NCBI GenBank assembly: GCA_963664815.2
Contig: CAXXHB010000001.1
Location: forward strand, 1 to 64,000
DNA: 64,000 bases
Direction of reading: 5' to 3'
Origin: Spirochaetota bacterium
GTDB taxonomy: Bacteria; Spirochaetota; UBA4802; UBA5550
Below the pieces are notes generated by a model that ran no database searches, was not told the DNA's origin, and saw only the letters and a program-made list of their open reading frames with translations. The translations under genes were made by a program, and so were the position numbers. Positions 1 through 64,000 of the stretch are shown here, one piece after another. Position 1 is the first letter of the stretch, and every line of letters begins with the position of its first letter.

Positions 1-71
1 TTATCGCAGTTTCCTGGAAAGAAAATCTATTTTCGGCAGAAATAGAATGAAATAATATTTTACACATAGAG

Positions 72-101
72 TTGACAAAATAAAATATACGTTATTATAA
101 T
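72..101 (+). promoter_or_regulatory. sigma70-type promoter
   Basis: TTGACA (72-77), 18 nt spacer, TATAAT (96-101), upstream of the ORF at 169. Confidence 0.7.
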
Positions 102-168
102 GTACAAAAAAAGTCATCCCCATTAATATCTACAACATACATTTTGAAGATTTTCTTCAGGAGGCAAT

Positions 169-1623
169 ATGAATTTCAGATTAAAATTTTTTGCAATGAT
201 TATACTTGCGGCAGCCTTAACATTTACAGCGTGTTATGGAGGAGGAGGTTCCGGCGGAGAAACAGAAACACCCGCATCGACTTTATTTGCGAACAAAACC
301 TATATAGCGGCCGGAGCACAATGCGCCGCAGGTGGTGTACAGATAGATATGGGGTTTGATAATAATAAAAACAATAAACTCGATGCGGACGAAATAACTA
401 AAACCGAATATGTCTGCAACGGAGAGGACGCATCATCGCACCCGTTTGTTGTTTATACAAGCCCTGCACCAAATGAAACAGATGTAGAGCTAGATACAGT
501 AATCAGCGCAGTGTTCAACACTGAGATGGATGGGAGTACAATTACAGATACGACATTTACAGTGAAAGATTCCAACGGAAATAGTGTAGCCGGAACGGTG
601 AGTTACAGCGGAATTGTTGCGGTTTTCACTCCTGCAGAACCTCTTAGTATTAACAAAAAATATACAGTAAGCCTGGCGTCGTCTATTGAAAATGATAATG
701 ACATAGCAATGGACTATAATCACAAAATATATTTTACCAGCGGAAAAGCCGCAGTAATCTACAAAGCCAATGGAGCAACTGGCGGAACCGTACCTGTTAA
801 CGCAAACAGGTACGGCACAGGTGAGTCTGTAACGGCAAGTGCAAATACAGGGAGTCTGTATAAAACCGGATATAGTTTCTGCGGATGGAATACAAAAGCT
901 GATGGGACAGGTACATCGAAATCCGAAGGGAGTACGATAACTATTGCAAACAGCAGTGTAATATTATACGCAGTTTGGGTAATTGTCCCGGTAAGTGGTG
1001 TTATGGTAAATAATAGTATGATTATTGAAAAAGGTTTTTCGATGGAACTGACACCAACTGTAACTCCATCTAATGCCACGAACCATGAAGTAACATGGTT
1101 AAGCTCCGTTACTACTGTGGCAACCGTATCCAGTGATGGTCTAGTAACAGCTGTAAATGAAGGTACAACAATAATTACAGTAAAAACTGTCGATGGAACA
1201 TTTACAGATACCTCCATAGTAACAGTTTCGCCTGCGATAACTTCGGGATTAGGTGCAGCAGATCGTGCAGTGTTGTTGTTTATGAAAAATCATGCAGAAT
1301 GGGCTTCGGCAATAGGAACTTGGACATCTGCAAATACCGATACATGTGGCGTTAATTCCTCAATGGTGCAAAGCAAAATCGTTGATGGGGTTTGTAGAAT
1401 TACTAAAATTGATGTACCTGGATTATCTATTACTTCGCTTCCTGATGAAATTGGAAATCTTACAGAATTGAATTATCTTAGTGTTGTAAATAATTCTTTG
1501 ACCAATGTTCCTGAGTTTACAGTTTTTAATAAATTAAATTATCTGTATTTGGCAGATAATTCGATAATTTCATTTCCAAATTCTATTAATAGACTTACAA
1601 ATTTATTGGATTATTCTCGGTAA
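169..1623 (+). CDS. surface lipoprotein with Ig-like (SbsA/Big_5-type), InlB B-repeat, Big_2 and C-terminal LRR domains; probably truncated by a frameshift
   Basis: Lipobox FTAC; VVYTSPAPN...VFN Ig-like segment; GYSFCGWNTKADGTG...LYAVW repeat; LTPTVTPSNATN..VTW Big_2; LPDEIGNLTELNYLSVVNN LRRs ending abruptly. Confidence 0.8.
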   Translation: MNFRLKFFAMIILAAALTFTACYGGGGSGGETETPASTLFANKTYIAAGAQCAAGGVQIDMGFDNNKNNKLDADEITKTEYVCNGEDASSHPFVVYTSPAPNETDVELDTVISAVFNTEMDGSTITDTTFTVKDSNGNSVAGTVSYSGIVAVFTPAEPLSINKKYTVSLASSIENDNDIAMDYNHKIYFTSGKAAVIYKANGATGGTVPVNANRYGTGESVTASANTGSLYKTGYSFCGWNTKADGTGTSKSEGSTITIANSSVILYAVWVIVPVSGVMVNNSMIIEKGFSMELTPTVTPSNATNHEVTWLSSVTTVATVSSDGLVTAVNEGTTIITVKTVDGTFTDTSIVTVSPAITSGLGAADRAVLLFMKNHAEWASAIGTWTSANTDTCGVNSSMVQSKIVDGVCRITKIDVPGLSITSLPDEIGNLTELNYLSVVNNSLTNVPEFTVFNKLNYLYLADNSIISFPNSINRLTNLLDYSR

Positions 1624-1785
1624 TAATGTAATAAATTTACAAAAATTGCGGAGAAAAAATTTAGTATATTAGATGAAACTTTTAAATTTCTCAAAATGCT
1701 TTTAGATGGTCAGAAGTCCATATTTTTATTATGGAAGAGGGTAAAAAGGGTTGTGAGAATAGCTATAAAACGAATATCACATTCC

Positions 1786-1992
1786 AAAATTTAATTTAAA
1801 CAGGTCGTATTGGATACTTCTTTTCAAGGCCGCCCTTTTTATGACATCCTGTCATGTGGCGGCAGGTGAAGATCGTGTTCGCTCAATGATACTGGTTTGA
1901 CATTAAGATAAGATTCATTATGGACATTTAACTCCAGCGAGTGGATCTAAAACTCGCTGTGTTTTTATCGCAGTTTCCTGAATAGAAAAAGA
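1786..1992 (+). repeat. ~205-bp dispersed non-coding element, full copy A
   Basis: Aligns end to end with the reverse complement of 55819-56022; partial copies at 1-25, 39971-40000, 42071-42103 and 47981-48030. Confidence 0.75.
1936..1967 (+). terminator. hairpin followed by T-run
   Basis: CAGCGAGT-ggatctaaa-ACTCGCTG then TGTTTTT. Confidence 0.5.
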
Positions 1993-3092
1993 TTCAATGA
2001 TTTCAGGTGTACAGGTTCTGGTTGGAATAAGATATTCCTTTTCCAGTGAGAAATCAGTGGTGGGGGATAATGGGAAATTATGAATAAAATCTGGACAATA
2101 ATTTATTCTGAGCCTATTTGATTATATTTAAATAATATTGTATCCCTGCCGAAATACATAAACTTCCGGTGACGGCCCCCGCACCCCTTGCCTGTTGATT
2201 AATCAAAGTATTAATTGACAGGCAGGAAATTATAAACCATGATGAAAATATCAAAGGTATGGAGATTATACATGGCAAAGTATAAACCTATAGAGAGGGG
2301 ACAAGGATATTTTTTAACAATATATCCGGAAGAAATATTTGATGATAATTCAATAGAGAAGGTAATTGATAGATTCATAGATGAATATGTTGATACAAAA
2401 CCATTTGATAAAAAATATAAGAATGATACGGTAGGGCAAAAGGCGATAGAGCCCTCGGCAAAATTGAAAGTAATTTTATATGGATTAAGCCAGGGGATAG
2501 AGTCGATGAGAAAGATCGAGAGAATGCTTAATCGCAATCATCCCGGATTTTTATTTTTAAGCGGCGGCAGATCAATAGATTATTCGACACTTTGCCGTTT
2601 TCTTAACGATTTTCCAGATCAGATTCCAGTTATCTTTGCCCGTTTATTATATATACTTGAAGAATTAAATCTGATAGACTGGCGCAGAATAATGATAGAC
2701 GGTACAAAGATAAGCAGTAATGCCAGTAAAGAATTTACACGAGACAAGGAAGGTTTCGATAAGAAGCTAAAACATTATGAGAACCTATCCGCGAAACTTT
2801 TAGCGAGAGCAAAATACATATCAGAGTTAAAAGATAATGACGAAATAAGCGAAGAAGAATTAAATAAAGAGAAAGATCTGATAGAAAAGCAGAAAAATAA
2901 ATATGACCAGATCATGATGAAAATAAAGTCATATGAGGATGAGGTCAAAGAGGAAAGAATCACACCTGAAACAAAAGTGAACTTAACCGATAGTGAGAGT
3001 AAGCTTCTTAAAAAGGATGAAAGCTATTGATCTTCCCCTGATATAGTGGACATTAAGTTAAGCCGAAAATATAATAAATTTGGAGGCTTACA

Positions 3093-3383
3093 ATGTCAGA
3101 GAGAAGTAAATACAGCCCGGAATTTAAGAAAGAGGCTGTAGAATTATTAAGAACCAGCGGAAAGACATCACTTGAAATAGCGAATGATCTTGGGATTAAA
3201 AGAGATAATCTATTGCGCTGGAATAGGGAAATTGAAACAGAGGAAAGGAATTCCGGGACAATAACAATAAATCCTCAGGATAGTGAAGAAATTAAACGAC
3301 TCAAGAAGGAAATGTTGATTCTTAAGCAGGAGCGTGACATTCTAAAAAAGGCTCTGGGCATATTCTCGAAACCACAAGAATGA
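3093..3383 (+). CDS. IS3 transposase OrfA (HTH)
   Basis: KYSPEFKKEAV...ERDILKKA; slippery A_AAA_AAG at 3344-3350 for the -1 frameshift. Confidence 0.92.
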   Translation: MSERSKYSPEFKKEAVELLRTSGKTSLEIANDLGIKRDNLLRWNREIETEERNSGTITINPQDSEEIKRLKKEMLILKQERDILKKALGIFSKPQE

Positions 3384-4250
3384 AATATGAATTCATCAAG
3401 GAACAGAGTACTGAATTTCCAGTATCGAGGATATGCCAGATTATGGATGTGAGTAAAAAGCGGTTATTATGCCTGGCTGAAAGCTCCAAAGAGTATAAGA
3501 GGGCTTGAAAATGAAATACTATTGGAGAGGATAAAATCATCACATGAATCAAGCGGAGAGAGCTATGGCAGCCCCAGAATTCATCAGGATTTACTTGAAG
3601 AAGGTATTTTCTGCGGAATACATAGGGTTGAGAGGCTGATGAATGTGAATGGGATTCATGCAAAGACAAAGAAAAAATTTAAGGCAACCACTGATTCGGG
3701 TCATTCTTTGCCAGTGTCTGAGAATATACTAGACAGGAATTTTACTGTTGAAGAGAAAGATAAAGTATATGTGTCAGATATAACCTATATCTGGACATTA
3801 GAAGGCTGGCTGTATTTATGTATAGTAATGGATTTATTTTCCAGAATGATAGTCGGATGGTCAATGGCAAATCATATGAGAGCTGAACTTGTTGAAGATG
3901 CTTTTAACATGGCCTGTATGAGAAGAAATCCGGGCCCTGGCCTGATATTCCATTCTGATAGAGGTAAACAATATGCCAGCAAATCCTTCAGGGAATTACT
4001 TGAATCAAAGAAATGTATTCAGAGTATGAGCAGGAATGGCAATTGCTGGGATAATGCCTGTGCTGAATCTTTATTTCATTCGATGAAAACAGAAGAATTT
4101 TATTTTAATATTTACAAAACAAGGAATGAGGCTAAGAGAAGTATCTTTAGATATATTGAAATATTTTATAACCGTAAAAGAAGGCATTCACATCTGGGTT
4201 ATAAAAGTCCGGAGATTTTTGAAAGATTAAATCTTAAAATAATGGCTTAA
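3380..4250 (+). pseudogene. IS3 transposase OrfB (rve DDE), with an extra A at 3455-3459 breaking the frame
   Basis: MKYEFIKE...VSK frame shifts to SGYYAWLK; SDITY, HSDRGKQY and WDNACAES motifs. Confidence 0.85.
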
Positions 4251-5152
4251 CAAAGTGTCCATTTTTTCGGGGGAACATCACTATATTCAGGGATATAACG
4301 TGCAGGCGGCATTTTGCAGCAACGACATACTTCTTTCAATAGAGGCCACATCTAAAGAAAGCGATATAAGCCTGCTTTCAGATATGGTAGAAAAAGTAGA
4401 AGTTGCTAAAGAAAGCAATGCAGTTAAATGTGAAAGTGAGTATTTATTAGACAAAGGTTATTTCAACATTACACAGATGAGTGAATTAATTCAGGAAGGT
4501 AAAGATTTATATATAGCACCCCCATTACATTTTACAGAGAGCTGGTTTATAAAGGGAGAACATCATGTACAACAAGAAGAAGATGGAGTATATTTTTTCT
4601 GCAAAGGTAAACGTAAGAAAAAGGGGAGATTAGAAAAATCTGACAATAAGTACAAATTCACATTGAGCCGTAATTTTTGTGTAGGATGTGAGCATTATTC
4701 ATCATGCTGGAAAGATAAGGATAGAAATAAGAGCAGAGTCTTTACGGTATCAAAAACCTATGTTGATAACAAAGAACTCTGGTTCAAATATAGAGATCGA
4801 ATGCAAAGCGAAGAATGGAAGTATAAATATAACAGGCGTATTGGAAAAGAACACAATTTCTTTGACTTGAAATTCAACAATGGTCTGAGCCGTTTGAATT
4901 GGCGGGGACGAAAGAAATGTAATACTATATCGATTCTGGCCGGCATTACATATAACCTGAAAAAACTTCAGAAGGCAGTAGCGGATATAGGATGGGTTGG
5001 AATTCAATCTGCAGTAGCGTGAGAAGATGTCGTGGATGGTTTATGCGATGTATATGAAGTCGAAGTAAAATATTTGAATAATTAGAAAGTATAATAAAAA
5101 TTTATAGAAAATTCATACTTCCTGTTTTGAATTTTTATTATTCAACATGCTA

Positions 5153-5380
5153 CCCCCGGAGGGGGCAAAGATAGTCTTGCCCCCTCCGGGGGTGCGGGGG
5201 CTGTTATGTACCGGTAGCTGAGAGTGTATCTAATTGCCGGAGTGCAATGGTGGGGGCTGTTAAGTACCGGTAGCTGAGAGTGTATCTAACCGCCGGAGTG
5301 CAATGGTGCGTGGGCTGTTAAGTACCGGTAGCGGAGAGTATACTCTACCGGCAGCGGCTAAATGGCCGCAGGCCATTAAG
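5153..5380 (+). repeat. GC palindrome (right part) plus ~3 tandem 56-bp units
   Basis: CCCCCGGAGGGGGCAAAGATAGTCTTGCCCCCTCCGGGGGTGCGGGGG then GGGGGCTGTTAAGTACCGGTAGCTGAGAGTGTATCTAA... units starting at 5196, 5252 and ~5310. Confidence 0.9.
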
Positions 5381-5386
5381 GCCAAG

Positions 5387-5842
5387 TTACATGAACTCCA
5401 TTTTTGTACCCCCCGGCACAAGACGGTTGAAGACTGCCACTGAGAGATGTCTTATATGTTCCCTCAGGTACTCATTTTCAGGGTCAAGTGGGAGCTCCTC
5501 TATTTTCAAGCTTACGAAGGTATTATAATCGGCGTACTCCTTCTGCTCTTTGAACATCGTAAACAGGTTAAACAGAACGGAGATCACTTCATCAAGCTTT
5601 GAAGTGGCCATCCATGCCATGGGGTGGTATGTATAATAGTTATCAAGGTTGAACTGGATAGAGGATGCAGCCATTGAGCTGAAGTTGTAGACAGGATCAT
5701 TTTGCGCTCCGCAGTTAGGACATTGGTAGTGTCCCTCGGCATAAGGGAGATACGATTTTCCGCATGCAGTGCATTGCGGCACATCCTCATGAAAGTGAAT
5801 AGTCACTGTAAACCTCCCGGCGGATCCATAATCTTCCGACAC
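5387..5842 (-). CDS. hypothetical zinc-ribbon protein; 5' end overlaps a repeat unit
   Basis: CTAC and CPNC pairs; start uncertain. Confidence 0.55.
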   Translation of the reverse strand: MSEDYGSAGRFTVTIHFHEDVPQCTACGKSYLPYAEGHYQCPNCGAQNDPVYNFSSMAASSIQFNLDNYYTYHPMAWMATSKLDEVISVLFNLFTMFKEQKEYADYNTFVSLKIEELPLDPENEYLREHIRHLSVAVFNRLVPGGTKMEFM

Positions 5843-6461
5843 CAGCCCCCTAAATCACCGGCGGATCCTAAACTTCCGGTGACGGCCCACTAAATCCCCC
5901 GGCGGGGGACTTGAAGATACTGTTATTAAACTATTTGTGTTAAATATTTTCTTATTTCAGACAGAACATAATCTATATTGTTAATTACATCTTCATTTTT
6001 AAATCGTAAAGTGGTTATCCCGGCACTCTTAAGATATTCATCCCTGTAATCGTCATAATCCTTTCTGAGTTTATGAACATCCCCATCGATCTCTACTGCA
6101 AGCTTTTTCTCATGACAGTAAAAATCAAGTATGTATCTGTGTATTGGATGCTGAATTCTGAATCTAAAACCTTCTATTTTTTTAGTTTTTAATTCATTCC
6201 ACAATATTTCTTCCGGAATTGTTAAATTCATCCGCATTTTTCTGGCAAGCTCGATAATATATTTTGGAGATCTTATCTTTGAACTCATAAATGTATTATT
6301 TCAGATAAATATTTATTTGTAAAGCATTCTTTAAGTCCCCCCGGAGGATCCATAAACTTCCGCCACCAGCCCCCTGAATCCCACGGAAGATCCTAAACTT
6401 CCGCCACCAGCCCCCGCACCCCCGGAGGGGGCAAAGATAGTCTTGCCCCCTCCGGGGGTGC
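5815..6461 (+). mobile_element. putative DUF559-associated repeat element (40-bp units, IR, gene, partial IR, 40-bp units, palindrome)
   Basis: TAAATCCCCCGGCGGGGGACTT at 5891-5912 and AAGTCCCCCC at 6333 flank the nuclease gene; deleted derivatives at 24.5, 38.8 and 61.4 kb. Confidence 0.55.
5926..6288 (-). CDS. DUF559 / Vsr-like PD-(D/E)XK endonuclease domain protein
   Basis: ARKMRMNLTIPEEILWNEL...FRIQHPIHRYILDFYCHEKKLAVEIDGDVH...DDYRDEYL...LRFKNEDV. Confidence 0.9.
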   Translation of the reverse strand: MSSKIRSPKYIIELARKMRMNLTIPEEILWNELKTKKIEGFRFRIQHPIHRYILDFYCHEKKLAVEIDGDVHKLRKDYDDYRDEYLKSAGITTLRFKNEDVINNIDYVLSEIRKYLTQIV

Positions 6462-6816
6462 GGGGGCCGTTAAGTACCGGTAGCTGAGAGTGTATCTAAT
6501 TGCCGGAGTGCAATGGCGGGGGCTATTAAGTACCGGTAGCTGAGAGTGTATCTAATCGCCAGACTGCAATGGTGGGGGCTATTAAGTACCGGTAGCTGAG
6601 AGTGTATCTAATCGCCAGACTGCAATGGCGGGGGCCGTTAAGTACCGGTAGCTGAGAGTGTATCTAATTGCCGGAGTGCAATGGCGGGGGCTATTAAGTA
6701 CCGGTAGCTGAGAGTGTATCTAATTGCCAGAGTGCAATGGCGGGGGCCGTTAAGTACCGGTAGCTGAGAGTGTATCTAACCGCCGGAGTGCAATGGCGGG
6801 GGCTGTTAAGTACCGG
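6462..6816 (+). repeat. tandem array of six 56-bp units plus a partial unit
   Basis: Units start at 6462, 6518, 6574, 6630, 6686, 6742 and 6798 and differ by only a few substitutions. Confidence 0.95.
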
Positions 6817-6854
6817 GAGAGCTATAGCAGGGGGCTTCTGGCACAAATAAAAAT

Positions 6855-9095
6855 TTGATTATGCCCATGTTCATAAATATAATTTATATGAGAAAAATTA
6901 TGAATATGGCCTATGTAATATATTCCGCTTTAATAATTGTAAGTGCAGCAGTTATCGTTTCAGCCGTACTCTATTTTCGCCGGAAGAGAGAAACGGTTGT
7001 CGGATTGCCTGTCAAACTGGTGTCTCTGTTTGCTGTTCTGGCAGCAGGCATTATTGCTGCCGGTTATATGAATTTCCGACAGTTCAGAAATTTCTACCAG
7101 AAGGAGATTGAAAACCAGCTGTTATCCATTGCAGATCTGAAAGTAAGTGAACTTGTGCAGTGGAGGAATGAAAGGATTGCAGACGGCAATGTCTTTTATG
7201 ACAATAAAGCATTTAATAATCTTTACGGAAGATTTCTTTCAAATACCGATGACACGGATACGAAAAAGCAGATTTACTCCTGGCTCAATAATGTCTGCAG
7301 CTCATATAATTATGAACAGGTACTTCTGCTTAATTCAGCCGGTAAAAAACTTATATCGATAAATAATAAACAGAATATACCGGATGGCCAATGGGCAGGT
7401 TATCTCAATGAAGCAGGACGCCTTAAAAAATCAGTGTTGACTGATCTGCACAGAGTATCACCCGGCAGCCCGGTGCACCTTGCTGTGATAGTTCCAGTTG
7501 TTAATGCATATGAAATTAATAGAATCAGCGGATTTATCGTAATGGTGATAAATCCGGAATTATATCTTTATCCCTTTCTTAAAAAATGGCCTACATCGAG
7601 CAAAACTGCAGAGACACTGCTTGTACGGCGCGATGGTGATGATGTACTCTACTTGAATGAATTGAGATTCAGGGATAATACGGCTTTGAATTTTCGCATA
7701 CCACTCAGTGAAACGGAGAAGCCGGCGGTAATGGCAGTCCTTGGAAAGGAGGGTGTTTTTGAGGGTACAGACTATCGCGGCAGGAGTGTAGTATCAGCGC
7801 TCCGTTCTGTACCGGAGTCGGGATGGTTTCTGGTGGCCAGAGTTGATACTTCTGAAGTAAACCGGCCGGTGAAGGTACGCTATTACGCGATGATATTAAT
7901 AATTGCAGCTCTGGTCTCTGCAATGGGGGCTGTTTTCTGGATAATATGGAGAAGGCGGAACGAAAAGTTTTACCGTGAACAGTATAAAATTACAGAAGAG
8001 CTGCGCGTCAGTGAAGAGAGGTTTAAAAATGTTTTTGAACACGCACCTATCGGCAAATCATTAACTACAACCGAGGGTAAAATAAATATTAACCAGGCTT
8101 TTTGTACAATGCTTGGGTATTCGAGGGATGAATTAGAGGGTTTAACCTGGATGGAGATTACACACCCTGATGATATCGAATTTACTCAGAGAAACATCGA
8201 TTCACTTATAAATGGAGAAAATGAATTTGCCCGTTTTCAGAAAAGATATATGCATAAAAACGGTTCAACCGTCTGGACAGATGTCAGCTCATACCTGCAG
8301 AGGGGAAAGTCAGGGGAACCGTTATATTTTATTACAGCGGCCAATGATATAACCGCCCGTAAACTGGCGGAAGAGGAGAGGCAGAAGCTTATTGAGGAAC
8401 TAGAACGGTCAAACTATGAACTTCAGCAGTTTGCCTATGTTGCATCCCATGACCTTCAGGAGCCGCTAAGGATGATCTCAAGCTATCTTCAGCTTATCGA
8501 ACGGAGATATATGGATAAGCTTGATAATGATGCCAATGATTTTATAAAATTTGCGGTAGATGGAGCAAACAGGCTGCAGTCCCTGATTGTTGGCCTGCTG
8601 GAATTTTCACGGATAAAAACATCAGGAAAAGAATTCAGGGAAGTGGATGTAAACAGAATTTTAAATAAAGTACTTACGGATATTGAACTGCAGGTTAATG
8701 AATCGGGTGCAGTTATTGAGCGGGAAAAAATGCCTGTAATAAATGGCGATGAAGCGCAGATCTTCAGACTTTTTCAGAATATCATACAGAATGGAATCAA
8801 GTTCAGACGGGAAGGGGTAAAACCTCATATAACAATATCATTTGAAAAATCGGGGAAAGAGTATATATTTATTATAAAAGACAATGGTATAGGCATTGAG
8901 GAACAGTATTTTGAACGTATATTTATAATATTTCAGAGACTTCACACCAGGGAGGAGTATCCAGGAACAGGTATCGGGCTTTCAATATGTAAAAGAATTG
9001 TTGAAAGGCATGGGGGAAGAATATGGATAGAATCAAAGCAGGGAGAGGGATCATCATTCTGTTTTACAATACCGGAGAACAATGCGCATGATTAA
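6855..9095 (+). CDS. membrane sensor histidine kinase (Cache-like, PAS, Cph1-type HisKA-HATPase); true start probably ~6900
   Basis: TM helices, PAS (ITHPDD), ASHDLQEPLRMI, DNGIGI, GTGIGL. Confidence 0.92.
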   Translation: MIMPMFINIIYMRKIMNMAYVIYSALIIVSAAVIVSAVLYFRRKRETVVGLPVKLVSLFAVLAAGIIAAGYMNFRQFRNFYQKEIENQLLSIADLKVSELVQWRNERIADGNVFYDNKAFNNLYGRFLSNTDDTDTKKQIYSWLNNVCSSYNYEQVLLLNSAGKKLISINNKQNIPDGQWAGYLNEAGRLKKSVLTDLHRVSPGSPVHLAVIVPVVNAYEINRISGFIVMVINPELYLYPFLKKWPTSSKTAETLLVRRDGDDVLYLNELRFRDNTALNFRIPLSETEKPAVMAVLGKEGVFEGTDYRGRSVVSALRSVPESGWFLVARVDTSEVNRPVKVRYYAMILIIAALVSAMGAVFWIIWRRRNEKFYREQYKITEELRVSEERFKNVFEHAPIGKSLTTTEGKININQAFCTMLGYSRDELEGLTWMEITHPDDIEFTQRNIDSLINGENEFARFQKRYMHKNGSTVWTDVSSYLQRGKSGEPLYFITAANDITARKLAEEERQKLIEELERSNYELQQFAYVASHDLQEPLRMISSYLQLIERRYMDKLDNDANDFIKFAVDGANRLQSLIVGLLEFSRIKTSGKEFREVDVNRILNKVLTDIELQVNESGAVIEREKMPVINGDEAQIFRLFQNIIQNGIKFRREGVKPHITISFEKSGKEYIFIIKDNGIGIEEQYFERIFIIFQRLHTREEYPGTGIGLSICKRIVERHGGRIWIESKQGEGSSFCFTIPENNAHD

Positions 9096-9114
9096 ATCAT
9101 CCGGACCCATGCAC

Positions 9115-9350
9115 CAGCCCCCGCTAAAGCCCCCGCCCCCGCACCCCCGGAGGGGGCAAGGATTTTGCTTTGCCCCCTCCGGGGGTGCGGGGGCTGTTAA
9201 GTTTCTGTTGCTGAAGGTATATTATTCCGGCAGTGGTGCAGTGGTGCAGTGGTGCGGAGGCCGAAGTCGAAAAGAGACGAAAATGTCGGGCGTTGTGCCT
9301 TGCCCCCTCCGGGGGTGCGGGGGCTTAGTAATAGTGTAATGGTGCGGGGG
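9115..9350 (+). repeat. GC palindrome plus degenerate 57-bp-type unit and half-palindrome
   Basis: CCCCCGCACCCCCGGAGGGGGCAAGGATTTTGCTTTGCCCCCTCCGGGGGTGCGGGGG. Confidence 0.85.
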
Positions 9351-9386
9351 CTTTACGGAGTCCGGTAAAATCAGCGGAGGAGCAGT

Positions 9387-9833
9387 ATGAATGAATCGTT
9401 GAAAGCAATAGACATTCTTCTTGTTGAAGACAGTGAGGGTGATGTCCGGCTTGTAAGGGAGGCCCTTAAGGAGAATAAACTGAACAATACACTTTTTGTC
9501 GTAAATGACGGCATTGAGGCAACGGATTTTCTTTTCCGGAAAAACAGATATGCCGATGCCGTGAGGCCGGATCTTATAATACTTGACCTGAATCTGCCGA
9601 AGAAAGACGGCCGGGAGGTTCTGGCGGAGATAAAATCTGATGAAACATTGAAGCGTATACCAGTTGTTGTACTTACTACATCCAGTTCCGAAATGGATAT
9701 AGTGAAAACCTATGATCTTCATGCCAACTGTTATATTGTTAAACCGCTTGATCTTATCAAGTTTATCAATGTGGTCAAAAACATAGAAAACTTCTGGCTC
9801 AGTATTGTCAAGCTTCCCAATGGAAAGCAGTAA
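9387..9833 (+). CDS. single-domain response regulator (Rcp1-like)
   Basis: ILLVEDS, LIILDLNLPKKDG, HANCYIVKP. Confidence 0.93.
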   Translation: MNESLKAIDILLVEDSEGDVRLVREALKENKLNNTLFVVNDGIEATDFLFRKNRYADAVRPDLIILDLNLPKKDGREVLAEIKSDETLKRIPVVVLTTSSSEMDIVKTYDLHANCYIVKPLDLIKFINVVKNIENFWLSIVKLPNGKQ

Positions 9834-9834
9834 C

Positions 9835-12800
9835 ATGAAGATGCCGGGTTTGAAAATACTCCTTGTGGAGGATAATCCGGGCGATGCGCGTCTTATACTT
9901 GAGATGCTAAATGAATACGGCGGATGTTCATATAAAATAAAAACAGCCGGTGTTCTATCTGCAGCATTTGAAGAGCTTGAAAATCCGGAATTTGATATTA
10001 TTCTTCTCGATCTTAACCTGCCCGATTCGGCCGGTCTGAATACTCTGGAAAGAATAGTGCAGGAAACAGGGAAAGTTATTCCTGTAATAGTACTTACCGG
10101 ACTGAATGATGAGGATACCGGAATATCGGCAATTGAATACGGCGCCGCAGATTATCTGATTAAAGGTGAACTTAATCATTCCATGTTAATTAAATCGATA
10201 ATGTATTCAATTGGAAGAAAGAAATCAGAGCTGGAAATACGTGAGAGAGAGGAGAGATTCCGCAATCTTCACGAAAGCATGATAGACGCATTTGTACAGG
10301 TTGATATGAGGGGGAAGATAGTATCATGCAACAGCACGTATCTGAAAATGCTCGGATATTCCTTTGAAGAACTGGAGAGGCTGACATATATAGATCTGAC
10401 ACCGGAAAAATGGCGTGCCGGTGAAGCCGGAATTGTTGAAGACCAGATTTTAAAAAACGGATATTCGGAGATATATGAAAAGGAGTACCGGCGTAAAGAC
10501 GGAACCATTGTTCCGGTTGAACTGCGCACATCTCTGCTCAGAGATCCCGATGGCAGGTCAGTCGGCATGTGGGCCATTGTCCGTGATATTACCGACAGGA
10601 AAAAGGCTGAGGATTCTCTTAAAGAGAGCGAGGAGATATACAGGACATTCATAAATGCCTCTGAGGACATTGTTTTTCTTAAAGATGATCAGCTTCGTTA
10701 TATTTTAACAAATAAAAAAAATGCAGAGGTCATTGGAAAACCGGCCGAAGAAATTACAGGCCGGACAGATTTTGAACTTATGCCGCAGGAGACAGCCCTG
10801 CAATGTGCTGCAAGCGACAGGCTTGCTTTAATTAAAAACGGTCCCATTATAAGCGAAGAGACCCTTGACGGGAAAATATATGAAACACGCAAATTCCCTG
10901 TAAAACTCCGTGATAACAGAACGGGAGTCGGATGTTTTATCCGCGATGTAACTGATATCCGCTCAGCAGCTAAATCTATCGAAACAGCGGCACAGGAATG
11001 GCGTACATCATTTGACAGCATTGAAGAGGTTATATGGCTTCTTGATACTGACCTCAGAATATTGAGAGCAAATGTCTCCAGTGAAAAACTGTTCGGCTTA
11101 TCACCTGCTGAGCTTATTGGTAAACATTGCTGGAGCGCGGTTAATGGTGTTGGCGAGCCTGTTGAGAATCACCCTGCATCAAGGGTAAAACAATCTTTAA
11201 GTACCGAAACATCTGTAATGAAAATTAAAAATCTGTGGCTTAACATTACCGCAAGCCCTGTCATTGAAAATGGAGTTCTGAAGGGGATAGTTCATATAAT
11301 AAAGGATATTACCGAACAGAAGCTGAATGAAGATCTTCTTCTTCTCCGGAGCGCAGCAATTGAAAATGCCGCCAATGCTGTTGTTATTACTGATATAAAT
11401 GGTACAATTTTATGGGCAAATCCTGCTTTTGAAATACTGACATTGTATCCATTATCTGATGCCGTAGGGCATAATTCCCGGGATATCTTAAAATCAGGTT
11501 TTCACGACAGGGAATTCTATAAAGATATATGGGATACGGTTTTATCAGGGAGTATATGGAAAGGGGAGATCATCAATAAAAAGAGGGATGGAACATTCTA
11601 TACCGAAGAGATGACAATAGCCCCTGTTAAAAATACAGATGGAATAATTCAGAATTTCATTGCGATAAAACAGGATATAACCGAAAGAAAACTGGCCTTT
11701 GACCTGCTTAACTTACGTCTGGAACTGATTAACTACTCCGCGAATCATTCACCTGAAGAACTGCTGGTAAAAACACTGGATGAAGTTGAAAGAATTACCG
11801 GCAGCACAGTCAGTTTTTTCCATTTTCTGGAGGAGGATCAGGCAACCCTGTCGCTCCAGGCATGGTCAACGGCCACATCGCAAAGATTCTGCAGGGCAGA
11901 AGGGGGTGGAAGGCATTACAATGTCGCAGATGCAGGCGTCTGGGTCGATTGCATCAGGGAGAGAAAGCCTGTTGTGCATAACGACTATATGTCGCTCTCT
12001 CACAGAAGGGGGCTCCCTGAAGGGCATGCGGATGTGATAAGGGAGATGGTGATTCCGGTAAAAAGAAATAATATTATAAAGGCGATACTTGGAGTCGGAA
12101 ATAAAAGCAAAGACTATAATGAAAGAGACATCTCTGTGGTAATATATCTGGCGGATATTGTGTGGGGTATCATTGAAAAAAAAAGAGGAGATGAAAAGCT
12201 CAGAGAGTTTAATGCCGAGCTAGAGCTTAAGGTGGAGGAACGGACTTCGCAGCTTAACAAACTCAACAGGGAGCTTGAATCCTTCTCTTTCAGCGTCTCT
12301 CACGATTTAAGGGCGCCTGTCAGGCATATAATGGGATTTATTGATATGCTTAACAGAGAGAAGGGTAATTTAACAGGAGAGAAAGCTGAACATTATATCG
12401 ACGTTATTGATGATTCTGCCAGACGTATGAACCAGCTGATTGATGATCTCCTTTCCTACTCGCGTATGACACGAACCGCATTTTCGAGACAGAATATTAA
12501 CCTGGAACATCTTGTAAACGAGATATTGGTGGAGTATACATCCGAAATTGAACAGCGGAATATTTCTATTGCCATTAATCCTCTCCCTGAGGTGACAGGG
12601 GACAGGGCCATGATGCGTATAGTTTTTGTTAACCTTATTTCCAATGCTGTTAAATATACCGGTAAAACCGTTAATCCATCAATGGAGATAGGGTGTAAAT
12701 TAATTGATGATAAAAATACATTTTATGTAAAGGACAACGGTGTCGGCTTTGACATGAACTATGCAGGGAAGCTCTTTGGCGTATTCCAGCGGCTGCACAG

Positions 12801-12945
12801 CGATAAGGATTTCAGCGGAACAGGGATAGGCCTTGCGATGGTCAGGAGTATAATAGAGCGGCACAACGGCAGGGTATGGGCCGAAAGCGGGGAGGGTAAG
12901 GGGGCCTGCTTTTATTTTACCATACCTGTTGAGGAGAAAAAATGA
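9835..12945 (+). CDS. hybrid REC-multi-PAS-GAF histidine kinase
   Basis: N-terminal REC (LLDLNLPD), four PAS/PAC segments, GAF, SHDLRAP H-box, HATPase. Confidence 0.92.
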   Translation: MKMPGLKILLVEDNPGDARLILEMLNEYGGCSYKIKTAGVLSAAFEELENPEFDIILLDLNLPDSAGLNTLERIVQETGKVIPVIVLTGLNDEDTGISAIEYGAADYLIKGELNHSMLIKSIMYSIGRKKSELEIREREERFRNLHESMIDAFVQVDMRGKIVSCNSTYLKMLGYSFEELERLTYIDLTPEKWRAGEAGIVEDQILKNGYSEIYEKEYRRKDGTIVPVELRTSLLRDPDGRSVGMWAIVRDITDRKKAEDSLKESEEIYRTFINASEDIVFLKDDQLRYILTNKKNAEVIGKPAEEITGRTDFELMPQETALQCAASDRLALIKNGPIISEETLDGKIYETRKFPVKLRDNRTGVGCFIRDVTDIRSAAKSIETAAQEWRTSFDSIEEVIWLLDTDLRILRANVSSEKLFGLSPAELIGKHCWSAVNGVGEPVENHPASRVKQSLSTETSVMKIKNLWLNITASPVIENGVLKGIVHIIKDITEQKLNEDLLLLRSAAIENAANAVVITDINGTILWANPAFEILTLYPLSDAVGHNSRDILKSGFHDREFYKDIWDTVLSGSIWKGEIINKKRDGTFYTEEMTIAPVKNTDGIIQNFIAIKQDITERKLAFDLLNLRLELINYSANHSPEELLVKTLDEVERITGSTVSFFHFLEEDQATLSLQAWSTATSQRFCRAEGGGRHYNVADAGVWVDCIRERKPVVHNDYMSLSHRRGLPEGHADVIREMVIPVKRNNIIKAILGVGNKSKDYNERDISVVIYLADIVWGIIEKKRGDEKLREFNAELELKVEERTSQLNKLNRELESFSFSVSHDLRAPVRHIMGFIDMLNREKGNLTGEKAEHYIDVIDDSARRMNQLIDDLLSYSRMTRTAFSRQNINLEHLVNEILVEYTSEIEQRNISIAINPLPEVTGDRAMMRIVFVNLISNAVKYTGKTVNPSMEIGCKLIDDKNTFYVKDNGVGFDMNYAGKLFGVFQRLHSDKDFSGTGIGLAMVRSIIERHNGRVWAESGEGKGACFYFTIPVEEKK

Positions 12946-12987
12946 TTTGTCAGAGAATAAAGGATACAATGGCGGTTATAAAGTAAA

Positions 12988-15198
12988 ATGAATGGAAAAA
13001 ATACAAATAGCCGGATTGATTGGTTTAAACCGGGCCTTATGATTTTAATCACATCCGCAGTTTATCTGGCAGCGGCCAGATTATCGCTGCTGCTGGCTGT
13101 CGGGAACAGCAATGCATCACCTGTATGGCCCCCCTCCGGCATTGCGTTTGCAGTTATATTCCTGTGGGGTTACAGGATGAGCCCCGCAATCTTTACAGGG
13201 GCTTTTATCGCCAATATTCTTGCCCTTCAAAGTGCCGGTTTTGCACCGGCTTATTATATTATTCCATCTTTCTTTACGGCGGCGGGTAACATGCTCGAAA
13301 GCATCATCGGGACATATCTGATAAAACGGTTTTCCGGGACTGAAAATCCCTTTGATAATATTAAGGGCTTATTCGCTTTTATAATTTATGGCGGACTGTT
13401 CTGCACGTTGATAAGCGCTGCTGTCGGAGTCTGCAGTTATTGTTCAGCTGCCGGAAACTGGTCATCATTCAGAGAGCTCTGGCTGACCTGGTGGCTCGGT
13501 GACGCTGCGGGTATATTAATTGTCTCACCGATAATAATTATGATTAAAAAAAGGGTAACCGGAACTGTTCCGGGTTCAGGTTTATCCGAAGCTGCTGTTG
13601 TATTTTTTATATTAACAGCATCCTCCGTAATCGTATTCCGGAACAGCTATCAGCTGGCGTATGTTGTTATCCCTCCAATGCTGTGGATTGCCCTGCGCTT
13701 CGGAAGAGTATATTCCGCATGGGCAGTTTTGCTTGTTTCGGGAATTGCCATAATATCTGCAGTCAGGGGTGCCGGTTCAGCCGGCAATGACGTGTCATTG
13801 CTGCTTATTCAGACATATATAGGCATAATCTCAATCATCACCCTTTGCCTGTCAGTACTGTCGCATGAGAGGAGTGAATCGGACAGATCGCTGATCTCAA
13901 TTCAGAAACAGCTCAGGGAGAACCTTGAAGAAATTATCAGGGAAAGAAGCGCCGAACTTGTCCGTATTAATGAACGGCTTATAAGAAAAATTGAAGAGCA
14001 GGAGCATACCGAAAGGGCCCTGTCCTCAAGTGAAATAAAATACCGCGACCTTGTGGAAAGCGTCAACAGCATAATTTTACGCTGGCGGCCGGATGGGGCT
14101 ATTACTTTTTTTAATACATATGCCCGGAAATTTTTCAGATTCTCAGAACCGGACGTGACCGGGATGAATATTATCGGTACAATAGTGCCGGAAAAAGAAT
14201 CATCAGGGAGGGACCTGAAACAATTAATGGATGATATTGTGAGCAGTCCCGAAAAGTATCTGTTCAGTGAAAATGAAAACATCAGGCAGGACGGCGAAAG
14301 GGTCTGGATCTCCTGGACTAATAAACCTGTCTACGATGAATCAGGATCTGTAGCTGAAATACTCTCCGTGGGAAACGATATTACCGAACTGAAAAAAGCA
14401 GAGGAATTTCTGCAAAATACACTGAAAGAGCTCACTGTAGCAAAAGAGCATGCCGAAGCAGCCGACCAGCTCAAGTCCGCATTCCTTGCAACCATGTCCC
14501 ATGAGCTGCGCACGCCGCTGAATTCTATCATAGGTTTTACCGGAATAATACTCCAGGGTCTTGCCGGACCTTTATCAGAGGAGCAGAAGAAGCAGATGAG
14601 CATGGTGCAGAACAGTGCAACGCATCTTTTGTCGCTCATCAATGATGTTCTTGATATATCGAAAATTGAAGCAGGGCAGTTTGAAGTATACGCCGAACCT
14701 TTCGATCTGAGAAGCGTTATTGAAAAAACTGCGGCTGCTTTGAAACCGGCAGCCGTTAAAAAGGGGATCGATCTGATTATAAATGTATCTGATGATGTAG
14801 GAGAGATAGTGAGCGATAAAAGGCGGGTTGATCAGGTTTTATTAAATCTGATTCAAAATGCAGTCAAGTTTACCGACAGGGGGAATGTTACCCTTTCAGT
14901 TGATGTGATTCAGGACTATGCGCCCTCCGGCGCAGACAAAAAATCAGAACCGGTACCTGCAGTGCAATTCAGAGTTTCAGACACAGGTATAGGAATACAG
15001 CCCTATGACCTAAGCAGACTGTTTCAGCCGTTCCGCCAGGTTGACACCGGAATTGCCAGAAAGAATGAGGGAACGGGGCTGGGCCTTGCGATATGCCGCA
15101 GGCTGGCCGGACTTATGGGGGGTGAAGTGACCGCCGAAAGCGAGTGGGGGCGCGGCAGTATTTTTACGTTTACTATTCCTGTAGAGAAAAGGATATAA
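12988..15198 (+). CDS. MASE1-PAS sensor histidine kinase
   Basis: SPVWPPSG and WWLGDAAG MASE1 motifs; MSHELRTPLNSI. Confidence 0.92.
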   Translation: MNGKNTNSRIDWFKPGLMILITSAVYLAAARLSLLLAVGNSNASPVWPPSGIAFAVIFLWGYRMSPAIFTGAFIANILALQSAGFAPAYYIIPSFFTAAGNMLESIIGTYLIKRFSGTENPFDNIKGLFAFIIYGGLFCTLISAAVGVCSYCSAAGNWSSFRELWLTWWLGDAAGILIVSPIIIMIKKRVTGTVPGSGLSEAAVVFFILTASSVIVFRNSYQLAYVVIPPMLWIALRFGRVYSAWAVLLVSGIAIISAVRGAGSAGNDVSLLLIQTYIGIISIITLCLSVLSHERSESDRSLISIQKQLRENLEEIIRERSAELVRINERLIRKIEEQEHTERALSSSEIKYRDLVESVNSIILRWRPDGAITFFNTYARKFFRFSEPDVTGMNIIGTIVPEKESSGRDLKQLMDDIVSSPEKYLFSENENIRQDGERVWISWTNKPVYDESGSVAEILSVGNDITELKKAEEFLQNTLKELTVAKEHAEAADQLKSAFLATMSHELRTPLNSIIGFTGIILQGLAGPLSEEQKKQMSMVQNSATHLLSLINDVLDISKIEAGQFEVYAEPFDLRSVIEKTAAALKPAAVKKGIDLIINVSDDVGEIVSDKRRVDQVLLNLIQNAVKFTDRGNVTLSVDVIQDYAPSGADKKSEPVPAVQFRVSDTGIGIQPYDLSRLFQPFRQVDTGIARKNEGTGLGLAICRRLAGLMGGEVTAESEWGRGSIFTFTIPVEKRI

Positions 15199-15199
15199 T

Positions 15200-16933
15200 A
15201 TGACCATTAATAGTATTCCGGTTTTTGTTAAAAGGCTCCGGTCAGCCTGTTTGGCCATGATTCCGCTGCTTTTTTTATGCAGTGAAGCTGCAGCTGATGT
15301 AAACAGCGGCAGGATTATACGGGTCGGAGTTTATGAAAATGAACCGAAAATATTTACATCGCAGGATCATAAACCATCGGGGATCTTTATTGATATTATA
15401 GAATTTATCGCAAAAAACGAGGGATGGGGACTGCAGTATGTATCGGGTACATGGGCCCAGGGGCTGCAGCGTCTTGAAAATGGTGAAATTGATCTGATGC
15501 CTGACATGGCCTATACTCCCGAACGCGGCAGAAAGTTCTCCTTTCATAAAGTACCTGTTCTGCTGTCCTGGTCGCAGATATATTGCGGCAGGGGGAGTAA
15601 GATAAAGTCGATAATGGATCTGGATAAAAAGCGGGTTGCAGTACTGGAAGGATCAATACAGCAGAAATCCTTCACCAGCCTCGCAGGGGGTTTCGGTCTG
15701 GATGTTACCCTGGTTGCCGTACGGGATTACGGCACCATGTTTGATATTCTCGGCAGAGGTGAAACAGATGCCGGCATTACCAATCGTTTTTACGGCCTGG
15801 TTCATGCAAAAAGAACGGGGATTGAGGATACCGGGATAATTTTTGATCCTGTGGATATTTTCTTTGCCGCACCTGTGAATGATCCTCTGCAGCTGATGAA
15901 CACCATTGACAGCTATCTTATAAAGATAAAAAAAGATACTCAATCGGTATATTTTGAATCATTGAAACGATGGACATCGGAGGATGTTACATTCAAAATC
16001 CCGGTCTGGCTGAAAATCCTTGGTATTGTAATGGGTGCAGTTATACTGACAAGTATAACTGGAAGCGTGATTTTAAAACACGAGGTAAACAGGCAGACTC
16101 TGGAGCTGAAGCAGATCAACCAGGGGATGGAGCAGCGCATAGCCCAGCGTACTGCTGAACTGGCCATAGCGAAAGATCGCGCTGAAGCGTCAGACCGGAT
16201 CAAGTCGGCATTTCTGGCTACAATGTCCCATGAGCTGAGGACGCCGCTTAATTCAATTATCGGTTTTACCGGTGTTATCCTTCAGGGGCTGCCCGGCCCC
16301 CTTAATGACGAACAGAAAAAGCAGCTTGGGATGGTCAGGGGTAGTGCGCAGCATCTTCTGTCCCTGATCAATGATGTGCTGGATATCTCTAAAATTGAGG
16401 CCGGCCAGTTTGAGATGCGTGCTGAGAAATTCAGCCTGCGGGATATAATAGAAAAAGCCGTTGCAGCAATAAAACCGGCTGCGGAGAAAAAAGGGATTAA
16501 ACTCGATATGAAACTGGAAGATGAAACAGGGGAGGCCTTCAGCGACAGTCAGCGTGTGGAACAGGTGCTTTTAAATCTGCTCAGCAACGCAATCAAATTT
16601 ACCGACCGCGGATCGGTATCTGTAACAGCGGAGAATATACCTGAATATATCCACGGCAGTGCGGGGATGGTTTCCAAACCGTTAAATGCCGTCAGAATCG
16701 ATGTAACAGACACCGGAATAGGAATATCTGAAGAGCATATGAAGGATATTTTTCAGCCTTTTCATCAGGTAGATACGGGACTTTCGCGAAAAAACGAGGG
16801 AACAGGGCTTGGACTTGCCATATCCAGGAAACTGGCAGAGCTTATGGGTGGTGAAATAACAGCTGAGAGCAAACCGGGATGCGGCAGTGTCTTTACTTTT
16901 ACAATACCTCTGAATATAAAGGAGCTGTCATGA
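15200..16933 (+). CDS. histidine kinase with periplasmic substrate-binding (PBPb) sensor
   Basis: RVGVYENEP...GIFIDII..., one TM, MSHELRTPLNSI. Confidence 0.92.
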   Translation: MTINSIPVFVKRLRSACLAMIPLLFLCSEAAADVNSGRIIRVGVYENEPKIFTSQDHKPSGIFIDIIEFIAKNEGWGLQYVSGTWAQGLQRLENGEIDLMPDMAYTPERGRKFSFHKVPVLLSWSQIYCGRGSKIKSIMDLDKKRVAVLEGSIQQKSFTSLAGGFGLDVTLVAVRDYGTMFDILGRGETDAGITNRFYGLVHAKRTGIEDTGIIFDPVDIFFAAPVNDPLQLMNTIDSYLIKIKKDTQSVYFESLKRWTSEDVTFKIPVWLKILGIVMGAVILTSITGSVILKHEVNRQTLELKQINQGMEQRIAQRTAELAIAKDRAEASDRIKSAFLATMSHELRTPLNSIIGFTGVILQGLPGPLNDEQKKQLGMVRGSAQHLLSLINDVLDISKIEAGQFEMRAEKFSLRDIIEKAVAAIKPAAEKKGIKLDMKLEDETGEAFSDSQRVEQVLLNLLSNAIKFTDRGSVSVTAENIPEYIHGSAGMVSKPLNAVRIDVTDTGIGISEEHMKDIFQPFHQVDTGLSRKNEGTGLGLAISRKLAELMGGEITAESKPGCGSVFTFTIPLNIKELS

Positions 16934-17313
16934 AAAAAACAATACTTCTTATCGAAGATAATGAGCAGAATCAGTATCTGGAAACCTTTCTTATGGAATC
17001 GCGGGGGTTTACAGTCGAAATCGCCCCTGACGGGCCAATTGGCATAAAAATGGCCTCAGAAAAAAAATTCGATCTGATACTGCTTGATATACAACTCCCT
17101 ACAATGGATGGTTATGCCGTTGCAAAGGCATTACGTGAAAACTCTGAAACCAGGAAGATCCCTATTGTAGCGGTAACATCCTATGCCATGACCGGGGACC
17201 GTGAAAAGGCCATTGCTTCGGGATGTGACGGGTATCTTGAGAAACCGATAAATCCTGATACATTCGTATCTGAAGTGGAACGTTTTCTGATCAGATCGGA
17301 AACCGGAGGTTAA
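16930..17313 (+). CDS. single-domain response regulator (DivK-like)
   Basis: LIEDN, LLDIQLPTMDG, AVTSYAMTGDRE, EKP; ATGA overlap with the upstream gene. Confidence 0.92.
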   Translation: MKKTILLIEDNEQNQYLETFLMESRGFTVEIAPDGPIGIKMASEKKFDLILLDIQLPTMDGYAVAKALRENSETRKIPIVAVTSYAMTGDREKAIASGCDGYLEKPINPDTFVSEVERFLIRSETGG

Positions 17314-17315
17314 TA

Positions 17316-20228
17316 ATGAAACGGATACTCATTGTTGACGATATAGAAGAGAACCTTTATCTCCTGCGGGTGCTTCTGGAAGGGCATAATTATGCAGTAG
17401 ATGAAGCCAGGAACGGAGGGGAGGCAATTGCTAATGCACAGAAAGCATTGCCCGATCTGATTATTTCTGACATTCTGATGCCTGTGATAGACGGTTTTAC
17501 CCTGTGCAGAATCTGGAAGGCTGACGGACGATTTTCGCGTATTCCCTTTATTTTTTATACTGCAACGTATACTGATCCCCGTGACGAACAGCTGGCACTG
17601 GACATCGGGGCGGATGCATTCATTGTCAAACCGACAGAACCGGATGAATTTATGCGACGGGTGGAGAATATACTTGAACTTGAAAGTGAAGGGAAACTAC
17701 CCCCACCACAAAAGCCGAAAACCGGGAATGAAACAATACTTAAAAATTACAATGAGGCGCTTATCCGGAAGCTCGAGCATAAGATGCTTGAACTTGAAAA
17801 GCTGAATAAGGAGCTTGAAAACGAAATTTCAGAAAAAAATAAAATTGAATCCACTCTCAGGGAAAGCGAGGAACTCTTCAGTAGCATCTTTCATCAGCAC
17901 AAAGCGGTTAAGTTGATTATTGACCCGGATACCGGGAGCATCATTGATGCGAATGATGCCGCAGTAAAATTTTACGGATGGACTCGCGATCAGCTGCTTA
18001 AGATGAAGATACATGAAATCAATATACTTCCGGAGGCAGAGGTAAATGCTGCGATGGAATCAGTCAGTGAACAGAAACGGATGCATTTTGAATTCTGCCA
18101 CAGAAGATCGGACGGTTCATTATGTGATGTTGAGGTCTTCAGCAGCAGAATTCAGATATGCGGCAGAGTTCTGCTGCATTCAATTATACATGACATCACA
18201 GACCGCAAAATTGCGGAGACCTCGCTTCACAGAAGCGAGGAGAGGTTCCGCAAGCTTCACGAGAGCATGATTGATGCCTTTGTACAGATTGATATGAGCG
18301 GAAAAATCACAGCGTTCAATAACGCGTATCTCGAAATGCTCGGATATTCCGCAGAGGAGATACTCGGGCTTGTCTATACAGACCTTACACCGGAAACATG
18401 GCATACCTTTGAAGCGGATATCATAAAGAATCAGATACTGCCAAGAGGATTCTCTGATATTTATGAAAAGGAATACCGCCGTAAAGATGGGACTATCTTC
18501 CCTGTAGAACTGCGCACATCACTTTTAAACGATGACAGCGGTAAACCTACAGGGATGTGGGCTATAGTCCGGGATATTACGCGGCGTAAAAAGGATGAAA
18601 ACGAATTATTGCTTCGCAGCACAGCCATGGAAAATGCCGCCAATGCTATTATGATAACCGATAAAGATGCAATAATCCAGTATGTTAATCCTGCTTTTGA
18701 AATACTTACAGGATACATGTCATCAGAGGCAGTGGGGAATAACCCGTGGAAAATGATAAAATCCGGGCAGCATGACAAATCTTTTTACAGAGAGCTTCTT
18801 TCTGCAGTTACCTCCGGCAGGGCATGGTCCGGAGAGATGGTAAATAAAAGAAAAGACGGTTCGATATATACTGAAGATATGACAATAGCCCCTGTTAAAA
18901 ATGCAGCGGGAGAGATTCAGAACTATGTTGCCGTAATGCAGAATATTACCGAGAAAAAATTTGCCTCCGACCTTCTTAAAACAAGGCTGGATCTGATAAA
19001 TTTTTCGGATAATCATTCGCTTGAAGAACTAATGACCAGGGCGCTTGATGAAGCGGAAAAATTCACGGAGAGCTCAATCAGTTTTTTTCATTTTCTTGAT
19101 GATGACCAGAAAACACTATGTCTCCAGGCATGGTCAACAGGAACCCTGCGTGACTACTGCAAAGCCGCGGGGAAGGGATCCCATCTTGATACAGCAAAGG
19201 CCGGAGTCTGGGCTGACTGTGTCCGGGCAGGAAAAACCGTTGTCCATAATGATTATATGCATCTGCCCGGCCGTAATAGCCTGCCGGAGGGACATGCCCC
19301 GGTTCTGAGAGAGCTGGTAACACCGGTTTTCAGAAACGGCATTATAAAGGGGATACTCGGCCTCGGCAATAAAACAACCGGGTATAATGAAAGGGATAAG
19401 TCGGTTTCATCCTACATAGGTGATATCTTATGGGATATAATTGAAAGGAAAAGATCAGAAGAAAATCTTAAACTGCTTAATACAGAACTTGAAGAGAAAG
19501 TTGCATCACGTACCGCCGCCCTGGAGAATGCCAATAAAGAACTGGAATCATTTTCCTACAGCGTTTCACACGATCTCAGAGCCCCTCTGCGCCATATTTC
19601 CGGATTTCTTGAATTGCTGAAAAAAGAGACTGAAAGTTCAGCCAGTGAAAAAACAAGACATTATATCGATGTTATCTCAAACTCTGCCGGACGGATGGAG
19701 CTTCTTATAAAAGATCTTCTTTCGTTTTCTCAGATGAAACGGACTTTATTCTCAAGCCAGAGAGTGAATATGGATGAGCTTTTATCGGATGTTCTCGATG
19801 AATTTTCAGAAGAGATGAAAAAACATAATACAAATGTTTTAAAACATAAACTTCCCCACATACAGGGGGATAAAGCCATGCTGCGGGTAGTTCTTGTAAA
19901 TCTTATATCCAACGCGGTGAAGTTTTCTTCGAAATCTCCGGACCCTCTGATAGAAACAGGATGCGGTACTGCTGAAGGGGAAAATGTATTCTATATCCGG
20001 GACAATGGCGCCGGTTTTGATATGAAACATTCAGATAAGCTTTTCTCTGTATTTAAGAGACTTCATAATGAACGTGACTATGAGGGTACGGGGATAGGGC
20101 TTGCGATGGTCAGGAGTATAATAGAACGGCACGACGGCAGGGTATGGGCTGAAAGCGGGGAGGGGAAGGGGGCCTGCTTTTATTTTACCATACCTGACAG
20201 TAACAAACAATTTGATAAAATGGTATAG
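17316..20228 (+). CDS. hybrid REC-PAS-GAF histidine kinase, paralogue of 9835-12945
   Basis: REC (ISDILMP), three PAS, GAF, SHDLRAP, HATPase. Confidence 0.92.
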   Translation: MKRILIVDDIEENLYLLRVLLEGHNYAVDEARNGGEAIANAQKALPDLIISDILMPVIDGFTLCRIWKADGRFSRIPFIFYTATYTDPRDEQLALDIGADAFIVKPTEPDEFMRRVENILELESEGKLPPPQKPKTGNETILKNYNEALIRKLEHKMLELEKLNKELENEISEKNKIESTLRESEELFSSIFHQHKAVKLIIDPDTGSIIDANDAAVKFYGWTRDQLLKMKIHEINILPEAEVNAAMESVSEQKRMHFEFCHRRSDGSLCDVEVFSSRIQICGRVLLHSIIHDITDRKIAETSLHRSEERFRKLHESMIDAFVQIDMSGKITAFNNAYLEMLGYSAEEILGLVYTDLTPETWHTFEADIIKNQILPRGFSDIYEKEYRRKDGTIFPVELRTSLLNDDSGKPTGMWAIVRDITRRKKDENELLLRSTAMENAANAIMITDKDAIIQYVNPAFEILTGYMSSEAVGNNPWKMIKSGQHDKSFYRELLSAVTSGRAWSGEMVNKRKDGSIYTEDMTIAPVKNAAGEIQNYVAVMQNITEKKFASDLLKTRLDLINFSDNHSLEELMTRALDEAEKFTESSISFFHFLDDDQKTLCLQAWSTGTLRDYCKAAGKGSHLDTAKAGVWADCVRAGKTVVHNDYMHLPGRNSLPEGHAPVLRELVTPVFRNGIIKGILGLGNKTTGYNERDKSVSSYIGDILWDIIERKRSEENLKLLNTELEEKVASRTAALENANKELESFSYSVSHDLRAPLRHISGFLELLKKETESSASEKTRHYIDVISNSAGRMELLIKDLLSFSQMKRTLFSSQRVNMDELLSDVLDEFSEEMKKHNTNVLKHKLPHIQGDKAMLRVVLVNLISNAVKFSSKSPDPLIETGCGTAEGENVFYIRDNGAGFDMKHSDKLFSVFKRLHNERDYEGTGIGLAMVRSIIERHDGRVWAESGEGKGACFYFTIPDSNKQFDKMV

Positions 20229-20231
20229 ATT

Positions 20232-21674
20232 ATGGGTAAAAAAAGAGAAAAACTGAAAATTCTTTTTGTTGAAGATATGGATGCTGATTTTGAACTGGCA
20301 GAGAGTGAGCTTCAGAGTGACGGGATATCTTTTGATTCCTCAAGAGTTGAAAACGACTCTGATTTCCTGGATGCTTTAAAAGATTTTCAGCCCGATATTG
20401 TAATCTCGGACTACAACCTGCCGCGGTTTAACGGCATGGAAGCTCTGGGCATTGCTAAGGAATTTGACCCGTCACTCCCTTTTATTGTTTTAACCGGTAC
20501 GTTAAACGAAGAGATTGCCGTTGACTGCATGAAGGCAGGTGCAAATGACTATGTTTTAAAGGAACATATAGGGAAGCTCCCCTATGCGGTGAAAGAATCT
20601 CTCAGGTTCAGGGACGTTATGCGGAAAAAAATAAAAGCTGAAGCCGCGCTGGTTGAGAGTGAAAGCAGGCTTAAAGAGGCCCAGAAACTGGCAAAGGTAG
20701 GGGACTGGGAGTTTGACATTATCCGCCGGAAAATATCATGGTCGGATCAGGTTTACAGGATGTATGAGAGAGACCTTGCCCTGGGACCGCCGGATCCTGA
20801 AGAGGAGGCTGCATACTACACCCCGGAGCAGGGAGCCATACTGCAGCAACATTTACAGACTGTTATTAATACCGGGACCGAGCTTGATTATGAATTCACC
20901 GCCAGGCTCAAAAGCGGAAACACCCCTGTATTCAACGGAACGATGAAACCTGTGAAGGATATCAACGGCCGTGTAATAAAGATATTCGGAACAATTCAGG
21001 ATATAACGGAAAGGAAAAAGACCCTTGAGGATCTGAAAAAATCACTGAATGAAAAAAGAGAGCTGATAAAAGAGATATATCACCGTACTAAAAACAACAT
21101 GCAGGTGATAATATCTATGTTTGCACTGCATCCGGCTTATGACAATGATGAAAAGCTTGATAGGGTATTAATGGATATGGAAAACCGCATCAGAACAATG
21201 GCCCTTGTCCATGAAAAACTGTACCAGTCAAACAATCTTTCAAAACTTGACCTGGGTGAATATCTGATTGAACTTACTCATAATATCATCTCAAGTTACG
21301 GTTTCTCAAAAGATAAAATTCATGTAAATAAAAAAATGAAAAGATTTGATGTTCTGATTGATACTGCGGTTCCCTGCGGTCTTGTTGTAAACGAACTGGT
21401 ATCAAATATTGCGAAGCATGCTTTCCCGGGGGATAAAAAAGGGGAGCTGACCATAGAGCTTTCAATAGATTCGGGCGGTGAAATTAAACTTATAATTTCT
21501 GATAACGGGGAGGATTATAAAAACCAGGATGCAGAAAGATCAGATTCCATGGGGCTGCAGCTGGTAAAAAACATTGTGGAGTATCAGCTTAAGGGGAGCG
21601 TGGAAAAAGATACAGATACGGGGTTAAAGTGGATAATAAAGTTCAGGGATAATCTTTATGAGAAAAGGATTTAA
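20232..21674 (+). CDS. REC-PAS-HisKA_2 histidine kinase
   Basis: ISDYNLP; EIYHRTKNNMQVI HisKA_2 motif. Confidence 0.9.
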   Translation: MGKKREKLKILFVEDMDADFELAESELQSDGISFDSSRVENDSDFLDALKDFQPDIVISDYNLPRFNGMEALGIAKEFDPSLPFIVLTGTLNEEIAVDCMKAGANDYVLKEHIGKLPYAVKESLRFRDVMRKKIKAEAALVESESRLKEAQKLAKVGDWEFDIIRRKISWSDQVYRMYERDLALGPPDPEEEAAYYTPEQGAILQQHLQTVINTGTELDYEFTARLKSGNTPVFNGTMKPVKDINGRVIKIFGTIQDITERKKTLEDLKKSLNEKRELIKEIYHRTKNNMQVIISMFALHPAYDNDEKLDRVLMDMENRIRTMALVHEKLYQSNNLSKLDLGEYLIELTHNIISSYGFSKDKIHVNKKMKRFDVLIDTAVPCGLVVNELVSNIAKHAFPGDKKGELTIELSIDSGGEIKLIISDNGEDYKNQDAERSDSMGLQLVKNIVEYQLKGSVEKDTDTGLKWIIKFRDNLYEKRI

Positions 21675-22060
21675 TGATGAAGCCGGTAACAGTTCTTATA
21701 ACCGAGGATGAGGCTATAACCGCTTTTTTTATGGAGAGAAAGCTCCGGCAGAAGGGTTATAATGTTTTGAAACCGGTTTCATCCGGTGATGAAGCGGTTG
21801 AATCTGCAATAAAGCATAGACCGGATATTGTGCTGATGGATATACGACTGGCCGGAAAAATGGACGGCATAGAAGCAGCTGAAAAGATAAAGGGTGAACC
21901 GGGACTTGATATTCAGTTTATATTCATGAGCGGATATTCTGAGTATGAAATTAAAAAGCAGAACATAAAACTGGAGTCCCTTGCATTTATAACAAAACCG
22001 GTTAACCTGCCGGAACTTTTTAATATAATAGATTCATACATTGAGAAGCGGGATATATGA
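21674..22060 (+). CDS. single-domain response regulator
   Basis: ITEDE, VLMDIRLAGKMDG, TKP. Confidence 0.9.
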   Translation: MMKPVTVLITEDEAITAFFMERKLRQKGYNVLKPVSSGDEAVESAIKHRPDIVLMDIRLAGKMDGIEAAEKIKGEPGLDIQFIFMSGYSEYEIKKQNIKLESLAFITKPVNLPELFNIIDSYIEKRDI

Positions 22061-22117
22061 GAGCTGGCTTCATGCACAGGCGAGCCGTATCGGCTCTCTG
22101 CATTTACTCCCAGCATG

Positions 22118-22272
22118 AGCCCCCGCACAAGCCCCCGCACCCCCGGAGGGGGCAAAGCAAAATCCTTGCCCCCTCCGGGGGTGCGGGGGCTGTTAGGTTC
22201 CTGATGCTGAAGGTATACTACGCCAGCAGTGGTGCAGGTGCGGGGGCTGTTAAGTTGCTGGTGCGGGGGCTG
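22118..22272 (+). repeat. GC palindrome plus one 57-bp unit
   Basis: Same palindrome arms with loop AAGCAAAATCC, followed by GCTGTTAGGTTCCTGATGCTGAAGGTATACTACGCC. Confidence 0.88.
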
Positions 22273-22316
22273 TCAAAGCAGTTCCGGGGGAGCCTTTAAA
22301 CAGAAACGGTGAATAA

Positions 22317-24326
22317 ATGTTAAAGAGTAATCCGAATAAACCAATAAAAGTTCTGCATCTGGAAAGTTCAGCTGAGGACGCCGGGCTGGTGGCAAAGCAG
22401 CTTGAGAGTGCAGGCATAAACCTGGACATTCATTTAGTTTCAAACCGATCTGGATATATAGAAGCCATAAAACATTTGAAACCGGACTTAATTCTTTCCG
22501 GTTTTAAGCTTCCCGGTTTTGACGGAGAGGATGCATTGAACCTGGCAAAAGAACACGATCCTGACACGCCGTTTATTTTTGTTACCGGCAAAGTGGGGGA
22601 GGAGATGGCTGTAACGGCATTAAAAGGGGGGGCAACTGATTTTATATTGAAGCATAACCTGGAAAGATTACTGCCTGCTGTTACAAGGGCTCTTGAGGAA
22701 AAGCGGATCTCTTTTGAACGGAGAAAATTATTCGATGCACTTAAACTGAGCGAGGAGAGGTACAGAACACTGATTGAAAATATCCCGGTGGGGATATTCC
22801 GCACAACGCTTTCATCTCCGGGGAAGATTCTTCAGGCTAATCTCTCAATAGCACTGATGCATGGTTTTGGATCTGTGGAAGAGATGCTTAAAAATTCCGT
22901 TGAGGAGTTATATTTAAATCCTGAAGACAGGAATAAACTGAAAGCGGAAGCTATAAAAAATAAATATGTCAGGAACAGGCTTATTAAATACAGAAAAGTA
23001 ACCGGTGAGACATTCTGGGGTTCAATATCGGTCTCATGCCATTTTGATAATTCGGGGAACCCGGACTGGATGGATGGAGTTCTTGAGGATGTTAATGAAC
23101 GTGTGGAGAAAGAATCAGAATTGAGAAGAATTAATGAGGAGCATGATCTGCTTATTAATTCGCTGCAGAGCATTATTATCGGCGTTTCTGTTAATGACCG
23201 GATTACTCACTGGAACCCCTTTGCCGAAGATGTGTTCGGGATAAAAACGGAGGATATAATCGGGAAACGCTTCTTTGAAGCTGAGATCAACTGGAACTGG
23301 GAACTTATTTATGAAGCAATTGGCAGATGCATAATTACCGGAAAGAGTATCCGGGTTGATGATATGAAATTTGAGAACATTAAAGGCAAAAGCGGAATCC
23401 TGGGGCTGGCAATTAATCCCCTGAAGAGCGGAGGCGATGTACTTCATGGTTTTATGATTCTGGGCAAAGATATTACAGACCAGAAAATACTCGAAAACCA
23501 GATTCTTCAGTCAAACAAGCTTGAGGCAATCGGCCAGCTTGCAGCGGGTGTGGCACATGAAATCAATACACCTCTGCAGTATATCGGGGATAACCTGAAG
23601 TTTATTAATAAATCATTTGTCGGCCTGCTGAATATACTGGATATATCTGAGAGGGCTTTAAAGAACACCGAAGACCGGGATGCTTACCGGCGTTTGGTCA
23701 GCCAGATTGAGGAGCTGAGCAGAAAAATAAAGCTTCCGTTTCTTCTGGAGCAGATGCCCAAAGCGCTTGAGCAGTCCCTGGAGGGTATTGCCAGAGTTTC
23801 GGGGATTGTTCAGTCTATGAAATCCTTTTCACATCCCGGTACCGGAATAAAAATGCCCGCCAATATAAATAAATTAATTGAGAATACCGTTACAGTATCG
23901 AGAAACGAATGGAAGTACGATTGTGAACTTAAGCTTGATCTTGATTTAAATATACCAGAGGTGCCCTGCTTTGAATCTGAGCTGAGCCAGGTTATACTTA
24001 ACCTGATAATAAATGCCAGAGATGCGGTAGTCGAGGCAAAAGAAAATCATATTATTGAAACAGGGATTATAAAAATACGGACGGAGGAAAATGATTCATC
24101 TGTGATAATCAGAGTTGAAGATAACGGCTGTGGTATCCCGGAAGATATTCAGAATAAAATTTTCGATCCGTTTTTTACAACAAAAGAGGTAGGAAAGGGT
24201 ACCGGCCAGGGGCTGCCAATTTCACATTCAATAATAGTCGAAAAGCATGGCGGCATGCTCTATTTTGAAAGTGAATATGGAAAGGGTACAACATTTATAA
24301 TAAAACTTCCGGTGACAGCCCCCTAA
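22317..24326 (+). CDS. degenerate-REC, PAS-PAS, NtrB-like histidine kinase
   Basis: GQLAAGVAHEINTP, DPFFTTKEVGKGTGQGL; REC reads LILSGFKLP with Gly at the Asp site. Confidence 0.9.
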   Translation: MLKSNPNKPIKVLHLESSAEDAGLVAKQLESAGINLDIHLVSNRSGYIEAIKHLKPDLILSGFKLPGFDGEDALNLAKEHDPDTPFIFVTGKVGEEMAVTALKGGATDFILKHNLERLLPAVTRALEEKRISFERRKLFDALKLSEERYRTLIENIPVGIFRTTLSSPGKILQANLSIALMHGFGSVEEMLKNSVEELYLNPEDRNKLKAEAIKNKYVRNRLIKYRKVTGETFWGSISVSCHFDNSGNPDWMDGVLEDVNERVEKESELRRINEEHDLLINSLQSIIIGVSVNDRITHWNPFAEDVFGIKTEDIIGKRFFEAEINWNWELIYEAIGRCIITGKSIRVDDMKFENIKGKSGILGLAINPLKSGGDVLHGFMILGKDITDQKILENQILQSNKLEAIGQLAAGVAHEINTPLQYIGDNLKFINKSFVGLLNILDISERALKNTEDRDAYRRLVSQIEELSRKIKLPFLLEQMPKALEQSLEGIARVSGIVQSMKSFSHPGTGIKMPANINKLIENTVTVSRNEWKYDCELKLDLDLNIPEVPCFESELSQVILNLIINARDAVVEAKENHIIETGIIKIRTEENDSSVIIRVEDNGCGIPEDIQNKIFDPFFTTKEVGKGTGQGLPISHSIIVEKHGGMLYFESEYGKGTTFIIKLPVTAP

Positions 24327-24517
24327 ATCACCGACGAATCTATAAACTGCCAGCAACAGCCCCCGCACCCCCGGAGGATCTATAAACTTCCGGCAACAGC
24401 CCCCGCACCCCCGGAGGATCTATAAACTTCCGGCAACAGCCCCCGCACCCCCAGAGGATCTATAAACTGCCAGCAGCAGCCCCCTAAATCACCGACGGAT
24501 CTATAAACTATCAGCAA
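24317..24517 (+). repeat. tandem array of five ~40-bp units
   Basis: CAGCCCCCGCACCCCCGGAGGATCTATAAACTTCCGGCAA-type units at 24317, 24357, 24397, 24437 and 24477. Confidence 0.92.
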
Positions 24518-24519
24518 CA

Positions 24520-24603
24520 GCCCCCTAAATCCCCCGGCGGGGGACTTGAAAATACTGTTAAGATATTCATCGATTTTGCTTTGCCCCCTCCGGGGGTGCG
24601 GGG
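24520..24603 (+). repeat. IR plus short DUF559-gene remnant fused to a half-palindrome
   Basis: CCCCCTAAATCCCCCGGCGGGGGACTTGAAAATACTGTTA joined to AGATATTCATC; both pieces are present in the 5.9-6.0 kb locus. Confidence 0.7.
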
Positions 24604-25060
24604 GCTATTAAGTTGCTGTTACTTAAGTTATACTATGCCGGCAGTGGTGCAGGTGTGGAGGCTGTTAAGTTCATGATGCTGAAGGTATACTATACCGGCA
24701 GTGATGCGGGTGCGGGTGCTATTAAGTTGCTGTTACTTAAGTTATACTATGCCGGCAGTGGTGCAGGTGTGGAGGCTGTTAAGTTCATGATGCTGAAGGT
24801 ATACTATACCGGCAGTGGTGTGGGTGCGGGGGCCGTTAGGTTCCTGTTACTTAAGTTATACTATGCCGGCAGTGGTTCGGGTGAGGTGGCTGTTAGGTTC
24901 CTGTTGCTTAAGTTATACTACGCCGGCAGTGGTGCAGGTGCGGGGGCTGTTAGATTCCTGTTGCTTAAGGTATACTATACCGGCAGTGGTTCGGGTGCGG
25001 GGGCCGTTAGATTCCTGTTGCTGAAGGTATACTATACCGGCAGTGGTGTGGGTACGGGGT
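24604..25060 (+). repeat. tandem array of eight 57-bp units
   Basis: Units start at 24604, 24661, 24718, 24775, 24832, 24889, 24946 and 25003. Confidence 0.95.
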
Positions 25061-25344
25061 ATTCAGGGGGCTTCTGATACAGGTAAACTTACCAGATGGT
25101 ATGCCCGGGCAGACCGGGGCTAATGTGAAATGTTGGTACAATTCAGTTTGTTAAAGAAGATTTGACTTTAAAAGCATAAGCCCTGCCCCTTAAAGGGGAA
25201 TTTGCTGAGTCTGTCATCTGCTCCATTGCTAAGCGGGTTTTAGCTTTAAGTATATATTACCAGAAACCCCTTTAGGGTGACAGAAAACTCTAAATAAAAT
25301 TCAGGGGTCGTGACCCGGTGAACCATATGCAAAGACGAAGCTTT

Positions 25345-26229
25345 TCATGAAAATAACCGGCTGTTATCTACAACATAGCTTCCGATGTCGTAGACCCCTG
25401 AAGTAAACATCCAGCGTTTCCTGTACACACCGCCGGTCATCTTATTTTTATCTCTTTCACGTATCGGCATAAACCAGCACTTCTTCCTTTTTGCAATCGT
25501 TGGTTCAGCAATAAATCTCCCTTTGACCCCGCTGAACACGTTGCAGCGATATGAATTCGGTGCGTTTAGTCTTAATACCCATTCCTCCCGGAACCGCAAG
25601 GGGCGGGGGGATGATATGCCGTGCTCATGAAAGAGCATTGCGCGAAACTGTTTTATCTCTTTATAAGTTCCTGAGAAACATTCTATGAAGTTGTACTGCT
25701 TGAAAAAAAAGTTGTTTTTGTCATTAAATGAGGTGGCTTTCTGGATCCTGCGGACTGTACTTCTGCAGAAGCCGGCAATATTTTCGTTTGATCTGAAACG
25801 GTTCCCGGAAAGGAGCACCCCTGTACAGAAATTAAAAAACTTCGCTTTTGACCTGAATATCGATTCATCCGGAACCTCATACCAGTATGACCTGTTTCCG
25901 GATTTGCTGATTCCCGAGATGAGACGGCGTTCGGAATTTATCCTGAAGCGGCCGTCGGGGAGTTCAGTGAAGAGAATAGATCTGCTGAACCTCTCCGAGA
26001 GCCTTTGCATAAAACGCTTCCGGTTATTGCCGGGCCTGTGGTGGAGAGAGGCATATCTGTGCCTGGAATGCAGAATATCGCAGAGTTCTTCAAGAGAGAA
26101 GATCCCTGACCGGCCGGAAAAGTGCTGACGGGCTATTGAGAAAAACCTGTAGTCGTCAATGTCGCCGTTTCTGCTTATAACAAGCTTAATGATCCCGCGG
26201 TTGAGCCGGATCAATGGACCGGGCAGCAT
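25345..26229 (-). CDS. basic hypothetical protein, candidate replication initiator
   Basis: Arg/Phe-rich 294 aa with an HTH-like RSNENIAGFCRSTVRRIQKA segment; upstream organisation resembles rep control regions; function inferred only. Confidence 0.5.
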   Translation of the reverse strand: MLPGPLIRLNRGIIKLVISRNGDIDDYRFFSIARQHFSGRSGIFSLEELCDILHSRHRYASLHHRPGNNRKRFMQRLSERFSRSILFTELPDGRFRINSERRLISGISKSGNRSYWYEVPDESIFRSKAKFFNFCTGVLLSGNRFRSNENIAGFCRSTVRRIQKATSFNDKNNFFFKQYNFIECFSGTYKEIKQFRAMLFHEHGISSPRPLRFREEWVLRLNAPNSYRCNVFSGVKGRFIAEPTIAKRKKCWFMPIRERDKNKMTGGVYRKRWMFTSGVYDIGSYVVDNSRLFS

Positions 26230-26234
26230 TTAAA

Positions 26235-26324
26235 CTATAAGGATGCAGAAAGAGGAATACCCCCTGTCTTAATGCGGTAAAAAAGATGAATAAACAGCTG
26301 TCCGGAAAGGTTTAATTTTTTCAT
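26235..26324 (-). CDS. 29-aa leader peptide MKKLNLSGQLFIHLFYRIKTGGIPLSASL
   Basis: AGAGGG RBS before the ATG; stop lies 5 nt upstream of the 26229 ATG. Confidence 0.45.
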   Translation of the reverse strand: MKKLNLSGQLFIHLFYRIKTGGIPLSASL

Positions 26325-26364
26325 TGCGGCACCCTCTTTAGTTTTAATTTCGGGTGTTTTACAG

Positions 26365-26476
26365 TTGACAAAAGGATAACCGTGGCTGTATTTTCAGTCA
26401 GATGAATGTTATTTGTCAATTCGGGGGTAACACCCTGAACCCCGGCCTGAAGTTGCAGCTTCAGGCCGTGCTTTTA
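26365..26476 (+). ncRNA. candidate antisense countertranscript, including its promoter
   Basis: TTGACA-18-TATTTT promoter, small hairpin TTCGGGGG..CCCTGAA, then GGCCTGAAG-ttgcag-CTTCAGGCC with a T-run. Confidence 0.45.
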
Positions 26477-26818
26477 TAAAAGAACATTTAACTAACCTCT
26501 TAAAAAACCGCTTTAAAAGAAGGAGTTTTTTAAGAATTAATACACTAAATATTCCCCTCATTAAAATATGCAAATACTTTTTTTATTTGTGCGATTAAAT
26601 TTGAGTATAGTAATGAAGCTGAATGTATTCAGAGATGATAAGGCCGGATGTAAAAAGCTATTGAAAAAACTATCATGACATTAACTTTTTATAATAGAAA
26701 ATGCTCTATTCTCCCCGCCGCCAAAGACGGCGGGGAGATATAATCGTTTATTTTACACTAAAACAGATGTTAAGGAATTAACATTGGTAATATAGACATA
26801 TTTTACATTTTTTTATAT

Positions 26819-26874
26819 AATATACATAACTTTACATTATTTTGATTGAAATATAATGTAAAGTTATGTATATT
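26819..26874. promoter_or_regulatory. perfect 22-bp inverted repeat, likely XRE operator
   Basis: AATATACATAACTTTACATTAT-12 nt-ATAATGTAAAGTTATGTATATT directly upstream of the XRE-ImmA gene. Confidence 0.65.
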
Positions 26875-26905
26875 CATTCTGATGAGTTTAAACAGGAGGT
26901 ATGGA

Positions 26906-28021
26906 ATGCTTGAAGTATTAGCCAAAAACATATACAGGCTAAGAAAGGCTTCCGGATTAAAGCAGGATGAAGTGGCCGAGAAAGCCGGGTTAAGCAGAGC
27001 TGCTTACCTGGCAATTGAGAAGGGAAAGACCAACGCAAGGTCTGAGACCATTCATAAAATAGCGGAAGCACTTAATGTAAGCATAAGGGATCTGTTTATA
27101 GATGTCCCGGAGCTTAAGTCTGTAAGATTCAGAATGAGCAAAATAACTGAACAAAAAAGGAAAGCCAGAGAACAGGAGATTATCAGGATAGCTATGTGGC
27201 TCAAGGATTATAATTTTCTTGAGAATGAACTTAACAGGAAAAGGGAATACAGGCTGGCAAACATAAAAGTCAAGGATCCGGTTAAACTTGCTTCTGAAAT
27301 CAGAAAAAAGCTGGGCCTTGATGCTAATGAACCGATAAGAGATATTTATGAAGTTGTAAACAGTGCAGGTATAAAACTGCAGCTGGCAGAAATGCCGATG
27401 AATGACTTCTTCGGAGTTTCCATAGGGAAGGATGATGGAGGACCGGCTATTAGTGTGAATGTCTCTAAAGGGATAAGCATTGAAAGACAGATTTTCACTG
27501 TTGCACATGAGATGGCACACCTGATACTTCATAAGAATTCTTTCAAACCGGAGATGTTTAACGATGAACCGGTTGAAGAGAAGGAAGCGGATAAATTTGC
27601 GGGATACTTTTTAATGCCGGATAATGAATTTAAAAAGGCCCTTGAGAGATGCAAAGGGATGCACTGGGTTGATGCAATACTCACTGTTAAAAGATATTTC
27701 CGGGTAAGCTACCTTACTGTTATAAGGAGGCTGCTTGATCTTGAGATGGTCGATTCTTCTATTTACCAGAAGTTTAATGCAGAATATTTGAAGATGTACA
27801 AAATCAGCCTTAAGAATCACCAGGAGCCTGTGGCACTGAAAGAACCTGACAGCTCTTCAAATAATATTATAGTAGAGGAACGATTACACTCTCTTGTGCG
27901 TGAGGCGGTTGAAAAGGATATAATTACTATCAGCAAAGCTGCTGAGATTCTTAATATATCACACCATGATATGAACACTCTTGCGAATTCCTGGAAGGAG
28001 ATCAACTGGAAACTGAGCTGA
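26906..28021 (+). CDS. XRE HTH fused to ImmA/IrrE-family metallopeptidase (COG2856)
   Basis: N-terminal XRE HTH; RQIFTVAHEMAH HExxH; EKEADKFAGYFLMP; AGGAGG RBS. Confidence 0.9.
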   Translation: MLEVLAKNIYRLRKASGLKQDEVAEKAGLSRAAYLAIEKGKTNARSETIHKIAEALNVSIRDLFIDVPELKSVRFRMSKITEQKRKAREQEIIRIAMWLKDYNFLENELNRKREYRLANIKVKDPVKLASEIRKKLGLDANEPIRDIYEVVNSAGIKLQLAEMPMNDFFGVSIGKDDGGPAISVNVSKGISIERQIFTVAHEMAHLILHKNSFKPEMFNDEPVEEKEADKFAGYFLMPDNEFKKALERCKGMHWVDAILTVKRYFRVSYLTVIRRLLDLEMVDSSIYQKFNAEYLKMYKISLKNHQEPVALKEPDSSSNNIIVEERLHSLVREAVEKDIITISKAAEILNISHHDMNTLANSWKEINWKLS

Positions 28022-28509
28022 AAACTGTCATTACAGACGCCAATGTACTTATTGATTACCTGAACACAGATAAGAAAATTCTTAAACTGATTGCAGGGCT
28101 ATTCAAGGAAGCATTAATCCCTATCGACGTACTGAATGAGGTTGAACAGATTACCGCAAAGCAGATATCTGCCTGCGGTTTTACTGTTTATTATCCGGAC
28201 ACGGAGACCTATTATACTGCAGCGAATACGGAAAATGGTCTGTCGTTTGAGGATAATATCTGCATTATTGATTCGAAAAAATTCGGATGGGGTATTGTTA
28301 CAAATGACACAAAAATGAGGAACAAGTGTGAAGAGGAGGGGGTAAAACTTTTCTGGGGTCTTCAGCTTATGGTGATACTGGTGGAAAAAGGGAAACTTTC
28401 AAAGGATACGGCTATAAAGGCCGCTGAAAAGATAACAGAGAGTAATAAAAGGATCACAGATAAGAACCTTAAAGAATTTAAAAACAAGATAAATGCAGTT
28501 AATCTTTAA
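28006..28509 (+). CDS. PIN-domain protein, probable CTG start
   Basis: Open frame reads KTVITDANVLIDY...LSFEDNIC...VTNDTKMR, matching PIN acidic residues; AAGGAG 5 nt before CTG at 28006. Confidence 0.8.
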   Translation: METELKTVITDANVLIDYLNTDKKILKLIAGLFKEALIPIDVLNEVEQITAKQISACGFTVYYPDTETYYTAANTENGLSFEDNICIIDSKKFGWGIVTNDTKMRNKCEEEGVKLFWGLQLMVILVEKGKLSKDTAIKAAEKITESNKRITDKNLKEFKNKINAVNL

Positions 28510-28539
28510 AAAAATGCTATTATACGGGAGGAAATTATT

Positions 28540-28770
28540 ATGGCAAACAAATCACATCATGTAGTTCCCGGAGGAACAAAAGGGGGATGGGACGTTAAGA
28601 AAGGTGGTGCAGACAGGGCATCAGCCCATTTTGAAACAAAAAAGGAAGCGGTAGATGTAGCAAGAGAAATCAGCCGTAATCAGAATACCGAGCTAGTGAT
28701 TCATAATAAGAACGGCCGGATATCCCAAAAAGACAGCCATGGAAATGATCCATATCCGCCAAAGGGGTGA
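28540..28770 (+). CDS. DUF2188 family protein
   Basis: HHVVP..GGWDVKKGGA.RAS..FETKKEA...ELVIHNKNGRI...DSHGNDPYPPKG. Confidence 0.88.
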   Translation: MANKSHHVVPGGTKGGWDVKKGGADRASAHFETKKEAVDVAREISRNQNTELVIHNKNGRISQKDSHGNDPYPPKG

Positions 28771-28840
28771 TGCATGTTAGAATCAGAACTACAATAGTGG
28801 CGATTGTAAATAACAATAATCTTAATCATGAGGAGGTTGC

Positions 28841-29896
28841 ATGATGGCTGTATTCACCATTAATGAACGTAATACATTAAGTATGGCTATGCATTTGTTT
28901 GCTATCTGGTTCAATATTAACTTGCTGAACCCTGTAAGACAAGAATGTGGCCATATATCAGATGAAATTAATAATGCATCTTCAAAAATCGATGAGGCAA
29001 AAAAACATTTGGACAGTTTTTCTCAAAGTTCTGGTGACATTGATTTGGGCAGTGAGTATTTACCTGTTTATAAAAAAGCCATCATCATCGGCAGGCAACA
29101 TACTGCCAGATCCATTGAATCACGCGGGAAACATGTCCATCATGGAGGTATCAAAAACTCACTTCATAATGAACTTGATCCTTACAATAATTTAACTGAG
29201 AAAGAATGGTTTCTGAAAACTGATTCTATGGTGGTCCCACGACTGACTAATTTCCTTTCCCTTCAGCAATCAGAGATTCTGTTGATACAATCTGATCAAT
29301 CATTTAATTCGACAACAAGAATTTATGATGAAAAATTCCATATTCTTCAAGCACCTGATCTTTTTCTGAAGGATTTAAATTACTTTCGAAAGCAATGCGA
29401 TTTGCGAGGCAGCTCTGTAGCTGCAGCATTTATTGATATTGATGATTTCAAAAAAAAATTTAATTCACTACATGGCAATGAGCGAATCGATAGGGATGTA
29501 TTGCCACTTTTCATGGAGACAATTGAATCACATGTTTTTGGCCGAGGTTATGCTTACCGTCAAGGCGGAGATGAATATCTTATACTTTTGCCGAGCATTA
29601 ATCTTAATGATGCAATAAAAACTTTTGATGATTTAAGGCAAAAATTAGCCAATTTAGAGTATCCCAATATTCGTGAGCGCACGACTGTATCCATCGGACT
29701 TTGTTTTGTGAACCAGGAATGTTTTCTAACAGACAGCGAGGTCCGCGAAAAGGCGAATGATGCTAGTAAATATGCTAAAGAACATAATGGTAAACAAATG
29801 AAAAATTGTATTGCAACATATAACGGGAGCAGATACAGGCAAGAGGATCTATATGTGGCTGCACCCGTGGATCCGGTGAAAACTGCTACTGATTAA
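28841..29896 (+). CDS. GGDEF-domain protein with an unassigned N-terminal region
   Basis: AFIDIDDFKK, YRQGGDEY, TVSIG. Confidence 0.8.
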   Translation: MMAVFTINERNTLSMAMHLFAIWFNINLLNPVRQECGHISDEINNASSKIDEAKKHLDSFSQSSGDIDLGSEYLPVYKKAIIIGRQHTARSIESRGKHVHHGGIKNSLHNELDPYNNLTEKEWFLKTDSMVVPRLTNFLSLQQSEILLIQSDQSFNSTTRIYDEKFHILQAPDLFLKDLNYFRKQCDLRGSSVAAAFIDIDDFKKKFNSLHGNERIDRDVLPLFMETIESHVFGRGYAYRQGGDEYLILLPSINLNDAIKTFDDLRQKLANLEYPNIRERTTVSIGLCFVNQECFLTDSEVREKANDASKYAKEHNGKQMKNCIATYNGSRYRQEDLYVAAPVDPVKTATD

Positions 29897-30058
29897 TAAA
29901 TGCTTTTTACTTCATGTTTCTCCCATGTGGAATGTTTAGTTCAGAATCATTGGCAGCTATGAACCAGAATATACAAGAAAAAAGATATAAATCATACATT
30001 TTAATACCTGGCTAATCAAAAGGTGGCTGGAATGTATAAAATATTACTATATCATATT

Positions 30059-30352
30059 TTATGACTGAATTGATTTAATAATACAAACAACCCAGTTTGA
30101 GAGCAGCTGCAGCAGAAATCCAAAGGTCAAAAAAGCTAGACCAATTTTCATTTTGTAATACTTTTGTTTTTCATATTCAGCATATTTTGGGTTTTCTGTT
30201 ACCGGGGGAACACCGGGTATATGTGCTAATGGAAGAGAATGAAACTTACTGCCATGAAACTGTTTAACAACCTCCCATGCAACAAGCCAGGCACCTATGA
30301 CATCACAGATAAGGCCTGCGGAGTTTATGATTTTATCAAGATGTGATATCAT
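30059..30352 (-). CDS. small two-TM membrane protein
   Basis: Two hydrophobic helices. Confidence 0.6.
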   Translation of the reverse strand: MISHLDKIINSAGLICDVIGAWLVAWEVVKQFHGSKFHSLPLAHIPGVPPVTENPKYAEYEKQKYYKMKIGLAFLTFGFLLQLLSNWVVCIIKSIQS

Positions 30353-30498
30353 TAAACACTTCCATTATCCATTCAATTGCACTCTTGCCATTGACTACAT
30401 ATTCATAAGCTTTAGCCGGAATGTTTTCAATTGTTCTTTTACTGTTATACGCCTTTTGATAGTATCTGCTCTTTTGGTGATTTTTAATGTCATTATTT

Positions 30499-30774
30499 TT
30501 ATTTAAAACTTACTTCCAGTTTTTTACCAAGAACCTCTGCCACCTTTTCAAGAGTTGAGAGCCTTACGCTTTCCGCATGGTTTTCGAGCCGGGATACCGC
30601 GCTTTTTGTTGTCTTCAGTTTTTTTGCCAGCTCCTCCTGGGTTATACCTTTACTGGTCCTTAATTCCTTTATGCGTGCGCCTATCATCATGTTGTTATAT
30701 TCTTCCATGATGCCTTTTTTAAAACCTGGTGTTTTCTTTTCGCGTTTTGCGATGTATTTTTCAAGGTCACTCAT
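30499..30774 (-). CDS. XRE-family HTH protein (HigA-like antitoxin), no toxin upstream
   Basis: MSDLEKYI...GITQEELAKKLKTTKSAVSRLEN; AGGAGG RBS. Confidence 0.85.
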   Translation of the reverse strand: MSDLEKYIAKREKKTPGFKKGIMEEYNNMMIGARIKELRTSKGITQEELAKKLKTTKSAVSRLENHAESVRLSTLEKVAEVLGKKLEVSFK

Positions 30775-30917
30775 CGGCTGTTCCTCCTTTCTATAACTAT
30801 ATAAATGCAAACCCGCTTAACAGGGGGCCGGCTGTCGGGGGTCTGGACGGTTTTGGGCTTTACAGACGAGATGGAAAGAAAGATACAAATGCAGCAAAAG
30901 AGAGAGGCTCACCTGCC

Positions 30918-31073
30918 AAAACGGTGCTTCAGCAGTATGAAGACCCTGTTAAAAACCGTTTCAATACCGTTTCAATTCCGTTTACGACAGAGAAAAACGT
31001 GCGTTTATAGCTGTCAACAGCGTGTTTGAGGCGAAACTAAAGTGAAATTAAAGCGAAGTTGACTTTTCTGTAA
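30918..31073 (+). repeat. ~150-bp dispersed repeat, copy 1
   Basis: Matches the reverse complement of 59281-59427; contains tandem 11-mers CCGTTTCAATW. Confidence 0.8.
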
Positions 31074-31779
31074 AGAGAGTCTGGCTTTTATCATAAATCC
31101 GCCGTGGTATTGATCATAAAACTGTTGATGCACAGCGTTGAGTACGCGGGAGTACGATACCTCTATCCGCAGGAAATCCCGATAATCCTTAAATCCTGTA
31201 ATCGTGTTCAGAATTATTTATATAACAGGTTTAAGTACGGAACTGGTTTCTTTGCTGCGATCCCACTAGTTGAAAAAGGAAAGCAGTTGTCCACCTTAAG
31301 CTCAGTAAGTTTTTCTTTACCGTCAGCTACGCAATGACCGTGTTATGCTCTGTAAAAGCTAAATTAATGTTTCTTGACTTATGCAATAATATCTGCAGTA
31401 TAAGTATAATATTTAACTCATCCAGCTTCAAGGCACGGGGAGCGAATGCGTACTCTCGGACAGCACCTTCAATTTCCCGCAGATTCAGGGTAAGTCAAGG
31501 TAGAGTGAGAGAAAAAAACAAGTCGCTATTTCTAGCGACGCAGGAAATGGGGAGTAAAAAACTCGTTCCAAAATAAACATACATGGTATGCAAGGAGGAT
31601 ATATCATGAAAAAGACTATTAATTTATAGGTTAAACTTTATCAGGGAAGTTACAATTATTTATAAACCAGGGAATCCATTTCTATTAAACTATCCGGCAG
31701 GGCCGGCATTTCTTTACCAGTATTATTTGTCTGTTTCATCAATTAAGAGCCATAGTTTATTTTTTAAAAGAATTCTGAA

Positions 31780-31812
31780 CAGACAACCCCGGCAATTTAC
31801 CGGGGTTGTCTG
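31780..31812. terminator. hairpin terminator downstream of tatA
   Basis: CAGACAACCCCGG-caattta-CCGGGGTTGTCTG. Confidence 0.7.
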
Positions 31813-31862
31813 CAGTTAAAATTAAATTCGAAAGTATTTTAAGAAGGCTTCTTTTTTCTCTC

Positions 31863-32042
31863 TTATTTTTTCTTTTTCTCGTCAGCCTTTTCTTCTTCTT
31901 CAAGTTCGCCACTCATGGCTTTTTTAAACTGATTTATTCCTTTTCCCAGGTCTTTTGCTATAGAAGGGACCTTTCCAGCTCCAAAAAGTACAAGTACAAT
32001 TAAAAAAATAACAACAAGTTCCCCCATGCCGGGCATGCTCAT
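31863..32042 (-). CDS. tatA: twin-arginine translocase TatA/TatE subunit (59 aa, absent from the ORF track)
   Basis: [42 protein letters not shown]; GGAGG RBS. Confidence 0.92.
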
Positions 32043-32573
32043 ATAAAAACCTCCATATATTTTTAATTATGTTATATTTTTCAAAAGGTGGTTACAAATA
32101 ATTTACTGTCAATCACTCAATTGTTTTTATCGCTATTTAATCAATATTAATTCATTAACATTGATTTTAGTGCAAAATAAAGGCTTATATCTCCCCTCCA
32201 CCGCATCTTTTAACGCATGCGCTGTTCGTTCCGTTACATTCTCCGGATGTTTTTGTCGGAGTATCAATCAACTCTGCACAGCTTCTCTCTGAACTATGGC
32301 CCGGTGAGCATAAATGTATGGCATACACAGCATCCCATACATTTCTTGAGTATTACCATCTGCCGTATGATCGTCTGCCGGTTCCGACAAGGTATGTTAA
32401 TGATCTTAATTAATCGAAGTTAAAATCCGGGTGAATATTATTTCCCCCGGTTTCCGGTTTCATACACAGGAACGCAGAAAAGTTTACGGAGGTATTGCTT
32501 ATAAACAGAACTGTTGTTATATTAATCACTGAATCCATAAAAAGTAAATTCAGCATGCAATAAAGCGGGGCAT

Positions 32574-33197
32574 ATGAGAACAGCAGGAAAAGCCGGAATT
32601 TTAAATTTTTTTCTTTGTATAACATCTTTTATCTTAATAATATCTTTTATTTCAATAACATCTTTTATCTCAATAACAGTGGCATTCTCCAGTGAGACTG
32701 TCTTTACACCGGTTACCATGGATGAGCTGATACGCAGTTCGGATTTTATTGCCATAGTGGAAAACCCCCCTGTGGAGACCTCCACGGAAAATATATTCAC
32801 AGGCCTGTTTAACCCTTCATTTAAAAAAGTCACAAATCACTTCAGGGTAGTGGAGGTTCTCTACAGAAAACCTGACCTGGATGTTGACACGAAAAATATA
32901 ATCAGAGTAGTGATGCCGCACTATCTCTCAAAGCTCTCCGCCCATAAATCCTACTACAAGGAAAGAATAAGCGGGTCTTATATCTATGACCGCTATCCGA
33001 ATCATGATAATTATGATATAAAAGAGAAAAGTTTAATCCTCTACGCAAAACAGCATTTTGCCGCTAAAAGATTTTCTGAAGATGAAATTGTACCTGTCAA
33101 AGGCGTTCTGGAGTGGACCATGGAAAACTCCTATGACCTCCTTCCGGACAGGGATAAGATTTTGCAGATTCTTAAATTCCAGGGGAAGATTAAGTAA
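32574..33197 (+). CDS. hypothetical exported protein
   Basis: Hydrophobic N-terminus extended by ~3 x 18-bp repeats. Confidence 0.6.
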   Translation: MRTAGKAGILNFFLCITSFILIISFISITSFISITVAFSSETVFTPVTMDELIRSSDFIAIVENPPVETSTENIFTGLFNPSFKKVTNHFRVVEVLYRKPDLDVDTKNIIRVVMPHYLSKLSAHKSYYKERISGSYIYDRYPNHDNYDIKEKSLILYAKQHFAAKRFSEDEIVPVKGVLEWTMENSYDLLPDRDKILQILKFQGKIK

Positions 33198-33242
33198 ACT
33201 ATAAGGCTTTATATGGTTTCCAGGATTTTATAATAAAAAGAG

Positions 33243-33270
33243 TTGACCATGTAACTATTTTTGATTACAT
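33243..33270 (+). promoter_or_regulatory. -35 box with adjacent operator palindrome
   Basis: TTGACC then ATGTAA-10-TTACAT. Confidence 0.55.
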
Positions 33271-33278
33271 TGCCGGAG

Positions 33279-33542
33279 ATGTTTAATGTAAGAATAAATA
33301 AAAAATCCCAGAAGAACATTGAAAAAATGCCTGCAGAGATAAAGGATGTTATGGCATTTTTAATTGAAGACTTAACTAATAAAGGACCAATGTTAAAAGA
33401 CTGGGCTAATTTCAGCAGGCTGGAAGATAATAAATATCACTGCCATCTATCTTATAAATGGGTAGCGTGCTGGAAAAATGAAAAGAATTCTATAACAATA
33501 GAGGTGTATTATGCAGGTTCACGTGAAAACGCCCCATATTAA
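33279..33542 (+). CDS. RelE/HigB-like toxin
   Basis: Small basic protein YHCHLSYKWVACW...IEVYYAGSRENAPY overlapping an HTH gene. Confidence 0.7.
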   Translation: MFNVRINKKSQKNIEKMPAEIKDVMAFLIEDLTNKGPMLKDWANFSRLEDNKYHCHLSYKWVACWKNEKNSITIEVYYAGSRENAPY

Positions 33543-33873
33543 AATTGATATTGAAGGGGAAATCCCGGAATCAATACTGGCAATCGTTAAAAAAGAATAT
33601 GGAACAAAAGTAAAAATAGAAAATGACGACGAATATATTTCAGCTGTCGAAACTGAATGGTATAAAAAAACAATGGAAGATATGACCCCGGCACGCGCTA
33701 TGAAGGCATATAGATTATCCAGAGGGATGACTCAGATAGAATTAGGGAATAAATTGGGAGGTATACCCCGACAGCATATTTCAAATATGGAAAAAGGTAT
33801 CAGAAAAATAAATATTGAACTGGCAAAAAAACTGGCTGAGCTTTTCAAAGTTTCTGTAGAAAAATTTATTTAA
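33511..33873 (+). CDS. XRE HTH antitoxin (HigA-like)
   Basis: GMTQIELGNKLGGIPRQHISNMEKG. Confidence 0.8.
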   Translation: MQVHVKTPHIKIDIEGEIPESILAIVKKEYGTKVKIENDDEYISAVETEWYKKTMEDMTPARAMKAYRLSRGMTQIELGNKLGGIPRQHISNMEKGIRKINIELAKKLAELFKVSVEKFI

Positions 33874-33948
33874 CCTTATTTACTTGACATGATTTTATAA
33901 TATACTGAGATCTTTACATACAACTGACAAAAAAGGTTTATTAAAAGT

Positions 33949-35202
33949 ATGGCTGCCAGATATAAAAAAGATATTCAATACGCCAAATTCAGCGCATATG
34001 GATTCCTCAAAAACCTTAAGCTCTTTGAGCCGTTTCTGGTTTTATTCCTCCTTGAAAAGAATATGAGCTTTACCCTTATCGGCACGCTTTACGCCTACCG
34101 CGAAATCATGACCAACCTGCTGGAGGTTCCAACCGGAGTTATTGCCGATGCCCTCGGCAGAAGGCGTACAATGGTGCAGTCTTTTCTGTCATATATAATC
34201 TCTTTTATAATATTCTACTATGCTTCCTCCTTCTGGGTTTTAATGCTCGGCATGACGCTGTTTGCCTTCGGCGAAGCGTTCAGGGGGGGGACACACAAGG
34301 CAATGATATTCGAATACCTGAGGATGAACGGCTGGGAGGATCAGAAGGTCGATTACTACGGGCATACCCGTTCATGGTCGCAGAAGGGATCGGCCCTTTC
34401 AGCGCTTATTGCTGCGGGGATTGTTTTTGTAAGCGGCCGTTACGATGTTATCTTCCTGGTCTCAATTCTGCCATATATCGTAAACCTGCTGCTTATGCTT
34501 TCCTATCCGCAGGAACTCGACGGGGAACTGAACAAAAGCGGATCTGTTAAAGAGAGTTTTGTAACCGTCTGGAAAAGTCTGGTTATTACATTTAAAGGCC
34601 ACGGAGCTCTCCGGGCAACAACCAACGTCTGCATCTATGACGGATTCTACAATGCCGTGAAGGATTTTCTGCAGCCTGTAGTCAAGACTATGGCCGTAGC
34701 AATGCCGCTTCTGGCCTTCCTGCAGGAGAAACAGCGCTCCGCTGTTCTGGTCGGTATTGTATATTTCTTCATCTATCTGATGACCTCGCGTGCAAGCAGC
34801 CGCTCCGGCGACTTTGCCTCGCACTTTAAGATAATCACCAGGCCCCTGAACATTACAATGCTCTCCGGTTTCGGCCTGGGCATATTCTGCGGCCTCAGCT
34901 ATCTTTTACACTTTAACATGGCGGCGATACTGTTTTTCACCGGTATATTCATTATTCAGAACCTGCGATCCCCCATGAGCGTAAGCTATGTCAGCGACAC
35001 AGTCCCATATGAAATCCTGGCTACGTCTCTTTCAGTCCGCTCCCTTGTGACTGCCTTTTACACTGCAGTCATGGCCTTTGTAATCGGGGTTATTGCCGAC
35101 CATTTCGGCCTTGGACAGGCGCTGATTATTCTCGCCGCGGCCCTTATTCTACTGACGCCACTTTACCTGGTCAGGCCAGCGGAAAACACGGCATTAAATT
35201 AA
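33949..35202 (+). CDS. MFS transporter
   Basis: ~12 TM; EVPTGVIADALGRR motif A. Confidence 0.92.
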   Translation: MAARYKKDIQYAKFSAYGFLKNLKLFEPFLVLFLLEKNMSFTLIGTLYAYREIMTNLLEVPTGVIADALGRRRTMVQSFLSYIISFIIFYYASSFWVLMLGMTLFAFGEAFRGGTHKAMIFEYLRMNGWEDQKVDYYGHTRSWSQKGSALSALIAAGIVFVSGRYDVIFLVSILPYIVNLLLMLSYPQELDGELNKSGSVKESFVTVWKSLVITFKGHGALRATTNVCIYDGFYNAVKDFLQPVVKTMAVAMPLLAFLQEKQRSAVLVGIVYFFIYLMTSRASSRSGDFASHFKIITRPLNITMLSGFGLGIFCGLSYLLHFNMAAILFFTGIFIIQNLRSPMSVSYVSDTVPYEILATSLSVRSLVTAFYTAVMAFVIGVIADHFGLGQALIILAAALILLTPLYLVRPAENTALN

Positions 35203-35392
35203 AGCCGGTATAGTATACATTCAGCGACCGACCCCGCACCTGCTTCGACAGGCCCCGGCAACATTACACCACTGCCAGTATAGTATACCTTCAGCATCAG
35301 GAACCTAACAGCCCCCGCACCCCCGGAGGGGGCAAAGCAAAATCCTTGCCCCCTCCGGGGGTGCGGGGGCTGTTGAAGCAGGTGCGGAGGCT
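35203..35392 (-). repeat. GC palindrome with 57-bp-type units in reverse orientation
   Basis: Palindrome at ~35311-35370, preceded by CCAGTATAGTATACCTTCAGCATCAGGAACCTAACAGC. Confidence 0.85.
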
Positions 35393-35685
35393 GCCTGCAG
35401 AATCATTAAAGAAAGTAAGTCTGAGAAGCAGAAAGTTATTAATCTATATATATAATTCCAATTCTGGCTCTCATACTTGGAACAATCTTTGTAATCAGGT
35501 ACTTTATATCAAGTACAGACCCCGATGATGATATAAAAAATAATAATTCAAATCGAATGTTGTCACGATACAAAAACAAAAAATGAACACTCATCCGGAT
35601 ATCAGAATGCATGGAAGCTTGTTGTTATAAGCATAGCCAGGTTTGGTATAAGGTTTGCGGCTGACTTGAGTTTTGCCGATATTTT

Positions 35686-36000
35686 TCACTTTTTTTTACA
35701 TCCCTGCCCGGAGCTTCCATATACCACCGGCAAAGTCTCAAACAATTCTGAACACCGCACGCATACCCTGTACCTCCTTGCGCTGTATTCATAATACCTG
35801 ATCATAACCGTATCCTCAATATTGAAGTAACTGCCGCACCGGTTGCACCTCCTTCTGTTTCCACCTCTCCGCACAGATAAATTACCTCTTTTCCTGTTTC
35901 TCTCCATAAACTTATAGCTCCGGTCTATTATCGGTTCGATTTCCGGATTTAACGGGGGGAAGACTATTCGCGGAAAATTAAAATCAGTTCTCTTTTTCAT
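35686..36000 (-). CDS. hypothetical basic zinc-finger protein
   Basis: CNRC and CVRC pairs. Confidence 0.5.
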   Translation of the reverse strand: MKKRTDFNFPRIVFPPLNPEIEPIIDRSYKFMERNRKRGNLSVRRGGNRRRCNRCGSYFNIEDTVMIRYYEYSARRYRVCVRCSELFETLPVVYGSSGQGCKKK

Positions 36001-36209
36001 AGTGAATCATCCGTAATGTTTAAAACTGCATATCATGAACCTACTGATATAACGATCTGATGTTTTGAGTCAATGCCCGGAAGTTATGATTTGAATGGAA
36101 AGTACGGATTGTTTCGTTTTTTTTTAAGTATAGACCTGTTTATAATAAAAAATGTAATATCTGCCTGCTGATAATAAATGAATAGATGTCTGACCGCATA
36201 TAAAAATAT

Positions 36210-36236
36210 TTGACAGGTAGTAATTATTTTACTACC
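36210..36236 (+). promoter_or_regulatory. -35 box with adjacent operator palindrome
   Basis: TTGACA then GGTAGTAA-5-TTACTACC. Confidence 0.55.
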
Positions 36237-36243
36237 ATGATTT

Positions 36244-36507
36244 ATGTTTACAGTAAAATTAAAAAAACAGGCTCAAAAGAGCATTGATAAGATGCCTGTG
36301 CAGATTGTGAAGCGTCTCTTTCAGCTCGTAGATGACCTTGAAAGAAGCGGATCTATACAATCAAGCTGGCCGAATTACAGCAGGTTAAGCGAAAATGAGT
36401 TTCATTGCCACTTATCTCATAAATGGGTTGCATGCTGGCGACATGAAAATAATTCAATTATAATCGAGGTATATTATGCAGGTTCACGTGAAAACGCCCC
36501 ATATTAA
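36244..36507 (+). CDS. RelE/HigB-like toxin, paralogue 2
   Basis: FHCHLSHKWVACW...IEVYYAGSRENAPY. Confidence 0.7.
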   Translation: MFTVKLKKQAQKSIDKMPVQIVKRLFQLVDDLERSGSIQSSWPNYSRLSENEFHCHLSHKWVACWRHENNSIIIEVYYAGSRENAPY

Positions 36508-36838
36508 AATAGATATTTCGGGGGATATCCCCGAATCAGTTATTGCCGTATTGAAAAAGGAATACGGTAAAAAACTGCTGCTTTCTGATGATGAAGAATA
36601 TGTTGATGCCAAAGATATGGAGTGGTACAAAAAGATTAAAGAGAAAATGACCCCCGGGGAGACTATGTCAATTTATAGAAAATTACATAAAATGACTCAG
36701 TCGCAACTTGGGGAAAAGCTGGGCGGCATCTCAAAACAGAATATTTCTCATATGGAAAAAGGGATACACCCGATAAGCAAAAAGATCGCCAAAGAGCTTG
36801 CCGCATTATTTCAGGTTTCTGTTGAGAAATTCATTTAA
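36476..36838 (+). CDS. XRE HTH antitoxin, paralogue 2
   Basis: MTQSQLGEKLGGISKQNISHMEKG. Confidence 0.8.
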   Translation: MQVHVKTPHIKIDISGDIPESVIAVLKKEYGKKLLLSDDEEYVDAKDMEWYKKIKEKMTPGETMSIYRKLHKMTQSQLGEKLGGISKQNISHMEKGIHPISKKIAKELAALFQVSVEKFI

Positions 36839-36859
36839 TTGTCTCTATCTTTAATCCGG

Positions 36860-37060
36860 TCAATCCTGAAAATTCTGATCCAGACGTTTTCTGCATTCCG
36901 CCAGATAGGTTTCTATTGAGCTTTGAGGGATATGGTATCTTCCGGTTGGAGAGGTTATTGCCCTGATCCAGCCGGCCTGTATGTATCTGCGGACTGTGAC
37001 CGGATCTACATTGATCATCCTGGCAGCCTGGGCCGGGGTGTAGAGTTGTTCAACCTTCAT
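36860..37060 (-). CDS. excisionase-like (HTH_17/MerR-type) DNA-binding protein
   Basis: LYTPAQAARMINVDPVTVRRYI..G.I.A..SPTGRYHIP. Confidence 0.8.
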   Translation of the reverse strand: MKVEQLYTPAQAARMINVDPVTVRRYIQAGWIRAITSPTGRYHIPQSSIETYLAECRKRLDQNFQD

Positions 37061-37152
37061 AATTTCTATATATCTTCATGTAAAAAGCCCTGTCAATTAA
37101 AATGCAGGTATATACTGTATGAAAATCTGGTACAGGCCTTTTAAACAGAATA

Positions 37153-37548
37153 TTATTTCATCCCGGGGATCTCTACCGGACTTTTCTCAAAGGATTTTGA
37201 CCCTGTTGTGCATTTATAGCCTGGAAGTATAAGGAGAAGGAAGAGAGAGGCTATAATGAGCAGTACAGAGATAAACAGAAGAACCTTTTTCCAGTTTAAA
37301 AAGATCTCCCTGAAGACAAAAACTGTTGTTTCGTCCACACTGCCGGGATCACCGCAGTTCTCCTCAAGGCCAGGTTCAGAGACTCCACCGGCTGAATTTC
37401 TCTGCCTGGACCCTGAAGGTAGGCGTTTGCCCAGAGAATATTTTATTAACCGGAACAGATCTTCTGCTCTCCCGCCTCCGGGAATGATACGCCCCGGAAG
37501 TGATAAAATTCCGGAAAAAGCAGTTTTGAGAATTTTAAATATAAGCAT
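37153..37548 (-). CDS. hypothetical membrane protein
   Basis: One C-terminal TM helix; GGAGG RBS. Confidence 0.55.
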   Translation of the reverse strand: MLIFKILKTAFSGILSLPGRIIPGGGRAEDLFRLIKYSLGKRLPSGSRQRNSAGGVSEPGLEENCGDPGSVDETTVFVFREIFLNWKKVLLFISVLLIIASLFLLLILPGYKCTTGSKSFEKSPVEIPGMK

Positions 37549-37575
37549 GGTAACCTCCCTGTTTTATTATGCTAT

Positions 37576-38250
37576 TTATTTTTTCCGGATGCGGAGATGT
37601 AGATGTTGCCTGTGCTGCCACATCCGGTATATTTCAGGATGATTCTTTTTATCACTGTATATCTCTAACGGATATTTATTCCATTCATTTGGTACAGGTC
37701 TCTTCATTCCCCCGGAACCGAAAAGTATCCTCCAGGGGGAATATAGATCAAGGATTTCTTCCCGCGCTACAAGACAGTCATACAGGATCTTTACCGGGGT
37801 TGGTTCCACCATGTTGTTATCAATATCACGGAAAAATGCATCTCCGGTACCGTCTTTGAATGCAATCGCTGTTACATCTATTGCATGGCCGCTGTCGTGG
37901 CCGGCGGATAATATGGCGGAACCCAGATTATAGTAAGTTGCCGAAACGGTTACACTTTTTATCAAGTGGATTTGTATCATCTCATAAAGCAGAAAGATCA
38001 TGACCGGATCAATACTTTTGGCATAGGTTTTTAATGACATTCCATATTTGGCTGCAGCGGCTTCTGCTGTTTTGTTGAGGATGAATTCGGAACCTGCAAA
38101 TATAAACCGGCTCCCTGAGATCATATCCGCAGAATTGATATATTCCTCTTTCAGGGATTCCAGGGAGATGTTTTTCAGCAGAGAGATACCGGGACCTGTC
38201 TCTGCTGCAGGTATCTGTTTTTTCTCATTCTTTTGATCCGTATTCTGCAT
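37576..38250 (-). CDS. M15/extensin-like zinc peptidase fold protein
   Basis: H-x6-D (GHDSGHAID) and H-x-H (QHLHL) LAS-type ligands. Confidence 0.6.
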   Translation of the reverse strand: MQNTDQKNEKKQIPAAETGPGISLLKNISLESLKEEYINSADMISGSRFIFAGSEFILNKTAEAAAAKYGMSLKTYAKSIDPVMIFLLYEMIQIHLIKSVTVSATYYNLGSAILSAGHDSGHAIDVTAIAFKDGTGDAFFRDIDNNMVEPTPVKILYDCLVAREEILDLYSPWRILFGSGGMKRPVPNEWNKYPLEIYSDKKNHPEIYRMWQHRQHLHLRIRKK

Positions 38251-38260
38251 AGTGCCCCCT

Positions 38261-38815
38261 TTATAAAATATCCTTTATTCCGGTAATACCGGTTTCGCGC
38301 AGCCTGTTAAAGAGTGACCTGCGGATAATGCTCTTTCTATACCTTGCGCGGCCCGATACGCTGTCAGATTCATTTAAATACTGATCAAGTACATTTTTAT
38401 ATTCCGGGATGGAATCAAGAATTATACGCATGACAATGCCGTTTTCTGGATCTTCCGGAAGGGGAGGGGGGAGAAAAAGATCCTGAGCCTCACTGTAGTC
38501 CCGCCTTATATTTTCAAGAAGAATGTTTTTTGCCGTTGAGTAAAGCCAGGGCCTTACGCTCTCCTCTTTCAGATTTTCTTTAATATCTTGATTAAAATCT
38601 TGATTAAAATCTTCTTTGAGTGAACTCATTCTGAGGAAAAGACGGAGGTAAACATCCTGCAGAATATCCTCCGCCGTTTCATGGTTACCTGTTTCAGAGA
38701 AGAGGAAGCCGAGAAGTTCCCTGCGGTATTTTTTATAGTTTTCTGTAAAGCGCTGATCCTTATTAATTATAATAATTGACCCCCTGTTTTCCCCCTTTAC
38801 CGCCCCCCGGAGCAA
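38261..38815 (-). CDS. ECF-type sigma factor, degenerate region 4
   Basis: AEDILQDVYLRL and RPWLYSTAKN region-2 motifs; start uncertain. Confidence 0.7.
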   Translation of the reverse strand: MLRGAVKGENRGSIIIINKDQRFTENYKKYRRELLGFLFSETGNHETAEDILQDVYLRLFLRMSSLKEDFNQDFNQDIKENLKEESVRPWLYSTAKNILLENIRRDYSEAQDLFLPPPLPEDPENGIVMRIILDSIPEYKNVLDQYLNESDSVSGRARYRKSIIRRSLFNRLRETGITGIKDIL

Positions 38816-38890
38816 CAGCCCCCTAAATCGGAAGAGGGCTTGAAGATACTGTTATTAAACTATTTGTGTTTTAATATATTTATCCCTGTA
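38813..38890 (+). repeat. degenerate IR plus DUF559 3'-end remnant
   Basis: CTTGAAGATACTGTTATTAAACTATTTGTGTT is identical to 5910-5941. Confidence 0.75.
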
Positions 38891-39190
38891 TCCATCACAT
38901 TCTTTTCCGGGTTTATAAGCATCTCCATTAATTTTATGGGTGAAATGAAAATGACATGGGGCAAGAAAAATACTTTTAAATTCAAAAAAAATTTAATCCG
39001 ACACCGTCATTCCGGCCTTGCAAAGCGTAGTGCCGGAATCTGTACATGGCAGCATAGATTTATTTATCAACGATAGATTTCTGTACCTGTACTGATGAGC
39101 AGATTGTGAAAAAAGTTCAGCGGAAAAAATGACATGAAGTCACTTAACACCGGACGGCATGGATGCCGGAATAAAAAAATGGAGGTCTTT

Positions 39191-39829
39191 ATGTCACTGG
39201 TTAAGCTTAATCCAATGTTCCATAAAAACACAAGGAGCCTTGGAGATATCGTCTTCTACGAGCGAAACGGAGTTCTTTTCAACAGGGTCAAGGGTGAAAG
39301 GAAAAAAGCTGCTTCTGCCGTGGAACTTGAAATCCGCAAAACTTTCAGGCATATGACAAGCAGCTGGAGCGGTTCAACAGATGCCATCCGGAAAGCCTGG
39401 AACGCCTACGCCCTGGCAAAGGGTGCAGGCCTAAGCGGCTACAACCGGTTTATAAAGGAGAACTACACTCCTGCAAAAGCCGGTACTCCTCTTCAGCTCT
39501 GCAGGCAGATGGGGGATATAAAAGCGCCGACCCTGACAGTAGCCACTGCCACAGTTTCGGGGAGTATAACCGGAAACTATGTAAATCCCGCCGGTAACCC
39601 TGACGGAAAGTTTATCCAGGTACTTGCGATAAACAAAAAAGCAGGGGAGACACAGGAGAAGGCCCACGTTGTTACAGAAGCAGTAACAGCCGCAGCAGGA
39701 GACTTTGAAATAACCGGGCTTATCCCTGGTGATACATATTTCATCTATGCGGTTTTTACAGATGTCAACGGAGCAGCTGTGACCAAGGTTTCGGAGTCTG
39801 CAGCATTGACAGCAATTGCTGCAGTGTAA
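39191..39829 (+). CDS. hypothetical protein, basic N-terminus resembling DUF6266-type proteins, beta-rich C-terminus
   Basis: LGDIVFYERNGVLFNR...AWNAYA...LSGYNRFIKEN; GGAGG RBS. Confidence 0.65.
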   Translation: MSLVKLNPMFHKNTRSLGDIVFYERNGVLFNRVKGERKKAASAVELEIRKTFRHMTSSWSGSTDAIRKAWNAYALAKGAGLSGYNRFIKENYTPAKAGTPLQLCRQMGDIKAPTLTVATATVSGSITGNYVNPAGNPDGKFIQVLAINKKAGETQEKAHVVTEAVTAAAGDFEITGLIPGDTYFIYAVFTDVNGAAVTKVSESAALTAIAAV

Positions 39830-39843
39830 GAGAATAAGGATTG

Positions 39844-39869
39844 AAGGGGAAAGCGCAAGCTTTCCCCTT
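39844..39869. terminator. hairpin terminator
   Basis: AAGGGGAAAGC-gcaa-GCTTTCCCCTT between convergent genes. Confidence 0.75.
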
Positions 39870-39999
39870 ATCTATTATATATTATTTTAATCATTTTAAA
39901 AGGCATTCAAGCAATTCCTTGACAGCCAGTTAGTCTTGAGAAGTTGAACCAGTACATTACTGACAATAATTATTCAAGTTGACCTGTTTGAATTAAATT

Positions 40000-40671
40000 T
40001 CACCAGGGAAGATCATATTTAACATTGATTTTTTTACCGCTTGTTTCTTCTGCTACATAATTTTTTATTGCTTCGAGAAGCTGATCAAAATTGGTATAGG
40101 GATTAACCATATATGTTTTTAATTCATGTGGTGTGCTTTTAGACATATTTTTTCTTAAAACAACCGCATTACGAGACGCAATTTTTTCCGCATTTTCTTC
40201 TTTTTGATGGAGATCACGGTATATGTTCGAATTTCCTTTATCATAAGCAAAAGCAATATCCGGTTCACTTTTCATATATTTTATTACCTCACTGCTGCTT
40301 TTAAAATTTCTGGATGAATACTTCAGATGAAGAAGTATCCATATTTCAAATGATATGTTCGAAAAAGCGATATTTATACCATTATCACGGGCTTTAATCA
40401 TTGCCTCATCCAGAGGATGCTCATCACAATCAAAAGCAGCCCATAGAATATCTTCATCAAGCTCTTTATACAACAGTATTTCATCAACAAGACCGCGTGG
40501 ATTATTTTTATCAATATCAACACATTTTATCTTTATTGAAGGAAGCTCATAATTATTTTTCTGCATAAACCCTTTTATATAAGCATGCTCGGAATGATCC
40601 ATAGCTCCTTCAAATGCAATATACATGCATCTCCGTGGCTGGAGAACAGATTTTTTCTTTTCTTTCGGCAT
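40000..40671 (-). CDS. RloB family (AbiLii-like, TOPRIM-fold) protein
   Basis: IAFEG...E..Y, WAAFDCDEH, SNISFEIWILLH, NPYT. Confidence 0.88.
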   Translation of the reverse strand: MPKEKKKSVLQPRRCMYIAFEGAMDHSEHAYIKGFMQKNNYELPSIKIKCVDIDKNNPRGLVDEILLYKELDEDILWAAFDCDEHPLDEAMIKARDNGINIAFSNISFEIWILLHLKYSSRNFKSSSEVIKYMKSEPDIAFAYDKGNSNIYRDLHQKEENAEKIASRNAVVLRKNMSKSTPHELKTYMVNPYTNFDQLLEAIKNYVAEETSGKKINVKYDLPW

Positions 40672-41954
40672 TACTTCCTTTCCGGAAGGAGACTTCTATT
40701 TATATGGGGAATCGCATCGAAGCGGCCCTCAAGGTACCATTTTCCAAAAGGGGTATTGCCCCGAACCTTGTCCTTATCATATTCATCGAGGGAGTAGAGC
40801 TTTGTCTCACCATTTTTTTCCTTCTCAGTGAACCACACCTGGTCACGCCTGAAGTTTTCAGGCTTCATCAGAGATATATCATGGGTAGTTACTATAAGCT
40901 GCGCACCATGGGGATTACGTTCAGGGCTGTTGAATTCGGAAATGATAAATTCTGAAAGCAAGGAATGGAGAGAGCGATCTATTTCGTCGATAACAAGAAG
41001 ACTTCCTGAATCCAATGCAAAAATAACTGAATGAGCAAGTTTGAACAACTGCTGAGTTCCATCTGATTCATCAACAAAGTCAAACAATACCTGCGAATTA
41101 TCCTCAAGAATATGTTTAACCTTTATTTCATATTTAAATAAATTTTTTAATTTTGATGCAGATTCCTGCGGGAAATGCATTTCTGAAAAAAGATTGTCAA
41201 TATTATCTCTTTCATTGAACACAATATCATCAATGGCAATATCAGCAGAATTGATATATCTCAATATCTCATTTTTAAAATTCATATTTTCTGCCGGGTA
41301 TACTCCGGAAAGATACATCATTTTTGATAACAGCTCATCAGTTGTTCCCGTCTGGATTATTTCTGTTGTATCAGAAAAGATCCTGTAAACAGGATCGAGC
41401 TGGCTCAGATTATTATTTACTGCAACAGATAAATATAACTGATTTGCAAGAAGTATATTTTCTATCTGTTTTTTATGGCCTTTTAGTTGTGTGCCAAACT
41501 CAATTGATTTCCCTTTTTCCCTTATGAACAGCTTTGTCTTCTGTTTTTTCGGATAGTAGAACAGGGATTCAAATATAACCTCTTTTTTATCAAATCTGAC
41601 AGCATATAAATACCTGATTTTATCATCTGCAATAAATTCAACTTCAAAAGATGAAGGTTCATTCCTCGATGTACTGTCAAGCTGATAGGGCTCATAAAAC
41701 TGTATAGGTTCATCCTTGCTTAATTTATGAGATACTTCAATATATTCCCAGAGAACATTTAGCGCCTTAACTACATTGGATTTTCCAGATGCATTGGCTC
41801 CGTAGATTATGGCAGAGGGGAGAAGCCTGAAGTTTTCTCCGGGTACTTCAATCCTGTTATCAATAAGGTCGCCGGTACTGTCGGAGGCTACCAGACTGAG
41901 TGTCTGTTCGTTTTTTATTGAACGGAAGTTTTTTACTGTAAAATCAATTAACAT
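40671..41954 (-). CDS. AAA_21 ATPase (RloA/AbiLi-like)
   Basis: IYGANASGKSN, ESDGT, IDEIDRSLH, QLIVTTHD, RRDQVWF, YLEGRFDAIP. Confidence 0.9.
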   Translation of the reverse strand: MLIDFTVKNFRSIKNEQTLSLVASDSTGDLIDNRIEVPGENFRLLPSAIIYGANASGKSNVVKALNVLWEYIEVSHKLSKDEPIQFYEPYQLDSTSRNEPSSFEVEFIADDKIRYLYAVRFDKKEVIFESLFYYPKKQKTKLFIREKGKSIEFGTQLKGHKKQIENILLANQLYLSVAVNNNLSQLDPVYRIFSDTTEIIQTGTTDELLSKMMYLSGVYPAENMNFKNEILRYINSADIAIDDIVFNERDNIDNLFSEMHFPQESASKLKNLFKYEIKVKHILEDNSQVLFDFVDESDGTQQLFKLAHSVIFALDSGSLLVIDEIDRSLHSLLSEFIISEFNSPERNPHGAQLIVTTHDISLMKPENFRRDQVWFTEKEKNGETKLYSLDEYDKDKVRGNTPFGKWYLEGRFDAIPHINRSLLPERK

Positions 41955-42424
41955 AAGTATAACCAGTTAAAATTAAAGCTATTTTCGTAAATATAATACA
42001 AATTATGAGTCAATTATAATACATACATCTGAAATTGCTATCTTTTTTTGCTGGTTTTTTAATATAAAAAGTATTCAATACGACCTGTTTAAATTAAATT
42101 TTTACTTTTTTGAGCCGGAGGATGATGTTTAATCCCCCGAAAATTTATGCAGGTTGCTGATATAGTTTCTATTTCTTCTTTAATACAAAATCTGTGTCCT
42201 TAACTATTTGATCCAGAGATGAGTCAGCAAGCTCAATTCCAGATTTTTCAGCATTTTTTTTATCTGTGTATAACTGCGTAAGCATTTTAATTTACTATTA
42301 TGAGATCAGGCGAGCGGATTGAACGATTTATAATATAAATAATTCATGTAAATAAATAGTATTAGTATTAGAAATTGCCCTTGCCGGAGACGGCAGCAAT
42401 CACATTCACTTAACCGGGAAACGG

Positions 42425-43681
42425 CTACTTCTGAAACTCGTCATTAGCCCATGAACCCTGCTGTGCTATTGATCCGTCGCTGTAATACATTGTCCCATTT
42501 CCATGAAAGCTGCCATTGATAAAATCGCCGACATACTTCTTGCCGTTGTTAAATGTATAAACGCCTTTCCCCTCTCTTATCCCCTCTTTCCAGTCCCCGG
42601 TATAGCTGTCTCCGCTTTTAAACTTTATAGTCCCTTTCCCGTTTACGAAGCCGCTCTTCCATGTCCCTTCAATGACTGCTCCGTCCGGCTGGGTTTCTTT
42701 ACCGTGGCCATCGTAATACCCCTCTTTGAATTCCCCTGTAAAAACAACTCCGGTGAAAGATGTAAGAGTACCACTTCCGCTTCTCATTCCATTTTTAAAT
42801 TCCCCTTTATAGCGGCTCCCGTTTGTCCAGAAAAATTCACCCTTGCCATGCATCCGGTTCCCTTTGAACTGGCCGACATACCTATTCCCGTTAGGGAAAA
42901 GAAATGTATCTTTTCCCTTCTTTATGCCTGCCATCATTCTGTAAACGGGAAATCCCTTCTTCACCCGGGTAACAAGAGTTCTTGTCCCTCCGACCATTTT
43001 ACACCTGGATACGGTCATCATCGGGAAGTTTACAACAAGGGCGCACATTATACCGTTAACTTCAACAAAAAGCCTGTCGCCAAGCATTAATCCCCCGGCA
43101 TCAGTTACAGTAACTTCATAAGCAGGGGAATTAACCTCTACAACCTTGCTGACCGGTACTCTATCATTATCCCCTTTGTCGGGGAGAGCTATATTCCCTG
43201 TGAAGATGTAATGAGAGAACATGCCGTCTTCGACAGTGCCGTCAGCATAAATGTATCTGCCCCTGCCATTGGGGGTGTTTTTATAAAACTCCCCTTCATA
43301 TTTATCGCCGTTGGAGAAGTTATGAACCCCGGATCCGTTTCTGCGTCCGGCTGAAAAATTACCGGTATAACTGTCGCCGTTAGACCATTCAATTGTACCG
43401 GCGCCGTTCAGATCGCCGTCTTTAAATGCTCCTGTATAGCAGTCTCCGTTTGTCCATAACATGATTCCGTTACCGTCAGGTTTCCCTTTCAGCCAGTCTC
43501 CCGAATAGATGATACCGTCCTTTTTCCGGATTATTCCTTTGCCGTTTATGCAGTTCCCTTCAATGCAGCCGGTGCCGGTTTTTTTCAGCAGCTCGTTTTT
43601 TTTGGCTGCATTTTTAACGGGAGCGGCGGCGCATGAGAATATAAGCAAAACTGAAAGATAAATAAAAAAATGTCTCTGCAT
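42425..43681 (-). CDS. MORN-repeat lipoprotein
   Basis: IFSC lipobox; many YxGxFxxGxxxGxG repeats in two blocks. Confidence 0.88.
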   Translation of the reverse strand: MQRHFFIYLSVLLIFSCAAAPVKNAAKKNELLKKTGTGCIEGNCINGKGIIRKKDGIIYSGDWLKGKPDGNGIMLWTNGDCYTGAFKDGDLNGAGTIEWSNGDSYTGNFSAGRRNGSGVHNFSNGDKYEGEFYKNTPNGRGRYIYADGTVEDGMFSHYIFTGNIALPDKGDNDRVPVSKVVEVNSPAYEVTVTDAGGLMLGDRLFVEVNGIMCALVVNFPMMTVSRCKMVGGTRTLVTRVKKGFPVYRMMAGIKKGKDTFLFPNGNRYVGQFKGNRMHGKGEFFWTNGSRYKGEFKNGMRSGSGTLTSFTGVVFTGEFKEGYYDGHGKETQPDGAVIEGTWKSGFVNGKGTIKFKSGDSYTGDWKEGIREGKGVYTFNNGKKYVGDFINGSFHGNGTMYYSDGSIAQQGSWANDEFQK

Positions 43682-43695
43682 GATAACCCCGGTTA

Positions 43696-44820
43696 TTAAT
43701 GCTTCGTCTTCGCTTCGAGAACCTTCTCCGCATCTTTATACGGCCTTCCCGACATTGCATTATATTTTTTGAAAAGTTCATATGCCCTGACAAGCTTTAA
43801 GTTGTCCACCGCCCCCTCAACAGTTTTTCCCGTGTAGATTGCCGGCAGATAATCAAAGGCTGTTTTTCTGGCAGATGATTTAATAGAAAAATCAGCCTTG
43901 CTCTGCGCAGCCTCATTAAGAATCGTTTCAAGAGTTTCTGAGGAAACATAGGGAGTATATTCGGCAAGAATCATCAGCATTGTCTTTTTTGATGTTTTGT
44001 CAATGAGATAGTTCGGTTTGTTCTTTAAAATATAAGATGATGATTTTAAAAGCACATCTTCAAGATATTTTGTCTTTTCATCATCTACTCCTGTATACCT
44101 GTTTGTCAGATTGGAATACATCCCGACAAAGAGCATTTCAATAAAGGATTTGTTCTGCCCCCCCGTATCGGCCGCAGGATCAGCTCCATTTGCAAGAAGC
44201 AGATCGAAACAGGCTGTATTGAGTTTATTCCTGGAATTGCTGTTCGCATTAATACAGAAAAAAACGGCTGAATCGCCCTTACCCTTTACATTTTTATCAC
44301 AGATATTGTCTCTTTTTTTAATGTCAGCTTTATTTTTTATAAGAGCTTCAACAATATCCGAATCCATTACCTCCACCGCTCTCATAAGTGCAGTAATTCC
44401 TATTTTGTCACTGGCATTAACATTTGCCCCGGATTTAATCAGGAGATTGACAACATTAACATTTCCCCGGCCTGCTGCCTTAATCAGCGGGGTCTCATTT
44501 TGATTATTTGCAAGATCGACCTTAGCTCCGGCCTCCAGAAGGAGATTGATCATATCAAGTCTGGTCTTTTCATCTTTGTCTTTATCATAAAAACTGACCG
44601 CAGTGATAAGGGGCGTACTCGAGTCATAGGATCCGGTTTGTACAACATTTATGGCATCACGGTCTTTGACAAGCTCCTTAAGAGATGCCACATCCTTTTT
44701 TTCTATTGCTTTAATAATCTCCTGAGTCTTTGCAGTAATTTCAGGCGACGGATCTTTTGAGTATGAGTTAATGCCGATTGAAACAATAAATGCGGTAATT
44801 ACCAGTAAATACTTTTTCAC
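43696..44820 (-). CDS. exported ankyrin-repeat protein
   Basis: TPLITAV, ETPLIKAA...GANVNA repeats; GTG start after GGAG. Confidence 0.85.
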   Translation of the reverse strand: MKKYLLVITAFIVSIGINSYSKDPSPEITAKTQEIIKAIEKKDVASLKELVKDRDAINVVQTGSYDSSTPLITAVSFYDKDKDEKTRLDMINLLLEAGAKVDLANNQNETPLIKAAGRGNVNVVNLLIKSGANVNASDKIGITALMRAVEVMDSDIVEALIKNKADIKKRDNICDKNVKGKGDSAVFFCINANSNSRNKLNTACFDLLLANGADPAADTGGQNKSFIEMLFVGMYSNLTNRYTGVDDEKTKYLEDVLLKSSSYILKNKPNYLIDKTSKKTMLMILAEYTPYVSSETLETILNEAAQSKADFSIKSSARKTAFDYLPAIYTGKTVEGAVDNLKLVRAYELFKKYNAMSGRPYKDAEKVLEAKTKH

Positions 44821-45312
44821 AACTTCTCCTCCGGGAAACAAATTGAATTTATAACGACATAAATATCTAAAATACAGACATGCAGAAAAGCAAGAACTAT
44901 TCATTTAAACGGCAGGGTTTTTCGGCAGGATTTTAAAATCCTCCTGCTCACAGCCCTGTAGTGGACGTTTCTGTATACAGTGAAGGGGGGGAAACAACAT
45001 TGATACGGAATACTTCAATGAAACGCCATTTTAAATTCAGGACCGTTTAATTCCTTCGTTTCTCTTTCATTCATTTCACCTAAAAAACCCTTTGTGCTGA
45101 TTGTTTTTTTTATATAATTTTTCCTGCCAGTATTTAAAGAATCAATCCAGATCCAGTCCGGCCAGGTACATCCGGATAACTTATATTTAGGCGTAAAATT
45201 CCGGGATTATGCCGATATAAAAATTATCCGGCTGCGCATGTTGAGTTTAAGGACATTACGCTCATTGAGCGGAGTCGAAATGAGCTGTTTATGAACTATA
45301 TGGAGAATATAT

Positions 45313-46317
45313 ATGCCGGGGATTTCACACATCGGGAAAAAACAGATAATAGACCAGGTTGAGAAGTTTCTTGACTCCAGAGGCCTTGATTCGCTGAACG
45401 GAAGCGAACTTGAGTATATAACAAAGCAGCTTCTTGTTGACCGTTTAAAGGATGAGCTGAAAATTGAGCTGAAAAAATCCTCGGTTGATCTGGAGACGCT
45501 GCTGGACCGCTGGCTTGAAGGTTTCGATTCTGAGGCCACGCGCGAGACTTACGGCAAAGGCCTCCAGATTTTCTTTAACTGGCTTGAGCTTCACGGCAGA
45601 AACATTTTCAACCTTAACTCCATTGACGTTGACGATTACGTGAACTTCATTAAAAAGCAGTATTCAATGAGCAACAGCATAAGGGAAAGAATTGCCGCCG
45701 CTTCGAGTTTCTTCTCTTTTCTTGAAAGAAATGACGTTATTGCCAGGAATTATTTTAAAGGGTGCTCGAGGCCTCCAAAGCCCTTTGACACAAAAAGTCC
45801 GGATGATGTTCCGGGTGAACATGAACTGGAGATTATTTTTAATTCACTTTTTGAGGAGCTGAATGCTGAGGGTAAAGGTTCGGCAGGGAAAAAAAGGCAG
45901 GCAAGGATTTTAACCGGCGTGCTCAGCGTTATTGTCCGCCACGGTATAAGGTGCGGCTCCCTGCCGTCCTTTTCCGTTGATAAAAACGGCCACTACAGGG
46001 CGCAGAGCAAAGGGAAAGAGATCCGGGGGACTCTTGACAGTGATGTTGCTGAAAAGCTCGGAAGCCTCGGTTTTGACAGGGCCAGACCCTTTAAAGACCT
46101 GAAGGTTAATTCGGTTCAGAAGGCCTTTGAGAGGTTCAATAAACGGCTTGTGACGGAAGGAAAGCTGAAGACCGTTTACAGCCTGCATGACCTGAGGCAT
46201 TATGCCGCCGTCAGGTTTTATTCCGTGGGTAAGGATATCATTGCCACACAGAGGTACCTGGGACACAGTTCGGTCGCCATTACGCAGGTTTACCTGGCGA
46301 GCCTGGAGTGTGAATAA
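45313..46317 (+). CDS. tyrosine recombinase/integrase
   Basis: GIRCG (R), HDLRH, LGHSS, C-terminal VY. Confidence 0.9.
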   Translation: MPGISHIGKKQIIDQVEKFLDSRGLDSLNGSELEYITKQLLVDRLKDELKIELKKSSVDLETLLDRWLEGFDSEATRETYGKGLQIFFNWLELHGRNIFNLNSIDVDDYVNFIKKQYSMSNSIRERIAAASSFFSFLERNDVIARNYFKGCSRPPKPFDTKSPDDVPGEHELEIIFNSLFEELNAEGKGSAGKKRQARILTGVLSVIVRHGIRCGSLPSFSVDKNGHYRAQSKGKEIRGTLDSDVAEKLGSLGFDRARPFKDLKVNSVQKAFERFNKRLVTEGKLKTVYSLHDLRHYAAVRFYSVGKDIIATQRYLGHSSVAITQVYLASLECE

Positions 46318-46419
46318 AATCATTATTTATGCTTTTTGAAATTATTAAAGCTGTCTGAAATTTAACAGATGGTCAGCAAAAGTGCAGAAGACAGACCCTT
46401 CCGCGCTCTCACTCTGAAG

Positions 46420-46945
46420 CCCTGAAACCGGTATTACCCTTTTACCAGATGCTGATGAACGATGCAATGCCGGTCTGCTGGTTATAACAATTTCAGGGTG
46501 CTCCGGAAAAGGAAAGATCAAAAATAACCCTGATCCTGCTAATAATGTCAAATGTCCGGTGTGCAAAGGTTCAGGTGTAATTAAAATACATGCTGCACCG
46601 GAAAACAGAAAAAATACTGAAATAGATGAAGATTCATACTGCTACCGTACCCTGGTCACTGCAGGCTGTCTCTTCTGGCTTGGGTACGAAATCGCGCATA
46701 AAGATGACATGGAATACAAAAACAGGGAAATGGACCGTGAGATCAGGGATATTGAGAATCATGAAGCAGAAGACCCGGCAATACATGTTGAAAGATCGGC
46801 TACTGTAAAAAGGGTCAAATGCCCCAGATGTAATGGTACCGGATGGATCAGCAAATCAGATTATGATACTCCGGCAGGTGACAACAATGACATTGATTTT
46901 ATCATACGCCGGAACGATGAACTGAAACACAATAAACCGGAATAA
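46420..46945 (+). pseudogene. DnaJ-type CxxCxGxG zinc-finger protein, 5' end apparently disrupted
   Basis: CSGKG, CPVCKGSG, CPRCNGTG in one frame with an in-frame stop at 46415 and no proper start. Confidence 0.4.
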
Positions 46946-47071
46946 ATAACTTTGAGCGCTTTAATCCGGGAAATAATAAATAATTGACAGGATAATTATA
47001 ATATAAATTTAAAAATAATTATTCATGTTTTATTCCAGTGCGCTATTACCGCAGGAAAACCCGTTATCCCT

Positions 47072-47842
47072 TCATTTATCCCTGTAAACAATACCACCCC
47101 TTGTAAAACGGCATCCGGACGCATCCCATTTCATCTCAACCGCGCGATCCGCGGATTTTTTCATAAAATTGCAGTAATCCTCCAGATCACGGCCGGTACC
47201 GCGCGTCCGTTGAAAAAAGGTATGGTCATCAATCGGGCATGGCACAAGGTATACCGTTGTCCCTTTCCTGGGGAGCACGTATTCCCAGTCAACAAGGTCG
47301 GCGTATTTCTGCCGCATTGGATTTCTGCCGGAATAAAATTCAGGTAATTTTACCGCGGGGAACAGGTCGCTCAGGTCATAGCGTTTCCAGACGTGTTCCC
47401 TGAGATCAAAGAATACGCATTTCCTGGAATCGCCATCCGGGTGATTTTCAACTACTGAGTACGCCGGTATAATACTTTTATCAGCGCGTGTAAATATTAC
47501 AAAAGTCAGAATTGCCGTTGTCCCTTCATCTTTTATTTCAATCCTGATATAACCGTTCCTGATATCAATTATCTCCGGAGTGATTGTAAAACCCGCGATT
47601 TTTCCCGGGGATAACAGCCTTTTGCGTTCATAAAACATGGTTGACTGGTCCGGACAGATGTTTTCAGCCGAAGTGATTAACCCTTCTTCAGGGCTGAGAC
47701 GTATTTCTCCGCATAGCAGAAAATAATCGACAACCGTCTGCGGTGACTTCGCAACCTGGTTATAGCTGCGGTTATCCTGCGTAAACGCAGACTCTGTGAG
47801 AAACATCATCGTTATAAACAGTATTATTGTCCTTACCTGCAT
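47072..47842 (-). CDS. hypothetical exported protein
   Basis: Signal peptide; DIRNGYI...LPRKGTTV. Confidence 0.65.
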   Translation of the reverse strand: MQVRTIILFITMMFLTESAFTQDNRSYNQVAKSPQTVVDYFLLCGEIRLSPEEGLITSAENICPDQSTMFYERKRLLSPGKIAGFTITPEIIDIRNGYIRIEIKDEGTTAILTFVIFTRADKSIIPAYSVVENHPDGDSRKCVFFDLREHVWKRYDLSDLFPAVKLPEFYSGRNPMRQKYADLVDWEYVLPRKGTTVYLVPCPIDDHTFFQRTRGTGRDLEDYCNFMKKSADRAVEMKWDASGCRFTRGGIVYRDK

Positions 47843-48107
47843 ATTTAAACCCCGCCGTTTTAAAAGATATCGTTTATTCATGGAGTATATATAATTTATT
47901 GTCAATCACTGATATGCACCGGCAGTACATTTAATTTATAATTTTCTGATATAATTTTCTGATATAATTTTCCATACGGTAAAAATGCGATTATATTCAG
48001 AAGGCTTAAACTCAAATCCCGGAAGATAAATGTTTCTCTGTGAAAAACATTGCAGACACAAAGAAACCGTTATCTCCGGAAGTGATCTTTTCCCGGTATT
48101 CAGAAGA

Positions 48108-48557
48108 TCATGAATTGCCGCCGTCTTTGTCTGAACCGGCGGGGGAGGGGGGCGTTTTGTCTGTTCTGTTCATCCGTCTGTCGTACTCCTTTACATAACG
48201 TTCGTACGCCGCCTTTCCTTCATCCGCCCAGAACCTGTGCAGATTGTGCCTGTCATCCCCATGAAAACCGTGATGAAAACCGCGGCGGGGATTTCTGTCA
48301 AAACGCGTATACCCTCTGTAGTACGGATGACCGAATCCGCCGAACAGTAACTTTGAAAGGACTATCAGCACAAAAGCCTGCAGAAAGGTTATGGTCCTGA
48401 ATCCGAACAGTCCGGGAAACAGCCAGTTCCATAAATACTGCACAAGCAGTCCGAATATCAGCGCAAAAACAGTGGCGATAATCAGTCCTCCGGCCATCAT
48501 CCGGAGTACATGCATCAGCCGTAATCCGCGTCGTGTACCGTTGTCAGTTTTTCTCAT
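48108..48557 (-). CDS. membrane protein coupled to the ECF sigma gene
   Basis: LWNWLFPGLFG..ITFLQA...LSKLLFGG. Confidence 0.75.
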   Translation of the reverse strand: MRKTDNGTRRGLRLMHVLRMMAGGLIIATVFALIFGLLVQYLWNWLFPGLFGFRTITFLQAFVLIVLSKLLFGGFGHPYYRGYTRFDRNPRRGFHHGFHGDDRHNLHRFWADEGKAAYERYVKEYDRRMNRTDKTPPSPAGSDKDGGNS

Positions 48558-49110
48558 AAATATCCTCCAGATAAGATAAAAGTGTAAGTTCTTTCCTGAT
48601 CTTTTTCATCGCGCGGGATTTTCTCGACAGCAGAGTCCCCACCGGGATTCCGCTCTCCTCCGAAATTTCCCTGAAAGATCTGGACTCGAATTCTGTCAAA
48701 TATATGATCGATTTCTCCTCCTCATCGAGAGAATCGATTGAAGAATAAAGCGCCTCAATCATGTCGTTTTTTTCGATCTCAGACATAACATCGTACCGGT
48801 CGTCATAAATCATATCGTAGATCGAATATCCGTCTTCCGATACGGCATCGATCGAAACTGTATCACCGCCCCGTTTTTTCAGGATATCGGTCACCCTGTT
48901 GCGGAGCGACCGGTAAACGTAAGCGGCAAGGTTCTGTACCGGCACGGTTACATCCGCAAGATTGAACATGTTCAGCATTACATCCTGCAGAATATCCTCA
49001 CTGTCACGGTCTGCCGCATCGTCTATCATGCGGCGAACGTACCTGAGCAGATTTTCACGCTCATCTTTAAAAAACCCGGCGATACCGGAATGTATTCCTT
49101 TCTCTTTCAT
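48544..49110 (-). CDS. ECF RNA polymerase sigma factor
   Basis: SEDILQDV; SFREISEESGIPVGTLLSRKSRA. Confidence 0.9.
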   Translation of the reverse strand: MKEKGIHSGIAGFFKDERENLLRYVRRMIDDAADRDSEDILQDVMLNMFNLADVTVPVQNLAAYVYRSLRNRVTDILKKRGGDTVSIDAVSEDGYSIYDMIYDDRYDVMSEIEKNDMIEALYSSIDSLDEEEKSIIYLTEFESRSFREISEESGIPVGTLLSRKSRAMKKIRKELTLLSYLEDIYEKN

Positions 49111-49168
49111 TCTTTATAAGACGACATCCATATACTTTTATTGCATAGAAAAAAATATTTTTTACGAT

Positions 49169-49996
49169 TTAATGCCCGCGTTTAAACACCCTGACCGTCG
49201 AAAAATCCGCTTTTGAAAACCGTTTCACACACAAAATAAAAAACAGAATGCACATAGTAAAAATTATAAGAGCACTGATGGCCGGCGTTATAATAAATCT
49301 GTTTAAACAAAACGCTACTCCGGCATCAACAAGAGCTGCTGACGGCATATTTTCCATATGCAGGGCCGCAGACCTGAATGCGGCCGTAGCGTAAGTCAGC
49401 GGATTCAGGTATACCAGCGGTATTAAGATTTTCGGCAGGGCCGTTACCGGGATATAGGCACCCGACAGGAAAGTTAAAGGGAAGGTAGCTATCATCACAA
49501 TCAGCTGAAAGCTGTCCGATTCTTTCGCTAAGGTGGCAAGATACAGGCCCATTGAACTGAATGTCAATCCGACAAGAAACATCAGCCCCAGCATCACTGT
49601 TCCGTGGATAAAACTGATTTTCAGCCCCATAAACAGCGCAATTACAACTATAATCACCCCCTGAATAACCGATATTATCATCGACGAAAGTACGTGACCT
49701 ATGGCAATCTGCCACCGGTAAACAGGCGACACCAGTATCTCCTTCATGAAACCGGTGGAAATATCCTCCAGTATATTCATCGAATTGGTTAACGATGATT
49801 GAAATACCGTCATAATAATTATGCCTGAAATCAGGTAGTTCATCGGATTTTCTATCCCCCGGGCAACTGATTTCATTACAAATGAAAAAATAAACAAAAA
49901 CACACCGGACATCAATAGTGTCATAAACAGCTTCAGCCTGTTGCGCTTCAGCTTTATAAGATTTCTGATTAATATGGCTTTTACCGGACGTATCAT
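49169..49996 (-). CDS. ABC-2 type transporter permease
   Basis: Six TM; FLSGAYIP, NPLTY. Confidence 0.9.
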   Translation of the reverse strand: MIRPVKAILIRNLIKLKRNRLKLFMTLLMSGVFLFIFSFVMKSVARGIENPMNYLISGIIIMTVFQSSLTNSMNILEDISTGFMKEILVSPVYRWQIAIGHVLSSMIISVIQGVIIVVIALFMGLKISFIHGTVMLGLMFLVGLTFSSMGLYLATLAKESDSFQLIVMIATFPLTFLSGAYIPVTALPKILIPLVYLNPLTYATAAFRSAALHMENMPSAALVDAGVAFCLNRFIITPAISALIIFTMCILFFILCVKRFSKADFSTVRVFKRGH

Positions 49997-50910
49997 TCCC
50001 TTATCTCCTTTCCCGTGATGGCTATAAACGCATCGTTCAGCGTGCCTTTGTTAATTTCAATATCCGATATGCTCTCTTTAAATAACGATACAATATTCAG
50101 GAGTTCATCCGTGTTTGTGGTATATACCTCGATATGTTCCGTGTCAGATTTAAATCTGATATTCCTCACTTCCAGATACTGCATAAGATCCCCCCTTTTC
50201 GGGGTCTGAATTTTCATTGTTGTGGCAGTGTATTTTTTTTTCAGATTGGCCGGAGTATCATAAGCCACAATCCTGCCGCCGTCAATAACCGCCACATTAT
50301 TACATATTTCAGCCTCCTCCATATAATGTGTTGTGAGAAAAATTGTAATATCCTTCTGCTTCTGAATTCTGCAGATATAGTCCCAGATGCCGGCTCTTGT
50401 CTGCGGATCGAGACCTGAAGTCGGCTCATCCAGAAACAGCACTTTCGGGAAATGAACAAGTCCGCGCGCGATCTCGGCACGCCTTTTCATGCCGCCCGAA
50501 AGACTGTCAACGGGCGCATTACGGCGTTTGCCCAGATCGACCAGATCAAGAACAAAATCGATACGCCCTTTAACCTCAGGTTCCGGAACGTTATAAAAAT
50601 CGCAATGCAGCTTCAGATTCTCTTCAACAGTGAGTTTCCCATCCAGCGTCGATTCCTGAAAAACAATCCCGATATCATTTCTTACCCTGTCTTTCTGACG
50701 GGTTATGTCGTTGCCGTTAATATACAGATCTCCACAGGTTTTATCCTGTATTGTACAAAGCGTGTTGATTGTTGTACTCTTGCCTGCACCGTTCGGTCCG
50801 AGAAACGCAAAGATAGTCCCCTTTTCAACATCAAACGAAATATTATCCACCGCAGTGATACTGCCGAATCTCTTTGTAAAATTTTTTACTTCAATACTTT
50901 TTAAACTCAT
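49993..50910 (-). CDS. ABC transporter ATP-binding protein (DrrA-like)
   Basis: GPNGAGKST, LSGGM, LDEPT, TTHY. Confidence 0.93.
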   Translation of the reverse strand: MSLKSIEVKNFTKRFGSITAVDNISFDVEKGTIFAFLGPNGAGKSTTINTLCTIQDKTCGDLYINGNDITRQKDRVRNDIGIVFQESTLDGKLTVEENLKLHCDFYNVPEPEVKGRIDFVLDLVDLGKRRNAPVDSLSGGMKRRAEIARGLVHFPKVLFLDEPTSGLDPQTRAGIWDYICRIQKQKDITIFLTTHYMEEAEICNNVAVIDGGRIVAYDTPANLKKKYTATTMKIQTPKRGDLMQYLEVRNIRFKSDTEHIEVYTTNTDELLNIVSLFKESISDIEINKGTLNDAFIAITGKEIRE

Positions 50911-51025
50911 AACTGTTCCCTTTAATTTAATCCCCTTCAGCTCAATAAATTTTCTTCCATTTTTAACTTCTATGTTTATACAGACGATATTGGTGAGAAT
51001 TTATTGCTCCGGCCTGTACGCTTTA

Positions 51026-51090
51026 CGCCCCCTCTGTTTCTCCCCCATGAATGGGGGAGATCTCGTGCCAGGGACAGTGGAGGGTAATGC
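51026..51090 (+). repeat. ~65-bp hairpin repeat, copy 1 of 3
   Basis: CGCCCCCTCTGT.TCTCCCCCATGAATGGGGGAGA...GACAG; also at 54601 and 56844. Confidence 0.8.
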
Positions 51091-51310
51091 GGCGACAATT
51101 TTATTGATATAACCGTTTTCCTGTGTTTCCCCTCGTTTTAAAAAAGAAAAACCTGTTTCATTTTAACGGATTTTCCTGAAAAAGAAAAAACCGCAAATTT
51201 TTCATATATTTCATATTTTTTGGGGAATAATTATAGCTTTTTTCTACTATACCTATTATGGAATAAAATTAAACGTTTAACCTGTATTTATATTATATTA
51301 ATTTTTATAA

Positions 51311-52729
51311 GTGGTATCAGTTATGATAACAAAAATTTCCGGAATCCGGGCTGCGGCCCTTTCCGCTGCTCTGATCATTATAATGGCCATGGCCACCCCC
51401 CTCAGTGCCGAATTTATTTTTCTCAAAACCGGAGAGATTTTAGAAGGCTCAATTGTGAACGATAAAGCGGCCACGGTATTTCTCCGCACAGCCGATAAAA
51501 AGACCCTTCAGATAAAACGTGACAGCATAATGCGCATACTCTACACAAAGCTGAAGATGGGGAAGATATATATCCAGAAGCGCAACGGCGAGGGTATTGT
51601 CGCCTTTATTGTAGACGAAGACCAGGAGAACTACATATTCAGGAAAGAGCTGTACAAACCGCAGGAGTTCAATCTCAAAAGGTCGGAGGTTCTCTTCATG
51701 GCGGAGAAGAATCCCTCGGGGCTGGCAGTCTCCGGCGAGATTGGAACAGACAGGGTATCGCTTGTATGGCTTCCGCCGTATGATGCCGTTAAAAAGTATA
51801 ATATCTACATAAAGAAAAACCGGGAGGATAAGTATGAACCTGCTGAAAGCGTGAAAGATAAAAAGGCGGTATTGAAAAAGCTTTCAAGCAACACAAAGTA
51901 TTATCTCATTGTGACAAGCGTGGACAGCCAGGACTACGAATCTGAACCTAGCAACGAGCTTGTAATCACAACAAAAAATATTGCGCCGTCAAAACCTGGC
52001 GGTATAACCCGGGAAATGAAAGGGGATAGCGTAACAGTCAGGTGGAAAGAATCAACCGACCCGGACGGCTTTTTGAAGGGTTATAACATATACCGGATTG
52101 ATGGTAAAGAGAGGGTCAGGCTGGCCTCTGTGAAGAAGCCTGAATACAGCGTGCCCGGTGATATCTCCGTATTTAAACTGGAGATAACCGCAGAAGATGA
52201 CCTGGGAAGCGAATCGCCGAAGAGCAGGGTGCTTATGCCGCTGCAGCTTGCGGTAATGGCCTGCCCCGCAGTTTTTTCACTCACCGGGGAACTCGGCGAA
52301 AAGTTTAATCCCGGTACGGGCGGTACACTTAATATAGGCCTTCGTAATACCATGTTCCAGAACATGGAAGCAGGAATAAGCTGCGGATACTTTACTTTCA
52401 AAGGGAAAGATAAGGAGAACACTGAGAGCATGAGCCTGATCCCTTTTTCTGCTTACGGAGGGTATCATTTCAGGTTTATGGAAACCTTTACCTTTTTCCC
52501 CTTCGCCAAACTCGGCGGATCCTGTTTAAAAATGAAATACACGAGTATTGAAGGTAATACAGACAAAACAGTAACAGACCCTGCTGCGGCATTTGGCGTT
52601 TCACTGACAGCTGAATACGGCAGGTTTAATATTTCAACAGGCGCGGACTGCGGCCTGTTATATGAAAGTAAAGGCTCAAGGCCTTTTTATGAGTGCTTTA
52701 TAAACATTGGCACGCTTTTTGAGTTATAG
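51311..52729 (+). CDS. exported FN3-domain protein with probable C-terminal beta-barrel
   Basis: AEFIFLKTGEILEG N-domain, two FN3 segments, alternating beta strands at the C-terminus. Confidence 0.78.
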   Translation: MVSVMITKISGIRAAALSAALIIIMAMATPLSAEFIFLKTGEILEGSIVNDKAATVFLRTADKKTLQIKRDSIMRILYTKLKMGKIYIQKRNGEGIVAFIVDEDQENYIFRKELYKPQEFNLKRSEVLFMAEKNPSGLAVSGEIGTDRVSLVWLPPYDAVKKYNIYIKKNREDKYEPAESVKDKKAVLKKLSSNTKYYLIVTSVDSQDYESEPSNELVITTKNIAPSKPGGITREMKGDSVTVRWKESTDPDGFLKGYNIYRIDGKERVRLASVKKPEYSVPGDISVFKLEITAEDDLGSESPKSRVLMPLQLAVMACPAVFSLTGELGEKFNPGTGGTLNIGLRNTMFQNMEAGISCGYFTFKGKDKENTESMSLIPFSAYGGYHFRFMETFTFFPFAKLGGSCLKMKYTSIEGNTDKTVTDPAAAFGVSLTAEYGRFNISTGADCGLLYESKGSRPFYECFINIGTLFEL

Positions 52730-52739
52730 GGGGGTAAAT

Positions 52740-54575
52740 ATGAAATTCCGGGGACTTTTTTTTATTTTACTGGCGGTTCTGTTATCCGGTTCCTGCGAGT
52801 CGGGATTATATGATATGATTGATGAGTCAAACATGGCCAAAGCCGCACTGAAGAGTGTGACACTCTCAAAAGGAAGCCTCTCTCCTGAATTCAGGAGTTA
52901 CACAACATCCTTTGAAGTTTATACCGGGGAAAATGTTACAAGTGTAACAGTCTGCCCAGTCCCTGAAATGGATGACTCGACAATAAAGTACAGGGTGGAC
53001 AGCGGAGACTGGAACGAGGGGAATATAGTCCTTAATGGAGTTTCAGCATTCACTGTAGTTAAACTCGACATCAAGGTCACTTCAGGTGACGGGAAAGCTT
53101 CTCTTGTTTATACGTTTAATGTAACGCAGACATCAATAAAAGGATATATTGTCAGGTTTTCATGCCCTGATGCGAATGTGGAGCCGGAGTATTACACAAA
53201 AATATTAGGTTCTTCCGAAACAACAGTGGGGACACTTCCCGGGTCACCGGGGAGGTACGGTTATGCCTTTGCAGGATGGTACACTGGCGAAAACGGTACA
53301 GGTACGCAGTTCACAAAGGACACGCCTGTCACAGGGGGCATTACTGTTTATGCGTACTGGAAGGGGGGCACATCCGGGCTGAGCTTTACAGGTGGCGTAG
53401 TAACCTCTTCAAGCATATCAACAGGGGAGGTTGTTATACCTGAATACACTGCCGGAGGCAATAAGGTCACTAAAATAGCGGACAGTGTATTCAATGGTAA
53501 AACAGGGATAACGGGTTTTAATATCCCGGGAACTGTCACGGCCATAGGAAACTCCACCTTTTCCGGCTGCACCGGATTGACCGGTATGACAATACCTGCT
53601 GGTGTAACATCCATAGGAGGGTATGCATTTGATAATTGTACCGGATTAACCAGTGTAACAATCCCCGGGAGTGTGACATCCATAGGGACTTTTGCATTTA
53701 GAAGTTGCACCAAATTAACCAGTGTGACAATACCTTCGGGAGTAACATCCATAGGGGTTAATGCATTTTATAATTGCACCGAATTAACCGGTGTGACAAT
53801 ACCTTCAGGAGTAACATCCATAGAGGCGGGTGTATTCAGAGGCTGCATCAAATTAACCAGTGTGACAATACCTTCGGGAGTAACATCCATAGGGGATAAC
53901 GCATTTTATTATTGCAGCGGGTTAACCAGTCTTACAATTCCTGCAAGTGTCACATCCATAGGGGTGCAGGCATTCGGGTATTGTACCGGTTTAACAGGGA
54001 CATTGACTATTCCTTCCGGTGTAATAACAATAGGGGAGGGTGCATTTACATATTGCACCGGATTAACCGGTATGACAATCCCTTCGGGAGTAACATCCAT
54101 GGAAGCCAGCACTTTTGAGAGCTGCACGAATTTAACCAGCGTGACAATATCTTCGGGAACAACATCCATAGGTGTATCCGCATTTAAAAACTGCACAAAA
54201 TTAACCAGTGTGACAATACCCGGAAGTGTGAAGACCATAGGAGATTACGCATTTTATGGTTGCACTATATTAACCGGTGTGACAATACCTTCGGGAGTAA
54301 CATCCATAGGGCAGTACGCATTTTTTAATTGCACAGGTTTAACAGGGGCACTGACAATTCCTGCAAGTGTCACATCCATAGGGCAGTACGCATTTGGTAA
54401 TTGTACCGGTTTAACCAGTGTACGTATTTATTGCAATCCAGTCCCAACTACTGGTACACAGGTTTTTTATAATCTTTCAGGACGTACCCTTTACAGACCA
54501 AACGGAGCAACAAGCTATAATGCATACCCCTGGAGAGTAGCGGATGGTGTATTCAGTTCAATCCAGGATCTATGA
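52740..54575 (+). CDS. BspA/TpLRR (LRR_5) surface lipoprotein with cadherin-like and InlB B-repeat domains
   Basis: LSGSC lipobox; about 14 CTxLTSVTIPSGVTSIGxxAF repeats. Confidence 0.9.
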   Translation: MKFRGLFFILLAVLLSGSCESGLYDMIDESNMAKAALKSVTLSKGSLSPEFRSYTTSFEVYTGENVTSVTVCPVPEMDDSTIKYRVDSGDWNEGNIVLNGVSAFTVVKLDIKVTSGDGKASLVYTFNVTQTSIKGYIVRFSCPDANVEPEYYTKILGSSETTVGTLPGSPGRYGYAFAGWYTGENGTGTQFTKDTPVTGGITVYAYWKGGTSGLSFTGGVVTSSSISTGEVVIPEYTAGGNKVTKIADSVFNGKTGITGFNIPGTVTAIGNSTFSGCTGLTGMTIPAGVTSIGGYAFDNCTGLTSVTIPGSVTSIGTFAFRSCTKLTSVTIPSGVTSIGVNAFYNCTELTGVTIPSGVTSIEAGVFRGCIKLTSVTIPSGVTSIGDNAFYYCSGLTSLTIPASVTSIGVQAFGYCTGLTGTLTIPSGVITIGEGAFTYCTGLTGMTIPSGVTSMEASTFESCTNLTSVTISSGTTSIGVSAFKNCTKLTSVTIPGSVKTIGDYAFYGCTILTGVTIPSGVTSIGQYAFFNCTGLTGALTIPASVTSIGQYAFGNCTGLTSVRIYCNPVPTTGTQVFYNLSGRTLYRPNGATSYNAYPWRVADGVFSSIQDL

Positions 54576-54600
54576 CAACCTTGTTGCTAACTATTATACC

Positions 54601-54665
54601 CGCCCCCTCTGTGTCTCCCCCATGAATGGGGGAGATTGTGTGCCGGTGACAGCGGCGGATAATGC
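54601..54665 (+). repeat. ~65-bp hairpin repeat, copy 2
   Basis: Matches 51026-51090 and 56844-56906. Confidence 0.8.
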
Positions 54666-54819
54666 AGAATCGAGCACGTACAGGAGGTCCGGAAAAGCGC
54701 CCGATTGATGTTGCTCTTTGCCCCCTTCTGGGGTTGCGGGGGCTATAATTGCAGGACGAATATCATCCGTCCTGCTGCCCGCAGGCAGCTGCCTGGAAAC
54801 GACTGTTTTACATTATAAC

Positions 54820-55764
54820 CTATTCTTTAGCTCCATAATCCTTTAATAACTTAACAATATCATTTCGTTTTAAAGAATAAGCATATGTCAATGCTGAAGA
54901 TTTGCCTTGTGTTCTTGCATTGGGATCAGCTTTTTTATTCAATAAAAGTTTTATTATTTCAATATGCCCCTGAGTGCTTGCTGCAATTAAAGCTGTCATT
55001 CCAAAATCATTTTTTAGATTAGGGTCCGCTCCTTCTTCTAACAGAACTTTTACAATCTCTGTCCTCCCTGCCATTGAAGAATACATTAATGGAGTCTGGC
55101 CATTAAAATCCGTTGTATTGATATCTGCCTTTTTTGCCGCTAATGCTTTTATCGCTTCTTCACTGTACTGACAAGACGCATGTATAAGAGCGTCTTTCCC
55201 GCTTTTATCTTTAATTTTTACGTCTGCACCTGCTGACAATAAAAGCCGGACATTGGAAATCATATTATTTTTTACCGCATGTATTAATGCTGTCTGTCCG
55301 GTTGAATCGGTTTTATTTATTTCGGCTCCATGTTCAATTAAAAGCTTTGTTATACCTTTTGCTATATCTTTTGATGATTGCATCAAAGGCGTAGTCCCGT
55401 CGAATTTCTGAGCGTTTAAAGCTGCTCCTTTCTCGATAAGCAATTTTGCAATTTTTTCATTTCTATTCTCAACAGCCATTATTAAAGCGGTGGAATCAAA
55501 CTTTTTTGTTTTTATATTAACATCTGCACCGTGCTCAAGTAATAGTAAAGCTATTTCATATTGATTAAAATTTACGGCAGTCATTAGAAGTGTTCTATTA
55601 GTACTGCTTAAATCATTTATATTTATGTTATCTGCAATTTCTCTTTTTACCTGCTCTATCTCTCCTTTCTTTATGGCATTTGATATTTTATCAAGGTTTG
55701 ATTTTTGTAAACTTGAACAGCCTGTTATAAATAATATGACGACGATGGTAATGAATTTTTTCAT
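54820..55764 (-). CDS. ankyrin-repeat lipoprotein
   Basis: ITGC lipobox; ~8 ankyrin repeats. Confidence 0.9.
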   Translation of the reverse strand: MKKFITIVVILFITGCSSLQKSNLDKISNAIKKGEIEQVKREIADNININDLSSTNRTLLMTAVNFNQYEIALLLLEHGADVNIKTKKFDSTALIMAVENRNEKIAKLLIEKGAALNAQKFDGTTPLMQSSKDIAKGITKLLIEHGAEINKTDSTGQTALIHAVKNNMISNVRLLLSAGADVKIKDKSGKDALIHASCQYSEEAIKALAAKKADINTTDFNGQTPLMYSSMAGRTEIVKVLLEEGADPNLKNDFGMTALIAASTQGHIEIIKLLLNKKADPNARTQGKSSALTYAYSLKRNDIVKLLKDYGAKE

Positions 55765-55818
55765 CTTAGTCCACTCCCTAAAATCATGAAATATATTTTT
55801 AATTCTCCTGCAGTTGCT

Positions 55819-56022
55819 TCTTTTCTATTCAGAAAAATGCGATTATTTTCAGAGGGTTTTAACTCAAATCTCTGATGATAAAGATCATAATGACTGTTGA
55901 CTGAATGTCAAATCTGCATCTTTGAGCCAACACGACATCCGCCTGCCGGCATGAAACATGATGTTTAAGCAAAACCGGCCCTGACAAAAAATATAAAGGC
56001 ACTGCCTGTTTGAATTAAATTT
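55819..56022 (-). repeat. ~205-bp dispersed element, full copy B
   Basis: Collinear similarity to 1786-1992. Confidence 0.75.
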
Positions 56023-56166
56023 ACGGCTAATGAGACAGATTCCTATATCCCTGCCAACGTTATTAAAAATAATATCTGGCTTGACAGTCTGTTTCATACA
56101 TGTATATATTAAGTCAATATTTCCAGATTTTTTCTGTTCACTTATTATTAAGCGGATCTTTATAAA

Positions 56167-56481
56167 TTGATAGATAAAATAAAAAAAGCAATATCACTTG
56201 ATAATATTATTTTCAAGAAGCATGCCCTGGTAAGAATGCTTGAAAGAGGAATTGAATCAAACAATATTATACAGGCCCTTGAGAATTGCAGTATTGTTGA
56301 AGAATATCACGATGACAGACCGTACCCAAGCTGTCTGTTTCTTGGATACTCAGGCAACAGGCCGCTGCATATCGTATTATCTTTTAATCCGGACATTGAA
56401 CTGATCTTTATTATTACAATATATGAACCTTCTGACGAATTATGGGAAGGCGACTACAAAACCAGGAGGAGAAAAACATGA
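56167..56481 (+). CDS. DUF4258 family protein (putative toxin)
   Basis: HALVRMLERGI...EEYHDDRPYPSCLFLG...PLHIV...IITIYEP. Confidence 0.85.
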   Translation: MIDKIKKAISLDNIIFKKHALVRMLERGIESNNIIQALENCSIVEEYHDDRPYPSCLFLGYSGNRPLHIVLSFNPDIELIFIITIYEPSDELWEGDYKTRRRKT

Positions 56482-56708
56482 ACTGCCCGTTATGCAAAGG
56501 TGAAATGCAGAATGGAACAACGCATGTTCTGATAAATCACGGCGAGGATTCAGTCATTGTTATTAACAAAGTCCCTGCCCTTATCTGCGAACAATGCGGT
56601 GATGATTTTATTGATATTAATACCACCAGGAAAATAGAAGCGCTTCTGAAAAAGCTTGAAGCTGAAGGCCTCCGAATGGGATTTATAGATTATACCAGAG
56701 CAGCTTAG
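56478..56708 (+). CDS. YgiT-type zinc finger (MqsA-like) protein
   Basis: MNCPLCKG...VPALICEQCGD; ATGA overlap. Confidence 0.85.
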   Translation: MNCPLCKGEMQNGTTHVLINHGEDSVIVINKVPALICEQCGDDFIDINTTRKIEALLKKLEAEGLRMGFIDYTRAA

Positions 56709-56843
56709 CCGCAGGCAGCGAGATCATACATAACATATAACCGGCCACAACCCCCTCTCCATCGTATCATGGAGAGGGGCGGGGTGAGGCGTATTCTTGC
56801 ATCTGAAACAGGCAGATTCTTCAACGAAAACTGTTGCGTCTTC

Positions 56844-56906
56844 CGCCCCCTCTGTGACTCCCCCATGAATGTGGGAGATTGTGCGCCGGTGACAGCGGCG
56901 GATAAT
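56844..56906 (+). repeat. ~65-bp hairpin repeat, copy 3
   Basis: Matches copies 1 and 2. Confidence 0.8.
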
Positions 56907-57136
56907 CATGAAATGTCTGAAATTTTTAAACCTTTATGTCCATATAATCCCGTATTATATGGACATAAAAAAAAGTTGGGGAATGAATAATTCCTGCAGT
57001 TATTTCATATTTTTTAAAGCAGTTAATTCATCTTTAGCCAGGTTGTCTTTTTCGTTCTTTGCAAAAGCGAATTATATCAACCGGGGAAATTCCCCGGTTG
57101 ATATAATGCCTGGGAGAGTTTTATTCTGTCATTGTT

Positions 57137-58447
57137 TTAAAACAATCTCAACACTAAACCGGCCTGTACATAATATTCAGGTGGAAAATTTCCTTTAAAA
57201 TCCATGGTTGTATTTTTAAGCATATTCTGCTGCGCTGCAGGAATTGTCCCGGTGTTTGCTGTATTTGTTTCACTAATTTCAACATCAGATATCAGTTCTG
57301 AAAATAGGTGAAAATCAACTCCGGCTAAAAAAAACAGATCAACATATCTGGATACATATACGGAAAATCCTGTCTCAATTTTAAATATATATGAATAAAT
57401 ATCGGTTTCAGCATCAAGATTGTATGTTGATGCATACCTATACGTTACAGGATAATTCGAATAAGCATAACTATAATTATTTTGCGATTTTGAGTATTTA
57501 AGATTGAATTTATCAACTCCTATACCTGGTATCAGATAAAAGTTAAATCCTTCAACGGGATATATCATCTGAAAATTTAAGGCTAAACCATATCCATTAT
57601 TTAAATCATAATCGTTTAAAGATAAAGAATTACCTTCATTAATAGTTCCATTTACTAGATTACCATTATTATAAGAAGTTGATCTGTTTTTGAAGCTGCT
57701 GTACATATATTTGATATCCATTCTGACACCGAAATTGCCGGTAAACTCATAGGAAGGGGATATAACAGCGGTCTTCATTTTAATATCTGCTTTTTTTGAT
57801 GTTAATCTCAATGATTCAAATAAGCTGTTTTTAGTTACTTCAAAGGTTGGTACATTAACATCCTTGATTATCCCGTATCGATAAAAAAATCCCACGGCGT
57901 ATTTTTTTCTGCTTTCATCCTGCATGTATGTTCTCATCGGCGTTGCGTAGGATGTTCCGGCAATTTTATTAACCAGTTTAACGGCCAGTATCTTTGAAGC
58001 AAGTTCAAGATCCTCTTCTGTCAGACATCTTTCAGATTCTGCAGAATCAATCTGCCCGGTTTCAACATCAACAGACTTCGCAGTTAAAATAAATGCCTTC
58101 CCTGTCTTTGCAAGCGTTCCCAGTATAATCTTCTTTGCAGAGAGAAGTTTTCCCATCTCAACAGCACATTCCTGCTCTGTACATCCGGTCTGCTGAAAAC
58201 CCTGCTCATTCAGGATAGCGCCTATCTGTTTTCTTTCAATCACAGTGAGCTCGCTTTTTTTTGCCATCTCTGTACTGACAAATTCAGATACAGCCTTTGC
58301 CGCATATTTGGATGTGCCGTTGGCGTCAAAATCGAGTATTGCGATTCTTGTTGATCCTGCTGCAGAGGCCTGGATAAAAGATGAAAAGAGAAAAATTCCG
58401 GTTATGAGAACAGAGACTGATGCATTCTTCAATTTTTTGACTGACAT
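57137..58447 (-). CDS. CsgG/HfaB-like N-terminal domain with C-terminal outer-membrane beta-barrel
   Basis: IAILDF...VIERKQIGAILNEQGFQQTGC...EMGKLL; terminal Phe. Confidence 0.78.
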   Translation of the reverse strand: MSVKKLKNASVSVLITGIFLFSSFIQASAAGSTRIAILDFDANGTSKYAAKAVSEFVSTEMAKKSELTVIERKQIGAILNEQGFQQTGCTEQECAVEMGKLLSAKKIILGTLAKTGKAFILTAKSVDVETGQIDSAESERCLTEEDLELASKILAVKLVNKIAGTSYATPMRTYMQDESRKKYAVGFFYRYGIIKDVNVPTFEVTKNSLFESLRLTSKKADIKMKTAVISPSYEFTGNFGVRMDIKYMYSSFKNRSTSYNNGNLVNGTINEGNSLSLNDYDLNNGYGLALNFQMIYPVEGFNFYLIPGIGVDKFNLKYSKSQNNYSYAYSNYPVTYRYASTYNLDAETDIYSYIFKIETGFSVYVSRYVDLFFLAGVDFHLFSELISDVEISETNTANTGTIPAAQQNMLKNTTMDFKGNFPPEYYVQAGLVLRLF

Positions 58448-58456
58448 TGCGTACCT

Positions 58457-58957
58457 CTATTTATATTTATTGTTTAAATATTTTTCGAAGGAGCTGATGC
58501 TTTCAGGTTTATAGCCGACTGACCGGTAGATGATCTGCCTGTTTTTATCTATAAGAAAAAATGCCGGTATTGCAAGTGACGGCGAATATTTTTTTATGGT
58601 CTGCTGATATATGTCGAGAAGGCAGGTACAGTTTTTAATGCCGAGCTCATTTAATACCCTATCCGCCTCCGGTTTCCCCTCTTTGTCTATATTTATAAAC
58701 AGCAGGGTGATATTGCCGCTATACCTTTCATGCAGTTTAACGAGCTCAGGGATCTCCTTTCTGCACGGCGCACAGTAGCCGGCAAAAAAGACAATTAGGA
58801 TATCGCTTTTTTCAGTTTCAGTGCTGAGTTTAACAAGGTTCCCCTCAGTGGAGAAGAGTGCAAATAAAGGGGCTTCTTTATCAGAAGAGTAAGCTGTAAA
58901 TGAATATAAAATAAGGGAAACCGACACACAGAGCTTGATGAAAATGTTGTTTTTCAC
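58457..58957 (-). CDS. TlpA-family thiol-disulfide redoxin
   Basis: FFAGYCAPCRKEIP; IPAFFLID. Confidence 0.88.
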   Translation of the reverse strand: MKNNIFIKLCVSVSLILYSFTAYSSDKEAPLFALFSTEGNLVKLSTETEKSDILIVFFAGYCAPCRKEIPELVKLHERYSGNITLLFINIDKEGKPEADRVLNELGIKNCTCLLDIYQQTIKKYSPSLAIPAFFLIDKNRQIIYRSVGYKPESISSFEKYLNNKYK

Positions 58958-59280
58958 AGTTTAATCTCCTGAAATTAATTCGTTTATAAAAGCATACTCC
59001 TCTGACATATATTACATAGCTCTGCCTGCTGAAGACACAGCGGATAATCTTAAACACTTCTGATGCATGGGGATGTAATTTTATCCCCCTGAAAAATTAT
59101 GCGGCTGCCATGATCAAAAGAAAGGGTAATTTAAATTTTAATTTAAATAGAATATATTGCATATTTTTTGTCAAGAAAGATTTTAGTGCCTTCTGAGACT
59201 GGTTTTAAACATATACAGGAATCCGGTTCCCACTGACATTCCGGGGCCTAACCGTTTTTCCTGCGAAAATACTGACCCTC

Positions 59281-59427
59281 TATACAGAAAAGTAAATTTC
59301 GCTTCAGTTACGCCTCAAACACCTTACCGACAGAGAAAAACACGCGTTTTCCTCTGCCGCAAACGGTATTGAAACGGAATTGAAACGGTATTTAAAAGGG
59401 TCTTCATACTGCTTAAAGACTGTTTTT
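59281..59427 (-). repeat. ~150-bp dispersed repeat, copy 2
   Basis: Reverse complement of 30918-31073. Confidence 0.8.
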
Positions 59428-59484
59428 GAAGGTTCATGAACTTAACATATCCCCCCTCCCCTGCTTTAATTTTATCTGTACTAT

Positions 59485-59595
59485 AAGCCCCCTAAATCCC
59501 CGCACCATGGCCGGTATAGTATACTTTCAGCGACCGGAACTTAACAACCCCCGCACCCCCGGAGGGGGCAAAGATAGTCTTGCCCCCTCCGGGGG
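59485..59595 (-). repeat. 57-bp-type unit plus GC palindrome cut by IS copy 2
   Basis: Palindrome continues at 61290 (GGGGTGCGGGGG). Confidence 0.85.
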
Positions 59596-61289
59596 TAGCA
59601 TGTTGAATAATAAAAATTCAAAACAGGAAGTATGAATTTTCTATAAATTTTTATTATACTTTCTAATTATTCAAATATTTTACTTCGACTTCATATACAT
59701 CGCATAAACCATCCACGACATCTTCTCACACTACTGCAGATTGAATTCCATCCCATCCTATATCCGCTACTGCCTTCTGAAGTTTTTTCAGGTTATATGT
59801 AATGCCGGCCAGAATCGATATAGTATTACATTTCTTTCGTCCCCGCCAATTCAAACGGCTCAGACCATTGTTGAATTTCAAGTCAAAGAAATTGTGTTCT
59901 TTTCCAATACGCCTGTTATATTTATACTTCCATTCTTCGCTTTGCATTCGATCTCTATATTTGAACCAGAGTTCTTTGTTATCAACATAGGTTTTTGATA
60001 CCGTAAAGACTCTGCTCTTATTTCTATCCTTATCTTTCCAGCATGATGAATAATGCTCACATCCTACACAAAAATTACGGCTCAATGTGAATTTGTACTT
60101 ATTGTCAGATTTTTCTAATCTCCCCTTTTTCTTACGTTTACCTTTGCAGAAAAAATATACTCCATCTTCTTCTTGTTGTACATGATGTTCTCCCTTTATA
60201 AACCAGCTCTCTGTAAAATGTAATGGGGGTGCTATATATAAATCTTTACCTTCCTGAATTAATTCACTCATCTGTGTAATGTTGAAATAACCTTTGTCTA
60301 ATAAATACTCACTTTCACATTTAACTGCATTGCTTTCTTTAGCAACTTCTACTTTTTCTACCATATCTGAAAGCAGGCTTATATCGCTTTCTTTAGATGT
60401 GGCCTCTATTGAAAGAAGTATGTCGTTGCTGCAAGTTATATCCCTGAATATAGCTTTCATCCTTTTTAAGAAGCTTACTCTCACTATCGGTTAAGTTCAC
60501 TTTTGTTTCAGGTGTGATTCTTTCCTCTTTGACCTCATCCTCATATGACTTTATTTTCATCATGATCTGGTCATATTTATTTTTCTGCTTTTCTATCAGA
60601 TCTTTCTCTTTATTTAATTCTTCTTCGCTTATTTCGTCCTTATCTTTTAACTCTGATACGTATTTTGCTCTCGCTAAAAGTTTCGCGGACAGGTTCTCAT
60701 AATGTTTTAGCTTCTTATCGAAACCTTCCTTGTCTCGTGTAAATTCTTTACTGGCATTACTGCTTATCTTTGTACCGTCTATCATTATTCTGCGCCAGTC
60801 TATCAGATTTAATTCTTCAAGTATATATAATAAACGGGCAAAGATAGCTGGAATCTGATCTGGAAAATCGTTAAGAAAACGGCAAAGTGTCGAATAATCT
60901 ATTGATCTGCCGCCGCTTAAAAATAAAAATCCGGGATGATTGCGATTAAGCATTCTCTCGATCTTTCTCATCGACTCTATCCCCTGGCTTAATCCATATA
61001 AAATTACTTTCAATTTTGCCGAGGGCTCTATCGCCTTTTGCCCTACCGTATCATTCTTATATTTTTTATCAAATGGTTTTGTATCAACATATTCATCTAT
61101 GAATCTATCAATTACCTTCTCTATTGAATTATCATCAAATATTTCTTCCGGATATATTGTTAAAAAATATCCTTGCCCCCTCTCTATAGGTTTATACTTT
61201 GCCATGTATAATCTCCATACCTTTGATATTTTCATCATGGTTTATAATTTCCTGCCTGTCAATTAATACTTTGATTAATCAACAGGCAA
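59596..61289 (-). mobile_element. IS1182-family insertion sequence, copy 2 (1694 bp)
   Basis: Same IRs as copy 1; inserted in the opposite arm of the palindrome. Confidence 0.9.
59726..61205 (-). pseudogene. IS1182-family transposase frameshifted by a 14-bp deletion
   Basis: Lacks GTGCAGGCGGCATT relative to copy 1; junction near 60434. Confidence 0.88.
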
Positions 61290-61350
61290 GGGGTGCGGGG
61301 GCTGTTGCCGGAAGAGGATGGATCCGCCGGTGATTCACTTGTACCAGAAA

Positions 61351-61586
61351 GCCCCCTAAATCCCCCGGCGGGGGACTTAAAAGACTGCTGTACTGATAAA
61401 TATTTAAGTCAATAATACACAGATACATGCCTGATTTTTTCTGTCATGAGAAAAAACCTGCAGTAGAAATTTATGGGGATGTTCATAAACTCAGAAAGGA
61501 TTATGACGACTACATGGATGAATACATTAAAAACAAATAGTTTAATAACAGTATCTTCAAGTCCCCCGCCGGGGGATTTAGGGGGC
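61351..61586 (+). mobile_element. MITE-like internally deleted DUF559 element
   Basis: Perfect 28-bp terminal IRs GCCCCCTAAATCCCCCGGCGGGGGACTT enclosing three collinear pieces of the 5.9-6.3 kb locus. Confidence 0.75.
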
Positions 61587-61680
61587 TGTTGCCAAGGGTA
61601 TATGGTTCCGCCGGGGTTTCAGGAAACTGTTGCCAAGGGTATATGGTTCCGCCGGGGTTTCAGGAAGCTGTTGCCGGATG
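61586..61680 (-). repeat. two diverged ~42-bp units of the 40-bp family
   Basis: CTGTTGCCAAGGGTATATGGTTCCGCCGGGGTTTCAGGAA twice. Confidence 0.8.
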
Positions 61681-61725
61681 ATTAAACTTAACATATCCCC
61701 CCTCCCCTCAAACTTCTTTTTTCAC

Positions 61726-61760
61726 TTGACTTTTGTACATATGTACACTCAACTATTATG
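61726..61760 (+). promoter_or_regulatory. par promoter region with palindrome
   Basis: TTGACT followed by TGTACATATGTACA (61734-61747). Confidence 0.5.
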
Positions 61761-61812
61761 TCACATCAATAATAATTTCTTAACAGATCTTTCAGTGAAA
61801 AAAGGATAATAT

Positions 61813-61986
61813 ATGGACAGAGGAATAATAAGCGCAAAGGATGAAAAGTCGCAGACCCTCATCCGCGAAGCGAAAAAGAAGGCGATTGACCAGGGGATGA
61901 ACTTCTCTGAAGCCATGCTGCTGCTCATCTCCAAATGGGTAAATGGCGAGGTAAAGATAAAACAGAACACCGGGAGGCATAAATGA
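61813..61986 (+). CDS. small ribbon-helix-helix-like regulator (57 aa, absent from the ORF track)
   Basis: MDRGIISAKDEKSQTLIREAKKKAIDQGMNFSEAMLLLISKWVNG; ATGA overlap with parA. Confidence 0.65.
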   Translation: MDRGIISAKDEKSQTLIREAKKKAIDQGMNFSEAMLLLISKWVNGEVKIKQNTGRHK

Positions 61987-62711
61987 AAACAATAGCGGTA
62001 CTTAATCAGAAGGGTGGCTGCGGTAAATCAACCCTCACAATGCTTATGGCCCTTGCCCTTGCATCCGGAGGGAAAAAGGTGCTTGCCATTGACTGTGACC
62101 CGCAGGGGGGACTTTCATCGTTTCTGATAATGGCCTCGGACAACCTTCCCGGCCTCTTCGATTTTCTGGGTAAGTTTAAAAAGCTTAAAGAGGTCATATG
62201 CCCTGTCGCGCGCGGCGGGATTGAATTTGACCTTATCCCCGCAGATTACAGGCTCGATTCCATTTCATCCAGCCTTGACCCCTTCGCCCTTAAAAGGGCG
62301 CTGAAGAATGTGAAAGAGGTAAAGGATTATGACTATATAATTCTTGATAACCCACCGACGGTACAGGGGATATCGCGGGCCTCCGCGATCCTTGCCGATA
62401 AGATCATAATCCCTGCGGAGGTTTCGGCCCCCGCCCTGGGGCCGACGCTGTACACCCTTAAAAGCCTTGAGGAGATAGAGAAGCAGGGGCGCATTCTGCT
62501 TGTCGGCTACAAGGAGCCGAAGGAGACCGGCGGGGGCTATATGTCGGATCTTACAAAGAGGTTTAACGCGGAGCTCGGTTCCGCAATTGCGGGGTCAATC
62601 CCCAGAACAGTTACAACGGCAAAGGCCGTGGCGGACCCTGAAACCGTATGGACAGCCGCTAAAATTGAAAAGATCCTGAATCCCGTCAGGGATATAGTGG
62701 AGGCCCTATGA
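61983..62711 (+). CDS. parA: ParA-family partition ATPase
   Basis: NQKGGCGKST, IDCDPQG, ILDNPP. Confidence 0.92.
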   Translation: MKTIAVLNQKGGCGKSTLTMLMALALASGGKKVLAIDCDPQGGLSSFLIMASDNLPGLFDFLGKFKKLKEVICPVARGGIEFDLIPADYRLDSISSSLDPFALKRALKNVKEVKDYDYIILDNPPTVQGISRASAILADKIIIPAEVSAPALGPTLYTLKSLEEIEKQGRILLVGYKEPKETGGGYMSDLTKRFNAELGSAIAGSIPRTVTTAKAVADPETVWTAAKIEKILNPVRDIVEAL

Positions 62712-63538
62712 CACAGAAACAGTTTAAAATAAAGTCCATCCAGCCCATAAGCGTGGAGGAGCTTCAGCCGTCCCCGGAGCTTATGGAGGTACAGAGCTTC
62801 CTTCCGATAAGCGCGGATGACAGGGAGCGGCTTAAAAACGACATAGAGAAGTCGGGGGAGATCCGCGACCCGGTAAAGATATATTTTGACAGAGAGGGGA
62901 ACCCCATGATACTCGGGGGATTCAACCGCTGGAATATCGCAAGGGAGCTGGGATGGAAATTTATCCCCTGTGAGGTGATGAACGTGGCGCCGAAAGAGAG
63001 GAGGGAGCTTGCCATTATGGACAATCTCGCCCGCCGTCACATGACAAGGGAGCAGAAACAGAGGGTTGTTGAGATGTTTCTTAAGAATGACCCGGTGCAG
63101 TCCGACAGGATTATAGCGAAAAAGACCGGAGCAGACCATAAGACAGTGGGTGTTGTCAGGTCAAAACTTGAATCAACCGGGGAAATTCCCCGGTTGGAAA
63201 AAAGGGCAGGCGCAGACGGCAGAGTCCGGAAGGCCGAACCTGAAAGGCCTGTCAAGAGGCAGGCATCTGAAGGTACAGAGATAAACAGCACTCCGTCAGG
63301 GAAAAAATCAGCCGTGGAAATTCCCCGACAGGAAAAAACCGCTGCTGCGGATAAGGGAAAGGGGAAAAGTGAACATGCTGTTTTTAGTTCAATCCTCAGC
63401 GCCGTGGATGACCTCGGATCTCCCGAACTTCACAGGCTTGCATTGATGTCGGCGGAGGAGAGCCTTAAACGCCTGAAGGGGGCAGAGAGAAACAAAGCAG
63501 TTTCGGAGCTTCAGAAGGTTCTGAAGAGGTACCAGTAG
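62708..63538 (+). CDS. parB: ParB N-terminal-domain protein with HTH
   Basis: LKNDIEKSGEIRDPV...ILGGFNRW...DNLARRHM; SDRIIAKKTGADHKTV HTH. Confidence 0.75.
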   Translation: MTQKQFKIKSIQPISVEELQPSPELMEVQSFLPISADDRERLKNDIEKSGEIRDPVKIYFDREGNPMILGGFNRWNIARELGWKFIPCEVMNVAPKERRELAIMDNLARRHMTREQKQRVVEMFLKNDPVQSDRIIAKKTGADHKTVGVVRSKLESTGEIPRLEKRAGADGRVRKAEPERPVKRQASEGTEINSTPSGKKSAVEIPRQEKTAAADKGKGKSEHAVFSSILSAVDDLGSPELHRLALMSAEESLKRLKGAERNKAVSELQKVLKRYQ

Positions 63539-63604
63539 CCCCACACTGCGTAAATTAAATGCCGCGGTTTATCCCGCGGCTCATTTCAATATTGCGGATT
63601 TTGT

Positions 63605-64000
63605 ATGAACTACTATATATGGATTATATTTATAACATCAATTGCCCTGGCGGTTTCTCTTACCTGGCATTTAACAAAAAAGATAAGTTATCAGGAGGGG
63701 AAAAGGGACGGAGCGGAGGAGGAGCTGAAGAAATTTATTGTAAGGTATACAGCCTTCACCGATGAAACAGGGAATGTAGTGAATAAAAAGATCCGCATTG
63801 GTTACGACATGCAGCTTTATTACCAGAATTTTCCCGTGGGGGACCCGACCAGAAGAATTATCAGGGAGGAGAAGCGGCTCAATGAAGATGTGGTAAATGC
63901 CGTCATTGAAACACTGAAGGCGCTGCCGCAGAATAATATAACAAAGAACTTCACAGTGGATATAGTCACCGCGGCATTGTCAAAGGCTGTTAAACGGCGG
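63605..64000 (+). CDS. hypothetical membrane-anchored protein, runs off the window end
   Basis: MNYYIWIIFITSIALAVSLTW... open to 64000. Confidence 0.6.
   Translation, partial: MNYYIWIIFITSIALAVSLTWHLTKKISYQEGKRDGAEEELKKFIVRYTAFTDETGNVVNKKIRIGYDMQLYYQNFPVGDPTRRIIREEKRLNEDVVNAVIETLKALPQNNITKNFTVDIVTAALSKAVKRR

Follow-up and report, generated by a model that had tools for sequence, protein, structure and literature searches.

The closest described counterparts of the locus analysed here are the REP and REPIN repeats, which are paired with a REP-associated tyrosine transposase (RAYT), as set out in the portions of Bertels & Rainey 2011 (PMC3116915) and Nunvar 2010 (PMC2817692) drawn upon in this work. 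Judged against those portions, the present system is alike in that a single- or few-copy gene is positioned between two inverted hairpin repeats, in that tens to hundreds of extragenic, gene-less inverted doublets co-occur with this gene, and in that no target duplication is seen. It is unlike them in that the enzyme is a Vsr-like PD-(D/E)XK hydrolase and not a Y1/HUH (IS200/IS605-like) tyrosine transposase, and in that the repeat is composed of three blocks (C5, C5 and G5) and is not a simple palindrome.

A second point of comparison is provided by the BoxC, PIT and TMECO motifs, which the portion of Holder et al. 2015 (PMC4666352) used here describes as extragenic, highly conserved and widespread intrastrand-triplex motifs, known from E. 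coli as well as from other bacteria, that block polymerases in vitro and show higher local variability, and near which no mobility activities were found. As presented there, these motifs share with the repeat of the current work the succession of a pyrimidine block, a loop of 3-6, a complement, a loop of about 3-5 and a repeated purine block, while BoxC-like CCCTCACCC/CCCTCTCCC/GGGAGAGGG blocks flank a second DUF559 subfamily encoded in the same genome (C3:2778597-2779436), this being the only one of the DUF559 subfamilies here with CCCTCACCC-type blocks. In E. coli K-12, a motif fitting the TMECO consensus is located ~180 nt downstream of the DUF559 gene ycjD, on one side only. The motifs described below differ in consisting of C5/G5 blocks, with no fit to the 9-nt consensus CCCTCNCCC N3-6 GGGNGAGGG N3 GGGNGAGGG, and in being arranged as inverted pairs that enclose either a gene or a short spacer.

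A Vsr-like catalytic fold within a selfish gene is also found in the EDxHD homing endonucleases, with I-Bth0305I as their prototype, as covered in the consulted part of Taylor et al. 2011 (PMC3239194), and the corresponding structure, 3r3p, is the second-best solved relative of the protein analysed here. The comparison differs in that this protein (120 aa in total) has no extra DNA-binding domain, and in that its gene is located between inverted repeats with no homing site defined; neither an intron nor an intein was seen around it among the window ORFs. Vsr itself is a repair nickase, and no cytosine-5 methyltransferase partner, of the kind associated with Vsr very-short-patch repair, was found among the 45 window ORFs scanned. 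Miniature inverted-repeat elements (MITEs) and their parent DDE insertion sequences are alike in their terminal inverted repeats and in having deleted, non-autonomous copies which multiplied after deletion; the element ORF contains no DDE or other transposase domain, and at the doublets of the complete genome G006 no target-site duplication is visible, no flanking direct repeats being seen by eye. A literature search at the level of titles and abstracts returned no description of a DUF559-repeat pairing.

Layout of the locus and its recurrences

The window, which is the whole stretch of 64,000 nucleotides analysed in this work, contains the locus of interest at 5809-6816, for which the first-pass annotation had described the order 40-bp units, inverted repeat, gene, partial inverted repeat, 40-bp units, GC palindrome and six 56-bp units. 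This layout is confirmed by the coordinates (Table 1); the conserved core is smaller and comprises the gene between terminal inverted repeats of ~28 nt with the general form C5-N3-5-C5-N3-4-G5. A zinc-ribbon ORF and a histidine-kinase gene lie beside the nuclease gene. In the 3' repeat of the window the outer C block has acquired one mutation (resulting in GCCCAC), and the canonical form is present at the second gene copy (C3:453905-453931) and in relatives. The 5' repeat has kept its inner G block and the sequence ACTT, the remainder being replaced by a 40-bp-type unit. Each of the 40-bp units near the 3' repeat begins with the outer block of that repeat, and blastn aligns 6337-6431 to 5813-5908 with a 79% match. 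The GC palindrome follows the plan GCCCCC-GCA-CCCCC-GGA-GGGGG, a 14-nt spacer and the inverse arm, and as single-stranded DNA folds at -39.5 kcal/mol (z=-10.6, with 0/200 shuffles folding equally well), while each of the adjoining 56-bp units opens with the outer G5 block of this palindrome. Rfam at gathering thresholds gave 0 matches across the whole window.

Table 1 Features of the DUF559 locus and of its recurrences, with positions in the window
Feature	Position	Strand	Basis or remark
IS1182-family IS in left arm of GCA-type palindrome	2188-5152	+	
56-bp array x2.7 beside split palindrome	5196-5347		TRF
40-bp-type tandem units, 2.4 copies	5809-5905 (outside 3' repeat: 5809-5885)		TRF period 40
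3' terminal inverted repeat	5886-5912	-	gene strand AAGT-C5-GCCG-G5-ATTTA-GTGGGC
DUF559 (Vsr-like PD-(D/E)XK) nuclease gene, intact, 120 aa	5926-6288	-	Pfam PF04480
Promoter-like site inside element (TTTACA, 17 nt, TG-AATAAT; 10/12)	6295-6323	-	consensus match only
Partial 5' terminal inverted repeat	6333-6347	-	compared with L002-L006
40-bp-type units, partial 5' repeat to GC palindrome	6337-6409 (beyond the partial repeat: 6348-6409)		blastn
GC palindrome, gene-less GCA-type doublet	6410-6467		fold; dispersed copies in genus
56-bp tandem array x6.4, 93% matches	6460-6816		TRF
GCA-type doublet, directly after histidine-kinase gene	9136-9193		
GCA-type doublet after response-regulator gene, then unit remnants	22132-22189		
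40-bp array x5.5	24303-24536		TRF
TAAAT-type repeat, ~30 nt element remnant and half GCA-type palindrome	24521-24606		
57-bp array x8.2, 114-bp super-period	24594-25059		TRF; no fold beyond shuffles
GCA-type doublet; inverted 57-bp-type units on left (35252-35311)	35312-35369		
Decayed element remnant: degenerate repeat, 3' UTR, gene fragment	38815-38935	-	
GCA-type doublet, right arm cut by IS	59547-59595		missing outer arm = 61290-61302
IS1182-family IS, two ORFs (DUF772 + DDE_Tnp_1_6)	59596-61289	-	in motif, 4-nt CCCC/GGGG duplication
Internally deleted (non-autonomous) DUF559 element, both inverted repeats complete	61346-61586	+	
41-bp units x2.2 outside 3' repeat	61586-61675		TRF

Recurrences of the module order, with gene remnants in place of the gene, had been reported at 24.3-25.06 kb and, inverted, at 59.5-61.7 kb, and both were recovered by their coordinates. 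At 24303-25059 the order is a 40-bp array (x5.5), an inverted repeat, ~30 nt of gene remnant, half a palindrome and a 57-bp array (x8.2); the kinase gene at 22317-24326 takes its TAA stop (24324-24326) from the first unit of the 40-bp array. At 59490-61675 the order is inverted, an IS is located inside the palindrome, and the internally deleted gene, which carries one stop and still contains the 5' leader plus approximately residues 47-97, is enclosed by two complete inverted repeats (61352-61585). The reduced forms noted at 2.15/5.2, 9.1, 22.1, 35.2 (35.3) and 38.8 kb could all be located. Those at 2.15 and 5.2 kb are the two halves (2176-2187 and 5153-5200) of a single palindrome into which an IS has inserted; this IS is itself interrupted by an rve (IS3-like) element. 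Beyond the doublet at 9.1 kb lie one 57-bp-type unit and a solo arm (9303-9323). An internal segment, corresponding to 6029-6145, is retained in common by four copies in this genome.

Not all of these modules belong to the gene element. The 40-, 56- and 57-bp arrays, proposed as parts of the system, were not found in five other species of the genus, and their units were rejected as REP-like hairpins with fold z values of -0.1 to +1.0 relative to shuffles. The GC palindrome, proposed as a further module, is a separate doublet family, the GCA-type palindrome being dispersed by itself in five other species of the genus with 13-57 matches each. In 7/7 copies an IS1182-family element is inserted at one position of the GCA-type motif with a CCCC duplication, using the motif as a target and not carrying it. 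The module order of the first-pass annotation is real, and part of it is due to this site-specific insertion; the arrays, the damaged gene ends and the IS1182 targeting are lineage-specific additions in the window. Insertion of IS elements into REP sequences is described in the portion of Tobes & Pareja 2006 (PMC1525189) considered here, to which the use of a single position in all copies is alike, while the target is a triplex-type motif instead of a classical REP; this comparison touches a passenger of the system and not the DUF559 element.

The segment copied between two replicons is the whole composite at 5817-6537, and not just the repeat-gene-repeat core. A circular plasmid with overlapping ends was rejected as an explanation of the window contig, the copy at its end being only 93.5% identical to 5685-5959 and hence a paralogue.

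The nuclease and its terminal repeat

DUF559 is, to our knowledge, a large bacterial protein family still without a function. The 120-aa ORF matched Pfam PF04480 (DUF559) across profile positions 4-108 of 109 with E=1.5e-34 and 118.6 bits (curated cut-off 20.6 bits), and scored 85.9 bits with NCBIfam NF007294, which is under the equivalog cut-off of 218. A profile search against the PDB returned 3hrl (E=3.7e-25) and 3r3p (E=0.0064), and a Foldseek search with an AF2 model of the protein (pLDDT 86.3) returned 3hrl (E=2.1e-8, TM 0.72/0.91), 3r3p (E=1.8e-4) and 1cw0, corresponding to Vsr (TMq 0.64, E=0.23); the nearest solved structures are 3hrl followed by 3r3p, the Vsr-like homing endonuclease I-Bth0305I. 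Within a 12-sequence DUF559 alignment D55, E66 and D68 are invariant and H72 is nearly so. The protein is thus modelled with a Vsr-like alpha/beta nuclease fold and conserved acidic residues, and catalysis is predicted. A homodimer prediction scored 0.17 relative to a mark of 0.42, and PADLOC, used to look for a defence role, produced weak partial matches alone (DpdF 1.6e-5; methyl-directed restriction enzyme 0.0021). Between species, dN/dS of the DUF559 genes is 0.04-0.20, and the gene is under strong purifying selection. The promoter-like site ends 7 nt before the ATG, so that the mRNA may be leaderless, and the CTTTACAAATAAATATT stretch of the promoter-like region is conserved across loci L001-L005 (L001 being that of the window).

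Genome-wide, the motif pattern CCCCC-N3-5-CCCCC-N3-4-GGGGG was retrieved 34 times and the control, consisting of the same pattern read backwards, 0 times, because of which the pattern is considered to be far beyond chance. It occurs as the variants C5-TAAAT-C5-GGCG-G5 and C5-GCA-C5-GGA-G5, with 28 of the 34 copies on the 93.5-kb contig containing the window and 6 elsewhere. By its block plan of a hairpin plus a third homopurine/homopyrimidine block, the terminal repeat is an intrastrand-triplex-type motif, the folding tool covering hairpins only. A third DUF559 subfamily in this genome has its own repeat variant. Both intact gene copies in the genome have damaged ends and no complete 5' repeat, which, together with the small number of motifs beyond the 93.5-kb contig (6/34), suggests that the system may be inactive here.

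Conservation, co-occurrence and derivatives in related genomes

In the best loci of 11/11 relatives (L002-L012, with 52-87% protein identity and ranging from the same genus to the same order) the gene is located between inverted C-block/G-block repeats, the sequence of which varies between subfamilies with the two ends changing together. The flanks of 80 DUF559 loci from many phyla were then considered, 75 of which had at least 150 nt on both flanks and were scored: a flanking inverted-repeat score of at least 30 was reached by 39/75 loci and by 0/64 displaced controls (control maximum 26). A stricter triplex-pattern match, found on both flanks at 14 loci and on one flank at 18, proved too strict and was set aside.

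Of 41 genomes, which being related do not represent independent samples, 12 encode a close DUF559 (best E<=1e-40, a threshold picked after the data were seen) and carry 34-249 motif copies each. Among the 29 without a close DUF559, 27 carry 0-20 motifs and two carry 68 and 74, the latter two genomes being 63-65% complete; the mirrored control pattern gave 0-9 matches per genome. Equal abundance of the repeats in relatives lacking DUF559 had been named beforehand as a refuting observation, and the opposite was found, the repeats being rare or not found there. The original proposal of REP-like repeats paired with a PD-(D/E)XK nuclease is sustained by a conserved architecture, by abundant gene-less doublets and by the rarity of the repeats without a close DUF559. 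A Y1/RAYT transposase (PF01797) was matched neither in this genome nor in G028, which has 188 motifs, and is present in 12/14 motif-rich and 23/27 motif-poor genomes; it does not track the repeats.

Genomes holding the DUF559 gene have 1-3 copies of it and, by comparison, gene-less doublets by the tens to hundreds. In G006, a complete genome, most copies of the repeat are paired in doublets whose spacers span 44-59 nt (8/9 measured ones falling at 56-59 nt), and the majority of these doublets have unique flanks immediately outside the repeat. These doublets and the full element have the repeat alone in common, and an origin of the doublet interiors as deletion products was rejected, as only the repeats match. 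The remnants in this genome (G000) and in G003 are deletion products of the full element, and in G003 8/8 fetched remnants represent one deletion family in different flanks. Longer outer inverted repeats are present in 7/8 copies of this family, which could therefore have been moved by another enzyme. The DUF559 genes of four species differ at dS 0.4-2.9, and the 27-nt repeat is the same in all four.

Comparison of the 7-kb C3 locus with five genomes of the genus gave flanks of ~72-77% identity which map to unlinked places, with no synteny. When metagenomes were scanned with the left neighbour protein, the best match had 80% identity and no same-species strain was found; the corresponding loci (508 kb) contain 1 motif and 0 DUF559 genes, with synteny not conserved on the side of the element. 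Contigs from four public runs, none of them recorded as RNA, were compared with 5350-6459 (a stretch from which the 56-bp array was excluded); they consist of fragments and of joints that skip 335-497 nt, whose sides measure 27-40 nt and which probably come from other deleted copies.

A repeat-plus-nuclease reading and its alternatives

Roughly even odds (about 0.5) are given to the reading that the window contains a decaying local colony of a REP/REPIN-like system of a repeat plus its cognate enzyme, in which a small hydrolytic nuclease of Vsr-like (DUF559) type takes the place of an HUH transposase. Both a repeat-flanked gene and gene-less doublets, by which a REP/REPIN system is recognized, are present, in this genome as few copies that are almost all on one contig. 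The basic unit would consist of an outer C5, a linker, C5, a 4-nt loop, G5 and ACTT, followed by the unit's own promoter, the nuclease gene and the inverse of the same repeat. The nuclease would recognize its own repeat, probably folded or single-stranded, and nick or cut at the inner edge of it, after which the repeat-bounded segment would be copied by host repair or replication. Gene-less doublets and internally deleted copies would represent non-autonomous units served in trans by this route of binding, cleavage and copying, as we infer it, and the absence of a visible target-site duplication fits a non-DDE route. A hydrolase is unable to form the covalent intermediate of RAYT-type transposition, and strand transfer is beyond a hydrolytic nuclease acting alone; we know of no precedent for a copying step carried out by such an enzyme.

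Among the alternatives, the one that survives best, although it is considered unlikely, holds that the nuclease gene is a homing-type parasite which cuts pre-existing gene-less doublets, is then inserted there through recombination with the repeats as homology arms, and has no part in the spread of the repeats, these arising by other means. The proximity of the fold to the homing endonuclease 3r3p, doublet interiors unrelated to the gene-bearing element and 1-3 gene copies among tens to hundreds of doublets all agree with this, and the co-occurrence would be equally expected if the gene lives only where repeats are. Against it, no genome with a close DUF559 carries fewer than 34 motifs, repeat-rich genomes without the gene are limited to 2/29 (both incomplete), recombination would have to act on short arms (27-35 nt), and the origin and near-invariance of the repeats would be left unexplained.

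An improbable alternative is that the nuclease serves the host as a structure-specific enzyme which removes or processes the hairpin or triplex structures formed by the repeats at replication forks, so that repeat-rich genomes would retain it, with its position between repeats being regulatory or incidental. Strong purifying selection would be in line with such a role, as would the in vitro polymerase block and raised local variability attributed to triplex motifs (Holder 2015, PMC4666352, in the portion used) and the function of Vsr itself as a repair nickase; a patchy distribution within families, however, is unexpected for a housekeeping gene, as are exact placement between inverted repeats in distant phyla and the many pseudogenised and deleted copies. 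The least probable alternative assumes no enzymatic link, the repeats being recombination or inversion hot spots which capture and shuffle short genes while pieces are moved by other transposases (the IS1182-family element here, or an enzyme recognizing the G003 outer repeats), as the targeting of the motif by the IS in 7/7 copies, the outer inverted repeats of 7/8 G003 copies and the duplication of the composite unit as a block might suggest, but the captured gene is of the same family across many phyla (39/75 loci versus 0/64 controls), repeat variant and protein subfamily change together even inside one genome, most doublets of G006 are bordered directly by unique sequence, and the IS sits in the motif as its target without carrying it.

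The preferred reading, i.e. a repeat with a cognate DUF559 nuclease, can be extended tentatively, at somewhat less than an even chance, to the proposal that DUF559 proteins are the cognate enzymes of the BoxC/PIT/TMECO-type repeat superfamily and constitute a second, HUH-independent class of REP/REPIN-like replicator in many phyla, where folded ends would be cut in a structure-specific manner and host repair would copy between inverted repeats. If true, a specific gene-repeat pairing would account both for the function of DUF559 and for the partner protein that BoxC/PIT/triplex-type repeats have so far lacked, and would represent a class of mobile element without a transposase or recombinase fold. 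Such repeats also have side effects in the window, where they offer a precise IS target, provide a stop codon for a kinase gene and have seeded tandem arrays. For annotation, short genes labelled 'endonuclease domain-containing' and their flanking G/C-block hairpins would be treated as one unit. The findings point to a selfish system of repeat plus enzyme, of a type for which only another kind of enzyme has been described to date.

A DUF559 gene between inverted repeats

The 120-aa ORF of the element matches PF04480 (DUF559) in Pfam over nearly the full profile length (E=1.5e-34), and a profile of this ORF with 11 relatives retrieved 3hrl, the solved structure of a structural-genomics DUF559 protein (E=3.7e-25), and, more weakly, 3r3p (E=0.0064), which is the catalytic domain of I-Bth0305I, a homing endonuclease of Vsr-like type. 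The same two structures were the top matches of an AlphaFold model of the protein (pLDDT 86.3), which gave a TM of 0.64 against Vsr, and residues D55, E66 and D68 are conserved without exception across the 12 aligned sequences. Between species of the genus, dN/dS of the gene is 0.04-0.20 at dS 0.4-2.9, and the gene is under purifying selection. A promoter-like site (TTTACA, 17 nt, TG-AATAAT; a consensus match only), situated within the element in a stretch conserved in the genus, ends 7 nt 5' of the ATG, before which a Shine-Dalgarno sequence cannot be seen; together these features suggest a leaderless transcript.

The best DUF559 locus was taken from each of 11 related genomes (52-87% protein identity, related at levels from genus to order), and in all 11 the gene is located between inverted repeats. 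The repeat of the genus, GCCCCC-TAAAT-CCCCC-GGAG-GGGGG-ACTT, is positioned upstream of the gene with its exact inverse downstream, and the 27-nt repeat is identical in four species of the genus among those compared for dN/dS. In more distant relatives the linker, loop and block length vary, both ends changing together (for example CCCCCCTGACCCCCGGAGGGGGCATGA and GCCCCCCGACCCCCCGAAGGGGGGCAAT). The plan of the repeat (C block, short linker, C block, 3-4-nt loop, G block) is that of an intrastrand-triplex motif, in which a hairpin would be joined by a third matching block.

From an alignment-based scan, in which each species was represented by a single genome, 80 DUF559 loci were obtained. The closest belong to spirochaete MAGs, and the organism of the window is accordingly a spirochaete; the others belong to Cyanobacteria, Bacteroidota, Chloroflexota, Proteobacteria, Patescibacteria and further groups. 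Among the 75 loci flanked on either side by 150 nt or more, 39 carry an inverted repeat common to both flanks with a score of at least 30, a score reached by none of 64 controls displaced by ~450 nt (maximum 26). Many of these flanking repeats are visibly similar to BoxC, an intrastrand-triplex repeat of E. coli.

In one related genome (G003), all eight C-terminal remnants fetched (L214-L221) belong to a single family defined by a shared internal deletion, each copy being embedded in different flanking DNA. In this family of ~330 bp, the internally deleted DUF559 remnant stands between CCCCCTGTCCCCC(A/G)GAGGGGGCACG and the inverse repeat, and such deleted derivatives multiplied after the deletion had occurred. 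Seven of the eight copies also possess longer outer inverted repeats (GCTCATTCCGGAATGTTGGGATAAT), and therefore another enzyme could have moved the family.

Gene-less copies and co-occurrence with DUF559

The complete genome G006, of the same genus, contains ~100 repeat matches versus one close DUF559 gene. Fourteen of these sites were read, and most are doublets in which an AT-rich spacer separates the repeat from its inverse; in one doublet this spacer is only a few nt long, and some sites are solo repeats. The spacers of nine measured doublets are 44-59 nt long (56-59 nt in eight of them), and the doublets match the gene-bearing element only over the 27-34-nt repeat, a picture known from REPINs. 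No target-site duplication is visible by eye at these doublets, which argues against a DDE-type route.

The generic pattern C5-N3-5-C5-N3-4-G5 was counted in the 41 genomes also searched for the DUF559 protein; these genomes are related to one another, and the counts are inflated by overlapping matches. At a DUF559 threshold of E<=1e-40, which was set after the table had been seen, the 12 genomes with the protein contain 34, 58, 224, 159, 146, 67, 66, 71, 249, 127, 90 and 188 matches. Equal abundance of the repeats in relatives lacking DUF559, which the first-pass annotation would have taken as a refutation, was not seen. Of the 29 genomes without a match at this threshold, 27 have 0-20 motifs. 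The two exceptions, G021 (74 motifs) and G024 (68), are MAGs of 65% and 63% completeness, and the sole DUF559 match of G024 carries three stops. Read backwards as a control, the pattern gave 0-9 matches per genome in the 41 genomes. Gene- and repeat-rich genomes occur alongside repeat-poor ones in no fewer than three families within the order (f1, f2 and f5).

The Y1/RAYT transposase (PF01797), the known REP enzyme, does not explain the repeats. It has no match in the genome of the window nor in G028 (188 motifs), and it occurs in 12 of 14 genomes rich in the motif and in 23 of 27 poor in it. A metagenome scan yielded nothing above 80% protein identity; the one-per-species genomes compared are ~75% identical and without synteny at the locus, and contigs from public runs, none of which is listed as RNA, break in the repeats.

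Modules, arrays and the 93.5-kb contig

Every module which the first-pass annotation had placed around the DUF559 gene was found, and in the order claimed (see table). Likewise, the order does recur at 24.3-25.06 kb and, in inverted form, at 59.5-61.7 kb, and the reduced forms elsewhere in the window are real.

Coordinates of the modules of the DUF559 element and of the IS1182-family copies (C1, the 93.5-kb contig, of which the window is 1-64000; C3, other replicon of the same genome)
Feature	Position	Strand	Basis
40-bp units	5809-5905		
Inverted repeat, 3' of gene	5886-5912		
DUF559 gene, intact 120-aa ORF	5926-6288	-	ORF call and Pfam match
Partial inverted repeat, 5' of gene	6333-6347		
40-bp-type units after partial inverted repeat	up to 6409		
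GC palindrome, 58 nt	6410-6467		
56-bp units x6.4	6460-6816		
IS1182-family copies in window	2188-5152; 59596-61289		
IS1182-family copies outside window	C1:90.9-92.5 kb; C3:454.4-456.1, 2132.5-2134.2, 2571.8-2573.4, 2784.7-2786.3 kb		

The two intact gene copies, that of the window and that at C3:453948-454307, differ by 3 amino acids and both retain little of the 5' repeat. In the window's copy the 3' repeat is also point-mutated in its outer block. Those copies in this genome that keep two complete repeats contain broken genes. The unit copied between the two replicons is the entire composite 5817-6537, with identities of 93.75% and 96.7%, and segment 6029-6145 is exactly retained in four remnants of the genome.

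The GC palindrome belongs to a second variant of the motif, whose doublets have a GCA linker and a 14-16-nt spacer, and this GCA-type doublet stands alone in unique intergenic DNA of five other species (13-57 matches per genome). None of the 40-, 56- and 57-bp arrays was found in these five species, and their units fold no better than shuffles. Every array unit starts with a repeat's outer G5 block, and in all cases the arrays run outward from a repeat; they are tentatively taken to be lineage-specific minisatellites seeded at repeats. A recurrent outer module (…ACTTGTACC… followed after ~10-20 nt by …AACAG) adjoins the left repeat at three G006 loci (L101, L103 and L109) and at window 61320-61345, and a mosaic, BIME-like organisation extending past the repeat is suggested. 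A separate 69/138-bp tandem periodicity at 53568-54421 simply reflects the repeats encoded in the gene at 52707-54575, whose product is a leucine-rich-repeat protein of BspA type.

Seven sensor histidine-kinase or response-regulator genes (PAS, GAF, MASE1 and dCache domains) follow one another at window 6855-24326, with repeat modules at three gene ends of this run (9.1, 22.1 and 24.3 kb). The kinase gene at 22317-24326 ends within the first 40-bp unit, the repeat array supplying its last residues and its stop codon, and the TAA at 24324-24326 is that of the CCCCC-TAAAT linker of the motif.

An IS1182-family element (NF033551), whose two ORFs carry DUF772 and DDE_Tnp_1_6, occupies one and the same point of the GCA-type motif in all seven copies, with a CCCC duplication, the joint being GCCCCCGCACCCC, the IS, and CCCC(C)GGAGGGGGCAA. 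It is a site-specific IS having the triplex-type repeat as its target, resembling IS elements that insert into REPs, and its insertion accounts for the split palindrome at 2.15/5.2 kb and for part of the 59.5-61.7 kb layout. Copy 2188-5152 contains an rve-integrase (IS3-like) ORF at 3522-4250, which splits the transposase into 2239-3030 and 4255-5022, so that an IS is nested within an IS within the palindrome.

Of the 34 exact motifs in the genome, 28 are located on the 93.5-kb contig, at a density of 30 per 100 kb versus 0.12 per 100 kb elsewhere. This contig, with a G+C content of 40.8% versus 36.5-38.0% for the rest and with accessory genes encoding ParA (61983-62711), an integrase (45313-46317), several IS, HicB, HEPN and an AAA_21/RloB pair, resembles a plasmid or accessory island. 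The latter pair, a defence-type AbiEii-like AAA_21 ATPase and a RloB-like protein at window 40000-41954, adjoins MORN- and ankyrin-repeat genes, and a Transposase_31 (YhgA/Rpn-like) ORF beyond the window (C1:79057-80169) is another PD-(D/E)XK-type nuclease gene.

Candidate mechanism and relation to triplex-type repeats

The TMECO consensus of E. coli is CCCTCNCCC N3-6 GGGNGAGGG N3 GGGNGAGGG (Holder et al. 2015, PMC4666352), and the same authors state that they never found mobility functions in the vicinity of such motifs; neither "endonuclease" nor "DUF" occurs as a word in the main text of that article. The repeat of the window's element shares the block plan of BoxC/PIT/TMECO, but does not fit the TMECO consensus. 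A second DUF559 subfamily of the window's genome (41% identical; C3:2778597-2779436) is an exact tandem duplicate, each copy lying between BoxC-like repeats (CCCTCACCC/CCCTCTCCC/GGGAGAGGG-type; CCCTCACCC, CCCTCTCCCC and GGGAGAGGG blocks with long loops), and a third paralogue has yet another repeat variant on its 3' side. In E. coli K-12, the stop codon of ycjD (annotated DUF559) coincides with a degenerate hairpin, which is followed within locus L115 (NC_000913 1351100-1351420) by a second copy of part of the ycjD 3' end and then, ~180 nt downstream of the gene, by a motif fitting the TMECO/BoxC consensus; no TMECO-type motif is present upstream of the gene.

Going beyond the anatomy, the conservation and the co-occurrence, which are observed, we propose that the DUF559 nuclease would recognise its own repeat and cut there, and that host repair or replication would then copy the segment between two inverted repeats. 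Strand transfer is beyond a hydrolase, and the copying step is therefore without precedent, which constitutes the main weakness of the proposal. The gene might otherwise be of a homing type, merely parasitising doublets already there, or the nuclease might be a structure-specific enzyme serving the host; lastly, an enzymatic link might be absent altogether.

Milman et al. 2023 list DUF559 proteins, with an odds ratio of 14.3, as enriched in their set of predicted inversion targets. This enrichment fits genes located between inverted repeats, but the article offers no explanation of them. In the literature searched, no description of DUF559 genes as partners of these repeats was found. With the DUF559 nuclease as putative partner of its own repeat, the system is provisionally filed as REP/REPIN-like, with another enzyme class.
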